A stretch of DNA of 64,000 nt. It comes from an uncultured Lachnospiraceae bacterium (GTDB lineage Bacteria; Bacillota; Clostridia; Lachnospirales; Lachnospiraceae). This document shows, in pieces, positions 1 to 64,000 of this stretch. Each line of letters starts with the position of its first letter. Positions within the stretch are counted from its first letter, which is position 1. Location: NCBI GenBank assembly GCA_910588825.1, contig CAJURF010000009.1:7553-71552 (forward strand), written 5' to 3'. The translations under genes were made by a program, and so were the position numbers. The notes below the pieces were generated by a model. It worked only from the letters and a program-made list of their open reading frames with translations, had not been told where the DNA came from and ran no database searches.

Positions 1-354
1 CGAAAACGAGGCAGAAGCATCCGCTTTGCGTATGAAGAATTGCTGAAATCTTATTATGAAATGGAAAGCGGTGTCATGGAGGAGCAGGCGTATGAAAATT
101 TTGGAACCAGGTGCGGGCATCCAAAATATCGGACTTTGGCGGCACTTTTGTCCCAAAATCTCAGAAGGGGAAACCGCAGGCTGTTGGAAGTGCTGGAGAG
201 GGAATCCACAGAGGCTTTTGAAGAGAGAAAACGGTATGCCCGCGTGCAGGGAGAGACCGCTGCCGCGAAACTGCTGATTCCCATGGTGCTGCAGCTGGTG
301 ATTGTTTTGATAATTCTTATTGTTCCGGCATGTATATCTTTTTATCAGACATAA
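1..354 (+). CDS. Type II secretion system F-domain protein (TadB/TadC-like), C-terminal fragment; ORF continues upstream of window
   Basis: Frame 1 is open from base 1 with no stop. C-terminal hydrophobic helix (LLIPMVLQLVIVLIILIVPA). Lies immediately upstream of an Flp pilin and TadE/TadV genes. Confidence 0.5.
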   Translation, partial: RKRGRSIRFAYEELLKSYYEMESGVMEEQAYENFGTRCGHPKYRTLAALLSQNLRRGNRRLLEVLERESTEAFEERKRYARVQGETAAAKLLIPMVLQLVIVLIILIVPACISFYQT

Positions 355-397
355 GGAACGGTGTTTGGAAATATCCGTGGAAAGGAGGTGAAGGCCT

Positions 398-565
398 ATG
401 GATGAGCTTTGCGCATTTTTCATTGAGGAGGACGCCATCGGTGTGGTTGAGATCATTCTGATTCTGGTGGTTCTAATCGGACTGGTAGTTATCTTCAAAG
501 ACCAGTTAGTCAAACTGGTGAAAGATATTCTCGAAAAAATTACCACGCAAAGCAACGAAATTTAA
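398..565 (+). CDS. Flp family type IVb pilin (55 aa; absent from supplied ORF track)
   Basis: ATG at 398 is preceded by AGGAGGTGAAGG. The product MDELCAFFIEEDAIG|VVEIILILVVLIGLVV has the Flp G/xxxxE processing motif followed by a hydrophobic helix. It sits between the TadC-like gene and the TadE-like genes. Confidence 0.55.
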   Translation: MDELCAFFIEEDAIGVVEIILILVVLIGLVVIFKDQLVKLVKDILEKITTQSNEI

Positions 566-620
566 AAAAGTAACTGTTAATTATCTTATCTCCACAAGAC
601 AAAAGGAGGTGTGCTCTCTG

Positions 621-2075
621 GTGAGAAGGGGAAGTATAACTGTATTTTTCGCTTTGGTCTTATCTATAGTTATTGTTCTGATTTGTACCAGCATAGAATC
701 TGTGAAAATGATGTGTGCCAGGACGCAGATTGCAAATAGTGCAGATGTGGGGATGTATTCTCTGTTCGCCCAATATGATAAATATCTGCTGGAACACTAT
801 GATTTGTTCTATGTGGATGCATCGTATGGCACCGGTGAACTTCGGATGAGTCAGGTTTACCGTACTGTAGAGGATTACATGGACCCTATTCTGGAACAGA
901 ACTATCTGGATTTATCTATTTGTTCCGGCGGCATTACCAGTTTTGGCCTGGCAACAGATGATCACGGGCAGCCCTTTTATGGCCAGGTGGTCAGTTATAT
1001 GAGAGATACCCTTGGAATCCAGGGAGTGCAGCTTCTCTTGGATAAAATTAAGGAGAACACAGGGGAGGTTGAGGAACAGCAGGAAATGAGGAGACAGGCT
1101 GAGGACGGTAATTCTATGGCGGATTATGACGATGAAATGGCTCGGGCGGGAAATGAGAGTGCTCAGGCAGAAGAACAGCTGCCAGACGGCGGGGCGGCAG
1201 ACGTACCGGAGGTTGTGGTGGAAAATCCCATTGATACCATTCGGGAAATACAGAAAATGGGGATTCTGGAATTGGTAGTTTCAGATCCAGAGGCTTTGTC
1301 AGAACGGGAAATAGAAACCAGTGATCTGGTCTCCCATAGGGAGCTGGAGAGAGGGATGGGAGTGCTGGCTGGAGATGTTTTGCAGAATTCAGCGGCAGAC
1401 CAGGCATTATTTCAGGAATATATTATGCAGAAATGTGGAACATATGCACATCCCTCCAGGGGCAGCGGTCTAAAGTATCAGGCGGAGTATATAATTGGAC
1501 AGTCTGGAAGTGATAAAGAGAATCTGAAAAAGACAGCCAATCGGCTGCTGCTTATCAGGGAGGGGGTAAACTTTGCCCATTTATATACAGATCCAGGAAA
1601 AAGATCACAGAGTGCAGCTCTGGCAGCGGCCATTGCCAGCGGATTTCTGGTACCTCCCGCAGCAGGGGTGATTGAGATGGTGATTCTGCTGTGCTGGTCA
1701 TTTGCGGAAAGTGTTTTGGACGTAAAGGCATTGTTTGACGGGAGCAGGGTGCCTTTGTTGAAAAACGTACAGAATTGGAATTTATCTTTGGAAAATCTTC
1801 CAAATTTGCTGAACGAACTGACTGTACAGCGCTCAGGCGGGGATGAACGGGGGCTTAACTATGAGGATTATCTGCGGGCATTACTCTTTTTGGAATCAAC
1901 AGACAGTAAGATTATGGGGAGTATGGATATGATTGAAGCGGATATCCGCAATCAGCCGGGAAGAGAAAATTTCCGCATGGACTGTTGTCTGGATGCCATG
2001 GAGGTGGAGATAGATGTGCGTGTGAATCAGACAAGAACATATACCGTTCTGCATCAGTATGGGTATAATTTATAA
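621..2075 (+). CDS. TadE/TadG-like pilus assembly protein with large extracytoplasmic C-terminal domain
   Basis: N-terminus RRGSITVFFALVLSIVIVLI resembles the TadE-like pseudopilin segment and is followed by about 450 aa of soluble domain. GTG 621 is preferred over GTG 609 because of SD spacing from AGGAGG at 604-609. Confidence 0.5.
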   Translation: MRRGSITVFFALVLSIVIVLICTSIESVKMMCARTQIANSADVGMYSLFAQYDKYLLEHYDLFYVDASYGTGELRMSQVYRTVEDYMDPILEQNYLDLSICSGGITSFGLATDDHGQPFYGQVVSYMRDTLGIQGVQLLLDKIKENTGEVEEQQEMRRQAEDGNSMADYDDEMARAGNESAQAEEQLPDGGAADVPEVVVENPIDTIREIQKMGILELVVSDPEALSEREIETSDLVSHRELERGMGVLAGDVLQNSAADQALFQEYIMQKCGTYAHPSRGSGLKYQAEYIIGQSGSDKENLKKTANRLLLIREGVNFAHLYTDPGKRSQSAALAAAIASGFLVPPAAGVIEMVILLCWSFAESVLDVKALFDGSRVPLLKNVQNWNLSLENLPNLLNELTVQRSGGDERGLNYEDYLRALLFLESTDSKIMGSMDMIEADIRNQPGRENFRMDCCLDAMEVEIDVRVNQTRTYTVLHQYGYNL

Positions 2076-2097
2076 TGTGTCAGGGAGGTGTCAAAAC

Positions 2098-2871
2098 ATG
2101 CTTTTTGCCAAAAAACAGAGAAAAGAATTATTGAATATCCCGAATAAAAAGTTTTTGCGTAAATACTCTCTTCGAATAATGTCTGTTCTGCAATCCCCGA
2201 ATACCAGAGCAGACCCTTGGCAAAAAGCATTTTTTGGCACCTTGCGAAAAGGTGTTCTGACTGTGGAATTGGCTTTTGTTCTGCCGTTGTTTCTGATGGG
2301 TACCCTTACTTTGATTGGCTTTATGGATGTGATGAGAGTGCAGACAGAAAAAATCAGCCGCCTGTGTGAAAAGGCCATGGAAATGGGGGTATATGCGTAT
2401 GTGGCAGGAGAAAGAGTTCCTGTAATTGAAATACCGGAGATTTATACCTACCGCCTGCCAGTCTCCATTGTGCCGCTTTTGCCTATGGTGATCACAAATA
2501 GGGGCAGGGTGCACAGCTGGACGGGAATGGATGACAGAGCAGCACTGGAACATGAAGAGGAGATGGTTTATATGGCAGCTTCTGGAAATGTTTATCATGA
2601 TAATCCCCGGTGCAGTTATCTGGATTTGTCTATTTCTCAGGCTTCAGGCAGAGAAGCAGAGCATTTGAGAAATCAACAGGGAGCCAGATATACCCCTTGC
2701 GGGTCATGCGCAAAAGGAACGGCTCCAGCAGATATTATATATATTACCGGACAGGGCACCCGGTATCACAATCGGGTTCGGTGCAGCCGTCTGAAGAGGA
2801 CAGTCCGCATGGTTTTGGTGTCGGAGACGAATGGGCGGTCTCTGTGCTCCAGGTGCGGGCGGAATCAGTGA
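2098..2871 (+). CDS. TadE-like pseudopilin with Cys-rich C-terminal module
   Basis: GVLTVELAFVLPLFLMGTLTL TadE-like motif. SD GGGAGGTG lies 7 nt upstream of ATG 2098. C-terminus has a duplicated YHxNxRCSxL...CxxC motif. Confidence 0.55.
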   Translation: MLFAKKQRKELLNIPNKKFLRKYSLRIMSVLQSPNTRADPWQKAFFGTLRKGVLTVELAFVLPLFLMGTLTLIGFMDVMRVQTEKISRLCEKAMEMGVYAYVAGERVPVIEIPEIYTYRLPVSIVPLLPMVITNRGRVHSWTGMDDRAALEHEEEMVYMAASGNVYHDNPRCSYLDLSISQASGREAEHLRNQQGARYTPCGSCAKGTAPADIIYITGQGTRYHNRVRCSRLKRTVRMVLVSETNGRSLCSRCGRNQ

Positions 2872-2883
2872 GGAGGATCAGTG

Positions 2884-3309
2884 ATGGAGCAGATATGTGT
2901 ATTGAGTTTTTTGAGTGTGAATAGTTTTCAGGATATCAGGAAAAAGCAGGTTTATTTAAGTGCTGTTGTGGTTTATGGGATTCTGGGAATTTTATATATT
3001 TTTTTGCACAGGGATCATTTGGAGGTTTTACTGCTGGGGGCGCTGCCAGGCATACTGCTGATGTGTGTGGGAAAAATCAGCGGGGGCGCACTGGGGCTGG
3101 GAGATGGTCTGGCTGTCATGATTTCCGGCATCTATATGGGAATTTGGAAAACATTGGAATTCATAGCTCTGTCTCTTTTGATGGCGGCAGTATGGGCGGG
3201 ATTTCTGATGTTTGTGAAAAAGAAGGGGAGAAAGGCAAGTTTCCCCTTTGTGCCATTTATGCTGGCAGCGTACGTGGTGCTCTGCCTGATACAGACTGTG
3301 GAGGGATAG
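2884..3309 (+). CDS. A24-family prepilin peptidase (TadV/CpaA-like)
   Basis: Small polytopic membrane protein with GGALGLGDGLAVM motif. SD GAGGAGGA upstream. In a Tad locus. Confidence 0.65.
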   Translation: MEQICVLSFLSVNSFQDIRKKQVYLSAVVVYGILGILYIFLHRDHLEVLLLGALPGILLMCVGKISGGALGLGDGLAVMISGIYMGIWKTLEFIALSLLMAAVWAGFLMFVKKKGRKASFPFVPFMLAAYVVLCLIQTVEG

Positions 3310-3312
3310 AAA

Positions 3313-3768
3313 ATGCACAATGCTGGGGCGAAAGGGAGATGGAGCAGAGGAAGTCTGACAGTTGAAACGGCGCTGTGTATGCCGCTTATACTGCTTGTGT
3401 GGATGGGGACTGTGTCCGTGTGTCTGTTTGTACACAACCGGGCATGGCTGACCGCTGCTGCTTATGAATCGGCGGTCACTGGAAGCTGGGATGCTGTCTG
3501 TACATATGGAGATGTAGAAGAACAGGCCAGGGAGAAACTGCGGATTCTCCTGCAGCAGTCGCTGTATGGTTCCGGGGATATCCAGACAGACGTTGTAAAA
3601 GATGGAGAAACATTGAAAGTAATGATAGAAGGCAGACATGATACATACAAAGGACTGAGGTGGGAGTTTCATATTGAGGGCAGCAGAAAGCTGTGCCGCC
3701 CGGTTCCTTTTATACGAAAAGCAAAAATTCTTCGGGAAACTGGCAGGCAGTTAGGAGGCGGTTCGTAA
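3313..3768 (+). CDS. TadE-like pilus assembly protein
   Basis: SLTVETALCMPLILLVWMGTVSV N-terminal TadE motif. Tightly coupled to flanking genes. Confidence 0.6.
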   Translation: MHNAGAKGRWSRGSLTVETALCMPLILLVWMGTVSVCLFVHNRAWLTAAAYESAVTGSWDAVCTYGDVEEQAREKLRILLQQSLYGSGDIQTDVVKDGETLKVMIEGRHDTYKGLRWEFHIEGSRKLCRPVPFIRKAKILRETGRQLGGGS

Positions 3769-5063
3769 TGGAGGTGAGCTATAAGCGGGATGTGAACCAT
3801 ACTTTTATGGTCATACGGCTGGATGGAGAGATAGATACAAAGGCGTATCCGGTTCGGATGGTGTTAGGAAATGTAATTCCAGGACTGCTTCCCTGCAGAA
3901 TGCAAAAAGCGGATGGAGATATTCTGCTGTACTATGATATTACAAACCGGCAGTGCCTGGCGGATGCATATGGAAAACTCACCTATGTGGAATTAAAAGA
4001 GATTTATCAGCGGTTTCTGAAAATATTTGAACAGATGGAAGTGTATTTGCTGAACTTAGACCAATTGCTTCTGGAAGCGGAGTATGTATATGTGGATAAA
4101 AAAGAAGGGGACATGTCTTTGTGCTATCTTCCAGGGTATGAAAAGCCTGTTCAGGAACAGCTGCGCTGTTTTACAGAGTATCTTCTGCCGCGTATGGAAC
4201 ATCAGGATTCTCAGGGGGTAATGCTGGGTTACGGAATCTACCGCCTGATGGTGGAAGATGGATTTCAGATGGAAAATGTGCGGGAGCTTCTGCATCAATC
4301 CGAAAAGCAGAGAAACGGTCCGGAGACACCCACAGGTGAATCTATTCCAAGGCAGGAGGCTGAGGATGATTGGGCGGCAATGGAATACGAAGAAGAAAAG
4401 AAGGGCGGGGAAAGAAAAGAGGATTCACAGAAAAACATGTGGGTAAAAGACTTGATTATGATTTTCACAGGGCTGTTCTTGTTTGGTGGTTTTGCGGGTT
4501 TAAAAAGTCTGGGGTACTTTTCATGGCTGACTGTGCCTATGATGCTGGCGGTACTTTTTTGTCTGGTGTTAGGTATGGGAGTTATCTTTTTGAGCGGCAG
4601 AAAGAAAGATATGGTAAATGAACATGTGGATAAAGAAACAGCTGAAAATACAATAGATGAGCCGCGGGAAAGAGTGGAGTTTCCGGATTTTTTGCATAAA
4701 GAGGTGGATGAAGATGCAGCTGGAGAGGAAACAGTGGTCTTGTATAGAAATCCGGAATATGAATATCCGGTGCTTGTGTGCGAAGAACCGGGGCAGGCTC
4801 CTCCGATTGTTCTCAATCGCGAAATGCTTATAATAGGAAAAGTAGATGGCGTATCCGATGTATTGCTGAACAGGGTTTCTGTCAGCCGTGTACATGCCAA
4901 AATCTGTAAAAAGGACAATGAATACTGGATTAGTGACCTTAATTCTAAAAATGGGACATTTATCAATGGGAAAAAATTGGAAAAGGAAGAGGAATATCCG
5001 CTCCAGTCTGAAGATCAGGTGGTTTTTGCAGATGTATGTTACCGTTTTGTGAAAAACCGCTAA
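3768..5063 (+). CDS. FHA domain-containing membrane protein (Tad-associated)
   Basis: ATG overlaps upstream TAA (TAATG), with AGGAGG 10 nt upstream. Two TM helices mid-protein. C-terminal FHA signature (LIIGKVDGVSDVLLNRVSVSRVHAKI...YWISDLNSKNGTFINGK). Confidence 0.7.
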   Translation: MEVSYKRDVNHTFMVIRLDGEIDTKAYPVRMVLGNVIPGLLPCRMQKADGDILLYYDITNRQCLADAYGKLTYVELKEIYQRFLKIFEQMEVYLLNLDQLLLEAEYVYVDKKEGDMSLCYLPGYEKPVQEQLRCFTEYLLPRMEHQDSQGVMLGYGIYRLMVEDGFQMENVRELLHQSEKQRNGPETPTGESIPRQEAEDDWAAMEYEEEKKGGERKEDSQKNMWVKDLIMIFTGLFLFGGFAGLKSLGYFSWLTVPMMLAVLFCLVLGMGVIFLSGRKKDMVNEHVDKETAENTIDEPRERVEFPDFLHKEVDEDAAGEETVVLYRNPEYEYPVLVCEEPGQAPPIVLNREMLIIGKVDGVSDVLLNRVSVSRVHAKICKKDNEYWISDLNSKNGTFINGKKLEKEEEYPLQSEDQVVFADVCYRFVKNR

Positions 5064-5158
5064 ATGGTATGTTAGTTCTTTACATTCGTTTCAAGTTGTG
5101 ATTTAATGATCAAAGTCAATGTTATTCGCATATCAGTGTCTTGAAGGCAGGTTGGACA

Positions 5159-5764
5159 ATGGAGAAAAGAGTTTCTGTAAGTACAGCAATCATAGCTTTA
5201 AATAGTATCGTTTTCCTGATCGTAGAGTTCACAGGCGGTAGTTCGGACCTGGAGCATATGATATCCTGGGGGGCAGCCTATGCGCCGCTGATTACAGAAG
5301 AACAGGAATACTATCGTTTAATCTCTTGTATGTTTCTTCATTTTGGCATGGAGCATTTGGTCAATAATATGCTGGCCCTGTATTTTGTGGGAGGGCGTCT
5401 GGAGCATGAGGTGGGAAAACTCAGATTTGCGGTAATTTATTTTGCCGGCGGAGGGGCCGGAAGCGTACTGTCTTACTATATGGATATTCGAAATGGGACA
5501 GCATATGTTTCGGTGGGCGCTTCCGGCGCCGTATTTGCCGTAATTGGGGCGATGATTTATGTCCTGATTCTGAATCGGGGCCAGTTGGAAGGGCTGGCCA
5601 TACGTCAGATGGTTTTTATGGCCGCATTATCTTTATATTACGGATTTGCAAGTCAGGGGATTGACAATGCGGCTCATGTGGGCGGTTTCCTGAGCGGCTT
5701 TGTTCTGGCATTGGTTTTATACCATCGAAAGCACAGGCCCGGGTGTGTTTTGGATGCATCTTAA
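5159..5764 (+). CDS. Rhomboid family intramembrane serine protease
   Basis: GASGAVFAVIG catalytic Ser motif and AHVGGFLSG catalytic His motif in a multi-TM protein. Confidence 0.8.
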   Translation: MEKRVSVSTAIIALNSIVFLIVEFTGGSSDLEHMISWGAAYAPLITEEQEYYRLISCMFLHFGMEHLVNNMLALYFVGGRLEHEVGKLRFAVIYFAGGGAGSVLSYYMDIRNGTAYVSVGASGAVFAVIGAMIYVLILNRGQLEGLAIRQMVFMAALSLYYGFASQGIDNAAHVGGFLSGFVLALVLYHRKHRPGCVLDAS

Positions 5765-5780
5765 ATGTATTAAAGATGTA

Positions 5781-6464
5781 TTAAGGGTATGGAAAAGACA
5801 AAATGAAAGTTGTTTCCACTCCCGGCTGGGATGAAAAATCAATACTTCCCCCATGGGCCTGTATAATTTGTTTTACGATGGTAAGGCCCAGCCCCGTTCC
5901 GTTTTCTTTGTAGGTGATAAAGGGGTCAAAAATGGTAGACTGGTATTCTGGCTCAATACCGCATCCGTTATCACGGATCAAAATCAGGAATGCGCCAGGT
6001 TCTTTTTCGGTAATGATATGTATGACACCGTCTTTGTCCACAGATTCGCTGGCATTGCGTATCAGATTGAGCAGTGCCTGCTGAATTTTTATAGTATCCA
6101 GTGACAGTACAATATCTGTTTCCGGAATATGATTCTCGTAAATTAAGCGGATGCCCAGGTACTGATAAGTGGGCTTTAATTCCTGCATGAGTTTTTCCAG
6201 GTAAGAAAAAATGTGAACAGGCTTTTGGTGAAGCTGCCAGGAATTGTTGTAAAGGGATAATTCATCCAGTAAATTCTTTAAAAAATCCATCTGATCCTGG
6301 ATATCCGCCCAATATTCAAAATCTTCTGCTTCTGGATGTGCCCGCTCAATGAACTGCAGATAGCTGTTGATCAAAGTGACGGGATTTCTGATTTCATGGG
6401 AAATTTTAGAAAGTGTAAATTGATAGTCTTGTTTTATTTGTTCTATTGTTTTCGTCTCTGACAT
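5781..6464 (-). CDS. Sensor histidine kinase, cytoplasmic core only (HisKA + HATPase)
   Basis: H-box SHEIRNPVT, N/G boxes NLIRNA, DNGCGI and GTGLGL. No TM or sensor domain. Confidence 0.8.
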   Translation of the reverse strand: MSETKTIEQIKQDYQFTLSKISHEIRNPVTLINSYLQFIERAHPEAEDFEYWADIQDQMDFLKNLLDELSLYNNSWQLHQKPVHIFSYLEKLMQELKPTYQYLGIRLIYENHIPETDIVLSLDTIKIQQALLNLIRNASESVDKDGVIHIITEKEPGAFLILIRDNGCGIEPEYQSTIFDPFITYKENGTGLGLTIVKQIIQAHGGSIDFSSQPGVETTFILSFPYP

Positions 6465-6748
6465 GGGGTAACCTGTGCTTTCTATGGTTGGTTATATGTG
6501 TATAAGATATGTTTCAGTATGTGCAGAAGTTGTGAATATTTTTATTCTTTTATAGTATCATTTTGCTGGTATTATGGCAATGATAATTTATCGACTAATA
6601 TTTATATGAATATATCGCAATCGACATGTTTGGAGCCATGATTGTTCTGCTGATTCAGGGTATGAGTCTGCCATATGGAAAACGATATTAACAGTTGCAC
6701 TATTGTAAAGACAGGTGTTATAATAATAAAAAATGGAGGTGACCAGTT

Positions 6749-7147
6749 ATGGAGTGTATTTTTTGTAAAATTGCAAATGGAGAAATTCCGTCAACAACCT
6801 TGTATGAAGACAATGACTTTCGTGTGATTCTGGATGTGAATCCGGCCAGTAAAGGACATACGTTGATATTACCTAAAAAACATGCGGAAAATCTTTACGA
6901 TCTGCCGGATGAAACAGCGTCTAAGGCTTTGGTTCTGGCTAAGAATATGGCATCTAAAATAGAAAAGGCACTGGAGTGTGACGGGTTAAATCTGGTGCAG
7001 AATAACGGGGAGACTGCAGGTCAGACGGTTTTTCATTTTCATATGCATATTATACCTAGATATAAAAATGACAGTGTGAAATTGGGATGGAAACCAGGAA
7101 AGCTGTCAGATGCCATGCGGGAGGAACTGTTGTCTGCTTTGAAATAG
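6749..7147 (+). CDS. HIT family (histidine triad) hydrolase
   Basis: HFHMHIIP histidine triad. SD GGAGGTGA upstream. Confidence 0.85.
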   Translation: MECIFCKIANGEIPSTTLYEDNDFRVILDVNPASKGHTLILPKKHAENLYDLPDETASKALVLAKNMASKIEKALECDGLNLVQNNGETAGQTVFHFHMHIIPRYKNDSVKLGWKPGKLSDAMREELLSALK

Positions 7148-7322
7148 GGGGGGCTTAAGAAGGATCAGTAAGGAGCAGCGGGAAAATAACTGACATATTC
7201 TATCCTGACTTGTCTATTTCTCCGATTGCACAGGTGAAAAGCCTTGCGATGCCAGCATTTCCTGCGTTTTTTGACCTGTACACTCGAAGAAATATCCTGG
7301 GTAATCTGTATCAGTTATTTTT

Positions 7323-8402
7323 CTACAGCTCCTTATGAGAAGATGTGATTTCCTCAAACAAATTGGTGATGCGTGTGATAGAATCCATGAGATTACTTTG
7401 CTTCATGGAATCAATATAAGTGTCCCGATGGGAGTGCAGTTTTCGTATAGCGGATAATAGTGTTTTCTCGGTGATATTATCTTCTTCCAGTACGATGCTG
7501 AACTTCTGCCGTTCAAAAGAACGGGCATTGAGAATCTGGTCGCCCCGGCTGGCCCTGGCTGGCAGGGGAATCAGCAGATTCGGTTTTTGCAAAGCAAGAA
7601 TTTCGCAGATTGCGTTAGCACCGGCACGGGATATAATTAAGTCGGAAATGGCAAAAAGGTCGGCCAGTTCATCCTTTATGTATTCGAATTGAACATAGCC
7701 TTCTGTTTGTTTTAATGAAGCATCTAATTTGTCTTTTCCGCACAGGTGGATGACGTGAAAGTCGGGCAGCAGGCTGGGGAGTATCCTGCGGATATTTTCA
7801 TTAACAGAGGCGGCTCCCAGACTTCCGCCCATGACCAGAATTACAGGCTTACGGGTGGAAAATCCGCAAAATGTCATTGCTTTTTCTGCATTTCCCCGTA
7901 ACAGCTCCTGACGGATAGGGCTGCCTGTGAGTACTGCTTTTTCAGCAGGCAGATGTTCCACTGTTTCGGGAAAGTTGCAGCATACCTTAACAGCAGAAGG
8001 AATGGCCAGCTTATTTGCCAGTCCAGGCGTCATATCGGATTCGTGTATAATGGCGGGGATGTGCTGATGTTTTGCGGCAATCACCACAGGAACAGTTACA
8101 AATCCGCCTTTTGAGAAGACGAGATCGGGCTTTAACTTTTTCAGCAATTTACGGGCTTGGACATATCCTTTGAGCACGCGGAAAGGATCGGAAAAATTCT
8201 TCCAATCAAAATAGCGCCTTAATTTGCCGGATTCGATACCATAATATGGAATGTTGAGTTCTTCGATTAATTTTTTTTCAATTCCGTCCAATGAGCCAAT
8301 ATAGGAAATTTGATAGCCTAAATCTGATAACCGTGGAATCAGGGCTATATTGGGGGTCACATGGCCGGCTGTACCGCCGCCAGTTAGAACAATATGTTTC
8401 AT
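7323..8402 (-). CDS. murG: UDP-N-acetylglucosamine--N-acetylmuramyl-(pentapeptide) pyrophosphoryl-undecaprenol N-acetylglucosamine transferase
   Basis: N-terminal GGGTAGHVTP motif. Length and architecture fit MurG. Confidence 0.9.
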   Translation of the reverse strand: MKHIVLTGGGTAGHVTPNIALIPRLSDLGYQISYIGSLDGIEKKLIEELNIPYYGIESGKLRRYFDWKNFSDPFRVLKGYVQARKLLKKLKPDLVFSKGGFVTVPVVIAAKHQHIPAIIHESDMTPGLANKLAIPSAVKVCCNFPETVEHLPAEKAVLTGSPIRQELLRGNAEKAMTFCGFSTRKPVILVMGGSLGAASVNENIRRILPSLLPDFHVIHLCGKDKLDASLKQTEGYVQFEYIKDELADLFAISDLIISRAGANAICEILALQKPNLLIPLPARASRGDQILNARSFERQKFSIVLEEDNITEKTLLSAIRKLHSHRDTYIDSMKQSNLMDSITRITNLFEEITSSHKEL

Positions 8403-8838
8403 AGATAATTTTCCTCCTGAATCTTATTCCTGGAACGTGTTTAAAAATACTTTATGTCAACCGCATGGCGGCGTAGATGATTTTTAAAACACGCGCTAAC
8501 AGGCGGGCAGCCTGCATATTAAAACTTTCAAGCACACTCTGGAGTGTGAAGTAAAGTGCCAGACATTATGTCAGAATTGAGGCAATAAGCTGTCATATAT
8601 TACGAAGAATTTGCGCAGTTTGGTCAAAATAGCAGAGCAGATATCTAAAGGAGCGTCTGCGTTTGTCCACAAAGAGGGGGCGCAGGCAGTGTGAATGAAT
8701 GTTCAAACACACTTTCATAAATTATATGACGGATTGATCAAAAGATTTCGTTCTTTTGATGTTCTAGAACGTGTTTCAAACGCGCTCTAATCATAATGAA
8801 CCCCTTTAGAAAAATTGTCAAGATGAGATGGAGCTTAA

Positions 8839-9651
8839 ATGGGAAAAAAAACTAAATTTGATAAATTGAATGAGTGGATAAAAAAAGAATATGACCGGGA
8901 GACTCAGGAAATAGAAGACAGCCTCAGCAAGGACGGCTCTTTTGACCCCAATCGGGTGAATAGTGAGGAATTGTTCCGGCGCATACAGGCGGGGATTAAG
9001 GAGAGAGAAGAACAAAAAGAAGAACAGAAAAGAGAACCTGGAGCACAGCAGAAGAAGGTGGGGATAAGCAGATATCAGGTTAGAAAATGGGCAGCTCTTT
9101 TTTTCGTGACCATTATAGGTGTTTTTCTGGCGAGTATGACCAGTGAGGCAAACAGATCTTATTTAATGTATAAGATACAGTATTTGGTTGGGGATGAAGT
9201 GGTTCTGAATGAGGGGAATGATGTCGTTCAGAATATTACAAAGAAATGGCAGGACGAAAAACAAGAAGTACAGGAAATTGAGGAAGAATTGGGCATTCCA
9301 ATCCCATATTTTCGATATATGTTAGAGTCATATACAAATAACATATACAATATTCAACATGGGAGTGCTATTGCAGTTATTGAATATCAATGTGCAGATA
9401 GTCTTGTTAATTTGCGGGCATTTAATAGAAATAAAGCAGACATAGCAGGAATAGATTTTCAGGGGAAAGTAATAGAGGAATTAAGTCTTATGGAGGGAAC
9501 AGTAGATATGTCTGTAATGGAAATAAAAGAGCCTGAGGATGAAATGGCTACCCTAGCCGCACAATGGACATATAAAGAAGGGTATTATCAGCTAAGTGGA
9601 AAAATTGAGGAAAGTGAGTTTATAAAGATTTTAAAGAGCATAGCTTATTAA
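8839..9651 (+). CDS. Hypothetical single-pass membrane protein (charged N-terminal cytoplasmic segment, extracytoplasmic C-terminal domain; anti-sigma-like layout)
   Basis: SD GGAG. KE-rich N-terminus, one TM (AALFFVTIIGVFLASM). Low GC. Confidence 0.45.
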   Translation: MGKKTKFDKLNEWIKKEYDRETQEIEDSLSKDGSFDPNRVNSEELFRRIQAGIKEREEQKEEQKREPGAQQKKVGISRYQVRKWAALFFVTIIGVFLASMTSEANRSYLMYKIQYLVGDEVVLNEGNDVVQNITKKWQDEKQEVQEIEEELGIPIPYFRYMLESYTNNIYNIQHGSAIAVIEYQCADSLVNLRAFNRNKADIAGIDFQGKVIEELSLMEGTVDMSVMEIKEPEDEMATLAAQWTYKEGYYQLSGKIEESEFIKILKSIAY

Positions 9652-9718
9652 AACGTTACATTTTTGATTTATTAACGTATATATTATGTGGTGTAAGTAT
9701 GACAGTATGAGGTATTGA

Positions 9719-10201
9719 ATGAAAGATAGACCTTACAAAAAGTTCGTTTTGTTTTTCATGGCGGCGATAATGATGGTTACAATATTTTCTCCAAGTTCAT
9801 TAGTATATGGAGCACCTGTTGAAAGGTCTATATATGATGATGTTACGGAAATTTCAGACAAAAGTACTATTTTGTCAAGGGGAAATTATCTGAATTATGG
9901 TGCTGTAACCTTAACCAAACTCGATTCTATGAAAATACGGATCTCTGGTGAGACTGCGGCTCATAGAGTTTGTGATACGTTAGTAGTAGATCTTTATTTG
10001 TATCGCAGTAAGGATGGGGAACGTTATGAGAATTATCGAGATTGGTCGTTTAAAAAACAAAATGGAAGTTATTTCTGGAAAGTTCTGGAAGTCATTGTGC
10101 CATCCGGATACTATTACGCCATAGGCGGTAATCACATGGCGTTTTATAATGGTGATGGAGAAAGCACAACTACATTTGCGGCGGGACTTTGGGTTAATTA
10201 A
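9719..10201 (+). CDS. Hypothetical secreted protein (signal peptide)
   Basis: N-terminal signal-like helix FVLFFMAAIMMVTIFSPSSLVYGAP. Low GC. SD GAGG. Confidence 0.45.
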   Translation: MKDRPYKKFVLFFMAAIMMVTIFSPSSLVYGAPVERSIYDDVTEISDKSTILSRGNYLNYGAVTLTKLDSMKIRISGETAAHRVCDTLVVDLYLYRSKDGERYENYRDWSFKKQNGSYFWKVLEVIVPSGYYYAIGGNHMAFYNGDGESTTTFAAGLWVN

Positions 10202-10464
10202 CCATCGTCTGTTTTGTTACATAAGACAGCATACCTTCAGATTCTCTCTTAGTACGTCCGGCTATTAGAGAATCCATCCATGACAAAAATCCATTTGCGT
10301 ATGGAAAATATGTAATATAAATTTTGGTACGATAGTAAAAAGGCAAGTGTCAATAAAGAAAAGCAGGATAGACTGCTGTCATAGTAAAAAAGATACTTAC
10401 GCTACATGCTGTGCAGAAGTTTGGATTTGAAAAAGTTTTGAGTTTATCCTTCATTTTGGCATTT

Positions 10465-10503
10465 GTCTATGAAAAGCCTGCTGGGCGCAAACAGCAGGCT
10501 TTT
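10465..10503 (+). terminator. Rho-independent terminator-like hairpin
   Basis: aagcctgctg-ggcgcaaa-cagcaggctt stem-loop followed by TTTTGTG. Confidence 0.4.
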
Positions 10504-10594
10504 TGTGATTGATGATTAGAAAGAGGGAATCTTTACGGAATCCTGTATAAGGGTTATATAAAGCCTTAAAATAATGAAAGGGAGAAACGAATTT

Positions 10595-11725
10595 ATGAAA
10601 CAAATAGCAGTGATAAGGAATAGAAAAGGCATTGTAACATTGCTGTGTGCACTGGCTCTATTTATAGGTATGCCGGTATGCGTGTCTGCGGCGGGGAGTA
10701 ACGGGAAAGGTGCAAAACTGCCTGCCTATAAACAGGTCAAGAAAGTGCAGGTGGATAAGGAGGATTTCCAGCGCAGCCTGCAGAATGCGCTGGAGATGGC
10801 AGGGAGAAAAGCCAGTAAAAGCTGTCAGTATAAAATCGTAATTCCTCCTGGTGAGTATGTACTTTCCCATGTTCTTACAATCAAAAGCAATATTTGGATT
10901 TATGCCAAAGGGGCAAAGATTACCATTGCAGACCATGTGTCAAGGGTGATGGCGACAGAACCGAATAAGACCTATCAGAATGTCAGAATAGAGGGCGGTG
11001 TGTGGGATGCGTCCAGCCAGACTGGGAGCAGGGAGAAAAGAGAGATGATGCTTCGCTTTTCCCATGTAAAAAATATGGTACTGTCTGGCATGACATTGAA
11101 ATGTAAGCGAAACAACCATATAGTTGAAGTGTCAGATATGAATGGCTTTACAGTTAAGAATTGTAAAATTTCTGGTAACAGCCGGTATCTTCAAGTGCAG
11201 CCCAAAGAGGCGCTTCAGCTGGATGCAGCTACAAAAGAGGCTATGGTAAATTGTACGCCCTATAATGGAAAAGGCTGCCACAATGTGCTGATTACAGGCA
11301 ATACTTTTAGCGATGTATCAAGAGGTGTGGGCTCCCACAGTTATGCCAAAGGTGCAGAGAAGAATCCTTATACAAATATAACGGTTGAGAAGAATACATT
11401 TAAAGGTTGTAAAGGGGAAGCCATATACTTTCTTTATTGGAAGAATTGTTCAGTGCTAAAAAATAAGATTTATAATGCCAAACATGCCGGCATCTATATG
11501 CAGGACAGCACACTCAATAAAGTACAGAATAATACTATAGCGGGAATTGGCGCTTATTCGGGGGAAAGAGCAAAGACGTATGGTTCTGACCGTGCAGGGG
11601 TGTTGATGCGGAATATTAGCCGCAGCCATGTGATAGGTAATCAGGCTTCAGGCTGCAAAAAAGCAGTGATGGAAAATCCAGCGGGTAAGAGAAATGTTAT
11701 AAAAAGAAATAAGAAGCTTCGCTAA
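10595..11725 (+). CDS. Secreted right-handed parallel beta-helix repeat protein (pectate-lyase-like fold)
   Basis: Signal peptide (VTLLCALALFIGMPVCVSAAG). Repeated ...N..I.GN.. beta-helix-like segments. SD AAGGGAG. Confidence 0.55.
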   Translation: MKQIAVIRNRKGIVTLLCALALFIGMPVCVSAAGSNGKGAKLPAYKQVKKVQVDKEDFQRSLQNALEMAGRKASKSCQYKIVIPPGEYVLSHVLTIKSNIWIYAKGAKITIADHVSRVMATEPNKTYQNVRIEGGVWDASSQTGSREKREMMLRFSHVKNMVLSGMTLKCKRNNHIVEVSDMNGFTVKNCKISGNSRYLQVQPKEALQLDAATKEAMVNCTPYNGKGCHNVLITGNTFSDVSRGVGSHSYAKGAEKNPYTNITVEKNTFKGCKGEAIYFLYWKNCSVLKNKIYNAKHAGIYMQDSTLNKVQNNTIAGIGAYSGERAKTYGSDRAGVLMRNISRSHVIGNQASGCKKAVMENPAGKRNVIKRNKKLR

Positions 11726-12220
11726 TGAGTAGAGTTGGGATAATTCAAAAAGAAGATATACTTTAGGCTGTTTTCAGTTCTTTACTTCCACAGTTTTCCC
11801 ATGATGAAAAAGCATTTATCACCGCCTGGCGTACAGGCGGTGAGGGTCAGCACCCGGTCCCCTTTTGTCCGTCAGCGTGTTCACCACATCCACCAGACCG
11901 CAACCCCGGATTTCCACCAGATAATCCAAAGCGTTGATAGCAAAATAATTGACGGGGACCATATCCGGCTGTTTTAGCTCAATTGCATCCTGCCGCCTTT
12001 TCTGTCGCTTTTCATAAAATTCCTTATTTTGTTCCATATTGCAGACTTTCTTTTTTTGATAGTAAAATACAGCTGAATGTGATAAACTATAAAAAACTTT
12101 ACGATTTAGAAAAGGATAAATGGATAATTTTATGAAAATAGTTTGATTGAAAAGGGGGAGGTGATGGCGCGCATTGATTCTTACGGTTAAAGCCGCACAG
12201 AGTATATTGCGCCGAATTAG

Positions 12221-15200
12221 ATGAGACAACATAAGAAAACATGGCAGCCGATTATTTATGCACTCTTTTTCCTGGTTATTGTCCTGGTTTTATTTTACAT
12301 CTACACAACGCAGAATATGGAACGGATTCAGGAACAGAACAGGGTCTATGCAGAGGATAGCGCGCGGCAGACGGCAGAACGCATTGAGAGTGAATTTGAC
12401 AATGCGCTGCAGCGTCTCCAGAACTGTGCCTATCTGGTCAGCGCAAGAGGAAACGGTTCAGAGATTGATGCCCAGGTACTCAGGGAGCTTGAGAAAAACA
12501 CCACATTTGACAGTATCCGCTTTACCAATGGAGACGGTGTTAATCTTGCATCTGATGGAAAAACAAACGATAGTTCCGACCGGAATTATTTTATCCGGGG
12601 AATGCAGGGAGAAAGCGGTCTTGAGACTGTGGAAGAGTCAAGACTTACCGGGAAGCCTATGATGGTCTTTTACGCCCCGGTATATAAAGGAAAAGAAATT
12701 GAAGGGATGTTTTTAGGGCTGTATTTTGCTGAGGATTATCTGCGGAGTATGCTTGCTTCCAGTTATTTCGGCGAGGCCGCGGATGTGTTTCTCTGTTCAC
12801 AGGACGGAGAGGTGATTGCCAGTTCAGGAGATCAGCCCTATGGAGTCGGCCTGATTGAATCTTTGACCGATTCAGGAGTTATTGATGCCCAAACTGCCAG
12901 GACTGTACAAAGTGTGTTCGATGACGGTGGGCAGGCAGCTCTTTTGTGTGAGGAGGGCTGTAAAACAGACAATCTCTGTGTCATCAATCTGCCAGACTAC
13001 GAGTATGTTCTTGTACAGGCATTTCCCCAAAATGTCACTCAGGCAATGGTAAACAGAGCGAATCTAGCGGGTGTGAGATTGGAAATCTGTTTACTGGTTC
13101 TGTTTATGATTTATATTGCTTTTCTGGCAATCCGAGGGGGAAGACAGCGGAAGAAACTGGAAACAGAGAATAAAATAATCAGCGATGTGCTCCGGGGTGT
13201 GAACATCCTTTTTTCATCGCGTTATCTGATTGCGGATCTGGAAAATGACAGCTACTCCTATGTGGCGGGAAAGGGGCCGTTGAACACCCGCATTCCTAAA
13301 GAGGGTGTGTACAGTGAGGTTATCAGGCTTCATGGAGAAGAGATTATCGGGGAAGAGGATAAAGAGGCGTTTTATCATTTCGGCCGGATTGATATCCTCA
13401 GAGAGAATCTCAGCACAAAGGATTCTGTTGTTCATGAGTGTCACGTTTCCCGCTATGGGAAAGAAGAATGGGAACAGTTGATTGTGGTGTGTCTGGAACG
13501 TAAGGAAGGAAAGCCTGTCAGGGTTTTATATGTACGCCAGAATGTCACAGAGCTGAAGTTGAAAGAAATGCGCGAGCAGCGGGAGCGGGCTGTATTGAAC
13601 CGGAAGGAAAGGCAGTACAGAATCGCCATTATGTCTAACTCTTTCAGCGCATTCGAATGTAATCTGACGAAAGACCGGATTGAGCAGGATATTGTCTTCG
13701 TAAGTGATGAGAAAAATATCTCCCTTCTGGAACGGGCAGGGCTGTCTGCGCCGTGCAAAGCTTCTGAATGCTTTGAGCGGTGGATGCAGTTTGTTCTGCC
13801 GGAATCGCAGGAGGATTACTGCAGGGCTGTAAATGTGGATTATCTGAAAGACCAGTATGAGCAGGGGAATATGGAAGTGGATGTGGATTATTGGGGCGGG
13901 ATAGAGGAAAAGGAGCCTCTGTGTGTCCGCCAGTCCTTTACTATGACTTGTGACGAAGATACGGGAGATCTTATCGCTATGGTGGTATCACGGGATATCA
14001 CAGAGCAGGTCAGAAAACAGCGGGAACAGACGCAGGCGCTGCAGGATGCTCTGATGCAGGCACAGCATGCCAATCAGGCAAAGACTACGTTCCTGTCTAA
14101 TATGAGCCATGATATACGTACGCCTATGAATGCGATTATCGGCTTTGCCACCATCGCGGCCAGCCATATGGAGCGTACGGACCAGGTGAGGGAATGTCTG
14201 CAGAAAATCCTCTCATCCAGCAACCATCTGCTGGGATTGATCAATGATATCCTGGATATGAGCCGTATTGAGAGCGGGAAGATGCAGATACATAATCAGG
14301 AATGCAATATTCCTGAGTTGATGCACAATTTAGTAAATATCATCCAGCCCCAGGTGAAGTCCAAGCAGCTGGAGATGTTCATAGATACGTTTGGGGTGGC
14401 CAATGAGGATGTGATTGCGGACCCGCTGAAGCTGAATCAGATATTTATCAATCTGATGGGGAATGCGGTCAAATATACTCCGGCAGGCGGGACGGTGACT
14501 TTCCGCATCACCCAGCACACCACCTACAAACATGGGTGGGGTGATTACGTTTTTACCATTAAGGACAATGGGATTGGAATGTCCCAGGAGTTTGTGAAAC
14601 ATATTTTTGAGCCTTTTGAGCGGGAAACCACTGTGACAAAAAGCAGTATACAGGGCGCGGGACTGGGCATGGCAATCACCAAGAACATCGTTGATATGAT
14701 GGGAGGAGAAATCACAGTAGAAAGCGAAGTCGGAAAAGGGAGCGCTTTCACGGTAAAACTTCCGCTGCAGCTTCAGGATATAGAAAAAACAGCGGAGCAG
14801 ATTAAAGAGCTGGAAGGTCTGCGCTCTCTGGTTGTGGACGATGACCTGAATGTGTGTGACAGCGTGAGCAAAATGTTAAAGAGCATTGGACTGCGCTCGG
14901 AATGGACCACATCCGGCAGGGAGGCGGCATACCGTGCCAAATCTGCTTATGAAGATGGAGACCCTTACCATACTTATATTATTGACTGGCAGATGCCAGA
15001 GACCAGCGGAATTGAAACAGCAAGAAAAATCCGCAGTGTGGTGGGGCAGGACGCGCCTATTATTATTCTCACTGCGTATGACTGGGCTGATATTGAGGAT
15101 GAGGCGAAAGCGGCGGGTGTTACCGCGTTCTGCGCCAAACCGCTTTTTATGTCTGACTTAAAAGCAGCGCTGCTGGCAGCCAATAATATCGGAGACCACA

Positions 15201-15625
15201 GCCAGCCGGAACCAGGGACTGTCTGGACACAGATTGATTACAGCGGCAAAAGACTCCTTTTGGTGGAAGATAATGAGCTGAACCGGGAAATTGCGGAGGT
15301 TATTCTGGAAGAAGCAGGTTTTTTGATTGAATCTGCACCGGACGGAACCGATGCGGTGGCTATGATAGAAAGCTCTCAAGAAGGGTATTATCATGCAGTG
15401 CTGATGGATGTCCAGATGCCGGTTATGAACGGATACGAGGCTACAAAAGCAATCCGGGCCATGCAGAGGGAGGATGTGAAAACCCTGCCCATTATCGCTA
15501 TGACCGCAAATGCCATGGAAGAGGATAAGGAGGCGGCGCTTAAAAGCGGTATGAACGCCCATATTGCCAAACCCATTGATATGGAACTGCTTATGAGTGT
15601 GCTGCGGCAGTTCCTGCATAAATGA
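12221..15625 (+). CDS. Hybrid sensor histidine kinase/response regulator (two TM helices flanking an extracytoplasmic sensor domain, HisKA, HATPase, two receiver domains)
   Basis: TM at residues about 10-30 and about 285-305. H-box SHDIRTPMNAI, G-box GAGLGMAI. REC1 LVVDDD...IIDWQMP. REC2 LLVEDNELN...LMDVQMPVMNG. Confidence 0.85.
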   Translation: MRQHKKTWQPIIYALFFLVIVLVLFYIYTTQNMERIQEQNRVYAEDSARQTAERIESEFDNALQRLQNCAYLVSARGNGSEIDAQVLRELEKNTTFDSIRFTNGDGVNLASDGKTNDSSDRNYFIRGMQGESGLETVEESRLTGKPMMVFYAPVYKGKEIEGMFLGLYFAEDYLRSMLASSYFGEAADVFLCSQDGEVIASSGDQPYGVGLIESLTDSGVIDAQTARTVQSVFDDGGQAALLCEEGCKTDNLCVINLPDYEYVLVQAFPQNVTQAMVNRANLAGVRLEICLLVLFMIYIAFLAIRGGRQRKKLETENKIISDVLRGVNILFSSRYLIADLENDSYSYVAGKGPLNTRIPKEGVYSEVIRLHGEEIIGEEDKEAFYHFGRIDILRENLSTKDSVVHECHVSRYGKEEWEQLIVVCLERKEGKPVRVLYVRQNVTELKLKEMREQRERAVLNRKERQYRIAIMSNSFSAFECNLTKDRIEQDIVFVSDEKNISLLERAGLSAPCKASECFERWMQFVLPESQEDYCRAVNVDYLKDQYEQGNMEVDVDYWGGIEEKEPLCVRQSFTMTCDEDTGDLIAMVVSRDITEQVRKQREQTQALQDALMQAQHANQAKTTFLSNMSHDIRTPMNAIIGFATIAASHMERTDQVRECLQKILSSSNHLLGLINDILDMSRIESGKMQIHNQECNIPELMHNLVNIIQPQVKSKQLEMFIDTFGVANEDVIADPLKLNQIFINLMGNAVKYTPAGGTVTFRITQHTTYKHGWGDYVFTIKDNGIGMSQEFVKHIFEPFERETTVTKSSIQGAGLGMAITKNIVDMMGGEITVESEVGKGSAFTVKLPLQLQDIEKTAEQIKELEGLRSLVVDDDLNVCDSVSKMLKSIGLRSEWTTSGREAAYRAKSAYEDGDPYHTYIIDWQMPETSGIETARKIRSVVGQDAPIIILTAYDWADIEDEAKAAGVTAFCAKPLFMSDLKAALLAANNIGDHSQPEPGTVWTQIDYSGKRLLLVEDNELNREIAEVILEEAGFLIESAPDGTDAVAMIESSQEGYYHAVLMDVQMPVMNGYEATKAIRAMQREDVKTLPIIAMTANAMEEDKEAALKSGMNAHIAKPIDMELLMSVLRQFLHK

Positions 15626-15835
15626 CGAAAAGATGCGAAAACTGAAAGAGAAAGGAACTGCGGCATGGGAGAACTGTCAAAACTACCGATATCCACCGGC
15701 TGCTGGCCCTGGAGGGGGCAGTCCGGGGAGTTAAGAAGGCACAGCTGCCGGATGATGTGAAGGCAGAATTGAAAGAGTTCTATCAGTGGAATAAAAAGTA
15801 AATGAAAATAGAACAGCAAAGAGGAGTTTTGGATT

Positions 15836-16324
15836 ATGAGCCATAAAGATCACGCAAAAAAGGTTCAGGATTCGGCAACTGAGCAGGTTTATATCATACG
15901 TCCCCGACACATCAACCCTCAGGGCAGGCTGTACGGCGGCTGTCTGATGCAGTGGATCGACGAGATGGCGGGGATTGTCAGCAGAAGGCATTCGGGAAAG
16001 ATGATAACCACAGCCGCTGTTGACAGTCTGGAATTTAAGGCGGGTGCTTATCAGAATGATATGATTGTGCTGGCAGGCAGAGTGACTTATGTGGGCCGGA
16101 CTTCCATGGAAGTCCGGGTGGACACTTATATAGAAGATTATCAGGGAAAACGGCAGATCATTAACAGGGCGTACCTTGTGATGGTGGCCGTGGACGAAAA
16201 CGGCACTCCGGTGGAAGTGCCGGGACTTCAGATTGAGTCTGAGGAGGAGCGGGAAGAATGGCTTGGCGCCGAGAGACGGCTTCAGCTGAGAAAGCAGAAG
16301 ATATCAAAAGCCGGTATTTCCTGA
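15836..16324 (+). CDS. Acyl-CoA thioesterase (hotdog fold, YciA/YkhA-like)
   Basis: INPQGRLYGGCLMQWIDE...VTYVGRTSMEV hotdog thioesterase signature. SD AGAGGAG. Confidence 0.8.
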   Translation: MSHKDHAKKVQDSATEQVYIIRPRHINPQGRLYGGCLMQWIDEMAGIVSRRHSGKMITTAAVDSLEFKAGAYQNDMIVLAGRVTYVGRTSMEVRVDTYIEDYQGKRQIINRAYLVMVAVDENGTPVEVPGLQIESEEEREEWLGAERRLQLRKQKISKAGIS

Positions 16325-16358
16325 CGCCGCCTCCGCTGTTTATAAGAATGATGCTTTA

Positions 16359-16385
16359 TCAGCACTCGCATAAAAAGAGTGCTAA
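16359..16385 (+). promoter_or_regulatory. CIRCE element (HrcA operator) upstream of htpG
   Basis: tcAGCACTC-gcataaaaa-GAGTGCTAA matches the TTAGCACTC-N9-GAGTGCTAA consensus at 16/18 positions. Confidence 0.65.
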
Positions 16386-16392
16386 TTTTTCC

Positions 16393-16421
16393 TTGACTTT
16401 TCGTTTTGCTGGTATTACAAT
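16393..16421 (+). promoter_or_regulatory. Sigma-A type promoter for htpG (TTGACT-17-TACAAT)
   Basis: TTGACT at 16393-16398, 17-nt spacer, TACAAT at 16416-16421, about 70 nt upstream of htpG ATG. Confidence 0.5.
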
Positions 16422-16490
16422 ACTCCCTAAGGAAGAAATGAGACCTTTTGACGGGCTGATTATACTATAAAAATAAAGGAGTGAATAGGA

Positions 16491-18599
16491 ATGGCGGCAA
16501 AAAAAGGAAATTTATCCATTAATAGTGAAAACATATTCCCGATTATCAAAAAATGGCTTTATTCAGACCATGATATTTTTTTCAGAGAGATGGTATCCAA
16601 TGGCTGTGATGCTATTACTAAGCTGAAAAAACTGGAAATTATGGGAGAATACCAGTTCCCGGATGACTATAAGGCAAAAATTGATGTGATTGTAAATCCG
16701 GAAGAAAAGAGCCTGAAGTTTATTGATAATGGTATCGGTATGGATGCGGATGAGGTGGAAGAATACATCACGCAGATTGCCTTTTCCGGTGCCACAGAAT
16801 TTTTGGAAAAATATAAGGACAAGACTACAGATGACCAGATGATCGGCCACTTTGGACTGGGCTTTTATTCGGCATTTATGGTAGCGGATGTGGTGCACAT
16901 TGATACTCTTTCCTATAAAGAAGGGGCTAAGCCAGTGCACTGGACCTGTGACGGGGGCACAGAATATGAGATCTCAGAAGGCAATAAAAATACAGTAGGT
17001 ACAGAGATTACTCTGTTCCTCGGGGAATCCAGTGTGGAATTTGCCAACGAATACCGGGCAAGGGAGATTATCGAGAAGTACTGCTCATTTATGCCGGTGA
17101 ACATCTATCTGAGCAAGGCAAATGCAGAACAGGAATATGAGACCATTGACGAAGAAGACCTGCAGGATGACGATGTTGTAGTAGAACATATCCATGAAGA
17201 AGCCAAGACAGAGGAAAAGGAAAATGATAAAGGAGAGAAAGAAGTAGTAGAGATCTCTCCGGCCAGGGACAGGGTGAAGATTAACAAACGTCCGGTTTCT
17301 CTCAGCGATCCGGAGCCATTGTGGAATAAACATCCCAATGAGTGCAAAGATGAGGATTATAAAGAGTTTTACCGGAAGGTATTTATGGACTTCAAGGAGC
17401 CGCTGTTCTGGATTCATCTGAATATGGACTATCCCTTTAACTTGAAAGGTATTCTGTATTTCCCGAAAATCAATACGGAGTATGACTCCATTGAGGGAAC
17501 CATTAAGCTGTACAATAACCAGGTATTTATTGCGGATAATATTAAGGAAGTGATTCCTGAATTTTTGATGCTGCTTAAAGGAGTGATTGACTGTCCGGAC
17601 CTGCCTTTGAATGTGTCCAGAAGCGCCCTGCAGAATGATGGATTCGTGAAGAAGATCTCAGAATACATTACTAAGAAAGTGGCAGATAAGCTCACTGGTA
17701 TGTGTAAGACAAAACGGGAAGACTATGAGTCTTACTGGGATGATATCAGTCCCTTTATCAAATTCGGTTGTATTAAAGACGACAAGTTCTCTGAGCGTAT
17801 GATGGATTACATTCTGTTCAAGAACCTGGATGATAAATACCTCACTCTGAAAGACTGCATTGAGGAAAATAAAGAGCCTGAGGACAAGGAGGCTGAGTCT
17901 GCGGATATTACGAAAGAGGACAAGCCTCAGGAGGATGGCGCAGCTAAGGAAGATGCCCAGGGGGATGATGCCGGGGAGGACGAAGGCAAGGAGCCGAAGA
18001 AAACCACAATCTTCTATGTGACAGACCCGGTACAGCAGAGCCAGTATATTAATCTGTTCCGGGAGCAGGGGCTGGATGCGGTGCATCTGCAGCACAACAT
18101 TGATAATGCGTTTATCTCCCATATGGAACGCCTCAATGACAAAATTAAATTCCAGCGCATTGATGCCGATATGACAGAGGCAGTGGTGGAAGCCGATGCA
18201 GATGAGGAGACGGCAAAGGCCCTCACTGAGCTGTTCCGGAAACAGCTGGACAATGAGTCTCTGAATGTGAAAGTGGAGAATCTGAAAAATGAAAACGTAT
18301 CTTCCATGATGACATTGGAAGAAGACAGCCGCCGTATGCAGGAAATGATGAAGATGTACAGCATGGGCGGAATGGGGGGCATGGACCCCAACATGTTCGG
18401 CGGAAAAGAAACACTGGTGCTCAACGCAAAGAACCAGCTGGTTCAGTATCTGGCTGCAAATCAGGAATCCGAGCATGTGCAGATGCTCTGCCAGCAGCTG
18501 TATGACCTGGCTATGATCAGCCATAAACCGCTGGCACCTGAGGCAATGACTAAGTTTATTGCACGCAGCAATGAGATTATGATGCTGCTGACAAAGTAA
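16491..18599 (+). CDS. htpG: Molecular chaperone HtpG (Hsp90)
   Basis: 702 aa. N-terminal GHKL ATPase motifs (FFREMVSNGCDAITKL, IGHFGLGFYSAFMVAD). Acidic linker. C-terminal dimerisation region. Confidence 0.95.
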   Translation: MAAKKGNLSINSENIFPIIKKWLYSDHDIFFREMVSNGCDAITKLKKLEIMGEYQFPDDYKAKIDVIVNPEEKSLKFIDNGIGMDADEVEEYITQIAFSGATEFLEKYKDKTTDDQMIGHFGLGFYSAFMVADVVHIDTLSYKEGAKPVHWTCDGGTEYEISEGNKNTVGTEITLFLGESSVEFANEYRAREIIEKYCSFMPVNIYLSKANAEQEYETIDEEDLQDDDVVVEHIHEEAKTEEKENDKGEKEVVEISPARDRVKINKRPVSLSDPEPLWNKHPNECKDEDYKEFYRKVFMDFKEPLFWIHLNMDYPFNLKGILYFPKINTEYDSIEGTIKLYNNQVFIADNIKEVIPEFLMLLKGVIDCPDLPLNVSRSALQNDGFVKKISEYITKKVADKLTGMCKTKREDYESYWDDISPFIKFGCIKDDKFSERMMDYILFKNLDDKYLTLKDCIEENKEPEDKEAESADITKEDKPQEDGAAKEDAQGDDAGEDEGKEPKKTTIFYVTDPVQQSQYINLFREQGLDAVHLQHNIDNAFISHMERLNDKIKFQRIDADMTEAVVEADADEETAKALTELFRKQLDNESLNVKVENLKNENVSSMMTLEEDSRRMQEMMKMYSMGGMGGMDPNMFGGKETLVLNAKNQLVQYLAANQESEHVQMLCQQLYDLAMISHKPLAPEAMTKFIARSNEIMMLLTK

Positions 18600-18618
18600 A
18601 TATTTGAATATAACAAAG

Positions 18619-18649
18619 AAGCCCCTGGGATGTATTCCCAGGGGCTTCT
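18619..18649. terminator. Bidirectional rho-independent terminator shared by convergent htpG and metG
   Basis: gaagcccctggg-atgtat-tcccaggggcttc, a 12-bp perfect stem. T-rich run on the minus-strand side. Confidence 0.6.
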
Positions 18650-18676
18650 CTATGGAATGGAGCACTAGGTTCTCTC

Positions 18677-20623
18677 TTAGCAGATTTCTGCCCCTGCAGG
18701 CATTTCTCTGTCCGGTGTCAGCAGCGCCAGATGCCCGTCTGCATCTTCTGCGCACAGAATCATCCCTTCTGACATAATACCGGCCAGTTTGGCTGGTTTT
18801 AAGTTTGTCACCACCATAACCTTCTTCCCCACCATTTCTTCCGGAGTGTAGTCAGATTTAATACCTGAGACAATCTGCCTTACCTGGCTGCCGATACGCA
18901 CCTGAGAACACAGCAGCTTCCGCGATTTCTTCACAGCCTCGCAGGCAATGATTTCTCCAACCTGGAACTGCAGTTTTTCAAAATCATCAAAAGTAATCTC
19001 TGGTTTTGGCTCCAGGTCCACAACCGGGCCGTGGGTTTCCTCTGCTTTGGGCGGATGGAGTTCTTCCACTTTCTGCAGCACTTCTTTGATATCCTGGCGG
19101 GCAAAAAGGATTTCCGGTTTGTCAGTCACCCGGTTTCCAGAAGGATAAAGGCCGAATGTCTCCAGGGTGTCCAGGCCGCGTTTCTCCACCTGCAGCTGTT
19201 TTAAAATCCTCTGGGCAGTCTTGGGCATGAAAGACTCCAGCAAAGTGGTGCCCATGTAAATACCCTCAGCCAGATTGTAGAGCACTTCAGCCAGACGGTC
19301 TTTCTTGTCCGGGTCTTTTGCCAGGGCCCAGGGCATGGTCTCATCAATATATTTATTGCAGCGTTTGAACAGGGTGAAAATCTCTGTTATGGCATCTGCC
19401 ACCCGCAGGTCTTCCATCTTGGCAGTGACTTTTCCCACTGTGGAGACAGCAACTGCTTTCAGGTCGTCATCCACCGGCTCGATTACTTGAGTGTTGGTAA
19501 CTACCCCGTCGAAAAATTTGTTGGACATGGAGAGTGTGCGGTTTACCAGATTGCCCAGCGTGTTGGCAAGCTCGGAATTCATCCGTTCCACCAATAGCTC
19601 CCAGGTAATCACTCCGTCATTTTCAAAAGGCATTTCGTGAAGGACAAAGAAGCGTACAGCGTCTACCCCGAAGAAATCAGCCAGTTCGTCTGCATATAAT
19701 ACATTACCCTTTGACTTGCTCATCTTTCCCTCGCCCTGGAGCAGCCAGGGATGGCCGAATATCTGCCTGGGCAGCGGAAGATCCAGTGCCATCAGGAATA
19801 TGGGCCAGTAGATGGTGTGGAAACGGATAATGTCTTTTCCAATTAAATGAAGTTCTGCGGGCCAATTTTTCTTAAACTGTTCTGTGTCCGGCCCATCGCA
19901 GTCATAACCGATACCTGTGATGTAGTTGGTGAGCGCGTCCAGCCACACGTAAATCACATGATCAGTGTCAAAAGGCACCTGGATGCCCCATTTGAAGGAA
20001 GTACGGGAGACACACAGATCCTGAAGCCCGGGCAGCAGGAAGTTATTCATGATCTCGTTTTTCCGGGACACAGGCTGGATGAATTCCGGATGGCTGTTAA
20101 TGTGTTCGATGAGCCTGTCCGCGTATTTGCTCATTTTGAAGAAATAGGCTTCCTCCTTGGCTGGAATCACTTCCCTGCCGCAGTCCGGGCATTTCCCGTC
20201 TTTCAGCTGAGACTCCGTGAAAAAGGATTCACAGGGGGTACAGTACAGACCCTCGTAATATCCCTTGTAAATATCACCCTGGTCATAAAGTTTCTTGAAA
20301 ATTTTCTGTACCTGCTTTTCATGGTCTTCGTCAGTGGTGCGGATGAATTTGTCATAAGAGGTGTCCATCAAATCCCAGATGCGCTTGATTTCTCCCGCCA
20401 CACTGTCTACAAATTCTTTGGGGGTGACGCCGGCATCGGCCGCTTTCAGCTCTACCTTCTGGCCGTGCTCATCGGTTCCTGTCTGGAAAAATACGTCGTA
20501 TCCCTGCTGTCTTTTAAAGCGGGCGATGCTGTCGGCAAGAACTGCCTCATAAGTGTTGCCGATATGGGGCTTGCCCGATGTATAGGCAATAGCCGTTGTC
20601 ATGTAAAATTTTCCTTTGCTCAT
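18677..20623 (-). CDS. metG: Methionine--tRNA ligase with C-terminal tRNA-binding domain
   Basis: HIGN (HIGH-class) motif near the N-terminus, KMSKS motif, Zn knuckle cysteines, C-terminal EMAP/tRNA-binding domain. Confidence 0.95.
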   Translation of the reverse strand: MSKGKFYMTTAIAYTSGKPHIGNTYEAVLADSIARFKRQQGYDVFFQTGTDEHGQKVELKAADAGVTPKEFVDSVAGEIKRIWDLMDTSYDKFIRTTDEDHEKQVQKIFKKLYDQGDIYKGYYEGLYCTPCESFFTESQLKDGKCPDCGREVIPAKEEAYFFKMSKYADRLIEHINSHPEFIQPVSRKNEIMNNFLLPGLQDLCVSRTSFKWGIQVPFDTDHVIYVWLDALTNYITGIGYDCDGPDTEQFKKNWPAELHLIGKDIIRFHTIYWPIFLMALDLPLPRQIFGHPWLLQGEGKMSKSKGNVLYADELADFFGVDAVRFFVLHEMPFENDGVITWELLVERMNSELANTLGNLVNRTLSMSNKFFDGVVTNTQVIEPVDDDLKAVAVSTVGKVTAKMEDLRVADAITEIFTLFKRCNKYIDETMPWALAKDPDKKDRLAEVLYNLAEGIYMGTTLLESFMPKTAQRILKQLQVEKRGLDTLETFGLYPSGNRVTDKPEILFARQDIKEVLQKVEELHPPKAEETHGPVVDLEPKPEITFDDFEKLQFQVGEIIACEAVKKSRKLLCSQVRIGSQVRQIVSGIKSDYTPEEMVGKKVMVVTNLKPAKLAGIMSEGMILCAEDADGHLALLTPDREMPAGAEIC

Positions 20624-20705
20624 AAATTATTCTCCTATTCTTATTTAGATTGTCCTATCATATGCCCGAAAAGAGCTGGATTAAGAAAGAATACTGCTTC
20701 TTATA

Positions 20706-21000
20706 CGATAAAAAAACGCCTTCCCTCCAAAATTCGGAGGAAGACGATTCATACCGTGTTACCACTTCCATTCATCTGCACCTCACAGTGCAGACCTTAT
20801 CGGGTACAGTAATACCCTATCGCTATAACAGGCGAATCCTGTCGCAGCCTTACCAGAAACCTGTGGTTCGGTGCGCCTCTCAGAAGCCATGTTCCATCGG
20901 TATCCATACATCCCCTCTCAGCTCCAGGAGACAGCAGGATGCTTCTCCGTTGTGGGAATTCTCTGTGGTATCTCCACGGATGTACTCTCTTCGTCATTGT
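20706..21000 (-). promoter_or_regulatory. T-box riboswitch leader of metG
   Basis: Minus-strand leader starts with ...aaTGACGAAGAGAGTAC... (Stem I-like). T-box-like AAUGGAAGUGGUAACACGG overlaps the terminator hairpin cttcctccgaattttggagggaag, followed by UUUUUUU (plus coordinates 20706-20760), about 85 nt upstream of ATG. Confidence 0.55.
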
Positions 21001-21273
21001 GTTTGGCTTGTTGATGGGCTTGCCCCATCGGATTAGTAGTATTAGAGTATCATATATTTATTTGTTTGTAAATTATTTTTTTGGGATTTTGGTGTTTGGG
21101 TTTCTGTTTCTGTTGATGGATATTGAGAGATTTCTAAAAAACTTGAAAATATTCCTTACAAGGAATACAATAGGCTGTAGAATTGCCATTGGCAGAGAGG
21201 ACGATACAAGTTGTGAAGGATATATGAAAGTGCCAAGAGAATAGGTGGCATTACAAAGTAAAGGGACTGTTGT

Positions 21274-21987
21274 ATGGATGAATATGCGCTCATGACATAT
21301 TATGTAAGATATTTGAAGGAGATACGAAAGGTTTCTGATTCTACAGTAAAGCATTACCAGGAGGCGCTGCGATATATATCAAAGCGTCTGGTGGAGAAAG
21401 GAAAATTGCAGCAGACTGTGTATGAAATACAGGAGCTTAGTGAATTGGAGATGATTAGAACTTATTTGTATAATGATCCTGGTTTTGTGGCTCTCGATAA
21501 GCGTGGTCATCAGATGTATAGTGCTGGGTTTAATAATTATTATAAGTTTGCCAGTGGACAGGGATTTTCTAATATTCACCAGCAGATTGGCGTCATGGAT
21601 ATAGAAGTGCCTGTTGCGGAAAAACAAACATATACAATGGAAGTTTGGAAAAGATCTGCAATTATAAAAATCCAGTCAATAGAATCAGCAGGATATCAAT
21701 GTGAGATAGACCCTAAGCACAACACATTCACGGCAAAAAGTACAGGGCATCCGTATATGGAGGGACATCATGCTCTTCCAATGAAGCATCAGGATAAGTT
21801 TTCTAAAAGCTTAGATATATATGCAAATATTATTTGTCTCTGTCCTATATGTCATAGACTTTTGCATTATGGCGTTGAATCAGAAAAAGAGAATGTATTA
21901 AATAAGATTTATTATGATAGATCGGTTCGTTTGGCAGCAAGTGGAATAAAAATTAGCAAAACAGATTTTAAAAAATTAGTGGTGTAA
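21274..21987 (+). CDS. HNH endonuclease with N-terminal integrase-SAM-like (DNA-binding) domain
   Basis: C-terminal HNH/Zn motif GHHALP...CLCPICHRLLHYG. N-terminal YYVRYLKEIRKVSDSTVKHYQEALRYI resembles a phage-integrase N-terminal SAM-like domain. AT-rich region. Confidence 0.65.
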   Translation: MDEYALMTYYVRYLKEIRKVSDSTVKHYQEALRYISKRLVEKGKLQQTVYEIQELSELEMIRTYLYNDPGFVALDKRGHQMYSAGFNNYYKFASGQGFSNIHQQIGVMDIEVPVAEKQTYTMEVWKRSAIIKIQSIESAGYQCEIDPKHNTFTAKSTGHPYMEGHHALPMKHQDKFSKSLDIYANIICLCPICHRLLHYGVESEKENVLNKIYYDRSVRLAASGIKISKTDFKKLVV

Positions 21988-22080
21988 TGTATCGCGATTG
22001 ATTAAACTTTACAAACCACCCAAAAAAGAATATACTGAAATGTATCGAAACATCATTATAAAATACAGGGAAGTGATACA

Positions 22081-22596
22081 ATGAATTGTTGTCCAAAATG
22101 TGGAAGTCCCGTTCAGGATGGAATGAGATACTGTCCTGGATGCGGGGAAAGAATCACCCAGGAGAGTTACAGTCAAAGTTATTATCAGGATGGAATGAAT
22201 TACGGCTTTCAGGAAAACATGAATTATGGCTGTCAGGGTCAGGTGTCAGATGAAGTGGTGGATATACAGAAAAACAAAGTCCTGGCGGCGTGTTCTTATT
22301 TTGGGGTGCTGGTGCTTCTGCCTTTGTTTCTAAGCAGAGAATCTCCTTTTGCCCGGTTTCACGCCAACCAGGGTCTGGTGCTTCTGCTGGGTGAGATCAT
22401 CTGTCAGGCTGTCAGCAGAGGGATGCACATGTTACAGGAATGGGGGTGGCCATTCTGGGGTTTCGGCTTGATGGGAGGGGCGCTGGATATTCTGAATCTG
22501 GTGTTTCTGGTATTTTCTATCTGGGGAGTTATTAATGTGTGTACGGGAAAATATGCTGAGATTCCGGTTATCGGTTCGATACAGCTTTTGAAGTAG
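22081..22596 (+). CDS. Zinc-ribbon + DUF4870-like membrane protein
   Basis: N-terminal CPKCGSPV...YCPGCGER zinc ribbon. QY/NY-rich linker. Two or three C-terminal TM helices. Confidence 0.6.
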   Translation: MNCCPKCGSPVQDGMRYCPGCGERITQESYSQSYYQDGMNYGFQENMNYGCQGQVSDEVVDIQKNKVLAACSYFGVLVLLPLFLSRESPFARFHANQGLVLLLGEIICQAVSRGMHMLQEWGWPFWGFGLMGGALDILNLVFLVFSIWGVINVCTGKYAEIPVIGSIQLLK

Positions 22597-22821
22597 CGGC
22601 TTACAGCCACAGGCAGGGAGAGAGCCAGAGCCGTAGTATGAAAAGAAATATCAAAAGATAGAGTAAAGCACAAGGGCAGGTAATACCTGCCCTTAAATGA
22701 TAGGGAGCTGCCAAAAAAGCGGCCAGAAGGGCGCACATAGAAGTTCTGACTAAAGAGCATCTCATAAAACCAGGCAAAAAGGGACTTCCGAGAGTACATG
22801 ATAGAAGAAAGGGGGAAAACC

Positions 22822-24024
22822 ATGCTGGAAATTAAAGGAGCGGTTACAACAGCCATCTGTTACGCAAATATCATTGAGGAAGAAGCCGTGGAACAGATCC
22901 GCAGAATGTGCGATCAGGAGTTTACGAAGGACTGCCAGGTGAGGATTATGCCGGATGTGCATGCAGGCAAGGGCTGCACCATCGGAACCACCATGACGGT
23001 TAAAGACAAAGCGGTTCCCAACGTAGTGGGCGTGGATATTGGATGCGGTATGTATACAGTGAATCTGGGAAAACAGGAGATTGATCTGGAGCGGTTTGAT
23101 GCGGCCTGCCATTTTGTGCCTTCCGGAATGCGGGCGTGGGAGGGACGGCAGGAGAGATTTCCTTTAACAGAGCTTCGCTGTTACCGTTCTCTGGAGAGAA
23201 CCAAGTGGATCGAGAGGAGTCTGGGAACCCTTGGCGGAGGCAATCATTTTATTGAGATTGACCGCGCATCGGACGGGACAAATTATCTTGTGATTCATAC
23301 AGGGAGCCGGAATCTGGGAAAACAGACAGCGGAGATTTATCAAAAGCTGGCGGTGGAGCTGAATCAGGGAAAGGAGGAGTATTTTAAAAAGAAGGATGCT
23401 CTGATTGCGCAATACAAAGCTGCTGGGCGGAGGAAGGAGATCCAGCAGGCACTTTTGGAACTCCACTGGCAACATAAACCCCTGAGTGTTCCAGAGGATC
23501 TCTGTTATGTGTACGGCAGTTATTTTGAGGATTATCTCCACGATGTGGAAATCTGCCAGGAGTTCGCGGTCAGAAACCGGGAATTGATTGCGGAGATTCT
23601 GCTTGAGAGGACAGGACTTTCCGGAGAGGGAGGATTTCATACCATCCACAATTACATTGACACAGACGAAATGATTCTGCGAAAAGGTGCCATTGCGGCC
23701 CATGACGGAGAGAAAGTGCTGATACCCATTAACATGAGAGATGGCAGTGTGCTGGCAGTGGGAAAGGGAAATCAGGAGTGGAATTATTCTGCGCCCCACG
23801 GCGCGGGACGTGTGATGTCCAGGAAGAAGGCCAAGGCATCTCTGAGTATGGAAGATTATGAGGCGGCCATGGAGGGAATTTATACCACATCGGTGAATGA
23901 GAATACGCTGGATGAGGCGCCGTCGGCATATAAGTCACTGGATGATATCATAGGGGTCATCCGGGATTCGGTGGATGTGATTGAAATCATGAAGCCGATT
24001 TATAATTTTAAAGCCTCCGATTGA
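22822..24024 (+). CDS. rtcB: RtcB family RNA 3-prime-phosphate ligase
   Basis: Metal-binding motifs MPDVHAGKG, GGGNHFIE, HGAGR. SD AAGGGGG before ATG 22822. Confidence 0.85.
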   Translation: MLEIKGAVTTAICYANIIEEEAVEQIRRMCDQEFTKDCQVRIMPDVHAGKGCTIGTTMTVKDKAVPNVVGVDIGCGMYTVNLGKQEIDLERFDAACHFVPSGMRAWEGRQERFPLTELRCYRSLERTKWIERSLGTLGGGNHFIEIDRASDGTNYLVIHTGSRNLGKQTAEIYQKLAVELNQGKEEYFKKKDALIAQYKAAGRRKEIQQALLELHWQHKPLSVPEDLCYVYGSYFEDYLHDVEICQEFAVRNRELIAEILLERTGLSGEGGFHTIHNYIDTDEMILRKGAIAAHDGEKVLIPINMRDGSVLAVGKGNQEWNYSAPHGAGRVMSRKKAKASLSMEDYEAAMEGIYTTSVNENTLDEAPSAYKSLDDIIGVIRDSVDVIEIMKPIYNFKASD

Positions 24025-24194
24025 TGGTAAATGCTGACACCCCTGCGCACTGAGAGTCATGAAATACTTTGCGCGCTCTGTTATACTGGGTTCGTAAATG
24101 ATCATTACAAAACTGCTTCAAACGCCGCGGGTTTGGAGAAAATAAAAACAAAGCCCGGGCCCGGGTGACGAAATGGATGAAGGAGAGGCAGAAG

Positions 24195-25067
24195 ATGGAC
24201 TGGATTACGGGGATCAGCCAGGCGATTGACTATGTAGAAGACCATATAACAGAACCTGTGAATTATGAGGAAGCAGCAAAATGTGCGTATTCTTCCAGCT
24301 TTCATTTTCAGAGGGTATTTTCTGTGGTCTGTGGTTTTACCCTTGGGGATTATGTAAGGTTCCGCAGGCTGGCCCTTGCCGGCAGGGAGCTTGCGGCGGA
24401 GAATGCCAAGGTGATTGATATTGCCATGAAGTATGGATACGACACGCCGGAGAGTTTTTCCAGGGCATTCACCAGATTTCACGGGTGTTCACCCACCCAG
24501 GCGAAGAAAGGCGCTGTAATCAAGTCATTTTCACGGCTTTCCGTAAAACTAATAGTCAGTGGAGGGACAAAAATGGATTACAGGATCGAGAAGAAGGATG
24601 CGTTTGATGTTCTGGTAAAGCGGAAACGTTTTACGAAGAATAAGGAGATTAACGGACAGGAAATCACAGCATTTTGGGGACAATGTACGGCTGACGGCAC
24701 CATTGACAGAATTACCCGTTATGTGCATAGGGATAATGTGTTTAAAGATTCTATTATCGGAATCGCGCTGGAGTACCTGCCGGGGGATGAGGACTTTCCC
24801 TATGGAATTGGATGCCATTATAACGGGGAACCCGTGACAGATGAGGACCTTGAGGTGGTATCACTTCCAGCGGCGTCTTACGCGGTATTTCCGTGCAGGG
24901 GAGCCATGCCGGAGGCGTTCCAGAAGGTATATAAGTATATCTTTGAGGAATTCTTTTTAAACAGCGAATATCAGCCTAGCGGGGTGGAGATTGAGGCATA
25001 TCCGTCCGCCAATGCCACAGATCCGGATTATTACTGGGAATTGTGGCTGGCTGTGAAAAAGAAATAA
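24195..25067 (+). CDS. AraC family transcriptional regulator with GyrI-like effector-binding domain
   Basis: N-terminal AraC HTH (YSSSFHFQRVFSVVCGFTLGDYVRFRRL). C-terminal GyrI-like small-molecule binding fold. SD AAGGAGAGG. Confidence 0.8.
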   Translation: MDWITGISQAIDYVEDHITEPVNYEEAAKCAYSSSFHFQRVFSVVCGFTLGDYVRFRRLALAGRELAAENAKVIDIAMKYGYDTPESFSRAFTRFHGCSPTQAKKGAVIKSFSRLSVKLIVSGGTKMDYRIEKKDAFDVLVKRKRFTKNKEINGQEITAFWGQCTADGTIDRITRYVHRDNVFKDSIIGIALEYLPGDEDFPYGIGCHYNGEPVTDEDLEVVSLPAASYAVFPCRGAMPEAFQKVYKYIFEEFFLNSEYQPSGVEIEAYPSANATDPDYYWELWLAVKKK

Positions 25068-25075
25068 GGGGGTGC

Positions 25076-25118
25076 GGCGCCTGGAGCAGTTTGAATGTGT
25101 GCTCCAGGCGCTTTGCTG
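25076..25118 (+). terminator. Rho-independent terminator after AraC-family gene
   Basis: ggcgcctggagc-(13-nt loop)-gctccaggcgc, an 11-bp stem followed by TTTGCTGTC. Confidence 0.55.
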
Positions 25119-25235
25119 TCATTAGCTCAAGCAGGGAAAATGTCCCGGAATACTGAAAATAGTGTTATGGAAAATGAGAAATGTTATCATCTGAAGGGTT
25201 TGACAGAGAGATTTGGATTGTGGTAGACTATACGC

Positions 25236-26393
25236 ATGTTAGAAAGGACTAACCACAAAAAATGTTTTTGGTCAGATGCAGGGAAATATCTGTGCGTGTG
25301 GTCAGCAGTGATTCTGCTGTTAAGCGGCTGCGGTATTCAGGCGAAAGTTTCCGGGGCTGCTGAAAATACAGGCGGCCAGGCCGGGGAGGCGGCGCAGGAG
25401 ACACAGGCAGGCAAGGCTCCATGGAAAAACCAGGAAAGCCCGGATGACCAGGAGGCTGTGAAAGAATTATTTGCCATGGATACCTACATGACTCTGGCGG
25501 CTTACGGAGACCGGGCCCGGGAGGCAGTGGACGCGGCGGCAGTGGAGATTCAGCGGCTTGAGGGGCTGCTATCCACAGGCGATAGTGAAAGTGAACTCTC
25601 AAAGGTAAATAGAGAGGGCAGGGGAACGTTGTCCAAGGATACGGCGGCTTTGACAGAACGTTCTCTGGAATTGTATCAGGAAACGAAGGGGATTTTTAAT
25701 ATTGCGGTGTATCCAGTGATGAGGGCCTGGGGATTTACAGATGGCAGTTATCGGGTTCCCTCTCAGGAAGAACTGACACAGCTCCTGTCTTTAACGAATG
25801 CCAGAAAGATTAAGTTCGACAGGGATCTGGCGCAGATTTCTTTTGGCCGGGAGGGGATGGAGATTGATCTGGGCGGCATCGCCAAAGGGTATACATCCAA
25901 CCGGATTATGGAGATTTTCCGGGAATACGGGGTGAAGAGCGGGCTTGTGAATCTGGGAGGAAATGTGCAGGCGCTGGGAACGAAGACTGACGGCAGTCTG
26001 TGGCGGGTTTCCATTCTGCATCCGGAGAATACAGAAAGATATGCAGGTATTCTCTCCATTGAGGATTGTGCGGTGGTGACTTCCGGCGGATATGAGCGCT
26101 GTTTTGAAAAGGATGGGACTACCTATCATCACATTATTGATCCACGGACGGGATATCCGGCAGACAGCGGTCTGGAATCTGTGACCATTGTCAGTCCGGA
26201 CGGGACTCTGGCGGATGGATTGTCCACGTCGTTTTTTGTTATGGGACTGGAGAAAGCAAGTGCATATTGGAGAGAGCACCAGGAGGAATTTGAGATGGTT
26301 CTCATGTCAAAAGAAGGCGGATTGTATGTGACAAAAGGCATTGCGGAGCATTTCACGTCAGACTATGAGATTACAGTGATTGAAGGAAAGTAG
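25236..26393 (+). CDS. apbE: FAD:protein FMN transferase (ApbE family) lipoprotein
   Basis: Lipobox LLLSGCG. ApbE hallmarks FAMDTYMTLAAYG and GGIAKGYTSNRI. Confidence 0.85.
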   Translation: MLERTNHKKCFWSDAGKYLCVWSAVILLLSGCGIQAKVSGAAENTGGQAGEAAQETQAGKAPWKNQESPDDQEAVKELFAMDTYMTLAAYGDRAREAVDAAAVEIQRLEGLLSTGDSESELSKVNREGRGTLSKDTAALTERSLELYQETKGIFNIAVYPVMRAWGFTDGSYRVPSQEELTQLLSLTNARKIKFDRDLAQISFGREGMEIDLGGIAKGYTSNRIMEIFREYGVKSGLVNLGGNVQALGTKTDGSLWRVSILHPENTERYAGILSIEDCAVVTSGGYERCFEKDGTTYHHIIDPRTGYPADSGLESVTIVSPDGTLADGLSTSFFVMGLEKASAYWREHQEEFEMVLMSKEGGLYVTKGIAEHFTSDYEITVIEGK

Positions 26394-26401
26394 TGAAAGA
26401 A

Positions 26402-28402
26402 ATGAAAAAGATATGGAAAATCCTTCCCACGCTGGCTCCTGTGCTGGCAGTGGGCGGGGTGGCCGCGGGAGCGGCGGCAGGCCTTGGCAGTTATACGGTT
26501 CCGGCGTACGGGGCAGAGGAATTCAGGATTCCCGGCTCAAGGGGACTGGCGGCGCAGGGGGATGATGTGAATAAAACGGTTCAACAGCCTAAGGAGACTG
26601 GGAAGCCTGCAGACACCGGGAAGCCGGAAGAAAAGAAATCAAGAAAAGAACAATCAAAAGGGTCTTTTCAGCTGGCAGACGGCATCTATGAAGGAACCGG
26701 AACAGGGTATCGTGGAGAGATAAAGGCTGCTGTAAACATTAAGAATCAATCCATTGAGGCCGTTGATATACTCAGCCATTCAGATGACGAGGCTTTCTTC
26801 AACAGGGCAAAGGAGGGCGTGGTCGGCAGCATGTTAGCCGGCCAGACCACAGAGGTGGATACGGTGACCGGAGCCACTTACAGCTCCAAGGGGATTATAC
26901 AGGCGGTGAAAAATGCGCTGAAAGAAGATGCGGGAAGCAGTGAAACACCAAAGAGCACTGCCCCGTCTGGAAGCCAGACAAAAACCCAGGGCTCTGGGGT
27001 AATTGGGCAGGGGAATCTTTCCTATGCGGACGGCACCTATGAGGGGAGTGCCCCTGGCTTTTCCGGAGAGGTGAGGGTTTCCGTGACAGTAAAAGACAAG
27101 ACCATTACGGCCATAGATATTTTAAGCCATTCAGATGATGAATCTTTCTTTGGAAGGGCCAGGGAAGGCGTGGTCAGCAGCATTCTTTCGTCTCAGCAGC
27201 TGGAGGTGGATGCCGTGTCCGGGGCCACTTACAGTTCCAACGGGATTATCAATGCGGTGAAAAATGCCCTCAGCGGTGCGAAAAGCCCCACGGAGGGACA
27301 GCAGGGGGGAAGTACGCCCACGGCATCTCCTGAACCGGTAAAGAAAGTGAAAGAGCCCAAAGCGTATAAAGACGGAACCTATACCGGGACAGGAACCGGG
27401 TTTGGGGGAGAGCTTACGGTAAAAGTAAAGGTTGCCAAAGGGAAGGTCAAAAAAATCCAGATTGTCAGCAGCAGTGACGGTGAGGAATATATCAGGAAAG
27501 CGAAAGCACTGCTGAAAACCATCTGTGAAAAACAGAGTACCAATGTGGATGCCGTGTCTGGTGCTACCTACAGCTCCGCAGGGATTATTGAGGCTGTGAG
27601 AAACGCTCTGGCAAAGGCGGCCGTCTCCAAAAGTACCCCGTCACCCACGAAAACGCCCACGGTTTCTCCCGGAGCGGCGCAGGGGCTGTTTCCTTATCCC
27701 GACGGCACTTACACGGGAACAGGAGAAGGTTTCGGGGGGAAAATTACGGTGGAAGTACAGATAAAAAAGAAAGCCATTGCAAGTGTAGTGGTGACGGAAC
27801 ACAGGGATGAGGACGATGGGTTCTTCAACCGGGCAAAAACACTGGTGGATCAGATTGTGAAAAATCAGAGTGTGGACATAGACGCTGTGTCCGGGGCTAC
27901 CTACAGTTCCAGAGGGATTCTGGAGGCCGTGAAAAATGCCCTGAAAGCGGCAGCTGCAGGCACGCCGTCAGCCACAGGTACTCCCCCGGCCACAGGCACC
28001 CCGCCAGCTGCAGGGACACCTGCGGCGCCGGAAACTCCATCGCCGTCTGAGACGCCGGGGACAGGTTATAAAGACGGCCTCTATACGGCGTCGGCCCTTT
28101 GCTCGCCAGATGAATACTGGGATTTTGACCCGTATAATCTGAATCTTACGGTTGTCGTGTCAGAGGGAAGGATTACCGCCATACGGAATATTTATGGAGA
28201 CTATGGGGACGACGCTGCGGATAATGATTCTTATGTGAACCGGGCGGCCAATGGAAGCTCTTCTTCGCCGGGGATTGTGAGCCAGATTGTGGAGAAGAAC
28301 AGCGCGGAGGGGATAGATACCGTATCTCATGCCACCTGCTCATCCCGGGCCATTATTGAGGCGTGCAGACAGGCCCTTTTGAAGGCCCAGAATGGACAGT
28401 AA
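26402..28402 (+). CDS. Secreted poly-FMN-binding protein (five tandem FMN_bind domains)
   Basis: Signal peptide. Four repeats containing the flavinylation motif VTGATYSS/VSGATYSS and one degenerate VSHATCSS. Repeats are separated by Pro/Thr/Ser linkers. Confidence 0.8.
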   Translation: MKKIWKILPTLAPVLAVGGVAAGAAAGLGSYTVPAYGAEEFRIPGSRGLAAQGDDVNKTVQQPKETGKPADTGKPEEKKSRKEQSKGSFQLADGIYEGTGTGYRGEIKAAVNIKNQSIEAVDILSHSDDEAFFNRAKEGVVGSMLAGQTTEVDTVTGATYSSKGIIQAVKNALKEDAGSSETPKSTAPSGSQTKTQGSGVIGQGNLSYADGTYEGSAPGFSGEVRVSVTVKDKTITAIDILSHSDDESFFGRAREGVVSSILSSQQLEVDAVSGATYSSNGIINAVKNALSGAKSPTEGQQGGSTPTASPEPVKKVKEPKAYKDGTYTGTGTGFGGELTVKVKVAKGKVKKIQIVSSSDGEEYIRKAKALLKTICEKQSTNVDAVSGATYSSAGIIEAVRNALAKAAVSKSTPSPTKTPTVSPGAAQGLFPYPDGTYTGTGEGFGGKITVEVQIKKKAIASVVVTEHRDEDDGFFNRAKTLVDQIVKNQSVDIDAVSGATYSSRGILEAVKNALKAAAAGTPSATGTPPATGTPPAAGTPAAPETPSPSETPGTGYKDGLYTASALCSPDEYWDFDPYNLNLTVVVSEGRITAIRNIYGDYGDDAADNDSYVNRAANGSSSSPGIVSQIVEKNSAEGIDTVSHATCSSRAIIEACRQALLKAQNGQ

Positions 28403-28421
28403 GAAAAAGGGGGCTCAGGCG

Positions 28422-28895
28422 ATGAGAGGATTTTGGATAAAGACAGTCAGCCTGCTGGGGGTGGTCTGTGTACTGGCAGGTTATGACAAAGTTCTGGCAG
28501 CCAGGGAAAAGGATGAAGAAATCGCCCGGCTGAATGCCCGGGTGGAAGCCATGGAAGAATTTCTTTGCAGCAATATGGGCACACAGGCAGAAGAAGAAAC
28601 AGAGAAAGAGACAAAGATGGACAGCATTTATGCAGACGGGGAATGGGAGGGGGAGGCTCAGGGATTTGGCGGGCCTGTCTCGGTGAAAGTGACAGTGGAA
28701 GGGGGAAAGCTGGCCCAGATAGAGGTTTTGTCGGCAGAAAAGGAAGACCAGACGTATCTGTCTATGGCAGAGGCCATATTGCCAGCCATGCGGCAGGCTC
28801 AGTCCCCGGAGGTGGACACCATAAGCGGAGCCACTTTCAGTTCCCAGGGCCTGAAAGACGCGGTAATGCAGGCGCTTGAGAAGGCGGAAAAGTGA
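28422..28895 (+). CDS. FMN-binding domain protein (single FMN_bind domain, signal anchor)
   Basis: N-terminal TM/signal (IKTVSLLGVVCVLAG). C-terminal DTISGATFSSQG flavinylation motif. SD AAGGGGG. Confidence 0.7.
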   Translation: MRGFWIKTVSLLGVVCVLAGYDKVLAAREKDEEIARLNARVEAMEEFLCSNMGTQAEEETEKETKMDSIYADGEWEGEAQGFGGPVSVKVTVEGGKLAQIEVLSAEKEDQTYLSMAEAILPAMRQAQSPEVDTISGATFSSQGLKDAVMQALEKAEK

Positions 28896-28896
28896 C

Positions 28897-29778
28897 ATGG
28901 AGAGAAAGAAGTTTCATATAGGGAATCTCACGGCAAGACAAAGGAAAAAGCTGCATATGTGGCTCAGGGCGGCGGTTCAGCTTATTTGTTTCCTGTTCTT
29001 TTCTTCGGCGTTTACCGCGGCTTTCGGCGGTGTGAAGTATATAGCCGTTCAGCTGGGGGCAGGAGAGAAGGTGGAATGGACTGGGTTTACGACGGCTTTA
29101 GCCGGATTGTGCGGTTTTACCATTGTATTCGGCCGGTTTTTCTGCGGATTTGCCTGCGCGTTTGGAAGCCTGGGAGATTTTGTCCATAGAGTGTACTGCC
29201 AGATTTGTAAGAAGTTCAGGAGAAAGCCGCTGAAATTAGACGGGAAGTGGAGTACAGGCCTGTCGTCTCTGAAATATTTTGTTCTGGCAGCTGTTGCTGT
29301 GCTGTGTTTTCTGGGAATTTACCCCAGGCTTCGGGGAAGCAGCCCCTGGGATGTGTTTTCCATGATCTGCAGAGGGAATTTCCAGCTTGCCGGATATATT
29401 CCGGGAATTATCATATTGTTGTTGATTTTGGCGGGTATGTGTGTGCAGGAACGGTTTTTCTGCCGCTTCTTATGTCCCATGGGGGCAGTGTTTTCCATGC
29501 TGCCGGTGCTGCCGGTATTTTCCCTGAGTAGGAACCGGGAAACATGCGCTCCCAGATGCTCGGCGTGTACAGGCAGGTGTCCTTCGGATATCCAGCTTCC
29601 CGCAGACGGCTCCTATGAAACACCGGGAGACTGCTTCCAGTGCCAGAAATGCGTGGATACCTGTCCGAAACAGAACATCCATTGCCAGGGCGTGGAGGGA
29701 TTGAGGGGCAACGAGGCTTGGTTCACAGTGGTCCGCAGTGGAATCTTCATAGCAGTGTGTATATGGATTGGAATTTGA
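28897..29778 (+). CDS. NapH/MauN/NosR-type 4Fe-4S-binding integral membrane protein
   Basis: Polytopic, with RFFCGFACAFG and RFFCRFLCPMGA motifs. Two C-terminal ferredoxin motifs CAPRCSACTGRCP and CFQCQKCVDTCP. Confidence 0.75.
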   Translation: MERKKFHIGNLTARQRKKLHMWLRAAVQLICFLFFSSAFTAAFGGVKYIAVQLGAGEKVEWTGFTTALAGLCGFTIVFGRFFCGFACAFGSLGDFVHRVYCQICKKFRRKPLKLDGKWSTGLSSLKYFVLAAVAVLCFLGIYPRLRGSSPWDVFSMICRGNFQLAGYIPGIIILLLILAGMCVQERFFCRFLCPMGAVFSMLPVLPVFSLSRNRETCAPRCSACTGRCPSDIQLPADGSYETPGDCFQCQKCVDTCPKQNIHCQGVEGLRGNEAWFTVVRSGIFIAVCIWIGI

Positions 29779-29838
29779 GCAGTAGTCAGATTTTGGGTTA
29801 GTTTTTACTAATCAAAAAAAGATAACGGAAGATTAATC

Positions 29839-29860
29839 GCCGTTGAAAACGGCTTTTAAT
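29839..29860 (+). terminator. Weak terminator-like hairpin between FMN cluster and LRR protein gene
   Basis: gccgtt-gaa-aacggc followed by TTTTAAT. Short 6-bp stem. Confidence 0.35.
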
Positions 29861-29892
29861 AAAATTTCAAAACAAGGAGGAACTTACAGATT

Positions 29893-32331
29893 ATGATGAG
29901 AAAAGACATTTCGGCAAAATTTCTTGCCATGGCGCTGTCTATCTCCATGCCTGCCGGGCTTTGTATGCCTGCAGTACCTGCATTTGCCGCGGAAGAAAGC
30001 AGTGTAGTGCAGGAGGGAGTTAATAGAGAAGCCGGCGTTTCGGTTAAAAGCATGCCGGGGACAGAAACGGCGGAAGTGACAGCCGGGAATCCAGAAGAAG
30101 TGCCGGACATGGCCCGGGAAGAAATAGCAGAAGACGGGACTGAGGCAGAGAAGTGTGAACCAGAAGATGAGAAAGCTGGTTCAGGAGTAAATGAGGCAGC
30201 AGAAGAAACAGCCAATGAACAGCAGGCTGCCGTAAAGAGCGGACAGTTTGTATTGATGAACATCCCATACGATGATTTCTATAAAGCAGAAATCAATAAT
30301 GATGTTCAGGTTGATGCGTTTACCTCCGCTACACTGAATAAGACCAGGACAGGCGGCAATACTTCCGACGGACTGGCAGCTGGTTCCTATCATGTAAACG
30401 CAGACGGCACAGATATTACAGGGGTGATCTATCCGGTTAAAATAGGGGAAGGCGTGGATCTCACAGGTTATAAGGAGGTGCAGGACAGCGACAGTCTTGA
30501 GATCACTGTGACTAACCGGGGACAGACTTCCACCACAGCTTATACCGGCAGGGAAACACTGTTTGAAAACCCCAGCTATTCCTATTATGTGCTCAGCCAA
30601 AATGAGGTTCCTGACAATTATAAAGAAGTAACTGTGGAAAACCAAAAGCTGGTGTTCGGAAAAGCTCAGGGAAATGTAACCGTTGTGAAAGCTGAGGATG
30701 TGGATGTATCCCTTCAGACAGAAACCAGCTACGGCGATTATGGAATGAAAATAACTAAGAAAGGCACCTCTGAGGTTCCTGATTTCCTGAATGATGTCAA
30801 GGTGTACGGCGTTGTGATCGGCACGGATACCAATGGATATGGACTGCGCCATTTGGAAAATATCTGGAGAAAGTATGACCTGGCATGGTGTACAGGATTT
30901 ACCACAAAGGTTCATAACGGTCCCACATCTTCAGAGCACTATAAGAGCATGATGGGGCAGACCATACGGAAAGTCACTTACTTTACAGACAAGGGCATTT
31001 ATGAAATTGGGTTAGACGGAACTTACATACCAGTTAAATTTCCTTATTCACTGGAAGCATCCAATGCCCCCACAACAGCAGGTTCTGTTCAGATCAGCCT
31101 CAGCGGTCTGCCAAATGACTACAAACCTCAGTATGAAGCGGCCAATCTGGCAGGCGCTGTAGTGAACGGGAATATATTATCCTATACAAAGGAAAATGCT
31201 GAAAAAGGCCAGTATACCCTGAAAATCACAGACCAAGGCGGAAAATACGCCTCTATCAGCACCACATTCCAGCTGTATGTGGATGCGCCGGTTATCTATC
31301 ATTCCAATGATAAGAAACTTGTGTTGAAATCAGGTATGGCAGAGAAGGATTTCACAGATTATGTCAGCAGTATCACATCCGCAGAAGTAAATGGGAAATC
31401 TTATGCGGCAAGCGGGAGAAATTCAGTGAAGCTGGTCAATGAAGACGGTACACTGAAGACAGATGCGGAACCCATTACAGCAGACGGAATTTACCATATT
31501 GTGCTGAGCGCCACGGGATATGCTCCAGTTGAATTTAATTACTCACCCAATATGAAATTGGAGAAACTGGAGGAGGGCATTCAGAAAGCCGGTAAATTAA
31601 AAGCCTCTGTTTATACAGCCGCCAGCTGGAAAAACATGCAGACAGCTCTTACTGTGGCTGAGGAAACGCTGAAGACTGCCAGTTCACAGGAAGAAGTGGA
31701 CAAGGCGGCTGCAGAACTGAACAAGGCAGTGAGTGGGCTGGTGAAGGCGCGGCCGAAAACAGGCACAGTGGTCAAGTCCGGAACCGTCAATTATCAGGTG
31801 AAAACATCCACCACGGTGGCCGCGTCAGGGCCATCCAGCAAGTCAGTGACAAAAGTATCTATTCCGGCATCAATAGTGATCAACGGATACACTTATAAAG
31901 TAACATCTATAGCCAATGAGGCATTTTCCGGCTGTACCAGGCTGAAAACAGCCACCATCGGAAAAAATGTTGCCACAATTGGAACAAAGGCATTTTATAA
32001 TTGTAAAGCAGTCACCCAGGTAACCGTATCTTCCACTGCTTTGACCAAGATTGGAAATTCGGCGTTTATGGGCTGTACTGCAATGACAGGATTCAGTGCC
32101 AGGTCCGCGAAACTGGCTTCCATAGGAAGTAAGGCGTTTTACGGGGATAAGAAGCTGAAAACAATTTCCCTGCACACATCGAAACTGGCCAAGGCAAAAG
32201 TCGGTGCCAGCGCTTTTAAAAAGATAAAGACGTCCTGTGTATTCAAAGTGCCATCTAAGAAAATGAAAGCTTATAAAAAAATATTCCAGGCGAAAGGCGC
32301 GGGAAACAAAATTAAAGTAAAGAAAATATAG
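29893..32331 (+). CDS. Large secreted cell-surface protein with C-terminal BspA-type leucine-rich repeats
   Basis: Signal peptide (AMALSISMPAGLCMPAVPAFAAEE). C-terminal repeats ...IANEAFSGCTRLKTATIGKNVATIGTKAFYNC.... Acidic N-terminal region. SD AAGGAGGAA. Confidence 0.7.
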   Translation: MMRKDISAKFLAMALSISMPAGLCMPAVPAFAAEESSVVQEGVNREAGVSVKSMPGTETAEVTAGNPEEVPDMAREEIAEDGTEAEKCEPEDEKAGSGVNEAAEETANEQQAAVKSGQFVLMNIPYDDFYKAEINNDVQVDAFTSATLNKTRTGGNTSDGLAAGSYHVNADGTDITGVIYPVKIGEGVDLTGYKEVQDSDSLEITVTNRGQTSTTAYTGRETLFENPSYSYYVLSQNEVPDNYKEVTVENQKLVFGKAQGNVTVVKAEDVDVSLQTETSYGDYGMKITKKGTSEVPDFLNDVKVYGVVIGTDTNGYGLRHLENIWRKYDLAWCTGFTTKVHNGPTSSEHYKSMMGQTIRKVTYFTDKGIYEIGLDGTYIPVKFPYSLEASNAPTTAGSVQISLSGLPNDYKPQYEAANLAGAVVNGNILSYTKENAEKGQYTLKITDQGGKYASISTTFQLYVDAPVIYHSNDKKLVLKSGMAEKDFTDYVSSITSAEVNGKSYAASGRNSVKLVNEDGTLKTDAEPITADGIYHIVLSATGYAPVEFNYSPNMKLEKLEEGIQKAGKLKASVYTAASWKNMQTALTVAEETLKTASSQEEVDKAAAELNKAVSGLVKARPKTGTVVKSGTVNYQVKTSTTVAASGPSSKSVTKVSIPASIVINGYTYKVTSIANEAFSGCTRLKTATIGKNVATIGTKAFYNCKAVTQVTVSSTALTKIGNSAFMGCTAMTGFSARSAKLASIGSKAFYGDKKLKTISLHTSKLAKAKVGASAFKKIKTSCVFKVPSKKMKAYKKIFQAKGAGNKIKVKKI

Positions 32332-32344
32332 ACCAGTAAGAAAA

Positions 32345-32380
32345 AGTCTGCTGTGGTTATGCCGCGGCAGACTTTTTGAT
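32345..32380. terminator. Bidirectional rho-independent terminator between convergent genes
   Basis: agtctgc-(loop)-gcagact followed by TTTTT on the plus strand. The minus strand also reads through a T-run. Confidence 0.55.
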
Positions 32381-32391
32381 CTGTGCAATCT

Positions 32392-32922
32392 TCAGGCCGC
32401 ATAGAAGGAGGCCAGCAGCACGCTGGCGGCAATACCGGCTAAAGTTGACAGCAGCGCGCCTGTGAGAGTATAGCGGGTCTTTGTAATCTTTGCCGTCATA
32501 AAATATACTGACATAGTATAAAATATGGTCTCCGTACAGCTCAAAAGCAGGGAGGCAATCAGACCAATGCGGGAATCTGTTCCGTATTCCTTGAATATAT
32601 CCAGCGCCAGCCCGGTTGCTGCGGAAGATGAGAACATGCGTACAAAAGCCAGCGGCACAAGGGGGGCGGGAAAGCCGAGGGGGTCTGTAATTTTTCCCAG
32701 GTAATTGCCCAGCATATCCAGGAAACCGGAGCCCCGCAGGATTCCCACGGCTACCATCAGGCCGATTAGTGTGGGCAGGATTTTTACGACAGTTTTCAGT
32801 CCTTCGGCCGCGCCGGACACGAAGGACTCATAGACTTTTACTTTCTGAAGAATGCCAAAAGCAATAATGTAGAAAATAATCAGTGGAATCGTGACTTCTG
32901 ATAAAAACAGGAGAAATTTCAT
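32392..32922 (-). CDS. spmB: Spore maturation protein B-like nucleoside-recognition (Gate) domain membrane protein
   Basis: KVYESFVSGAAEGLKTVVKILPTLIGLMVAVGILRGSGFLDML closely matches the conserved SpmB core. Confidence 0.7.
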   Translation of the reverse strand: MKFLLFLSEVTIPLIIFYIIAFGILQKVKVYESFVSGAAEGLKTVVKILPTLIGLMVAVGILRGSGFLDMLGNYLGKITDPLGFPAPLVPLAFVRMFSSSAATGLALDIFKEYGTDSRIGLIASLLLSCTETIFYTMSVYFMTAKITKTRYTLTGALLSTLAGIAASVLLASFYAA

Positions 32923-33002
32923 GGCTTGCCCCTTTGCCGCTGTTGTTTTTATTGTATGCGGTTTGGGGAGAAATCTGAACCGGAAAACATTTTTCTTTTA
33001 TC

Positions 33003-33749
33003 TCACACCCGTTTCAACCGAAACCAATAAGAATAAAGGTCCGAAAACCCGAGACTGCTGTAAAGATTTTTGGCAGAGACATTGTCAGGCAGCACCTGCA
33101 GGTAGGCGTGCCGTGCACCCTGGCGGATTCCCTCATTTAATATGCGGATACAGATGGAGCGTGCCAGGTGCTGGCGGCGGTAGAAGGGGTCCACATGGAT
33201 GGCATACAGTCCGATGTGGTCTCTGTCCAGAATTCCCAGTCCGATGGCGGCAATGCGGCCTTTCCTGACTACGGCTGCGGCGATGGTGTCTTTTGGGATG
33301 GCGGCATACATGGTGGGAACGATTCTGCGGTGTATCCGGCTGGTGGTTCCCTTCAGGGAAAACAGGGCATCCAGCCACTCCCAGCTGATATCCTTATCCA
33401 GCTCAACATCTATTTCCGGCTGAAAGGAAAAATCTTTTAAATCCAGTACCTTCACCTGAGTGGGGTGGGCGGTCTGGTATCCCCGCTTTTTCAGAAGCAG
33501 GTCGAATTTTGGGTCAATCAGCGGTGTGATTTTGAAAATGCAGGGAGTTCCCCAGTGATTATAGATACTTTCACAATAGGGTATTTTCACATCCAGCGGG
33601 ATACTGGAAGTTCCAATCTGTTCCACAGAGTTTGTCCGGTGGGTATAGAAGTGGGAAAAGCGCAGCAGCCATCCGTCATATACCTGAAGCTGGTGAGAAG
33701 GCCAGGCGTTCAGGGAAAGATCTTCTATGGTTTTTATGTAGGCCTGCAT
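33003..33749 (-). CDS. GNAT family N-acetyltransferase (C-terminal GNAT fold)
   Basis: GNAT motif A region IHVDPFYRRQHLARSI and ...NLYSSLGF C-terminal motif. Confidence 0.6.
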   Translation of the reverse strand: MQAYIKTIEDLSLNAWPSHQLQVYDGWLLRFSHFYTHRTNSVEQIGTSSIPLDVKIPYCESIYNHWGTPCIFKITPLIDPKFDLLLKKRGYQTAHPTQVKVLDLKDFSFQPEIDVELDKDISWEWLDALFSLKGTTSRIHRRIVPTMYAAIPKDTIAAAVVRKGRIAAIGLGILDRDHIGLYAIHVDPFYRRQHLARSICIRILNEGIRQGARHAYLQVLPDNVSAKNLYSSLGFSDLYSYWFRLKRV

Positions 33750-33911
33750 GGAAACCCCTCCTCTTTCATAATTACCCGTTTTGTTTTGTCCAAACCCGCG
33801 GCATCTGAATTTTGCACCATTTTATCACAGTACAGCGTTTCTTTCAAGAAATACCTGATACATGTCTATACAGAGGATATTCATATATTGTTTTGACTTT
33901 GCCCCCTAATA

Positions 33912-36557
33912 ATGATATTATTAAAGTATTGTAATGTTTCAAGATATAATATAAGTAAAAAGGTGATTCTGAAAGTGAAAAAGAGACATAAAAAGGGAAA
34001 GAGCGGGAATGGTCCCGGTCTGATTCTGTCCATTCTGCTGACTTTTTGTATTTTAGGAACCATTGTTTATTTTGTTGCCAGGAGAATCTCGTCGGAAATG
34101 TCTCAATCAGCGATCAGCAACTTAAGTGAGAGCCTGGAACTGGTCAGGGGTACGATAGAGGCTATTTTGGATAAGGAAGCGGAGTTCCAGAAACTGATGG
34201 CGCAGGAAATCTCGGTTATGGGAAACCCAGAAAAGTTCATCCAGTCGTACAGCGGCAGCCAGACTATGGTAAAGATTTCCTATATTGCAGAGGGGACGAC
34301 GAAAGGGGTTTCGAATACAGGGGAAGAATTTACAGCAGAGGAACTGGATTTTTCATCGGGAAAGTCGGTGGGCGGCCTGCCGGTTTCCACTTCTTATTTG
34401 AATGATATGGGAACCTGGGCATATACAATCAAATGTCCGGTGGTCAGAAATGGTAGAGAGACAGCAGTGCTTTACATAGAATATATCTATGATTCCTTTG
34501 ATGAGGCACTGCCCAGCAGTTTTTATAACCGAAAAGCGACTCTCTACATTATGGATGCAAAAAGCCGCAGGTTTGTGTTAAAACCCAAAGGGCTGAAGGA
34601 GCGGACCCTGGGCCATCTGGATTTGAATGACTTTTACCGTGCCAATTTGATTCTTGAACCGGAGATTCAGGAAGAAGTTTCGCAGTGCATCAGGACTCAG
34701 CGGGATATTATGTTTTACCATACGATTCAGCAGAAAGATTCGCTGATTTATATGTGGGCCGTCAATGAGGGGGCTGTCTATCTGGTGGGGTATGTGCCCA
34801 TAGAGGCCATTCAGCGTGAAGGGGACGCAGTAAACCAGAATATCTTTATTGTGGTCTTTGTAATGCTGGTGGCATTTGTGATCTGCTGCATTTTATATTT
34901 TCTGAATAACAGACAGCAGATGAGATACCGAAAAGAGCAGGAGCGGGAAAGGGAGCTTCATAATCAGCAGCTGGCTGAGGCGCTGCAGGCGGCGCAGATT
35001 GCCAGCAGTTCGAAGACCACATTTTTATCGAATATGTCCCATGATATCCGGACTCCCATGAATGCAATTCTGGGATTTACCATACTGCTTGCAAAAGACG
35101 CGGATAATCCTGGAAAAGTCAGAGAATATACGAAGAAAATCACTGCCTCCGGCCAGCATCTTCTGAGCCTGATCAATGATGTGCTGGATGTCTCTAAAAT
35201 TGAGAGCGGAAAAGTGGTGCTTACCATCGGGGAGTTTACCCTGAACAATATGGTTTCTTCTGTAGATGCCATTATCCGGCCAATGGCCAGAGAAAAGGGA
35301 CAGGAATTTGAGGTTTTAGTCAGCGGTGTGAAACAGGAGCATTTAATCGGTGATGAGACGAGGATTAACCAAATTCTTATTAATCTGCTGTCCAATGCCG
35401 TGAAATATACCCAGGAGGGTGGAAACATATGGCTGCGCATTATCGGGCTGGGGCAGCACTCCAGCCAGTATGAACACATACGGATTGAGGTGGAAGATAA
35501 CGGGTATGGCATGAGCCAGGATTACCTGGAGGTGATTTTTGATGCATTTACCCGGGCGGAAAACAGCACCACCAATAAAGTCCAGGGGACCGGTCTTGGA
35601 ATGGCAATCACAAAAAATATTGTGGAGCTTATGGGCGGCACCATACAGGTGTCCAGCCAGGTGGATAAGGGAAGTCTTTTTATTGTTGAACTGGATCTTC
35701 GCATTCCGGATGGGAAGTCGGATGAGCAGTTCTGGCAGGAGAACAAGATCCACCGGATTCTCGTGGTGGACGATGAGACGGATATGGGCAGAAATATCCA
35801 GATGCTTATGGAAGATGCCGGGGTACAGGCGGAACTGGCATTTTGCGGGGAAGATGCGCTTTGCCGGATACGCAGTGCCCAGGAGATGGGAGAACATTAT
35901 GATGTGATTCTTCTGGACTGGAAAATGCCGGATATGGATGGAATAGAGACAGCAAGGTGCATACGAAAGATTGTCCCGGACGGCACACTTATTTTACTCC
36001 TGAGTGCCCATGATTGGGATGAGATAGAAGAAGATGCCGTCGGGGCAGGGATTCAGGGTTTTCTCACAAAGCCGTTTTTTGTGTCTGCTTTTAAAGAAAA
36101 GATTTTTGAGATCAATACAGCCCATGACCAGGAAATACAGGCGTCAGAGAACGCAAAAGAGCATAGTCTGAACGGGGTGCATTTTCTGGTGGCAGAGGAT
36201 AATGAGATCAATTCAGAGATTCTGGAAGAACTGCTGGAGGTGGAGGGAGCGGTCTGCCACATTGCAGAAAACGGCCATCTGGCAGTGGAAGCTTTCAAAA
36301 ATGCTCCTCCGGGAACATTCGATGCTATTTTGATGGATGTGCAGATGCCTGTTATGAACGGCTATGAGGCAACCCTGGCAATCCGGTCATTGGAGCGGGA
36401 AGACGCGGAAACTATACCGATTATTGCCATGACGGCAAATGCCTTTGCGGAGGATGTGAGAGATGCAAAAGACGCGGGTATGAATGACCATATAGCAAAA
36501 CCCATTGATATGGATATTGTGAGGAAAACATTGTATAAATATCTGAAGGAGAAATAG
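33912..36557 (+). CDS. Hybrid sensor histidine kinase/response regulator (TM-flanked extracytoplasmic sensor domain, HisKA, HATPase, two receivers)
   Basis: H-box SHDIRTPMNAI, GTGLGMAI, two REC domains (VVDDETD...LLDWKMPDMDG and LVAEDNEIN...LMDVQMPVMNG). Alternative GTG start at 33975 with SD AAAAGGTGA. Confidence 0.85.
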   Translation: MILLKYCNVSRYNISKKVILKVKKRHKKGKSGNGPGLILSILLTFCILGTIVYFVARRISSEMSQSAISNLSESLELVRGTIEAILDKEAEFQKLMAQEISVMGNPEKFIQSYSGSQTMVKISYIAEGTTKGVSNTGEEFTAEELDFSSGKSVGGLPVSTSYLNDMGTWAYTIKCPVVRNGRETAVLYIEYIYDSFDEALPSSFYNRKATLYIMDAKSRRFVLKPKGLKERTLGHLDLNDFYRANLILEPEIQEEVSQCIRTQRDIMFYHTIQQKDSLIYMWAVNEGAVYLVGYVPIEAIQREGDAVNQNIFIVVFVMLVAFVICCILYFLNNRQQMRYRKEQERERELHNQQLAEALQAAQIASSSKTTFLSNMSHDIRTPMNAILGFTILLAKDADNPGKVREYTKKITASGQHLLSLINDVLDVSKIESGKVVLTIGEFTLNNMVSSVDAIIRPMAREKGQEFEVLVSGVKQEHLIGDETRINQILINLLSNAVKYTQEGGNIWLRIIGLGQHSSQYEHIRIEVEDNGYGMSQDYLEVIFDAFTRAENSTTNKVQGTGLGMAITKNIVELMGGTIQVSSQVDKGSLFIVELDLRIPDGKSDEQFWQENKIHRILVVDDETDMGRNIQMLMEDAGVQAELAFCGEDALCRIRSAQEMGEHYDVILLDWKMPDMDGIETARCIRKIVPDGTLILLLSAHDWDEIEEDAVGAGIQGFLTKPFFVSAFKEKIFEINTAHDQEIQASENAKEHSLNGVHFLVAEDNEINSEILEELLEVEGAVCHIAENGHLAVEAFKNAPPGTFDAILMDVQMPVMNGYEATLAIRSLEREDAETIPIIAMTANAFAEDVRDAKDAGMNDHIAKPIDMDIVRKTLYKYLKEK

Positions 36558-36562
36558 TAACC

Positions 36563-37867
36563 ATGAAAAGGAACTTTATAAAAGTTTCGGCTGTTTTGCT
36601 TGTGGGGGCTGCGGTTTATGCCACTGCCGCCTGTGCCAAAGAGGAGGCTCTGGATACGAATCTAATCCACAAAGACCAAGGGGTGGAAAAAGTTGTCAAT
36701 CTGTTTACGCCTGTGGAAAAGTCCAATCCCAATGCGGGAAATGTGGCCAGGACTGCACAGGAAATATCCATTATGGAGGCAGAGGAGAAGCTGAATCTGC
36801 GGGTGGAATACCGGTCGTATACAGCAGAAGATTACAAAGAGAAAACCTATGATGATGTGGCTCTCGACCGTGTGCGCAGCAACATGGATGACGTATATCT
36901 GCTCAACCCTGATACCATTCAGGTGCTGGGGGCTGAAGGCCAGCTGGCAGACCTGTCCGGCCTTGATAACGTGAAAAATCTGCGGGAAGTTGTGAAAGCC
37001 GCCAACATGGTGAATGGAAAACTTGTGGCCATTCCCCAGGAGGTGGTGTCTTATGGTTTGTTTGTAAATCAGGATATGTTCGACGACTATGATTTGGAAC
37101 TGCCTCAGACGCCGGATGATCTGCTGGAATGCTGCAGAGTTTTTAAAAAAAACGGGATTGAGACGCCTATTGGGGCTAACCGCTGGTGGCTGGAAAACTT
37201 TGTTCTGGCTCAGGCATATGCGGATTTGTACAATGGGGATACCACAGATGAGGAGATTGCGGCCTTAAACAGCGGCGAGGCAAAATATAGTGACTATATG
37301 CGTGCCGGGTTTGAATATCTGCAGGAGCTGATTGACCTGGAATATATTGATGCCGAGACTGCTTATACGTATGAGGCAATTGAAGGGGAGGGGCCGGATT
37401 TCCTGGCTCAGAAGACGCCCATTGTGATGGCTTACTGGGCGGCGGCCAATGCGGACACCGCTTATGGAGATGTTGATTTTAATCTGCAGGTAATCGGATT
37501 TCCCACAAAACTGGGTCAGATGCCTGTAGTATCAATGAACGGGTATGGTGTGGGGGTAAAGGCAGAACATCTGGAAGATGCCATGGATATGATGAATGTT
37601 TTGATGTCTGATCAAACCCTTCAGACCTATGCGGATACCAATCAGGTGATCTCTCCCTCAAAAAATGTGGAAGTAGATTGCAGGGATGCGTTAAAACCAC
37701 TGAATGCTAAAATCAATGAAGGCGTTTATGTACTTGGTTCTAATGCAAATATGAAATTAGAGCAGTGGGGCAACACCTGTCTGATAGTGAGGAGCCTTCT
37801 GAAAGGTGCATCGGTAGATGAATGTATGGCAGAATTCGATAAACTGCAGGCAGAGACCCTGCAATAA
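36563..37867 (+). CDS. ABC transporter extracellular solute-binding lipoprotein (family 1-like)
   Basis: Lipoprotein signal LLVGAAVYATAACAK. About 430-aa periplasmic binding protein architecture. Immediately follows the hybrid kinase. Confidence 0.75.
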   Translation: MKRNFIKVSAVLLVGAAVYATAACAKEEALDTNLIHKDQGVEKVVNLFTPVEKSNPNAGNVARTAQEISIMEAEEKLNLRVEYRSYTAEDYKEKTYDDVALDRVRSNMDDVYLLNPDTIQVLGAEGQLADLSGLDNVKNLREVVKAANMVNGKLVAIPQEVVSYGLFVNQDMFDDYDLELPQTPDDLLECCRVFKKNGIETPIGANRWWLENFVLAQAYADLYNGDTTDEEIAALNSGEAKYSDYMRAGFEYLQELIDLEYIDAETAYTYEAIEGEGPDFLAQKTPIVMAYWAAANADTAYGDVDFNLQVIGFPTKLGQMPVVSMNGYGVGVKAEHLEDAMDMMNVLMSDQTLQTYADTNQVISPSKNVEVDCRDALKPLNAKINEGVYVLGSNANMKLEQWGNTCLIVRSLLKGASVDECMAEFDKLQAETLQ

Positions 37868-37871
37868 AGAC

Positions 37872-37908
37872 AAAAAGACGGCAGAGATGTATCTGCCGTC
37901 TTTATTTA
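37872..37908. terminator. Bidirectional rho-independent terminator (SBP gene / MCP gene convergent)
   Basis: agacggcaga-gatgta-tctgccgtct, a 10-bp stem, T-rich on both strands. Confidence 0.6.
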
Positions 37909-37911
37909 ACG

Positions 37912-38862
37912 TTAACGTTCGTTTTTTATGTAATCTTTTACAATAGGCGGAATCTGGGATAACATATTGTCTATGTCTTCGTACATGGTGCTTTTGGTGG
38001 TTCCCAGCCTGCCAGCCTGGTTGATATGCCCCATAACCTCCTGGTACTGTTCTTTCATTTTATCAAAAAATCTATATAATAGCTGCAGATCATCCTGGGA
38101 GTTGCCAATGACCTTGACAATTTCAGAGTGTACTGTGTCCGCGCCTTCTGCAGACCGTATAATCTCATCGAACTTTTGATAGGTTTCGTCCACATTATCC
38201 AGACTGTCTTCCAGAGCCTGCTGGGATGTGGCAATACTGCTGTTCAGATGGTCGGTTCCCTGCTCCACATCCTGGATGCCGGAGTCGACTTCACCGGTGA
38301 GGCTTTTGATCTCATCCGCCAGTTTTTTTACTTCAACAGCCACCACAGCGAATCCTTTCCCCTGTTCGCCTGCCCGTGCCGCCTCGATGGAGGCATTAAG
38401 CGCCAGAATATTGGTCTGCTCGGCGATGGAAACGATTTTATTGGTACACTGTTTGATTTTTTCCACTGCCTTCTGTAAATCTGCGAATGTGTTTTCCATT
38501 TCGCTGAAATAGGTTTTCACCTGCAGGGAACTTTCTTTCAGCTCCTCCACACCACTCTGCGCGTGTGACACAGACTGGGAAATGGTTTCTTTTACTGTTC
38601 CGAATTCGCTGGACACCTGCTCGATGGTGGAAAAATTATGGCCAAAATCCTGCAGTTTTTCCTGAAAATCTTCTGAGTCTGCCAACACGGTATTAAAAGA
38701 ATTGCCTATGTTGTTTAGTTCCCCTAACGTGTCCACTTCTTTTTGTACCATCTCTGTGTGGTAGTCTTTTAAACTGCCCATTACATGCAGTACAGGATTC
38801 AGACTTTTTTCATTCTCCGGTGAATCTTTCTTGTCTCTCTTGTGGTTTTTCCAAAACGGCAT
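37912..38862 (-). CDS. Methyl-accepting chemotaxis protein, soluble (no TM)
   Basis: MCP signalling domain [41 protein letters not shown]. Confidence 0.85.
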
Positions 38863-38873
38863 GATTTCCCCCT

Positions 38874-39929
38874 TTATTCAAATACCACACAGGTCATGGA
38901 CTGGTTTACAAAACGATTGTTGTAGTGTTCTCCATAGCCCACTAAGCCTGCATGACTGCCTAATGTACCCATCTCCGCCAGATATTCTTCCATGTAGTGA
39001 TTCTGATTAAACAGCAGATATCTGAACAGGCAGTTTACGGAAAATACAGCAGAGATTTTCGGAAAGTCCTGATGAATGGTGTGTATGGTATCTTTGACGA
39101 TCGCCTTGTAATCCCCCAGTTCCAGCAGAATCAGCACATCGGAATCGTTCACCTGGCGGAAACATGCCAGTGCGTCGCCGCTCACTTCTTTGATGGATAT
39201 GATACAGACATCGTCCCCGTTGAGCTTTCCAAAAGGATTTTTAAAGGTCTGTGTTGTGATATCCCCCTCTGACACATGGAGAATATCCTGATAGACCTGT
39301 TTGGCCGGCCTGCCGTTTAAAGCGCCGATGATATATCTGGATTTATCTGTTCTGGAAGCGATAAAGCGGTGGTTTTCCAACTGATGATAAATATTCTCTT
39401 TGTAAGCTTTTACTCTGCCTGTTTCATTTTTTACCACAGCATATGCCACTGCGCGTTCATAGACTTTTCCGTTGGCGGATACTTTGCCGCCGTCGCCGGT
39501 TCCTCCCACCAGAGAAATTCTTTTGTGTTTTAAGACCGTATAAATGGTGGTCAGCACACAGGCGTCATTTTCAGAGCAGAAATCAATGCAAATGGTGTCA
39601 TTTTGTGACCCCCCTACATGTTTCACGTCCTGTTCCAGCCGTTCTATGTATTTTACAGGCATTACGGTTACTTCTTCCAATACATTGGCTGCGGCGCGTA
39701 CGCCGTTTGAAAATGCAATCACGCCCACCCCTTTTTCCACGATTCTGGTGTCGTAGCACATTCCAATACATCCAATACTGGGAACACCCGGATAAAGTTC
39801 TTCTAATTCTTTTACATGGGATTCAAACTGCTGGCTGTTGGACATCAGCATAATCAGCTGCGGCCTGTTTAAACCACGGACCGCTTCTCTTAAATCTCCG
39901 CGCTGGCTCATTCCAAAAAACTGTTTCAT
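38874..39929 (-). CDS. FIST domain sensor protein (FIST-N/FIST-C)
   Basis: About 350-aa soluble protein. Stop lies 12 nt upstream of the MCP start. SD GAGGAGGAG before ATG 39929. Architecture typical of FIST proteins paired with MCPs. Confidence 0.6.
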
Positions 39930-40231
39930 TGAGACAGCTCCTCCTCTCTTTTCTGCTCGGAGTGCTCTTGAATAAAAGTATTTCAAGCAGCACAGAATCA
40001 AATGTGAATAATAAAAACATTATATAGTATTTTGGGGGGAGGCGTCAATGATATTTTCCGTTTTGGACAGTAAACACACTATTTTATGGCTTCTCAATTA
40101 AGGATAATTATGCTATCATAATTGCTAGATGATCTATGATTTGGATTGATAATATTGACATAGTTCCATGCACTTGCCGGTGATGACAGGAAAAGCTGCT
40201 TTTTGGTGCAGGGCATGGGGGAGGAGAAGGA

Positions 40232-43200
40232 ATGTATCATTGCCATATTTGTTTCTATTTAGCGGGTCATTCATGCATGGCATTTGAAATATTGAAAGAG
40301 ATGCCCCTGATGGAACGCTTTACATATGAATTCAAAGAGAGTGAGAAGCCGGACCGCACGCTGGCGGCCAAGGCGGATATGATTTGGGTGAATCTGCAGG
40401 GAGTGGATGCCAAGGAGATGCTGCGTACACTGGTTTTGGATAGACGCAGAGAAAGTGAGATCATCCTGCTGGCAGACAGAGAGCAGATTCTCCAGTTGGA
40501 GGATGAGCTGGAAGATGTGAAGGATATCTGGACACTGCCCATGTCAGAAAAGGAAATCAGATTCCGGCTTTTGAGATGGAGGCAGGCGTATAAGAAAGAA
40601 AAGGATGCGTGGCTGGCGGAGCAGTACTTGGATTCCACCATCAATAACAGCCCCAATCTGATCTGGTATAAAGATAAGGACGGCGTACACGAGAAAGTCA
40701 ATGACAGTTTCTGTGAAACTGTCAATAAGACGAAGCAGCAGGTGGAGGGGCAGCGCCATGCTTATATCTGGGACGTGGAAGAAGATGACCCAGCCTGTAT
40801 AGAGTCAGAGCGCATTGTTATGAGCAGCAGGGAAACCTGTGTGTCTGAGGAAGTGGTGAAGACGGGGGAAGGCACGAGACTGCTCACCACTTATAAATCT
40901 CCGTTGTATGATCTGGATGGAAGTGTGATGGGAACTGTGGGGGTTGCCGTTGATGTGACCCAGGAGCGCGCCTATGAGAGGGAAATTATTCAGAAGAATC
41001 ATACCCTGGAAACGATTTTTACCACAATGGACTGCGGTGTGATGAGCCATTCCCTGGACGGGAAGCAGATTCTCAGTGTCAACAGGGCGGCGCTTAATAT
41101 ACTGGGATATGAGTCTCTGGAGGAATTGGCGGCAATCGGCTTTGATATGGTGGCGGAATCTGTTGTGGACGAAGACAAGGAAGAACTTCGCAGACAGATC
41201 AAAGGACTGAAAGAGGAAGGCGACAGTGTCAGTGTGGAATACCGGGTATGCCATAAAAGCGGGAAGATCCTTCATGTAATGGGAAATGTGAAGCTGGTGG
41301 AAGAAGACGGGGTGCTGTTCTACCAGAGGTTCCTTTTGGACTGTACGGCTCAGAAGCTGCAGGAAAAAGAGAACGAAAGACGCCACATGGAAATGATTCA
41401 GGCTCTGAGCAGCGAGTATAGTCTTGTCTGCTTTGTGGATCTGTGGACCGGCAGGGGGATGGCGGTCCGGGAAGATGAAAGCGGTGTGTTTGGTTCTATA
41501 TTTGAAGGCGAGATTTCTCTGGAAGAGAGTATGGGACTTTACATCGACAAATTTGTCTACAGTGACGATAAGGAGATGCTCCGCCAGGAATGGTCTGCCG
41601 CATGGATTAAAAAAGAGCTGGCAGAGAAGCCTCTGTATTCAGTGAATTACCGGATTGTCCAGGATGGAGAAATCAAATATTATCAGGTGAAGGCAGCGCG
41701 GGCCGGGCTCTGGGGGGATAACAATGGTATTGTTATGGGATTCCGCAGTGTGGATGAGGAAATGCGCAAGGAAATAGAGCAGAAAAATCTTCTGCAGGAT
41801 GCTCTTTTGCAGGCAAATCGGGCAAATAAGGCCAAGAGCACGTTTCTGTCCAATATGTCCCATGATATCCGGACGCCCATGAATGCCATTGTGGGATTCA
41901 CAGCGCTGGCTACCACCCACATTGATCAGAAGGATCAGGTGAAAGAGTACCTGAAGAAGATTATGACGTCAGGAAATCACCTGCTGAGTCTGATTAATGA
42001 TGTTCTGGATATGAGCCGGATTGAAAGCGGCAAGATACACCTGGAAGAGAAGCCGTGCTGTCTGCCGGATATACTCCATGGACTGCGTAACATTGTGCAG
42101 GCGGATATTCATGCAAAACAGCTGGAATTGTATATTGATACAGTGGATGTGCTGGATGAGGAGATCTACTGCGATAAACTGCGGCTGAACCAGGTGCTGC
42201 TGAATCTCCTCAGCAATGCCGTGAAATATACAGGTGCCGGAGGCATTATCAGCGTGCGGATTGCACAGCGGGCCGGGGCACCTTCCGGTTATGCAAAATA
42301 TGAGTTTCATATCAAAGATACAGGTATCGGTATGAGCGAAGAATTTGTATCTCATATTTTTGAACCTTTTGAGAGGGAGAATAACACCACAATCAGTGGA
42401 ATCCAGGGAACCGGCCTTGGCATGGCGATTACAAAAAATATTGTGGATATGATGAACGGCACCATAGAGGTGAAAAGCGAACAGGGGGTGGGGACAGAAT
42501 TCACTGTTTCCTTTATATTCCGTCTGAACTTGGATGCAAAGGAACCCCATGATATTCCTGAGCTGAAAAACTGCAGGGCTCTGGTGGTGGATGATGATTT
42601 TAATACCTGTGATACCGTATCTTATATGCTTCAGCAGATTGGGATGCGGGCGGAATGGACATTATCCGGAAAAGAAGCCGTGCTGCGCACCCGCCAGGCT
42701 GCCATGCGGGGGGATGATTACTGTGTATATATTATTGACTGGATGCTTCCGGACATGAATGGAGTGGAAGTCACCCGCCAGGTGCGCAAAGAAATGGGCG
42801 GGGATGTGCCGATTATCGTTCTGACTGCGTATGACTGGTCGGATATTGAAGAGGAGGCGAAGGAAGCCGGTGTCACGGCATTTTGCAGCAAGCCCCTGTT
42901 TATGTCGGAGCTGAGGAGCTGTCTGTATGCCATCGTGAACACAGACGCGGAAGAAGAAAGGAATGTGAAGAACAGTCCCCCCAAGATACAGACCGGGCGG
43001 ATCCTGCTGGCTGAAGATAATGAATTGAATCAGGAAATCGCTGTGGAAATTCTGGGGGATGCAGGTTTTACCACAGAGGTTGCCGAAAATGGCCAGGCGG
43101 CAGTGGATATGCTTAGCCAATCTCAGCCTAGTTACTACCAGCTGATTCTGATGGATGTTCAGATGCCTGTGATGAACGGCTATGAGGCTGTCAGAGTGAT

Positions 43201-43369
43201 CCGCAATCTGGAAAATAAGGAACTGGCCTCCATACCCATTCTGGCAATGACTGCCAACGCCTTTGAAGAAGATAAACAAAAGGCGATTAACTGCGGGATG
43301 AATGGGCATATTGCCAAGCCCATTGATATTGATAATTTAATTGCCACTTTAAATGAAGTACTGGCTTGA
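40232..43369 (+). CDS. Cytoplasmic hybrid sensor histidine kinase/response regulator with PAS domains and two receivers
   Basis: No TM. PAS-like segments (about 620-1300 nt into the gene). H-box SHDIRTPMNAI, GTGLGMAI, REC domains LVVDDDFN... and LLAEDNELN...LMDVQMPVMNG. Confidence 0.85.
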   Translation: MYHCHICFYLAGHSCMAFEILKEMPLMERFTYEFKESEKPDRTLAAKADMIWVNLQGVDAKEMLRTLVLDRRRESEIILLADREQILQLEDELEDVKDIWTLPMSEKEIRFRLLRWRQAYKKEKDAWLAEQYLDSTINNSPNLIWYKDKDGVHEKVNDSFCETVNKTKQQVEGQRHAYIWDVEEDDPACIESERIVMSSRETCVSEEVVKTGEGTRLLTTYKSPLYDLDGSVMGTVGVAVDVTQERAYEREIIQKNHTLETIFTTMDCGVMSHSLDGKQILSVNRAALNILGYESLEELAAIGFDMVAESVVDEDKEELRRQIKGLKEEGDSVSVEYRVCHKSGKILHVMGNVKLVEEDGVLFYQRFLLDCTAQKLQEKENERRHMEMIQALSSEYSLVCFVDLWTGRGMAVREDESGVFGSIFEGEISLEESMGLYIDKFVYSDDKEMLRQEWSAAWIKKELAEKPLYSVNYRIVQDGEIKYYQVKAARAGLWGDNNGIVMGFRSVDEEMRKEIEQKNLLQDALLQANRANKAKSTFLSNMSHDIRTPMNAIVGFTALATTHIDQKDQVKEYLKKIMTSGNHLLSLINDVLDMSRIESGKIHLEEKPCCLPDILHGLRNIVQADIHAKQLELYIDTVDVLDEEIYCDKLRLNQVLLNLLSNAVKYTGAGGIISVRIAQRAGAPSGYAKYEFHIKDTGIGMSEEFVSHIFEPFERENNTTISGIQGTGLGMAITKNIVDMMNGTIEVKSEQGVGTEFTVSFIFRLNLDAKEPHDIPELKNCRALVVDDDFNTCDTVSYMLQQIGMRAEWTLSGKEAVLRTRQAAMRGDDYCVYIIDWMLPDMNGVEVTRQVRKEMGGDVPIIVLTAYDWSDIEEEAKEAGVTAFCSKPLFMSELRSCLYAIVNTDAEEERNVKNSPPKIQTGRILLAEDNELNQEIAVEILGDAGFTTEVAENGQAAVDMLSQSQPSYYQLILMDVQMPVMNGYEAVRVIRNLENKELASIPILAMTANAFEEDKQKAINCGMNGHIAKPIDIDNLIATLNEVLA

Positions 43370-43375
43370 GAGAAA

Positions 43376-43417
43376 GAACAGATGTGTCTGTAAAACGGCG
43401 TATCTGTTCTTTTTTCT
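43376..43417 (+). terminator. Rho-independent terminator after hybrid kinase
   Basis: agaacagat-(17-nt loop)-atctgttct followed by TTTTTT. Confidence 0.6.
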
Positions 43418-43418
43418 G

Positions 43419-43471
43419 TTGACAATAACAAACATATGTTCTATAATAACGAAAAAAAGAACGTGTGTTTG
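43419..43471 (+). promoter_or_regulatory. Consensus sigma-A promoter (TTGACA-17-TATAAT) with two LexA/Cheo-box-like sites
   Basis: TTGACA at 43419-43424 and TATAAT at 43442-43447. Box 1 aAACATATGTTC (43430-43441) lies in the spacer. Box 2 GAACGTGTGTTT (43459-43470) lies just downstream of the -10 element. Confidence 0.55.
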
Positions 43472-43484
43472 GAGCTGGGCGCCT

Positions 43485-44783
43485 ATGATAATACAGGAAC
43501 AGATGTCACTGGAAGAAAAACTGCATATTTTATCGGATGCCGCCAAGTACGATGTGGCGTGCACCTCCAGCGGAAATGAGAGGAAAGGGAACGGACGGGG
43601 GATGGGAAACTGCATATCTGCGGGAATCTGCCACAGTTTTTCCGCAGACGGAAGGTGTATTACCCTGTTGAAGATTCTTTTTACCAATGAGTGCGTGTTT
43701 GACTGCAGGTATTGTATCAACCGCAATTCCAACGATGTGCCCAGGGCGTCCTTTACGCCTGAGGAGGTGTGCCGTCTGACCATTGAATTCTACCGGAGGA
43801 ATTATATAGAGGGACTGTTTCTCAGTTCCGGCGTTCTTCACAGCCCGGACTATACTATGAATCTGCTGTGTGAGACTGTGTACCGTCTGCGCAGACAGTA
43901 TTCTTTCCAGGGATATATTCATCTGAAGACAATTCCCGGGGCATCCCCCCATCTGGTGGAGCAGGCGGGCTATCTGGCAGACAGAATGAGTGTGAATCTG
44001 GAATTTCCCACTGCGGAGGGGCTGAAGCGTCTGGCTCCTCATAAAAGCCGCAGGACAATTCTGGAACCTATGCGGAGAATTCAGCTGAAATCCGGGGAGA
44101 ATAAGCAGGAGCTGCTGGCCTGCCCCCATACGCCCCGGTTTGTGCCGGCAGGGCAGAGCACCCAGATGATTATCGGCGCGTCGGGAGAGAGTGACTACCA
44201 GATTGTGTCAGTAGCGGAGGCTCTGTATAAAAAGTTTTCACTGAAAAGAGTTTTTTATTCCGCTTTTGTGCAGGTGAACCGGGACCTGGAGCTTCCCGCT
44301 GCTGGGGGTGAACCGCCTTTTCTGCGGGAACACCGGCTGTACCAGGCAGACTGGCTGCTGCGCTTCTATGGATTCACCGCGGATGAGCTGCTGAGCCCTG
44401 AGAGGCCGAATTTTAATACCAGTCTGGACCCTAAGTGTGACTGGGCTCTGGGGCATCTGGAGCAATTTCCTGTGGAGGTAAACCGGGCAGATTACTATAC
44501 CCTTCTTCGGGTGCCCGGAATCGGGAATAAGTCGGCCAGAAAGATTATGGGCGCCAGGAGATACGGGAATCTGGACTTTCAGGATTTGAAGAAAATGGGA
44601 GTAGTGCTGAAACGTGCGGTATATTTTATCACCTGCGGCGGCAGAATGATGTTCTCATTTAAAATGGAAGAGAAGACGATTTTAGAAAAACTGACGGAAT
44701 TTTCCGGAAATGGGGCTGTGCCTTCCGGGAAGCCGTACCGTCAGCTGTCGTTGTTTGCGGATATGGGATTGGAACATGAATGA
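43485..44783 (+). CDS. Putative DNA modification/repair radical SAM protein (TIGR03916-like)
   Basis: CxxxCxxC radical-SAM motif CVFDCRYC near the N-terminus. Conserved C-terminal helix-hairpin-helix-like region (LLRVPGIGNKSARKI). Confidence 0.75.
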   Translation: MIIQEQMSLEEKLHILSDAAKYDVACTSSGNERKGNGRGMGNCISAGICHSFSADGRCITLLKILFTNECVFDCRYCINRNSNDVPRASFTPEEVCRLTIEFYRRNYIEGLFLSSGVLHSPDYTMNLLCETVYRLRRQYSFQGYIHLKTIPGASPHLVEQAGYLADRMSVNLEFPTAEGLKRLAPHKSRRTILEPMRRIQLKSGENKQELLACPHTPRFVPAGQSTQMIIGASGESDYQIVSVAEALYKKFSLKRVFYSAFVQVNRDLELPAAGGEPPFLREHRLYQADWLLRFYGFTADELLSPERPNFNTSLDPKCDWALGHLEQFPVEVNRADYYTLLRVPGIGNKSARKIMGARRYGNLDFQDLKKMGVVLKRAVYFITCGGRMMFSFKMEEKTILEKLTEFSGNGAVPSGKPYRQLSLFADMGLEHE

Positions 44784-45576
44784 AGCACGGGTCTGGGAGG
44801 AAGATATGGGAGAAAAGTATGTGCTGGTATGTGAGGACAGTATAGACGGTATTTTCACAGGAGTATATGATGGATGGAAACTGGGAAACTGTGGGACACG
44901 GTTGGAATTGTGTGTGGAGATGAGCGGTCAGGCAGAGCTTTTCAGCCAGTATATGGTCATAGAGGCGGACCGGGAGAAAGCCGCGAAAGTGGCCGGGACC
45001 ATTCAGAAAAGACTGGGGCAGGAGGTATATGAACAGCTGTGTTATGCTGCGTGTTCCACTGATGAACAAAAAGGCACCTGTATTTACTATGCGCTGAGAG
45101 AGGGGCTTTCAGGGGGAAATGCCAATCCCAGAGTGCTGGAGAATCTCAGGAATCCGTATATTTTGAAGATTTCCCGTATACAGCTGGCTGTGTGGCACGA
45201 GATGCATCGTTTCCTGGGCTTTGTGCGTTTCAGGGAGCTTTCAAATGGAGTCCTGTTCTCTGTCATCTGTCCGGATTATGCAGTGCTGCCTTTGATTGCG
45301 CCCCATTTTGCCGACCGTCTGCCAGGGGAGAACTGGGTAATTTACGATGAGAAGCGGCGGGATGCGCTGGTTCATCCGGCTGGAGGTGAATGGTATATCC
45401 GCCGCCAGGTGGAGGTGGAACCGTGTCAGGGTGAGAAGGTCCGGGGAGAGGAGCAGTATGAGGGATTGTGGAAAGAGTTCTGCGGAAGCATCACTGTGCA
45501 GGAACGCAGGAATCAGAGACGGCAGAGCCAGAATCTTCCGATAAAATACCGAAAACATCTGACTGAGTTTTGTTAA
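44776..45576 (+). CDS. Uracil-DNA-glycosylase-superfamily-like probable DNA metabolism protein (TIGR03915/DUF4130-like) partner of the radical SAM protein
   Basis: Start overlaps the radical SAM stop (ATGAATGA). N-terminus VLVCEDSIDGIFTGVYDGW is typical of the family. The two genes form a conserved pair. Confidence 0.6.
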   Translation: MNEARVWEEDMGEKYVLVCEDSIDGIFTGVYDGWKLGNCGTRLELCVEMSGQAELFSQYMVIEADREKAAKVAGTIQKRLGQEVYEQLCYAACSTDEQKGTCIYYALREGLSGGNANPRVLENLRNPYILKISRIQLAVWHEMHRFLGFVRFRELSNGVLFSVICPDYAVLPLIAPHFADRLPGENWVIYDEKRRDALVHPAGGEWYIRRQVEVEPCQGEKVRGEEQYEGLWKEFCGSITVQERRNQRRQSQNLPIKYRKHLTEFC

Positions 45577-45589
45577 AAATCACTATTGA

Positions 45590-45618
45590 CAAAAATTCCC
45601 CTGAATGACATAATAGGT
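45590..45618 (+). promoter_or_regulatory. Sigma-A type promoter (TTGACA-17-CATAAT) upstream of HPr-like gene
   Basis: TTGACA at 45590-45595, 17-nt spacer, CATAAT. Confidence 0.45.
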
Positions 45619-45729
45619 CAAACCCAAAAGTACTCTGCTGTGATAAAGTGCAGAGCGGTGCCGGTGCAGGATTATTTTGCTGTTTTGTACCGGGCAGTCA
45701 CTTATTTCAATCATGAGGAGGAAGTTGTT

Positions 45730-45966
45730 ATGGAGATGAAACTTAAATTAAACGGTATCAAAGATGTGACGGAATTGGTGGCCGCGGCAGGAAAATGCGA
45801 TTTTGACATTGATATTTTTTATAACCGTGTCATTATTGACGCAAAGTCTGTTCTCGGTATTTTGAGCATGGACTTAAACAAAGTATTGACGATTAGATGC
45901 TATGGTGAGGATGAGGATTTCAAGAAAGTTCTGCAGAAGTTTGCCGTAGAGGAAGCAGCAGCCTGA
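45730..45966 (+). CDS. HPr-family (Crh-like) phosphocarrier-domain protein lacking His15
   Basis: 78 aa. AKSVLGILSMDLNKVLTIRCYGEDE aligns to the HPr [26 protein letters not shown] region, retaining the Ser46 equivalent. The His15 position reads NGIKDV. SD GAGGAGGAAG. Confidence 0.55.
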   Translation: MEMKLKLNGIKDVTELVAAAGKCDFDIDIFYNRVIIDAKSVLGILSMDLNKVLTIRCYGEDEDFKKVLQKFAVEEAAA

Positions 45967-46173
45967 TTGTGAATACAGTTGGATTTATACCATATAGAAG
46001 GCCTGTCCCGTTTGTTCGTCATGGTGTTCCGGAGATTTGTCTGCAGTCATTGCGCAGGCAGCTTTGGAGCGCTGTGTGGAGAAAGGGGATGGGCGTTTTT
46101 CGTCGTATAGGAATTATACCGCTGGCAGCGACCCGCCGCAGGCGGAGAATCCTGCTTTGTATGATTCTATTTT

Positions 46174-48567
46174 ATGGAGGCGGTTTTGGAGAAACGAGTA
46201 ATCAGGATATCTGTGCGTAATCTGGTGGAATTCGTGCTGCGAAGCGGTGACCTGGACCGCAGGAGGAGCTCTCAGGCGGATAAGGAAGCCATGCAGAAGG
46301 GAAGCAGAATCCATCGGAAGATCCAGCGGCAGATGGGAGGAGAATATCAGGCTGAGGTTCCCCTGGTATGGGAGCAGGAATATGATGAGTTTGTTCTTCG
46401 GCTGGAGGGGCGTGCAGATGGGATTATAGCGGGAAAAAAGAAATCTGGCTCAGGAGAATCTGTACCGGTGATTGATGAGATTAAAGGGGTCTTTTTGGAT
46501 GTAAATTATATTCAGGAGCCCAAAGAGGTGCATCTGGCACAGGCGAAATGTTATGCCTGCATCTATGCCCAGATCAATCAGTGCCCCAAAATTGCCGTAC
46601 AGATGACTTATTGTAATATGGAGACAGAGCAGATCCGCCGTTTTCACAGTGAGTATGCTGCTGATGAGCTGAAGCAGTGGTTTCAGGGAATATTGGCGTA
46701 CTATCAGAAATGGGCGCAGTATCAGGTGCAGTGGCTGAACCGGAGGAATGAGTCCATGGAGGGGCTGGAGTTTCCATTTCCATACCGGCCGGGGCAGCGG
46801 GATATTGTGAAAGGGGTGTATCACTGCATCACAGTGAGAAAACAGCTGTTTGTCCAGGCACCTACGGGGGTGGGGAAGACCATGTCTGCGGTATTTCCTG
46901 CTGTCCGGGCCATGGGGGAGGGCAGGGGAGAGAAAATCTTCTACCTGACTGCGAAAAATGTGGCCCGTGTGGTGGCGGAAGAGGCAGTTTCCCTGCTGAG
47001 ACAAAAGGGTCTGCTCTTCCAGGCAGTGGTTTTGACGGCCAGGGAGAAGATCTGCCCCATGGAAAAAGCTATGTGCAATCCAGACGAATGTCCTTATGCC
47101 AAAGGACATTTTGACCGGGTCAATGACGCTGTATTTGAATTGTGGACCCGGGAAGGGGATTTGGACAGAAAGGCCATAGAAAATCAGGCAGAGAGATGGC
47201 AGGTGTGTCCCTATGAGATGAGCCTGGACCTGGCCCTGTGGGTGGATGCGGTTATCTGTGACTATAATTATGTATTTGACCCCAATGCCCATCTGCGCCG
47301 CTTTTTCGGAGAAAATGCCAAAGGGGATTATATCTTTCTGATTGACGAGGCCCATAATCTGGTGGAGAGGGGAAGAACCATGTACAGCGCGCAGCTTGGC
47401 AGAAAACGTGTGCTGGCCGCTCGAAGGAAATTCCGTTCTCTTTCCAGGAAGCTGGGGCGGCATCTGAGCAGGCTGAACCGGCAGCTGCTGGCTATGGAGA
47501 AAGAATGTGACACATACCGTGTGCTGGAAAATGCGGGGAACATACCTGCTCTGGTGATGAATATCACAGGGGAAGTGGAAGCGCTGATGGAAAATGATGA
47601 TGTGGAGCTTACACGGGAAGAACGGGAGGAACTTCTGGACTTTTATTTTGTCATGCGGGACTTTCTGAACATTTCAGAGCTGGTAGATGATAATTATGTG
47701 GTCTATACACAGCAAGATGAGGAAGACGGCTTTCGGATGAAACTTTTCTGTGTGAATCCCTCCAGAAATCTGCAGAACTATCTGGATAAAGGGGCCAGCG
47801 CGGTTTTCTTTTCCGCCACATTTTACCCCATGTCCTATTACCGGTCATTGTTCAGCAGGAGGCAGGATGACTATGCAGTGTATGTGAAGTCGCCTTTTGA
47901 CCAGAAAAACAGGTGCCTGTGCATCGGGCGGGATGTGAGCAGCCGCTATACCAGGCGGGGTCAGGAGGAGTATCGGAAGATTTCCGGATATATTTACCAG
48001 ACAGCTTCTGCCAGAATCGGCAATTATCTGGTGTTTCTCCCCTCTTATCAGATGCTGCAGGAGGTGTTACAGGAATTTCTGGGACAGTATGGGAGCCAGT
48101 CTGTCCGCTGTATCTGTCAGAGGTCAGGGATGGATGAGGGGGAGAGGGAAGAGTTCCTGGACATGTTCCGGCAGGGGCAGCAGGAGGAAAGCCTTGTGGG
48201 ATTCTGTGTCATGGGAGGAGTTTTTTCCGAGGGGATTGATCTGATCGGTGACAGCCTCATAGGCGTTGTGGTGGTTGGCACGGGGATTCCCCAGATTGGC
48301 TGTGAGCGGGAGATACTCAAAGAGTATTATGATGCCCGGGGCAAGAAGGGATTTGACTATGCTTACCGCTATCCGGGAATGAATAAAGTGCTCCAGGCCG
48401 CGGGAAGGGTGATCCGTACGATGCAGGACCAAGGGGTGATTCTGCTTTTGGATGACAGGTTCCTTGGGTGGGAATACCGTCGGCTGTTTCCAGTGGAATG
48501 GTCAGATTATCAGGTGTGCGTCCAGGAGACCCTGGCGCAGCACCTGAAAAATTTCTGGAGCGGCTGA
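46174..48567 (+). CDS. PD-(D/E)XK nuclease domain fused to DinG/XPD-family (Rad3-like) 4Fe-4S ATP-dependent DNA helicase
   Basis: N-terminal RADGIIAG...VIDEIKG (D...ExK motif). Helicase Walker A QAPTGVGKT, DEAH box LIDEAHNL. FeS cysteines CPMEKAMCNPDECPYAKG. Alternative TTG start at 46186 with SD GGAGG. Confidence 0.75.
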   Translation: MEAVLEKRVIRISVRNLVEFVLRSGDLDRRRSSQADKEAMQKGSRIHRKIQRQMGGEYQAEVPLVWEQEYDEFVLRLEGRADGIIAGKKKSGSGESVPVIDEIKGVFLDVNYIQEPKEVHLAQAKCYACIYAQINQCPKIAVQMTYCNMETEQIRRFHSEYAADELKQWFQGILAYYQKWAQYQVQWLNRRNESMEGLEFPFPYRPGQRDIVKGVYHCITVRKQLFVQAPTGVGKTMSAVFPAVRAMGEGRGEKIFYLTAKNVARVVAEEAVSLLRQKGLLFQAVVLTAREKICPMEKAMCNPDECPYAKGHFDRVNDAVFELWTREGDLDRKAIENQAERWQVCPYEMSLDLALWVDAVICDYNYVFDPNAHLRRFFGENAKGDYIFLIDEAHNLVERGRTMYSAQLGRKRVLAARRKFRSLSRKLGRHLSRLNRQLLAMEKECDTYRVLENAGNIPALVMNITGEVEALMENDDVELTREEREELLDFYFVMRDFLNISELVDDNYVVYTQQDEEDGFRMKLFCVNPSRNLQNYLDKGASAVFFSATFYPMSYYRSLFSRRQDDYAVYVKSPFDQKNRCLCIGRDVSSRYTRRGQEEYRKISGYIYQTASARIGNYLVFLPSYQMLQEVLQEFLGQYGSQSVRCICQRSGMDEGEREEFLDMFRQGQQEESLVGFCVMGGVFSEGIDLIGDSLIGVVVVGTGIPQIGCEREILKEYYDARGKKGFDYAYRYPGMNKVLQAAGRVIRTMQDQGVILLLDDRFLGWEYRRLFPVEWSDYQVCVQETLAQHLKNFWSG

Positions 48568-48574
48568 ATACAGT

Positions 48575-49396
48575 CTAATCTTCGTCAAATGTCACATCCA
48601 CAGTGCCCATGCCGCATTCAATCTGCAGTTTTGACTCCGCGTCATCACCGGAGTATTCGTGGTGTCCCATGGAAAAGCTGTTTTTACCCACGTTTACAGC
48701 TCCGGCACCACAGGTAATGTCACAGTCATAGTCATCCTGGCTGTATGCCAAAGCCAGAGATACGGTGCCCATGGCGCAGTCGATTTTGGTATCTTCGCAG
48801 TCCAGGTATGACAGGTTCAGCTCTCCCACACCGATCTCCCATTCGGATTTTTCGGACAGGATTTCTCCAGTAGAACTCAGGGAACCGGCACCCAGTTTTA
48901 CTTTTAACTCATCTGCATCCAGATTTTCTACTGTGACAGCAGCAGCGCCCATGTCCAGCTCTGCCTCATCGAAGTATTCGTCTTCCGGAAGGCAGATGCG
49001 CAGCCGGGCATTTTCCCGGATTTTCTGAGAATCTGTGGTGATTTTCAGCGTGCCTCCATCCATAAAAGTCTGGATGGACTGAGAGGGGTCGGAGAGGACT
49101 TCCACATAAATCTCATCTTCATCCGTTTCTACCACCTCCAGTGTGCCTCTTTTAAATTCCACATCCAGGGATTCTACATCGTAATAATATTGGCGGTCGG
49201 AACCAGCATTGGACTGTCTGTTCTTTTCTGAACGGTGGATGATATCCTGGGAGGGGATGTAGAATTCCCCCTGGTCCACAGCGTTGATGAACTGGCTCCA
49301 GGTGGCGCCCAGGGCCACGGAGGCGATAACAGAGCCAAGGCCCAGGGTAAAAAAGAGAACGGATAGTATCACACCGATTTTTATGATTGTTTTCAT
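48575..49396 (-). CDS. DUF4097 family beta-strand-repeat protein (putative adhesin-like)
   Basis: N-terminal TM. Repeated beta segments (TVDVTFDED-like). Third gene of the PadR-DUF1700-DUF4097 triad. Confidence 0.6.
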   Translation of the reverse strand: MKTIIKIGVILSVLFFTLGLGSVIASVALGATWSQFINAVDQGEFYIPSQDIIHRSEKNRQSNAGSDRQYYYDVESLDVEFKRGTLEVVETDEDEIYVEVLSDPSQSIQTFMDGGTLKITTDSQKIRENARLRICLPEDEYFDEAELDMGAAAVTVENLDADELKVKLGAGSLSSTGEILSEKSEWEIGVGELNLSYLDCEDTKIDCAMGTVSLALAYSQDDYDCDITCGAGAVNVGKNSFSMGHHEYSGDDAESKLQIECGMGTVDVTFDED

Positions 49397-49409
49397 ATAT
49401 TTTCCTTTC

Positions 49410-50186
49410 TTATTTTTTCAGAGTTTTCCATTTTTCCTGGCACCAGTCAAAGAACTGGAGCAGGTGTTTCCAGCACCAGCGGGCCAGCCGGGGAAGTATC
49501 TTGATGGCCACCCATAGAAACGAGATCAACAGTAAAATGCCCACTGCCAGGATAATCAGTCCCAGCCCGGTGACCAATAAACCCAGAGCAGGGTTGGTGA
49601 TACATTTTACCAGGCCCGCTGCTGTCATGGCAGCACCGCCAGTAATGGTTGCCAGGGCCATGCCCGCCAGTCCGGCAGCCAGCCCGAAGACTGCGGCCAG
49701 CAGTCCGAACACCAGTCCGAAGATACCTCCAAGAAGTCCAAACACCAGCCCGATGATACCGCCTAGAAGTTCCACTCCGATACTGCAGGCTGCTGCAAGA
49801 GCCAGGATGATAATCACAATCTTTTTGGTCTTGCTGTCTTTGAAAAATTCCCGATGGCCTTTGTTTTGTTTCTCAGTGTGGTCATTGTCCGGGCTGGGCA
49901 TGGGCCGGGGTGTTTGCATGTTGTGGGGAATCCGGGTGTCGCGAAAACCCTGCTCGGAGTATTCCCCGTAATTTTTCTGCGATGTTTTCGCTGACTGAAA
50001 TTCTGCTTTCAAGCTTGCGGCAGCCTTTTGGGGGTCGCCGCCCAGTTCCTGGATGACCTGGGCTTCATTCTCAGGACCTGCGTCGTCAAAATAGTTATTG
50101 TAATATTCCAGAGCTTCCCTGCGCTCTGCTTCTGGAATGTCTTCCAGCAGCTGGGCAAGCTGTCTTAAAAATTCCTGCCTGTTCAT
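49410..50186 (-). CDS. DUF1700 domain membrane protein
   Basis: N-terminus MNRQEFLRQLAQLLEDIPEAERREALEYYNNYFDDAG (DUF1700). Gly-rich TM region. SD GAGGAGGGA. Confidence 0.65.
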   Translation of the reverse strand: MNRQEFLRQLAQLLEDIPEAERREALEYYNNYFDDAGPENEAQVIQELGGDPQKAAASLKAEFQSAKTSQKNYGEYSEQGFRDTRIPHNMQTPRPMPSPDNDHTEKQNKGHREFFKDSKTKKIVIIILALAAACSIGVELLGGIIGLVFGLLGGIFGLVFGLLAAVFGLAAGLAGMALATITGGAAMTAAGLVKCITNPALGLLVTGLGLIILAVGILLLISFLWVAIKILPRLARWCWKHLLQFFDWCQEKWKTLKK

Positions 50187-50208
50187 AATTATGATCCCTC
50201 CTCTTTCT

Positions 50209-50532
50209 TCAGACATGATAGCTGCCGGTCAGAACACTGGTGATCCGGCTGGAATATTTTTTCCATTCAGATTGATACAGGTTCAGCTGTGCAGCGCCTT
50301 TTTCTGTAATCTTGTAATATCTTCGGTTCCTGCCGTGAAATTCCATATCATACGCTTCCAGACAGTCGTCTTTCTGCAGACGGCGGAGCACCGGATAGAG
50401 TGTGGATTCGGAGATATTAATAGCCTGCCGCACATCCTGGGTGATTTTATATCCATAAGTTCCTTCTTTTGTTCTGGATACCACAGCCAGAACAATGGCG
50501 TCCAGCAGGGCAGCGCCTGTGTTAAATACCAT
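50209..50532 (-). CDS. PadR family transcriptional regulator
   Basis: YGYKITQDVRQ...STLYPVLRRLQKDDCLEAY winged-helix PadR signature. Confidence 0.8.
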   Translation of the reverse strand: MVFNTGAALLDAIVLAVVSRTKEGTYGYKITQDVRQAINISESTLYPVLRRLQKDDCLEAYDMEFHGRNRRYYKITEKGAAQLNLYQSEWKKYSSRITSVLTGSYHV

Positions 50533-50570
50533 ATGATCCCTCCTGTGTGTTTCAGTTTATTGTTTTGATA

Positions 50571-50614
50571 ATAATACTATATATCATATAATATAGATTT
50601 GTCAATAGTATTAT
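50571..50614. promoter_or_regulatory. Candidate PadR operator: 10-bp perfect inverted repeat ATAATACTAT-N24-ATAGTATTAT
   Basis: Located about 40 nt upstream of the padR start in an AT-rich promoter region. Confidence 0.4.
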
Positions 50615-50850
50615 ATGGGATTTTCTTACAGTTTCTTGGAGGGTGTTTGAAGATGGGGCTGCGTGTTGACTTTGTGATATGATGAAATTATAATAATTGT
50701 TATAGAATTTTGAAATGATTAGTAATACTGGAGCAGTGTGTTTACAGTACGGCTTGGGAATTAGACCCGCACTTATTGTGATAATTATTTAGAAAATGCC
50801 CAGTACACAATAGAGAATTTAATGGAATATTAGTATCTTGACGCCACAAA

Positions 50851-50895
50851 GCGTGTCTGAAAGATCATTTCCGCCATCTTTCAGACACGCTTTCA
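50851..50895 (-). terminator. Terminator-like hairpin downstream of ECF S-component gene
   Basis: gcgtgtctgaaagat-(10-nt loop)-atctttcagacacgc, a 15-bp perfect stem. Weak T-run. Confidence 0.45.
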
Positions 50896-50912
50896 GTACT
50901 CCCTGTCATCCA

Positions 50913-51446
50913 TCAACGGCGCCGTGAAGTCCTATCTGCCATACAGGCAAAGTCCGGCACTGCTGACAACACCGGATACAGCAAAAGAGCCAGCACGAGA
51001 CCGCCGATGCCTTGAGCCAGGTTGGGAATCATGCTTCCCAGTGCGGCGGCAAATCCATACAGGACAATCTCACAGATTCCATAGCCGGACACTACCAGCA
51101 CAATATCTGCGATCCCGCCTGCGGCAACTCCCGCCCAGGCAGGTATTCCTCTGGTTTTCACAAACTGAAAGGCTTTTCCTGCCAGCAATCCCACAGCGCC
51201 TTTAATGACAAATGTAATAGGAACATATAGAAAATAGCCGCCCAGAAGATCTGACATAGCTGACCCAATGCCAGCGGCAAGACCGCCGTACACAGGGCCC
51301 AGAAAGATTCCGGACAGAATCACGATTGCGTCGCCAGGATGAATATACCCTCCGGTTCCCGGGGTAGGTATCCGGATTGACATTGTCGCCGCGCATGCCA
51401 GAGCCGCAAACAGGGCCGCCAGCACCAGTTTCTTTGTATTTTTCAT
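50913..51446 (-). CDS. ECF transporter S component (substrate-specific membrane subunit)
   Basis: 177 aa, about 5 TM helices, glycine-rich. YIHPGDAIVILSGIFLGPVYGGLAAG typical of ECF S units (ThiW/QueT-like size). Confidence 0.6.
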   Translation of the reverse strand: MKNTKKLVLAALFAALACAATMSIRIPTPGTGGYIHPGDAIVILSGIFLGPVYGGLAAGIGSAMSDLLGGYFLYVPITFVIKGAVGLLAGKAFQFVKTRGIPAWAGVAAGGIADIVLVVSGYGICEIVLYGFAAALGSMIPNLAQGIGGLVLALLLYPVLSAVPDFACMADRTSRRR

Positions 51447-51540
51447 TTTCAGCCACTTCCTTTCAAGTATTACGGCAGGGGTGTCCGCTTTTAGGCAATG
51501 GGATTTTTAACCCTGCTGAATAGTTATATTTCAGCTATAT

Positions 51541-51569
51541 ATCATACACCCGCCAGCAGAATTTGACAA
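51541..51569 (-). promoter_or_regulatory. Sigma-A type promoter (TTGTCA-17-TATGAT) for ECF S-component gene
   Basis: Minus strand reads TTGTCAaattctgctggcgggtgTATGAT, about 95 nt upstream of ATG. Confidence 0.45.
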
Positions 51570-51706
51570 TCCATTTTTTTATTCCAATCACCGCGTGAAA
51601 ATGTTATAATAAAAACACTATACTATTTCTTTGACACGCATGGGGGAAATGTAGAGAAATAGCAGCAGAGAGTTATTCTATTACAGTTCCCAGGGAGGAC
51701 GATATT

Positions 51707-53956
51707 TTGTATAAGCAGACACCTTATCTGCACTCTTTAATTGAAAATTTATTATACGTACTGCAAAATACCAGTGAAACGGATGCGGATGCTGGTGCTG
51801 ACGGCAAAACTTTAGCTGCGGGAAGCCATCTGCTGGCGGACGGCCAGAAAATAGAGACGGCCCGGGAATTTGCAAAATTTATGGATGAAATGCCGGGAGG
51901 GTTTTTCATTTACCGCGCCCACGGCGCCGAAGAACTCCTCTATGCAAATGCCGCCCTGCTCCGAATCTTCAACTGCAGCAGCATGGAGCAGTTTCGGAAA
52001 CACACGGGCAATTCGTTCAAAGGTATTGTTCACCCTGATGATCTGGAAGCGGTAGAAAAAAGCATCTACGAACAGATTCAGCATAACCAGGACGACCTGG
52101 ACTATGTGGAATACCGGATTATCCGCACAGACGGGCAGATTCGCTGGCTGGAGGATTATGGCCATTTTGTCCACAGTGAGACATTGGGAGATATTTTCTA
52201 TGTCTTTGTAGGAGACGCCACGGAAAAAAGAAATCGTCTGCTGGCTGAAAGAGCCATATTTACCACAGACAAACTGCAGAAAGTTCAAAATCTGCAGACC
52301 CAGATTGATATATACAACCGGCAGATGCGGGATTTTAACCGGGAGCATCTGCAGCGTCTGGAGGTAATCGAAGGTCTCAGCGTCAATTATGAGTCTATCC
52401 TCTATGCGGATTTGGATATCAATAAAGTAATACCATACCGTCTGAGCAGCAGGACAGAATATCAATTTAACAAAAAATATGAAGTAAGGGATTATCAGTG
52501 GTATACTGCCGATTATGTCAAAACCTGGGTCTGCCCGGAAGACAGAGAGTTAGTTTTAAAGGCGGCAGACCCTGTTTATATCCGAAAAAGGCTTTCCAGC
52601 ATACAGACATATTATATTAATTTCCGTGTGCTGATGGACGGGGAGGTCCAATACCTGCAGCTTCGCATTGTGGACGTGCGCAGACATGACCATGTGGCTC
52701 AGATAGTTATGGGTTATCGCAGGGTGGATGAGGAGATCCGCCGGGAAATGGAGCAGAAAAAGATTTACCAGGATGCTCTGGAACATGCCAAGCAGGCTAA
52801 TGATGCGAAAAACCTGTTTCTTTCCAACATGTCCCATGACCTGCGCACTCCGCTGAATGCAATCACAGGCTTTACGGCTCTTGCCCGGAATCCAAAAGAC
52901 CGGGAACAGCTCCTTCATTGTCTGGACCAGATAGAGGCGTCCAGTGCCCAGCTTCTGGACCTTATAAACAATGTTCTGGAGTTCTCACAGATGGAATCAG
53001 GTATGGTACATTTGGAGGAAACACCCTTTAACATCTATGATCTGCTCCAGGAGATTTATACAGAGATGCAGCCGTCTGCCCAGGCAAAGAACTTATCCTT
53101 TACGTTACATACAGCAGGTGTGAGACACAGCAGCGTATGCAGTGACCGCCGCAAGATACACCAAATTCTCATGACGCTCATCGGCAATGCCGTTAAATAC
53201 ACAGAACCAGGCGGGAATGTTTCTATTACTGTCACAGAACAGGCATCCGCGGCTGTGGACCATGTCAGTTATTGGTTTGCCGTGGAGGACAGCGGAATCG
53301 GCATGCCGGAAGATTTTGTCAAGCGCATATACGAGCCATTTGGGCGGCAGCAGAATACCACCATCAGCGGTGTGCTGGGCACTGGACTGAGGCTGTCCAT
53401 AGCCAAAAACCTCACCGATATGCTGGGAGGGACCATAGATATTCACAGTATCCCGGACCAGGGCAGCCGTTTCACCCTCATACTGGATATGCGGATAGAG
53501 AAAAATCAGATGGAACCGCCTGCCGGACTGGAGGAAAAAGTACTGGGTCTGGTGGGCAGCCAGAAAATTCTTCTGGTGGAGGACAATGAAGTGAACACAG
53601 AAATCGAGATGGAACTGCTGGAAAGTCTGGGATTTCACATGGATACCGCTGAAAATGGCAGTATTGCCGTGGAAAAGGTGAGCACATCCCGGCCCGGAGA
53701 TTATGCGCTGGTTCTCATGGATATTCAGATGCCTGTCATGGACGGCCATCATGCCGCCCGGGCAATACGCGCTCTGGATAATCCCCGGCTGGCATCCCTG
53801 CCCATCATCGCCCTGTCGGCCAATGCTTTTGATGAAGACCGGAAAATGTCCATGGAAAGCGGGATGAATGCCCACCTGGCAAAACCTCTGGATGTTTCTG
53901 AACTATTGAAACTAATGTGGAAAATTTTATTGAAAAATGAGGAGGAATATCATTGA
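51707..53956 (+). CDS. Cytoplasmic hybrid sensor histidine kinase/response regulator (PAS, HisKA, HATPase, one receiver)
   Basis: TTG start with GGGAGG 9 nt upstream. PAS region. H-box SHDLRTPLNAI. GTGLRLSI. REC LLVEDNEVN...LMDIQMPVMDG. Confidence 0.8.
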   Translation: MYKQTPYLHSLIENLLYVLQNTSETDADAGADGKTLAAGSHLLADGQKIETAREFAKFMDEMPGGFFIYRAHGAEELLYANAALLRIFNCSSMEQFRKHTGNSFKGIVHPDDLEAVEKSIYEQIQHNQDDLDYVEYRIIRTDGQIRWLEDYGHFVHSETLGDIFYVFVGDATEKRNRLLAERAIFTTDKLQKVQNLQTQIDIYNRQMRDFNREHLQRLEVIEGLSVNYESILYADLDINKVIPYRLSSRTEYQFNKKYEVRDYQWYTADYVKTWVCPEDRELVLKAADPVYIRKRLSSIQTYYINFRVLMDGEVQYLQLRIVDVRRHDHVAQIVMGYRRVDEEIRREMEQKKIYQDALEHAKQANDAKNLFLSNMSHDLRTPLNAITGFTALARNPKDREQLLHCLDQIEASSAQLLDLINNVLEFSQMESGMVHLEETPFNIYDLLQEIYTEMQPSAQAKNLSFTLHTAGVRHSSVCSDRRKIHQILMTLIGNAVKYTEPGGNVSITVTEQASAAVDHVSYWFAVEDSGIGMPEDFVKRIYEPFGRQQNTTISGVLGTGLRLSIAKNLTDMLGGTIDIHSIPDQGSRFTLILDMRIEKNQMEPPAGLEEKVLGLVGSQKILLVEDNEVNTEIEMELLESLGFHMDTAENGSIAVEKVSTSRPGDYALVLMDIQMPVMDGHHAARAIRALDNPRLASLPIIALSANAFDEDRKMSMESGMNAHLAKPLDVSELLKLMWKILLKNEEEYH

Positions 53957-54183
53957 AAGAATACGAAGCAGTATGGGAGATTTTTAATCTTTGTTCCGGC
54001 AACCAGATGAGAGATGTCTTTGTGGAAGAACTGGAAATCGAAGACCTGGACGCTTTTATCAAAAACAAATTCAAAGGGGAAGATGTGAGTTATGAGAAAT
54101 CCATTCTGGAGGATGGCACCGTCATCTATGACATCCGCACGTCTGATATCTCACAGCGGTACTCCTTTACAGAAATAAAATAA
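53953..54183 (+). CDS. Hypothetical small protein (76 aa), translationally coupled to upstream kinase
   Basis: TTG start overlaps the kinase TGA. Strong SD GAGGAGGAA 6 nt upstream. Acidic product. Confidence 0.35.
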   Translation: MKEYEAVWEIFNLCSGNQMRDVFVEELEIEDLDAFIKNKFKGEDVSYEKSILEDGTVIYDIRTSDISQRYSFTEIK

Positions 54184-54298
54184 GTTGCTATAATAAGAAC
54201 ATACAATCGATACGCCCAATCAAGCAGATTAAGAAACTGCCAATCATATATTGCTGCAGATGACGCAGGATGCGCAAAACACTATAAACGGAGGCATC

Positions 54299-54661
54299 AT
54301 GAACAAAAGCGAAAATCAGCATTTCCACAAACACGTTCTGGAAAACGGAACAGTTGTGGAACATACCCATGAACATGAGCACGGCCACGGTCACACCCAC
54401 AGCCATACCCATACAAAAGCGGTTATTAACAGGCTTTCCCGCGCCATTGGCCATCTGGAATCTATAAAAAAAATGGTGGAATCCGGAAGGGACTGCAGTG
54501 AAGTACTGGTTCAGTTATCTGCGGTAAAGTCTGCCATCAACAACACAGGAAAGGTCATACTTCAGGACCACATTGAACACTGTATCGTAGATGCAGTGGA
54601 GCACGGAGACAAGCAGGCGCTGGCAGAATTGGAAAAGGCGATCGACCAGTTTATCAAATAG
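54299..54661 (+). CDS. Metal-sensing transcriptional repressor (CsoR/RcnR/FrmR family) with His-rich N-terminal tail
   Basis: SD GGAGG. N-terminal HTHEHEHGHGHTHSHTHT. Core RLSRAIGHLESIKKM...C..H..C metal ligand pattern (DCSEV, IEHCI). Confidence 0.7.
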   Translation: MNKSENQHFHKHVLENGTVVEHTHEHEHGHGHTHSHTHTKAVINRLSRAIGHLESIKKMVESGRDCSEVLVQLSAVKSAINNTGKVILQDHIEHCIVDAVEHGDKQALAELEKAIDQFIK

Positions 54662-54679
54662 CAAAGGAGTATACGCGAC

Positions 54680-55516
54680 ATGGCAAAAGAATGCGACAAC
54701 AGCAGCTGCACCAAAGAGGACTGCGCTGGCTGCAAAGAAAAGAAAGAGAATGGAATCCCCAAAGAAGAATGTAATCAGTTTTCAAAAATCCGCCGGGTAA
54801 TCGGCATTGTCAGCGGCAAGGGCGGTGTTGGAAAGTCCTTCATGGCAGCTTCCCTGGCCAACCAGCTGGCAGCAAAAGGGTACCGGGTGGGAATCATGGA
54901 CGCAGATGTGACAGGACCGTCCATCCCCAAAATGTATGGGCTGAAAGGAGCTGCCTCGGCAGACGAGAACGGCATCCGTCCCATGGTTACAGAGAATGGC
55001 ATTAAGATCATATCTGTAAATCTGCTTCTGCCCACAGAGGAAACCCCGGTGATCTGGAGAGGTCCTGTGATCGCCAACATGGTGAAACAGTTCTGGACAG
55101 ATGTAGTCTGGGAAGAAATTGATTATCTGCTGGTAGACATGCCTCCGGGAACCGGAGATGTGCCCCTTACCGTATTCCAGTCTCTGCCTATAGATGGAGT
55201 GGTTATCGTTACTTCACCCCAGGATCTGGTGCGTATGATCGTTAAGAAAGCCTACAATATGGCAGACATGATGCACGTGCCGGTGCTGGGCATTGTAGAA
55301 AACTACAGCTATGTGAAATGTCCGGACTGCAATAAAGAATTGAAAGTATTCGGCGAAAGCCATATTGACGAAATCGCCGGGGAACTGAATGTTCCTGTGT
55401 TGGGAAAAATTCCGGTAGACCCAGAATTTGCCTCTGCTGCAGACAAGGGAATCTTCCACACTGTGCAGAATGAGTATCTGACAGACGGCGTGAGAGTGAT
55501 GCCGGAGATTTCATAA
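54680..55516 (+). CDS. Mrp/NBP35/ApbC family P-loop ATPase (Fe-S cluster carrier-like) with Cys-rich N-terminus
   Basis: Walker A SGKGGVGKS. CxxC (VKCPDC). N-terminal CDNSSCTKEDCAGC. Confidence 0.85.
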   Translation: MAKECDNSSCTKEDCAGCKEKKENGIPKEECNQFSKIRRVIGIVSGKGGVGKSFMAASLANQLAAKGYRVGIMDADVTGPSIPKMYGLKGAASADENGIRPMVTENGIKIISVNLLLPTEETPVIWRGPVIANMVKQFWTDVVWEEIDYLLVDMPPGTGDVPLTVFQSLPIDGVVIVTSPQDLVRMIVKKAYNMADMMHVPVLGIVENYSYVKCPDCNKELKVFGESHIDEIAGELNVPVLGKIPVDPEFASAADKGIFHTVQNEYLTDGVRVMPEIS

Positions 55517-55663
55517 TTGCGCTGTAACTGTTCCATGTCATCCGTCTCGCGGAATCATACGGCTGAATAGTTATATTGAGCCTTTATATTCAGAGAAAAG
55601 TCAATCCAGCTGACCGTTGCGGCTAAGCCGGATTGATTTTTCTCTGATGTTGTTTCAAAAAAA

Positions 55664-56317
55664 TCACTTCTCAATCACCTGCCGCATATTCCTGCGTATC
55701 AACTGATTGCAGGTGTTTTCCAGTTCTTTTCGCCTATCAGCGTTCTCCTTCATAGCGCAGTCCAGCAGCCCTTTCACAAGCAGTGGATTCGTCCAGCTGT
55801 AATAATGGGCGTCATCATCACTAATCAAGTTCATATTTGCGATTCTTCTCAGCATGATAAAATCCCGGTTTTGCATATCATCCTCAAAAAGCAGCGTATA
55901 ATAATACGCGGTATATTTTTCAGATCCAATAATTGGAAATAGCTCAAAATAATCCTGGAAAGCATTTTCGAAAATGGAATTTCCTGTGCCCCAAAACAGA
56001 CGGTAGTAGATATCCGGCCGCTGGAACGCATAGCGGTTGAAAAGTTCCCAGCCCTCAACATAAATGGTCAAAAGATCTTTGTCTGTGTCCATAAGTCTGC
56101 CATATTCCACCATATATTCATCCAGGAAGCGGATGGAAGCCACCGCGATGAGATAATCCAGGCTTTCAAAATGTTTGTATAAAGCTGCGATGGAACAGCC
56201 GTTTTCTTCTGCCAGTTTCCGCACAGAGATTTCAGAAGAATCCTGAACCAAAAGTTTATGATAAGTGGATAAGATAAATCTTTTCTTTGTCTCAATGCCT
56301 TTTGCATATACTGCCAT
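55664..56317 (-). CDS. TetR/AcrR family transcriptional regulator
   Basis: N-terminal HTH ILSTYHKLLVQDSSEISVRKLAEENGCSIAALYKHF. SD AAGGAGA 10 nt before ATG 56317. Confidence 0.7.
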   Translation of the reverse strand: MAVYAKGIETKKRFILSTYHKLLVQDSSEISVRKLAEENGCSIAALYKHFESLDYLIAVASIRFLDEYMVEYGRLMDTDKDLLTIYVEGWELFNRYAFQRPDIYYRLFWGTGNSIFENAFQDYFELFPIIGSEKYTAYYYTLLFEDDMQNRDFIMLRRIANMNLISDDDAHYYSWTNPLLVKGLLDCAMKENADRRKELENTCNQLIRRNMRQVIEK

Positions 56318-56360
56318 GGGTAAATATTCTCCTTGTAAACAAAAAACTTTTCCTTCCATA

Positions 56361-56456
56361 ATATACCCGCGAGCCAAATGATTTGCCAGCAGGCTTTCAC
56401 TGTTTCAGGCAAAACAGCAAATCATTTGGCAAATACGTATGCTCTTGAGTATAATG
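56361..56456. repeat. Copy A of a ~95-bp duplicated regulatory element: 14-bp perfect inverted repeat with divergent promoters
   Basis: GCCAAATGATTTGC (56373-56386), 30-nt spacer, GCAAATCATTTGGC (56417-56430). Plus-strand TTGGCA-18-TATAAT. Minus-strand TGGCAA-17-TATATT. About 95% identical to 60286-60379. Confidence 0.6.
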
Positions 56457-56562
56457 CATTTTCCGGGAAACATCAATACAATCTTATAAAATCTCATTGA
56501 GGGGATGGCTGTTTTCTGCTATAGTAGAGAGAGAAAATAATGACAGAGTCCGGATATAGATT

Positions 56563-57834
56563 TTGAAAGGAGTTTTCGTTATGGGACTGATAAAAGCGGC
56601 AAAAGGAGCGGCAGGGGGTGTATTGGCAGACCAGTGGAAAGAGTTTTTCTATTGCGAAGCCATGGAGAAAGAAGTGCTGGTGGTAAAGGGCAGCAGGCGT
56701 ACTTCCTCTCGTTCATCCAACAAAAAGGGCAGTGAAAATATTATCTCCAATGGCAGCGGCATTGCTGTGGCGGACGGTCAGTGTATGCTTATTGTAGAGC
56801 AGGGGGAGATTGTGGAGTTCTGTGCAGAACCGGGGGAATTTACCTATGATTCTTCTGCGGAGCCCAGTATTTTTGCGGGAAATCTGGGGGATGTGATTGA
56901 GGAGACTTTCGCGGCTATCGGCAGGCGCTTTGCCTATGGCGGGGATACAGGCAGAGATCAGCGGATTTATTACATCAATACAAAGGAGCTGGTGGACAAT
57001 AAGTTCGGCACGCCCAATCCCATTCCGTTTCGGGTGGCGGACTCCAGAATCGGACTGGATATAGATGTGTCTGTCCGCTGTTCGGGGGTGTATTCGTACC
57101 GTATTGCGGACCCGCTGACATTTTATGCCAGAGTCTGCGGCAATGTGGAGCGGGAATATACCCGGGATGAGCTGGACAGTCAGCTGAAAACAGAATTTAT
57201 CAGCGCATTGCAGCCTGCTTTCGGAAAGCTGTCGGACATGGGACTTCGCCCCAGCCAGATCGTCAGCCATAATACAGAGCTGGAGGCGGCTATGAATCAG
57301 GTGCTTTCCAGTAAATGGGGACAGCTTCGCGGGCTGGAAGTGGTCAGTATCGCCCTGGGCTCAGTGACCCTTCCGCCGGAGGATGCCCAGATGATCAAAG
57401 ATGCCCAGCAGGCGGCCATGATGCGGGACCCATCCATGGCAGCGGCGGTTCTCACTGGAGCTCAGGCGGAGGCCATGAAAGCTGCAGCTTCCAACCATGC
57501 AGGAGCCATGAACGGTTTTATGGGGATGGGAATGGCCATGAATGCCGGCGGGGGGAATGTGCAGAATCTCTTTGCCATGGGACAGCAGCAGATGCAGGGC
57601 GGGCAGGTACAGGGACAACCGCCGCAGATGCAGCAGCCACAGCAGCCGGCAGCGCAGCAGTCCGGAGGATGGACGTGCAGCTGCGGCACAGTGTGCACTG
57701 GGAATTTCTGTCCGGAATGCGGTTCACCAAGGCCCTCCGGCACAGGAGAATGGGCCTGCTCCTGCGGTGCAGTGAATAGCGGGAAATTCTGCCAGAACTG
57801 TGGAAAACCTTTTGGGGCGGGAAGTTTAAGGTAG
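56563..57834 (+). CDS. SPFH/band-7 domain protein (YdjI-like) with C-terminal low-complexity linker and two zinc ribbons
   Basis: Conserved YdjI-like N-terminus (GLIKAAKGAAGGVLADQWKEF). Q/M/G-rich linker. C-terminal CSCGTVCTGNFCPECG and CSCGAVNSGKFCQNCG. Confidence 0.65.
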   Translation: MKGVFVMGLIKAAKGAAGGVLADQWKEFFYCEAMEKEVLVVKGSRRTSSRSSNKKGSENIISNGSGIAVADGQCMLIVEQGEIVEFCAEPGEFTYDSSAEPSIFAGNLGDVIEETFAAIGRRFAYGGDTGRDQRIYYINTKELVDNKFGTPNPIPFRVADSRIGLDIDVSVRCSGVYSYRIADPLTFYARVCGNVEREYTRDELDSQLKTEFISALQPAFGKLSDMGLRPSQIVSHNTELEAAMNQVLSSKWGQLRGLEVVSIALGSVTLPPEDAQMIKDAQQAAMMRDPSMAAAVLTGAQAEAMKAAASNHAGAMNGFMGMGMAMNAGGGNVQNLFAMGQQQMQGGQVQGQPPQMQQPQQPAAQQSGGWTCSCGTVCTGNFCPECGSPRPSGTGEWACSCGAVNSGKFCQNCGKPFGAGSLR

Positions 57835-57860
57835 TGTATTCAGATATGTCAGGAGGAGGT

Positions 57861-58955
57861 ATGGAAAACCTACAGGAATATAAATGTCCGTGCTGTGGCG
57901 GCGCAGTTGTCTTTGACAGTTCTCTGCAGAAGATGAAGTGTCCATACTGCGATACAGAGTTTGAAATAGATGCCTTGAAGGAATACAGCCAGGAGGTGCA
58001 AAGCCAGCAGGCGGATGAGATGAACTGGGAGATGCCCACAGGCAGCCAGTGGAAGGAAGGGGAGGAGGAAGGACTCCGCTCTTACATATGTAAGTCCTGC
58101 GGTGGTGAGATTGTGGGCGATGAAAATATGGCGGCCGCCGCCTGTCCCTTCTGCGGCAATTCTGTGATTATCACGCAGCAATTTGCAGGGGCCCTGCGCC
58201 CGGACTGCGTAATTCCCTTTAAACTAGATAAAAAAGCGGCAAAAGAGAGGCTGGCCAGGCATTTGTCTGGAAAGCGCCTGCTTCCTAAGGTGTTCAAGGA
58301 TGAGAACCACATTGATGAGGTGAAAGGTATCTATGTGCCGTTCTGGCTGTTTGATACCAATGTCCAGGCCCATATCCGGTATAAAGCGTCCACAACCAGG
58401 GTCTGGAGTGACAGCGATTATGATTATACAGAAACCTGCTATTATTCTGTCCAGCGGGGCGGTGACATTGCCTTTGAGCTGGTTCCGGCAGACGGTTCCT
58501 CCAAGATGGCGGACGATTTGATGGAATCCATTGAACCCTTTGATTTCTCTGAAGCGGTGGATTTTGAGACTGCATATTTGGCCGGGTATCTGGCAGATAG
58601 ATATGATGTGACGGCACAGGAAAATATGGGCCGTATCAATCAGCGGGTGAAGCGTTCCACAGAGGAGGCATTTGCATCAACGGTGCACGGATACACTTCT
58701 GTGGTGCCGGAGAGCAGCAGTATAAAGCTGTACGGGGGCGAAGTTAAATATGCGCTGTACCCCGTATGGATGTTACATACAAACTGGAATGGGAACAAGT
58801 ATACCTTTGCCATGAATGGACAGACGGGAAAGTTTGTGGGAGATCTTCCGGTGGATAAAGCAGCGGCAGCGAGATGGATGCTGGGGCTGACTGTCTTATT
58901 TGGCGTGGCAGCCTATGGTGTGATGTGGCTTCTATGGCTGGCCGGAATCTTGTAG
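57861..58955 (+). CDS. Zinc-ribbon domain membrane protein (YdjG-like)
   Basis: SD CAGGAGGAGG. Two N-terminal zinc ribbons (CPCCGG...CPYCD, CKSCGG...CPFCGN). C-terminal TM helix. Confidence 0.55.
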   Translation: MENLQEYKCPCCGGAVVFDSSLQKMKCPYCDTEFEIDALKEYSQEVQSQQADEMNWEMPTGSQWKEGEEEGLRSYICKSCGGEIVGDENMAAAACPFCGNSVIITQQFAGALRPDCVIPFKLDKKAAKERLARHLSGKRLLPKVFKDENHIDEVKGIYVPFWLFDTNVQAHIRYKASTTRVWSDSDYDYTETCYYSVQRGGDIAFELVPADGSSKMADDLMESIEPFDFSEAVDFETAYLAGYLADRYDVTAQENMGRINQRVKRSTEEAFASTVHGYTSVVPESSSIKLYGGEVKYALYPVWMLHTNWNGNKYTFAMNGQTGKFVGDLPVDKAAAARWMLGLTVLFGVAAYGVMWLLWLAGIL

Positions 58956-58970
58956 GAGGGACAAAAAGAG

Positions 58971-59816
58971 ATGGTGAAAAGGTCAGAACGAATCGATTGG
59001 ATATATGTAACAATGGCGGTGATCTTTCTCTGTGTTTTCGCAATCGCTGGAATTGTCCGGGCAGAGGCGGCCTGGGCCGGGTCCGGAAGTTCTTCAGGCA
59101 GCCATCCCCGGCTTACAGATGAAGCAGGGCTTTTGACCAGTCAGGAGAGCAGCGGGCTGCTTGCCCGGCTGGATGAGGTCAGTGAAAGGCAGAAGATGGA
59201 TATTGTGATTGTAACCACAAATAGTCTGCAGGGGTCGTCTGCCATGGATTATGCAGATGACTTTTATGACAAGAATGGTTATGGATATGGTTCCGGCAAA
59301 GACGGGGTACTGCTTCTGATTTCCATGGAAGACCGGGATTGGTGGATTTCAACCTGCGGGTATGGAATCACGGCCTTCACCGATGCGGGGATTGAGTATC
59401 TGTCAGAACAGTTTTTGAAAGACCTTTCGGATGGAAATTATGAAGCTGCGTTTCAGACTTATATCAGTCAGTGCGATGAGTTTATCGCCCAGGCACGAAA
59501 GGGCAGACCTTATGACCGGTCCAATCTTCCCCACGAACCGCTGTCACAGCTCTGGATGCTGGCGGCCCTGGGGATCGGGCTGGTATCTGCCCTGATTGCT
59601 GTGGCAGTTATGAAGGGCAGATTGAAAACAGTCCGCAGCCAGGGGACAGCCGGCAGCTATGTGCGGGAAGGCAGCATGCATATCACAGACAGCCGCGAAT
59701 TCTTCCTGTACAGGAACGTCCACCGGACGGCCAGGCCCCAACAGACCAGTTCCGGAAGCAGTACCCATACCTCATCTTCCGGCGCTTCCCATGGCGGGGG
59801 CGGGGGGAAGTTTTAA
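58971..59816 (+). CDS. TPM domain (TLP18.3/Psb32/MOLO-1-like) membrane protein (YdjH-like)
   Basis: Signal/TM. TPM domain LTDEAGLLTSQESSGLLARLDEVSERQKMDIVIVTTNSL. C-terminal TM and Gly/Ser-rich tail. Confidence 0.7.
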   Translation: MVKRSERIDWIYVTMAVIFLCVFAIAGIVRAEAAWAGSGSSSGSHPRLTDEAGLLTSQESSGLLARLDEVSERQKMDIVIVTTNSLQGSSAMDYADDFYDKNGYGYGSGKDGVLLLISMEDRDWWISTCGYGITAFTDAGIEYLSEQFLKDLSDGNYEAAFQTYISQCDEFIAQARKGRPYDRSNLPHEPLSQLWMLAALGIGLVSALIAVAVMKGRLKTVRSQGTAGSYVREGSMHITDSREFFLYRNVHRTARPQQTSSGSSTHTSSSGASHGGGGGKF

Positions 59817-59844
59817 AAACTATTATGTAAACAGCCTGCGCTGT

Positions 59845-60243
59845 CTACCCCTCAATGGGTGTGCCTTCCCCCATCATCTGAATGACAACAGCCTTGGCGT
59901 CTTCCAGATGGAACATCATCAATTTATGCCCTGTCTCTTCATTGTAGATGCTTTTCAGATTGGGCATGGCATCCAAAGCAGCTTGGGCATATTTGGGGTC
60001 TGTCTCAAATACAGCCTTTCCCGTATAACGGAGCCATTCGCCGTTGGGTTTGCAGGCTGCAATTTCAGTGAGGGGATTGGCTGTCAGCTGTTTGTATACA
60101 TCTTTGAAATTGCCTACGCCGAAAATTACTTTGCCGTCCATCTGAAGATGGGCGCCCAGGGGACGCAGTTTTGGCTGGTTTTTGTCTGTGGTTGCCAGGA
60201 AAAATACGCCGGTTTCTGTTAAGAAATCATTTAGTCTGCTCAT
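59845..60243 (-). CDS. Pyridoxamine 5-prime-phosphate oxidase-like FMN-binding split-barrel protein
   Basis: 132 aa. GVFFLATTDKNQPKLRPLGAHLQMDGKVIF. SD AAAGGAG. Confidence 0.6.
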   Translation of the reverse strand: MSRLNDFLTETGVFFLATTDKNQPKLRPLGAHLQMDGKVIFGVGNFKDVYKQLTANPLTEIAACKPNGEWLRYTGKAVFETDPKYAQAALDAMPNLKSIYNEETGHKLMMFHLEDAKAVVIQMMGEGTPIEG

Positions 60244-60285
60244 ATTACATGTTGCTCCTTTCGTTTAGGTAATTGCTATGGTAAG

Positions 60286-60379
60286 ATATACCCGCGTGCC
60301 AAATGATTTGCCAGCAAGTCTTCACTGTTTCAAGCAAAACAGCAAATCATTTGGCAAATACGTATGCTCTTGAGTATAA
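60286..60379. repeat. Copy B of the duplicated regulatory element (inverted repeat + divergent promoters)
   Basis: GCCAAATGATTTGC...GCAAATCATTTGGC with TTGGCA-18-TATAAG. About 4 mismatches to copy A. Confidence 0.6.
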
Positions 60380-60651
60380 GTATACTATATTAGGAAAATT
60401 TATCAAGTAGGAAGAATAAGCTGACATGGTAAGGAAAAGTTAACCAACTGTTCCGGAAAAAGTCTTTCTATCCGGGGACGGATGTCAGTGTTCAGCTCTG
60501 CGGAGGGAGGAATGGATGCAGATAGACAGGAAGGAGCCCATACCCGGGGAAAGTCCGGGGGCAGGAGGGAAAGCCATGAAATTGCCCGCTGGAGCAGTAA
60601 GTATTTAATGTAAATGAGGCGGTAATCATGTCACTTTAGGAGGAAAAATAA

Positions 60652-61374
60652 ATGAATGAATTGACAAAGCAGATTGCGGAAAGTTTTCAGTGTAAGTATA
60701 CCATATTTGAAGAGAAGACGGCTCCGGAAGCAGTAGAGCAGGCGTACAGGAAAGCTCTGGAGGAGGGAAAGACGGCGGGGTTTTATCCGGCGGTACTGCT
60801 GCTGGATGAATACGCAGTGGAATGGCTGCAGGATGTGGTAAAGGAAGATTATGACAGAGATACCATTATTGCCGGGTGCCAGGATAATGGAAAGTGTATT
60901 CTGGATGAACGGTATGAAGAATATATGGAAGACTTCGGCATAGAGGAGATGGATGATTTTATCGGGAATGAGACACAGGGCGATGAATTGAGTCAGTTCA
61001 TTGGGTATATATCTTTCAGCGACGGACTGTTGGAAGCCGATGCACTTCTTTTGGAGATTCCAGTGAAAAATCCATGGGAAATTATCGGGTATCTTCCCAT
61101 GGGCGGCTGGAACGAGTGCCCTGCACCGGAAGAGATGATTTCTATCTGCAAGTACTGGTACGAGAAATATCAGGCGGTTCCTGCAGTGTTTACCCACGAT
61201 GTGATGGAGTTTTACGCACCCCTCAGGTTAAACGGGGTGGACAGTGTGGAAGCAGCAAAAGAGCACTATGCATTCTGTCCAGACAGGGTTGATCAGGGAA
61301 CCCGTACCTATAAATTGTCGGAATTGGCCGCTGGGCTTGAGGGGTCTCAAGTGTGGTATTTCTGGTGGGATTAG
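60652..61374 (+). CDS. Hypothetical protein (DUF4253-like)
   Basis: 240-aa acidic soluble protein. SD AGGAGGAAAAA. Confidence 0.45.
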   Translation: MNELTKQIAESFQCKYTIFEEKTAPEAVEQAYRKALEEGKTAGFYPAVLLLDEYAVEWLQDVVKEDYDRDTIIAGCQDNGKCILDERYEEYMEDFGIEEMDDFIGNETQGDELSQFIGYISFSDGLLEADALLLEIPVKNPWEIIGYLPMGGWNECPAPEEMISICKYWYEKYQAVPAVFTHDVMEFYAPLRLNGVDSVEAAKEHYAFCPDRVDQGTRTYKLSELAAGLEGSQVWYFWWD

Positions 61375-61387
61375 AGGGTGCTGGAAT

Positions 61388-62197
61388 ATGATATTTGAGA
61401 CGAAACAGACAGAAAAAGCGGCGCCGCTGTTTGACGGCTGGCAGGAAACTTTGATCTGGTCATGTCTGCAGAATGTGATGGGGATTCTTTATGTGGATTC
61501 GCTGGAGGACCCTGCCTCTGCCATGATTTTGTTGGGGGATTTCTGTTTTTTGGCCGGGCGGCCAAGCAGGGAACTTGCCGGGTATCAGCCCTGGCGGGAC
61601 AGGGAAAACCCCAACAGGAGCGGGATTATCCTGGTTCCCCAGAATGAGAAATGGGCAGCTGTGATAGAGGACTGCTATAAAGAGCAGGCGGAAAAAGTGA
61701 CCCGCTATGCTATCAAAAAAGAACCTGGTATTTTTAACAGGGCGCATCTGCAGGCGGCAGTGGATACACTGCCGGAGGGCTATACACTGAAAATGATGGA
61801 TCAGGAATTGTTCTGGCGGTGCAGGGAGCTGCAGTGGTGCAGAGACTGGGTATGGCAGTATCCGGATTATGCCCTGTATGAAAAGCATGGCCTGGGTGCC
61901 GTTGTGATGAAAGATGGGCAGCCGGTATCCGGTGCTTCCTCATATTCAGGATATCTGGAGGGAATCGAGGTAGAAATCGTAACCAGGGAGGATCACAGAA
62001 GGAAAGGGCTGGCCTATGTCTGCGGGGCAAAATTGATCCTGGAATGTATAAAGAGAGGCTGGTATCCCAGCTGGGATGCCCAGAATAAATGGTCAGCCGC
62101 GCTGGCTGAGAAGCTGGGATACCATTTTGACCACGAGTATACGGCGTATGTGGTTGGACGGGAGGCTGGACTCCCACAAACTGTGGCCCACGGTTGA
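61388..62197 (+). CDS. GNAT family N-acetyltransferase (N-terminal extension + C-terminal GNAT)
   Basis: ATG 61388 follows the upstream stop. C-terminal GNAT motif IVTREDHRRKGLAYVCGAKLI. Confidence 0.6.
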   Translation: MIFETKQTEKAAPLFDGWQETLIWSCLQNVMGILYVDSLEDPASAMILLGDFCFLAGRPSRELAGYQPWRDRENPNRSGIILVPQNEKWAAVIEDCYKEQAEKVTRYAIKKEPGIFNRAHLQAAVDTLPEGYTLKMMDQELFWRCRELQWCRDWVWQYPDYALYEKHGLGAVVMKDGQPVSGASSYSGYLEGIEVEIVTREDHRRKGLAYVCGAKLILECIKRGWYPSWDAQNKWSAALAEKLGYHFDHEYTAYVVGREAGLPQTVAHG

Positions 62198-62244
62198 CAT
62201 ATACCATTTTTTAGACGCTCCAGTATGCCAGTGAAATAATTGAG

Positions 62245-62781
62245 TTATACGAGAACCGAAATCTGTATGGCCAGACCGTCAAATATATGGACGGGGATTT
62301 CCTCATCAAAAGAGAATAGATTCGAATCCTCTTCACCTTCAAAAACATAAGTTTGAACAGCTTTTTTCATTGGGTTGACAATCCAGTATTCCCGAACACC
62401 AGCGGTGCGGTATTTGAATAGTTTCACGAAATAATCCATCCGGGTGCTGCTGGGGGAAACCACCTCGATAATCCAGTGAGGGGCGCCCTTGCATCCTTGG
62501 CTGTCAATCCTGCTTGTATCACAAATGATGGAAATATCCGGTTCTACCCAAATCTTATCATCTGCATTCAGATTAACCGCAAACGGCGAAGGGTAAACTT
62601 TACAATTACCATCTTTTGACTTAATATGGCTGTGGATGACAGCGGAAATCTCCGTAACTAATTCCTGATGGAAGGGACTGGGCGGCGCCATGGCGTACAG
62701 CTTTCCATCGATCAACTCTGCGCGCTGGCCTTCTGGTAGGTTCCAGTAATCTTCTGATGTATAAAATTGTTTTTGCGGCAA
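62245..62781 (-). CDS. Uma2 family (DUF820) restriction-endonuclease-fold protein
   Basis: AELIDGKL...PPSPFHQ...WIIEVVSPSS...YWIVNP, the hallmark Uma2 PD-(D/E)XK motifs. Confidence 0.75.
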   Translation of the reverse strand: MPQKQFYTSEDYWNLPEGQRAELIDGKLYAMAPPSPFHQELVTEISAVIHSHIKSKDGNCKVYPSPFAVNLNADDKIWVEPDISIICDTSRIDSQGCKGAPHWIIEVVSPSSTRMDYFVKLFKYRTAGVREYWIVNPMKKAVQTYVFEGEEDSNLFSFDEEIPVHIFDGLAIQISVLV

Positions 62782-62798
62782 TGCTATAGAATCACTCC

Positions 62799-63335
62799 TT
62801 ATCTGTCAAAGAATGGAGATTTGCCAGAGGCGCTCAAAGGTATGCCCACAGCCTGACAGACATCTTCCCCCAATAGCTTCAGATTCATTGCCGCCCGTCC
62901 GGCGGAAAACAAAACCCTGTTGTCTGCCCGGCGGTCAGCGGCGGTGCTTACCGCAGAACCAATGGCAATTCCCAGATCCATGGCAGTGTACGCGCACCGT
63001 CCTCCCTGTGCGGTGCATGTGCCGCAGTCCTGGAAACCGCAGAACTGGCAGGTTGTATTTAACCCCCGCACTTTATTCACACTTCCAATCAGTACGATGG
63101 CACTGGCTGCCCGGACATTTTGGGCGTCACGTTGGAAGAAGGCCATGTTTTGTTCCTGGGCAATGCGGTCCATTTCTTTTGCGAGGGCCTCTTTTTCTTC
63201 GCCCGTTAAAATGGCAGTGCAGATACAATCCATACCTTTTGCTTTAGGCGCGGTTCTTGCCGCCAGACACATGGCCTGGGCCGCGGCCAGAATGGAAGTG
63301 TCCTCTGCCTGATTTGAATGAATCATCATTTGCAA
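62799..63335 (-). CDS. Ferredoxin-domain-containing hypothetical protein (DUF2148/COG4739-like)
   Basis: Cys cluster CQFCGFQDCGTC plus additional Cys. Confidence 0.45.
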   Translation of the reverse strand: MQMMIHSNQAEDTSILAAAQAMCLAARTAPKAKGMDCICTAILTGEEKEALAKEMDRIAQEQNMAFFQRDAQNVRAASAIVLIGSVNKVRGLNTTCQFCGFQDCGTCTAQGGRCAYTAMDLGIAIGSAVSTAADRRADNRVLFSAGRAAMNLKLLGEDVCQAVGIPLSASGKSPFFDR

Positions 63336-63486
63336 TCACTCCTTTATTAAAAATAAAATATTTGAAAAACTCTCATTTTATTGTAAAGCAGGCGGTGCTT
63401 TTTTTCAAGTGTTTTGGGGGGGAGGACGGTATTGTGTTTTTATGTAATAGTATACAGATTGCGTGTAGATGTCCGAAAATCGGGTA

Positions 63487-63678
63487 CTACACAAATTCAA
63501 AATGTCCTTGACAAGGGGGACAATTTATTACGGTACACCTAAATGCCTTAAACATTGCTGGGGACAGTTCAGGGGAATCTTCATCAAATTGAATTTCCCG
63601 CTTTGCCGCCGCCCTGACTTCTTCTAACTGCTCCTGTGTAGGAACCTGGCCATCCTTAATTGTAAAAGTTTTGGTCAT
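63487..63678 (-). CDS. brnA: BrnA-like antitoxin
   Basis: 63 aa. Start overlaps the BrnT stop. MTKTFTIKDGQVPTQEQLEEVRAA... typical of BrnA. Confidence 0.55.
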   Translation of the reverse strand: MTKTFTIKDGQVPTQEQLEEVRAAAKREIQFDEDSPELSPAMFKAFRCTVINCPPCQGHFEFV

Positions 63679-63940
63679 AATAAAGCCTCCTTTCACTTTC
63701 CGTTGCCAATCTTGCGGAGATTAACCGGATATTTTCCCCTCGCTCGGTAAATACAACAAACAATAAATCGCCAACCATACCGATTGCAATATAACGGTCT
63801 TCTTCCATACTATGCTCGAAATCATACATCTCTATGTAATATTCATCACGAAAAACGTATGAAGCCGTTTCAAAGGATATGCCGTGTTTTTGGCGGTTGA
63901 TACGGTCTTTTTCCTCGTCCCATTCAAATTTTAGTTCCAT
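63656..63940 (-). CDS. brnT: BrnT family (DUF497) toxin
   Basis: MELKFEWDEEKDRINRQKHGISFETASYVF matches the DUF497/BrnT N-terminal signature. Confidence 0.7.
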   Translation of the reverse strand: MELKFEWDEEKDRINRQKHGISFETASYVFRDEYYIEMYDFEHSMEEDRYIAIGMVGDLLFVVFTERGENIRLISARLATESERRLYYDQNFYN

Positions 63941-63955
63941 GTGAATTTCCTTCTT

Positions 63956-64000
63956 TTATTTCACTTCTCCGTTTATTTCATCAACAATGGCTTTTGGCTT
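63956..64000 (-). CDS. C-terminal fragment of unknown CDS extending beyond the window
   Basis: Open minus-strand frame ending ...IVDEINGEVK* at 63956, 15 nt upstream of the brnT start. Confidence 0.3.
   Translation of the reverse strand, partial: KPKAIVDEINGEVK

Follow-up and report, generated by a model that had tools for sequence, protein, structure and literature searches.

A putative five-gene extracytosolic flavin chain of the NapH-like class with a Tp47-like surface protein in an uncultured Lachnospiraceae bacterium

Results

In a 64,000-nt stretch of DNA from an uncultured Lachnospiraceae bacterium (the window), five genes at 25236-32331 were found which, in our judgement, fairly probably form an extracytosolic flavin chain of the NapH-like class, with a flavinylated Tp47-like surface module as its last member. 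Genes 1 to 4 lie on the same strand and abut or overlap one another, just as an earlier note on this DNA had described, whereas its placing of the module end at 29778 has to be revised, since the next gene, directly downstream, encodes a conserved fifth component (Table 1). The statement that no RdhA, NosZ or FAD_binding_2 protein is adjacent is literally true but overlooked this partner.

Table 1. Coordinates of the features of the five-gene locus in the window
Feature	Position	Strand	Basis
Sigma-70-like promoter candidate, TTGACA-18-TAGACT with TG extension	25200..25229	+	Consensus scan, 10/12 matches
Gene 1, ApbE-family FAD:protein FMN transferase, predicted lipoprotein, 385 aa	25236..26393	+	ORF list; Pfam PF02424
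Gene 2, multi-flavinylated protein, 669 aa	26393..28402	+	ORF list; Pfam FMN_bind, E = 3.5e-76, five stretches
Fifth FMN_bind domain of gene 2, non-canonical D-T-V-S-H-A-T-C-S	28028..28399	+	FMN_bind 33.8 bits scanned alone, cut-off 22
Gene 3, membrane-anchored single FMN_bind protein, 167 aa	28392..28895	+	ORF list; Pfam FMN_bind, E = 2.2e-14
Gene 4, NapH-like polytopic Fe-S membrane protein, 300 aa as listed	28876..29778	+	ORF list; Fer4_5 (PF12801) 34.4 bits, cut-off 22
Two ferredoxin-type Cys clusters of gene 4	29545..29667	+	Read from translation
Weak hairpin in the 114-nt gap between genes 4 and 5	29839..29853	+	-10.2 kcal/mol, z = -2.4
Gene 5, secreted cell-surface protein, 812 aa	29893..32331	+	ORF; Pfam Shr-like_HID, FIVAR, LRR_5
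Tp47-like domain of gene 5, residues ~117-470	30241..31302	+	Homologues, AlphaFold2 model, Foldseek, hhalign
Candidate flavinylation site D141-A-F-T-S-A-T147	30313..30333	+	Alignments, motif counts
Accessory domains of gene 5: HID 31351-31536, FIVAR 31561-31740, BspA-type LRR 31894-32223	31351..32223	+	Pfam
Strong intrinsic terminator with U-tract after, 3' of gene 5	32343..32375	+	-23.2 kcal/mol, z = -5.7

The promoter candidate is no more than a consensus match. As it ends 7 nt before the apbE ATG, it would give a leaderless transcript, unless the real promoter or start is at another position. None of 200 shuffles was as stable in folding energy as the terminator behind gene 5, which is predicted to close a five-gene unit.

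The product of gene 1 is a lipoprotein ApbE, as previously called, with a strong match to PF02424 (E = 7.9e-88, 294.9 bits), an LLSGC lipobox behind a hydrophobic segment and the peptides quoted by the earlier note; the identical protein at NCBI, MCI8730666.1, is named 'FAD:protein FMN transferase'. The 669-aa product of gene 2 has an N-terminal signal/anchor followed by five FMN_bind domains with Pro/Thr/Ser-rich linkers, and matches the crystal structure 8p2b (CbFMN4 domain 1, E = 4.1e-10). Its motifs (one TGATYS, three SGATYS and the variant SHATCS) agree with the four canonical and one degenerate motif read before, and the predicted flavinylation sites are Thr162, Thr279, Thr392 and Thr503, together with the variant site Thr648. 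Among orthologues of the fifth domain, the 'G' position is occupied by R (commonest), G, H, S, T or K, and D..S.AT-C-[ST] is kept. ApbE has been shown to flavinylate such multi-FMN proteins in vitro; their midpoint potential is -184 mV and, once reduced, they can give electrons to O2 (PMC10339131).

The 167-aa protein (157 aa in the NCBI version) has a hydrophobic N-terminal anchor at residues 13-37 and the motif SGATFS, in which Thr148 is predicted to be flavinylated, in line with the claim of a second, anchored FMN_bind protein with one motif. It is the counterpart of the N-terminal FMN domain of NosR and PceC but is encoded by its own gene, which overlaps its neighbours on both sides, including the start of the NapH-like gene, and thus fits the proposed picture of a split NosR/RdhC protein. 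The extracytosolic placement of the flavoproteins likewise agrees with their signal, lipobox and anchor sequences.

Gene 4, which has an alternative start at 28897 (ATG), encodes a protein with 5-6 hydrophobic segments by hydropathy and two NapH/NosR-type CX3C(P) motifs, RFFCGFACA and RFFCRFLCP. Both ferredoxin-type clusters had been read as CxxCxxCxxxCP; this is correct for C253-P264, the only canonical one, whereas C224-P236 is CxxxCxxCxxxCP, and ferredoxin/polyferredoxin matches were weak. The description as an NapH-like Fe-S membrane protein stands on Fer4_5 and the hydrophobic segments, but membership of NapH, NosR or MauN was rejected because the scores fall below the NCBIfam cut-offs (TIGR02163 NapH/MauN, E = 2.4e-18 but 66.6 bits against 213; NosR model, 36 bits against 1000). 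The Cys clusters are predicted to be cytoplasmic from the positive-inside rule on the loops, and the quinol donor named earlier was an assumption, as the cluster identifies no donor.

The 812-aa product of gene 5 consists of a signal peptide (AFA|AE), an acidic linker, the Tp47-like domain, a Shr-like HID (31.5 bits, above the cut-off), FIVAR, which was also matched, and a BspA-type LRR (LRR_5, E = 4.9e-20). The N-terminal domain of ~350 aa had no Pfam or NCBIfam match, and yielded 1628 homologues in 1067 clusters at 50% identity. Its AlphaFold2 model (pLDDT 90.9, pTM 0.84), much of which is an Ig-like beta-sandwich, had its best Foldseek TM-score with Tp47 (0.37-0.40), and hhalign against the Tp47 family gave E = 1.2e-5, with only 13% identity to Tp47 itself (TP0574, the 47-kDa Treponema pallidum lipoprotein, PDB 1o75). 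This N-domain, not the LRR, is the conserved part of gene 5; homologues carry LPXTG, SLH, fn3 or Big_2 in place of HID, FIVAR and LRR, which probably serve wall or target attachment.

Linkage was determined in 85 loci encoding a relative of the N-domain, 79 of which were genome loci. FMN_bind was present in 71 of the 85 loci, NapH-like in 67, ApbE in 63 and all three in 56, with the partners on the same strand, so that the synteny expected in related genomes holds. The gene orders in the 79 genome loci were AFNT in 22, FNT in 7, TAFN in 6, TFNA in 5 and TFAFN in 4, besides others (A, ApbE; F, FMN_bind; N, NapH-like; T, Tp47-like), and several homologues have FMN_bind fused in the same polypeptide. 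About 10 of the 79 had no flavinylation genes near the N-domain, five of them with full or nearly full flanks (L016, L052, L059, L068, L082), and the Roseburia hominis locus retains only an NapH-like remnant. The linkage in most loci, the rearranged orders and the fusions indicate that gene 5 is not a chance neighbour; it is a conserved partner of genes 1-4 and the leading candidate for the end that faces the acceptor.

The Tp47-like domain contains a nearly invariant ApbE-type motif, D-x-F-[T/S]-S-A-T, found in 118 of the 120 top homologues and 132 of the 138 distant representatives (35 of the latter additionally have a canonical flavinylation motif), and its D, S, A and T are invariant in two alignments (A1, A3). 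By DSSP on the AlphaFold2 model, T147 starts a short helix following a strand. Further conserved residues of the domain are Y, H and R-H-x-E-N-x-W. In the profile alignment, D141-A-F-T-S-A-T147 falls on the invariant D-x-V-x-R-x-T of Tp47, with TSAT on the invariant SRAT. The ApbE consensus is D-x-x-[S/T]-G-A-[S/T], and ~50% flavinylation is still possible after a G-to-A change (PMC12052999). D-x-x-[ST]-S-A-T agrees with this consensus save at the G position, which is Ser in gene 5 and Arg in Tp47; we could document no such replacement in any proven ApbE substrate. We count the variable Gly position in orthologues of the fifth FMN_bind domain in favour of TSAT as a site, and the domain of gene 5 probably carries a covalent flavin there, as the motif suggests.

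In the Tp47 family, an FMN_bind membrane protein lies immediately downstream of the true Tp47 homologue in 6/6 contexts, a T. pallidum-type contig included. The family's neighbours are MsrQ-like plus FMN_bind or FMN_bind plus NapH-like, often with ApbE and EetA/EetB too, and true Tp47_a/Tp47_c domains are fused or adjacent to the gene 5 domain family. The flavinylation-like motif and YGTKxxxDxW are invariant in the family alignment. Recombinant Tp47 was reportedly crystallised without flavin and made without a flavin transferase, so the flavin-free crystals are uninformative rather than contrary.

Discussion

We propose that a cytoplasmic or membrane donor would reduce the two [4Fe-4S]-type sites of the NapH-like protein, from which electrons would traverse the membrane to the FMN on the 167-aa protein, then pass through the cell wall along the 669-aa protein, a 'beads-on-a-string' array with four or five covalent FMNs, and reach the 812-aa surface protein. 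There, the Tp47-like domain, flavinylated at Thr147 by the cluster's lipoprotein ApbE, would face the acceptor as terminal reductase or outermost relay, and HID, FIVAR and LRR would place the protein on wall or target. Many relatives of the domain have a tandem multi-copy architecture, more suited to a relay than to a classical enzyme with a single site, which makes 'terminal reductase' uncertain. No donor module (Ndh2, quinone synthesis) or FAD exporter (EetA/EetB) was found in the 64,000-nt window.

Four-gene clusters of this type were already known: Méheust et al. (2021, eLife) catalogued 2465 NapH-like flavinylation clusters, 539 with a separate FMN_bind gene, and 2081 multi-flavinylated proteins, and noted large unannotated FIVAR/SLH-type wall proteins as neighbours (PMC8238504). 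Such clusters (PMC8238504; Huang et al. 2024, mSystems, PMC11334425) share with ours ApbE, the PF12801 Fe-S membrane protein, a separate FMN_bind gene, a secreted protein in which FMN_bind occurs more than once, a large wall-associated FIVAR neighbour and the predicted role of electron transfer over the membrane and the Gram-positive wall. The large neighbours are unannotated wall-binding proteins there, whereas the partner here is Tp47-like; the ApbE substrates listed in both papers are FMN_bind, NqrB/RnfD, DUF2271, DUF3570, Flavodoxin_4 and FMN_red, and no mention of the Tp47-like domain or D-x-F-[TS]-S-A-T was found in the flavinylation literature searched. NosR (nitrous oxide respiration) and PceC/RdhC (organohalide respiration) combine an extracytosolic flavinylated FMN_bind domain with a polytopic membrane part that bears two motifs of CX3CP type as well as two ferredoxin-type Cys clusters, and these parts recur in the cluster. 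Unlike in those systems, the FMN_bind part is encoded by a gene of its own, in translational overlap, NosZ and RdhA are absent, CX3CA replaces one of the CX3CP motifs, and the spacing in one Cys cluster is CX3C. The flavin-based EET of Listeria monocytogenes (Ndh2, EetA/EetB, FmnA, FmnB = ApbE, PplA) is likewise Gram-positive, has its ApbE outside the cytosol and passes electrons outward through covalent FMNs on a surface lipoprotein or a secreted protein; however, the window has no Ndh2, DmkA/B or EetA/EetB, the PplA model scores 40 bits (cut-off 325), and the membrane module is NapH-like instead of Ndh2 plus demethylmenaquinone.

The four-gene module might instead be complete, with the poly-FMN protein as terminal wire to soluble or insoluble extracellular acceptors and the 812-aa LRR protein an unrelated downstream adhesin, which we regard as very improbable. 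The gap with its small hairpin would suit this, as would the sole NCBI annotation of gene 5 ('leucine-rich repeat protein', MCI8730670.1) and the relatives far from any flavinylation genes. The hairpin is a leaky terminator at most; a good AAGGAGG ribosome-binding site lies between it and gene 5. The same-strand linkage through several rearranged orders, the fusions of the N-domain to FMN_bind, its invariant ApbE-type motif and its conservation in place of the LRR all argue against a chance neighbour. Gene 5 could also be a true partner that is not flavinylated, its Tp47-like domain being a non-redox docking, substrate-binding or scaffold module for the flavin chain and the motif binding, for example, phosphate or a non-covalent flavin. 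The deviation at Gly, an Ig-like beta-sandwich typical of adhesins and the variable wall-attachment domains point this way, but invariance of D, S, A and T over more than 1000 clusters (50% identity) and across the Tp47 family is hard to square with a scaffold, true FMN_bind domains in such clusters show the same non-Gly variants at their flavinylation site, and ApbE co-localises even with few FMN_bind proteins, so that we hold this reading to be unlikely.

Reductive iron or haem acquisition, in which HID would capture a haemoprotein from host or diet and the flavin chain would reduce haem iron or Fe(III) for uptake, is improbable in our view. Méheust et al. (PMC8238504) tied several flavinylation systems to the reduction and assimilation of iron, the HID weakly matches the Shr HID structure 6dkq besides passing its Pfam cut-off, and a ferric-reductase-like (MsrQ-like) domain lies beside Tp47 in T. 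pallidum and clostridia. On the other hand, the cluster and its flanks contain no iron/haem transporter, NEAT domain or haem-degrading gene, and HID, which true Tp47 lacks, occurs in only 29 of the 49 aligned homologues. HID (formerly DUF1533) is also frequent in surface proteins of clostridia for which no role with haem is known, which we count against this reading. A role of the Tp47-like domain in penicillin binding or as an enzyme active on peptidoglycan, in a cluster for cell-wall metabolism instead of electron export, seems scarcely credible. The domain's closest structure, Tp47, is indeed described as a penicillin-binding protein (1o75 title, Pfam names), not as a flavoprotein. However, the 812-aa protein matches neither PF14889 nor PF14888. 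Moreover, SVTK, TEN and KTG, said to have been proposed as PBP motifs in the original Tp47 papers, show no conservation in the alignment of the Tp47 family.

The preferred reading remains the five-gene chain ending in a flavinylated Tp47-like module. Tp47 differs from the gene 5 product in being a lipoprotein without HID, FIVAR or LRR, and its partner membrane module is MsrQ-like in T. pallidum rather than NapH-like. Tp47 is a syphilis antigen, and the link to gene 5 suggests a testable function for this long-enigmatic family.

A five-gene operon for predicted extracytosolic flavin proteins

The real unit at this locus is a five-gene operon, in which the genes for ApbE, a 669-aa poly-FMN_bind protein, a 167-aa FMN_bind protein and a 300-aa NapH-like protein (genes 1-4) are followed by one for a surface protein (gene 5). 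The earlier note had described genes 1-4 as four co-directional, tightly packed genes of a split NosR-like module, and this observation as a whole was confirmed by the ORFs, which abut or overlap, by the scans and by the motifs: the Pfam and NCBIfam scans upheld all of its domain calls, and all the motifs that it quoted were found in the translations. Its interpretation held in part, as the cluster is of a known kind and the fifth component had been overlooked. The only hairpin in the gap before gene 5 is weak (-10.2 kcal/mol), and a strong terminator lies downstream of gene 5 (-23.2 kcal/mol, z = -5.7).

Directly upstream of apbE lies a gene for an AraC-family HTH regulator with a GyrI-like/Cass2 effector-binding domain. 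It was dropped as a part of the system because it is not conserved beside the cluster in other genomes, and any regulatory link would therefore be lineage-specific. Just past the convergent genes downstream of the operon is a hybrid sensor kinase gene, followed by the gene of an ABC sugar-binding protein; no evidence of a link between the kinase and the cluster was found. Second copies of the five genes were absent elsewhere in the 64-kb window. Identical proteins are present in an uncultured Lachnospiraceae MAG (NCBI MCI8730660-MCI8730670), and exact look-up returned no record for the NapH-like protein or for P0066.

Features of the operon, its flanks and the related loci (coordinates of the window or of the fetched contig)
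Sequence	Feature	Coordinates	Strand	Remark
Window	AraC/GyrI-like regulator	24165-25067	+
Window	Stretch ahead of apbE with a promoter-like -10 element	25200-25236		-10 element ends 7 nt before the ATG
Window	Five-gene operon	25236-32331	+
Window	Gene 1, ApbE	25236-26393	+	385 aa; start ambiguous (-10 element), some database members 365 aa
Window	Gene 2, poly-FMN_bind protein	26393-28402	+	669 aa
Window	Fifth FMN_bind domain of gene 2	28028-28399	+	33.8 bits despite S-H-A-T site
Window	Gene 3, FMN_bind protein	28392-28895	+	167 aa; start ambiguous, NCBI version 157 aa from Met11
Window	Gene 4, NapH-like protein	28876-29778	+	300 aa; start ambiguous, ATG 28897 possible instead of TTG 28876
Window	Gene 5, Tp47-like surface protein	29893-32331	+	812 aa; ORF after 114-nt gap, good ribosome-binding site
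Window	Hybrid sensor kinase	33912-36557		881 aa; two receiver domains (from translation)
L001 (Roseburia hominis CP159990)	Partial NapH-like frame	9696-10133		48% identity, ~145 aa, no gene called
L086 (T. pallidum-type contig)	Tp47 and following membrane protein	6001-8497
L087 (clostridial-type contig)	EetA-like (NusG_II) and EetB-like (PF07456) genes	8621-10581		Beside Tp47/Tp47-like cluster
L089 (clostridial-type contig)	EetA-like (NusG_II) and EetB-like (PF07456) genes	7628-9585		Beside Tp47/Tp47-like cluster
L006 (related locus)	EetA-like (NusG_II) and EetB-like (PF07456) genes	18600-19499		Beside Tp47/Tp47-like cluster

Genes 1-4 form a catalogued flavinylation module

ApbE matched PF02424 over profile positions 1-265 of 266 (E = 7.9e-88, 294.9 bits against a cut-off of 25.6). 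Equivalence to the E. coli equivalog PRK10461 was ruled out (118 against a cut-off of 498), and the protein is a member of the family instead. A hydrophobic segment followed by an LLSGC lipobox, both read from the translation, indicates an extracytosolic location. The 669-aa protein has five FMN_bind stretches (Pfam, E = 3.5e-76) with the motifs TGATYS, SGATYS (three times) and SHATCS, matches one of the CbFMN4 domains crystallised by Tong et al. 2023 (PDB 8p2b) and, being extracytosolic with an export signal and more than one FMN_bind domain, fits the multi-flavinylated definition of Méheust et al. 2021. The 167-aa protein has a single FMN_bind domain (E = 2.2e-14) with an SGATFS motif and an N-terminal hydrophobic anchor ahead of it; between them the two proteins carry five canonical D-x-x-[S/T]-G-A-[S/T] sites and a sixth that reads S-H-A-T.

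This sixth site, which lies in the fifth domain of the 669-aa protein, had been called degenerate. It is indeed non-canonical, but the orthologues make it better read as a lineage-typical variant: S-R-A-T is the commonest form, S-G-A-T, S-H-A-T, S-S-A-T, S-T-A-T and S-K-A-T also occur, and D..S.AT-C-[ST] is kept. Within these clusters the Gly position thus varies in a bona fide FMN_bind domain, which argues that the local ApbEs take residues besides Gly. A Cys follows the variant site (S-H-A-T-C-S). Most orthologues share it (A-T-C-[ST]), a minority have Tyr, Phe, Trp or Leu instead, and a second Cys lies further upstream in the domain (SALCSPDEYW). The fifth domain could thus hold a Cys pair beside the flavin and belong to another subtype than the four canonical ...GATYS domains.

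The NapH-like protein has Fer4_5 (PF12801, 34.4 bits against a cut-off of 22) and five to six hydrophobic segments. The two CxxCxxCxxxCP motifs claimed for it proved to be one canonical motif and one CxxxCxxCxxxCP, and it also has two CX3C(P) motifs typical of NapH/NosR/RdhC (one CX3CA, one CX3CP). It scored below the NCBIfam cut-offs of TIGR02163 (66.6/213), PRK09477 (64.1/234) and NF046105 (NosR, 36.1/1000); by these scores it is homologous to the NapH/MauN, NapH and NosR families, yet a member of none. The positive-inside rule predicts that its K/R-rich N-terminus, the loop at 100-129 and the Cys-rich segment are cytoplasmic, in agreement with the published topology of NapH.

Genes 1-4 have the composition by which Méheust et al. 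2021 defined NapH-like systems, namely a multi-TM PF12801 (or K19339) protein clustered with ApbE or FMN_bind. These authors catalogued 2465 such clusters, of which 539 had FMN_bind on a separate gene, together with 2081 multi-flavinylated proteins, chiefly in Gram-positive organisms, and they reported large unannotated proteins with wall-binding domains, for example FIVAR, in some clusters (PMC8238504). Further, Tong et al. 2023 showed that multi-FMN proteins are flavinylated by ApbE (PMC10339131). Since genes 1-4 match a catalogued, functionally unsolved cluster type, the four genes alone are not a new kind. They differ from the Listeria-type EET locus, as EetA and EetB were not found in the 64-kb window, the Listeria PplA model scored 40 bits against a cut-off of 325, and no gene similar to Ndh2 was present among the window neighbours scanned.

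Gene 5 encodes a Tp47-like domain

The gene 5 protein consists of a cleavable signal peptide, an acidic linker, about 350 unmatched residues, a Shr-like haemoglobin-interacting domain (HID; PF07550, residues 487-548, 31.5 bits against a cut-off of 22.3), FIVAR and BspA-type LRR. The N-terminal part of about 350 residues had no match in Pfam or NCBIfam, and PF14889 (PBP-Tp47_a) and PF14888 (PBP-Tp47_c) gave none in the protein even at E <= 1, whereas Tp47 (the T. pallidum 47-kDa lipoprotein, PDB 1o75) and its homologues do match. A homologue search returned 1628 homologues of the unannotated part, and a profile search of 1.84 billion representatives placed the family at 1067 clusters at 50% identity (513 at E <= 1e-30). 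When one genome from each GTDB species was scanned for the pattern, 557 stretches encoded the family, mainly in Lachnospiraceae and other Clostridia. Many of the proteins have 2-8 copies of the domain, and lengths reach 2251 aa. Giants of 1300-2250 aa (P0211-P0214, P0341 and others) have 2-4 copies, each with its own D..[ST]SAT, and sometimes interleave Tp47-type D.V[ST]RAT domains and canonical FMN_bind domains; such tandem proteins may represent a second type of multi-flavin protein.

The AlphaFold2 model of residues 115-556, built from a 49-sequence alignment, reached a pLDDT of 90.9 and a pTM of 0.84. In a Foldseek search of the PDB the E-value ranking was led by generic multi-Ig proteins with a TM of ~0.15, and the global TM-score pointed to Tp47 only. 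A PDB profile search with the new domain matched only the HID part, weakly (Shr 6dkq, 7cud). The hhalign comparison told us little when run against one Tp47 sequence (probability 0.17) and became informative only with a Tp47-family alignment: the profile-profile alignment of the two families had a probability of 81% and E = 1.2e-5, and it set YVLMNIPYxxFYxAE...VDAFTSAT of the gene 5 family on YGYAxLSYAEYWAGE...FDAVSRAT of Tp47. In addition, YGLRHLENIW of the gene 5 family is similar to YGTKHSADSW of Tp47, and true PBP-Tp47_a and PBP-Tp47_c domains occur beside members of the family or in fusion with them. The gene 5 domain has a Tp47-like fold and shares signature motifs with Tp47, as distant homologues do.

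Of the 120 best homologues, 118 have D-x-x-[T/S]-S-A-T close to where the domain begins, commonly as D-A-F-T-S-A-T, which in the window is D141-A-F-T-S-A-T147; in the model Thr147 is the first residue of a short helix right after a strand. Neither family alignment shows any variation at the D, S, A or T, and the motif occurs at least once in 132 of 138 distant representatives and two or more times in 80. Further invariant residues of the domain include the Y and H of GSYH and those of R-H-x-E-N-x-W. The 1o75 sequence has G-M-F-D-A-V-S-R-A-T-H-G-H-G, in which the candidate Thr is T57 of mature Tp47 (T76 of the precursor). What stays invariant across 20 aligned Tp47-family proteins is the D, V, R and T of this motif, the H-G after it and the segment YGTKxxxDxW. 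The original Tp47 papers reportedly proposed SVTK, TEN and KTG as penicillin-binding motifs; none of the three is conserved in the same 20 proteins, and we dropped the penicillin-binding reading of the domain.

The consensus for ApbE is D-x-x-[S/T]-G-A-[S/T], of which the final residue is modified, and a G-to-A change keeps ~50% of flavinylation (PMC12052999). The Tp47-like motif departs from it in having Ser for Gly, and the remaining positions fit. The substrate classes listed by Huang et al. 2024 are FMN_bind types 1/2, NqrB/RnfD, DUF2271, DUF3570, Flavodoxin_4 and FMN_red (PMC11334425); the Tp47-like domain of gene 5 is probably, with modest confidence, a new class.

Linkage of Tp47-like proteins to flavin genes

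The synteny in other genomes, which the earlier note had proposed to compare, was borne out, as ApbE, poly-FMN_bind, FMN_bind, Fer4_5 and the gene 5 homologue follow in the window's order on an independent metagenomic contig (L002/L003). When all 85 related loci were searched by tblastn with the window proteins, FMN_bind was found in 71, NapH-like in 67 and ApbE in 63, and 56 loci had all three; these partner genes share the strand of the gene 5 homologue. With A, F, N and T for ApbE, FMN_bind, NapH-like and Tp47-like, the orders in the 79 genome loci include AFNT (22), FNT (7), TAFN (6), AFNTT (5), TFNA (5), TFAFN (4) and FTAFN (3); about 10 of the 79, several of them short contigs, have T without partner genes. 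Culturable relatives with an AFNT operon include Coprococcus catus, Fusicatenibacter saccharivorans and Oliverpabstia intestinalis. On other contigs the gene 5 homologue comes first, or ApbE comes last with a Tp47_c/Big_2 protein between. Moreover, FMN_bind is fused into one polypeptide with the Tp47-like domain in several homologues, and canonical D..[ST]GA[ST] is also present in 35 of the 138 distant representatives. Such shuffled order with conserved content, together with fusions, is a classical signature of functional partnership, and the Tp47-like family of gene 5 very probably works with the flavin chain as its functional partner.

The locus of Roseburia hominis has ApbE, FMN_bind, FMN_bind and the gene 5 homologue, and of NapH-like it keeps no more than a remnant, which lies after the FMN_bind genes and before the Tp47-like gene. 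The membrane module seems to have decayed here, in a cluster that is intact in other respects.

True Tp47 has a similar context, as the next gene encodes an FMN_bind protein in 6/6 Tp47-family contexts examined. On the T. pallidum-type contig L086, 110 nt separate the gene of Tp47 (99% identical to 1o75) from the next one downstream, which encodes a 360-aa membrane protein with Ferric_reduct (MsrQ-like) and a C-terminal FMN_bind domain, probably TP0572. Deka et al. 2015 reported that the only T. pallidum proteins with the flavinylation motif are TP0171 and the integral membrane protein TP0572 (PMC4436053). On the clostridial-type contigs L087 and L089, Tp47 is followed by genes for FMN_bind, ApbE, NusG_II and PF07456 proteins, and the FMN_bind protein of L087 also matches Ferric_reduct (MsrQ-like) weakly, at about the Pfam cut-off. 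Two further contigs have Tp47, FMN_bind, (ApbE), FMN_bind and Fer4_5, in L091 the Tp47 homologue precedes a 380-aa FMN_bind protein, and some Tp47 homologues are fused to FMN_bind (P0148, P0152). The adjacency of Tp47 and the FMN_bind protein on L086 seems not to have been discussed before. A literature search of limited coverage found no paper that ties Tp47 or PF14889 to flavin, ApbE or flavinylation, and the copies of the Méheust supplementary tables that were searched had no entries for PF14889, PF14888, PF07550 or Tp47.

Proposed electron path

The analysis establishes the five gene products with their export signals, their conserved linkage, the resemblance of the fold to Tp47 and the invariance of the motif, and around these we infer the sites of FMN attachment and a path from the NapH-like protein to an acceptor. 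With exported FAD as its source, ApbE would place FMN on the two FMN_bind proteins, at five or six sites in all, and on Thr147 of the Tp47-like domain. Electrons would enter the NapH-like protein at its cytoplasmic Fe-S sites, or from quinol, and cross the membrane to the anchored 167-aa flavoprotein; the 669-aa protein, with Pro/Thr/Ser-rich linkers between its domains, would relay them through the wall, and the surface-displayed Tp47-like module would hand them to the acceptor. The Tp47-like domain, which often stands in tandem, could be either a relay element or a terminal reductase. The electrons might go to O2 or reactive oxygen species, to Fe(III) or haem iron, as the HID domain hints, or to soluble metabolites in oxidised form. 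Once reduced, multi-FMN proteins are known to react with O2 (PMC10339131).

PF07456 is EetB, the FAD-exporting ECF S-component, whose usual companion is EetA (PMC9973259). Neither lies anywhere in the 64-kb window, so the FAD supply for the extracytosolic ApbE must be encoded elsewhere in the genome; in 35 of the 85 related loci, EetB is found no more than 10 kb away. EetA-like and EetB-like genes often stand beside Tp47 or Tp47-like clusters, as in L087, L089 and L006.

Implications

Genes 1-4 are an ordinary case of a catalogued system, and the value of the locus rests in gene 5. We consider the chances evenly balanced that Tp47-like domains, in both the Lachnospiraceae surface family and the true Tp47 family, are an unrecognised ApbE-flavinylated redox class with the site D-x-x-[ST]-[S/R]-A-T, which would form the outward-facing end of flavin chains fed by NapH-like or MsrQ-like modules. 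We propose that the domain, whose motif is relaxed, makes up a seventh substrate class for ApbE. Gene 5 would then be the missing "business end" of many NapH-like or multi-flavinylated clusters of abundant human-gut Lachnospiraceae (Coprococcus, Dorea, Blautia, Fusicatenibacter, Anaerostipes, Roseburia and others). These clusters are tied to Tp47, a diagnostic antigen of syphilis that has posed a puzzle as to its physiological role since the 1990s; if the reading is true, Tp47, the immunodominant antigen of T. pallidum, would be a periplasmic flavoprotein and not a penicillin-binding protein. Flavinylation of these domains, if true, would open a new direction both for the extracellular redox chemistry of the gut and for the periplasmic flavin biology of T. 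pallidum.
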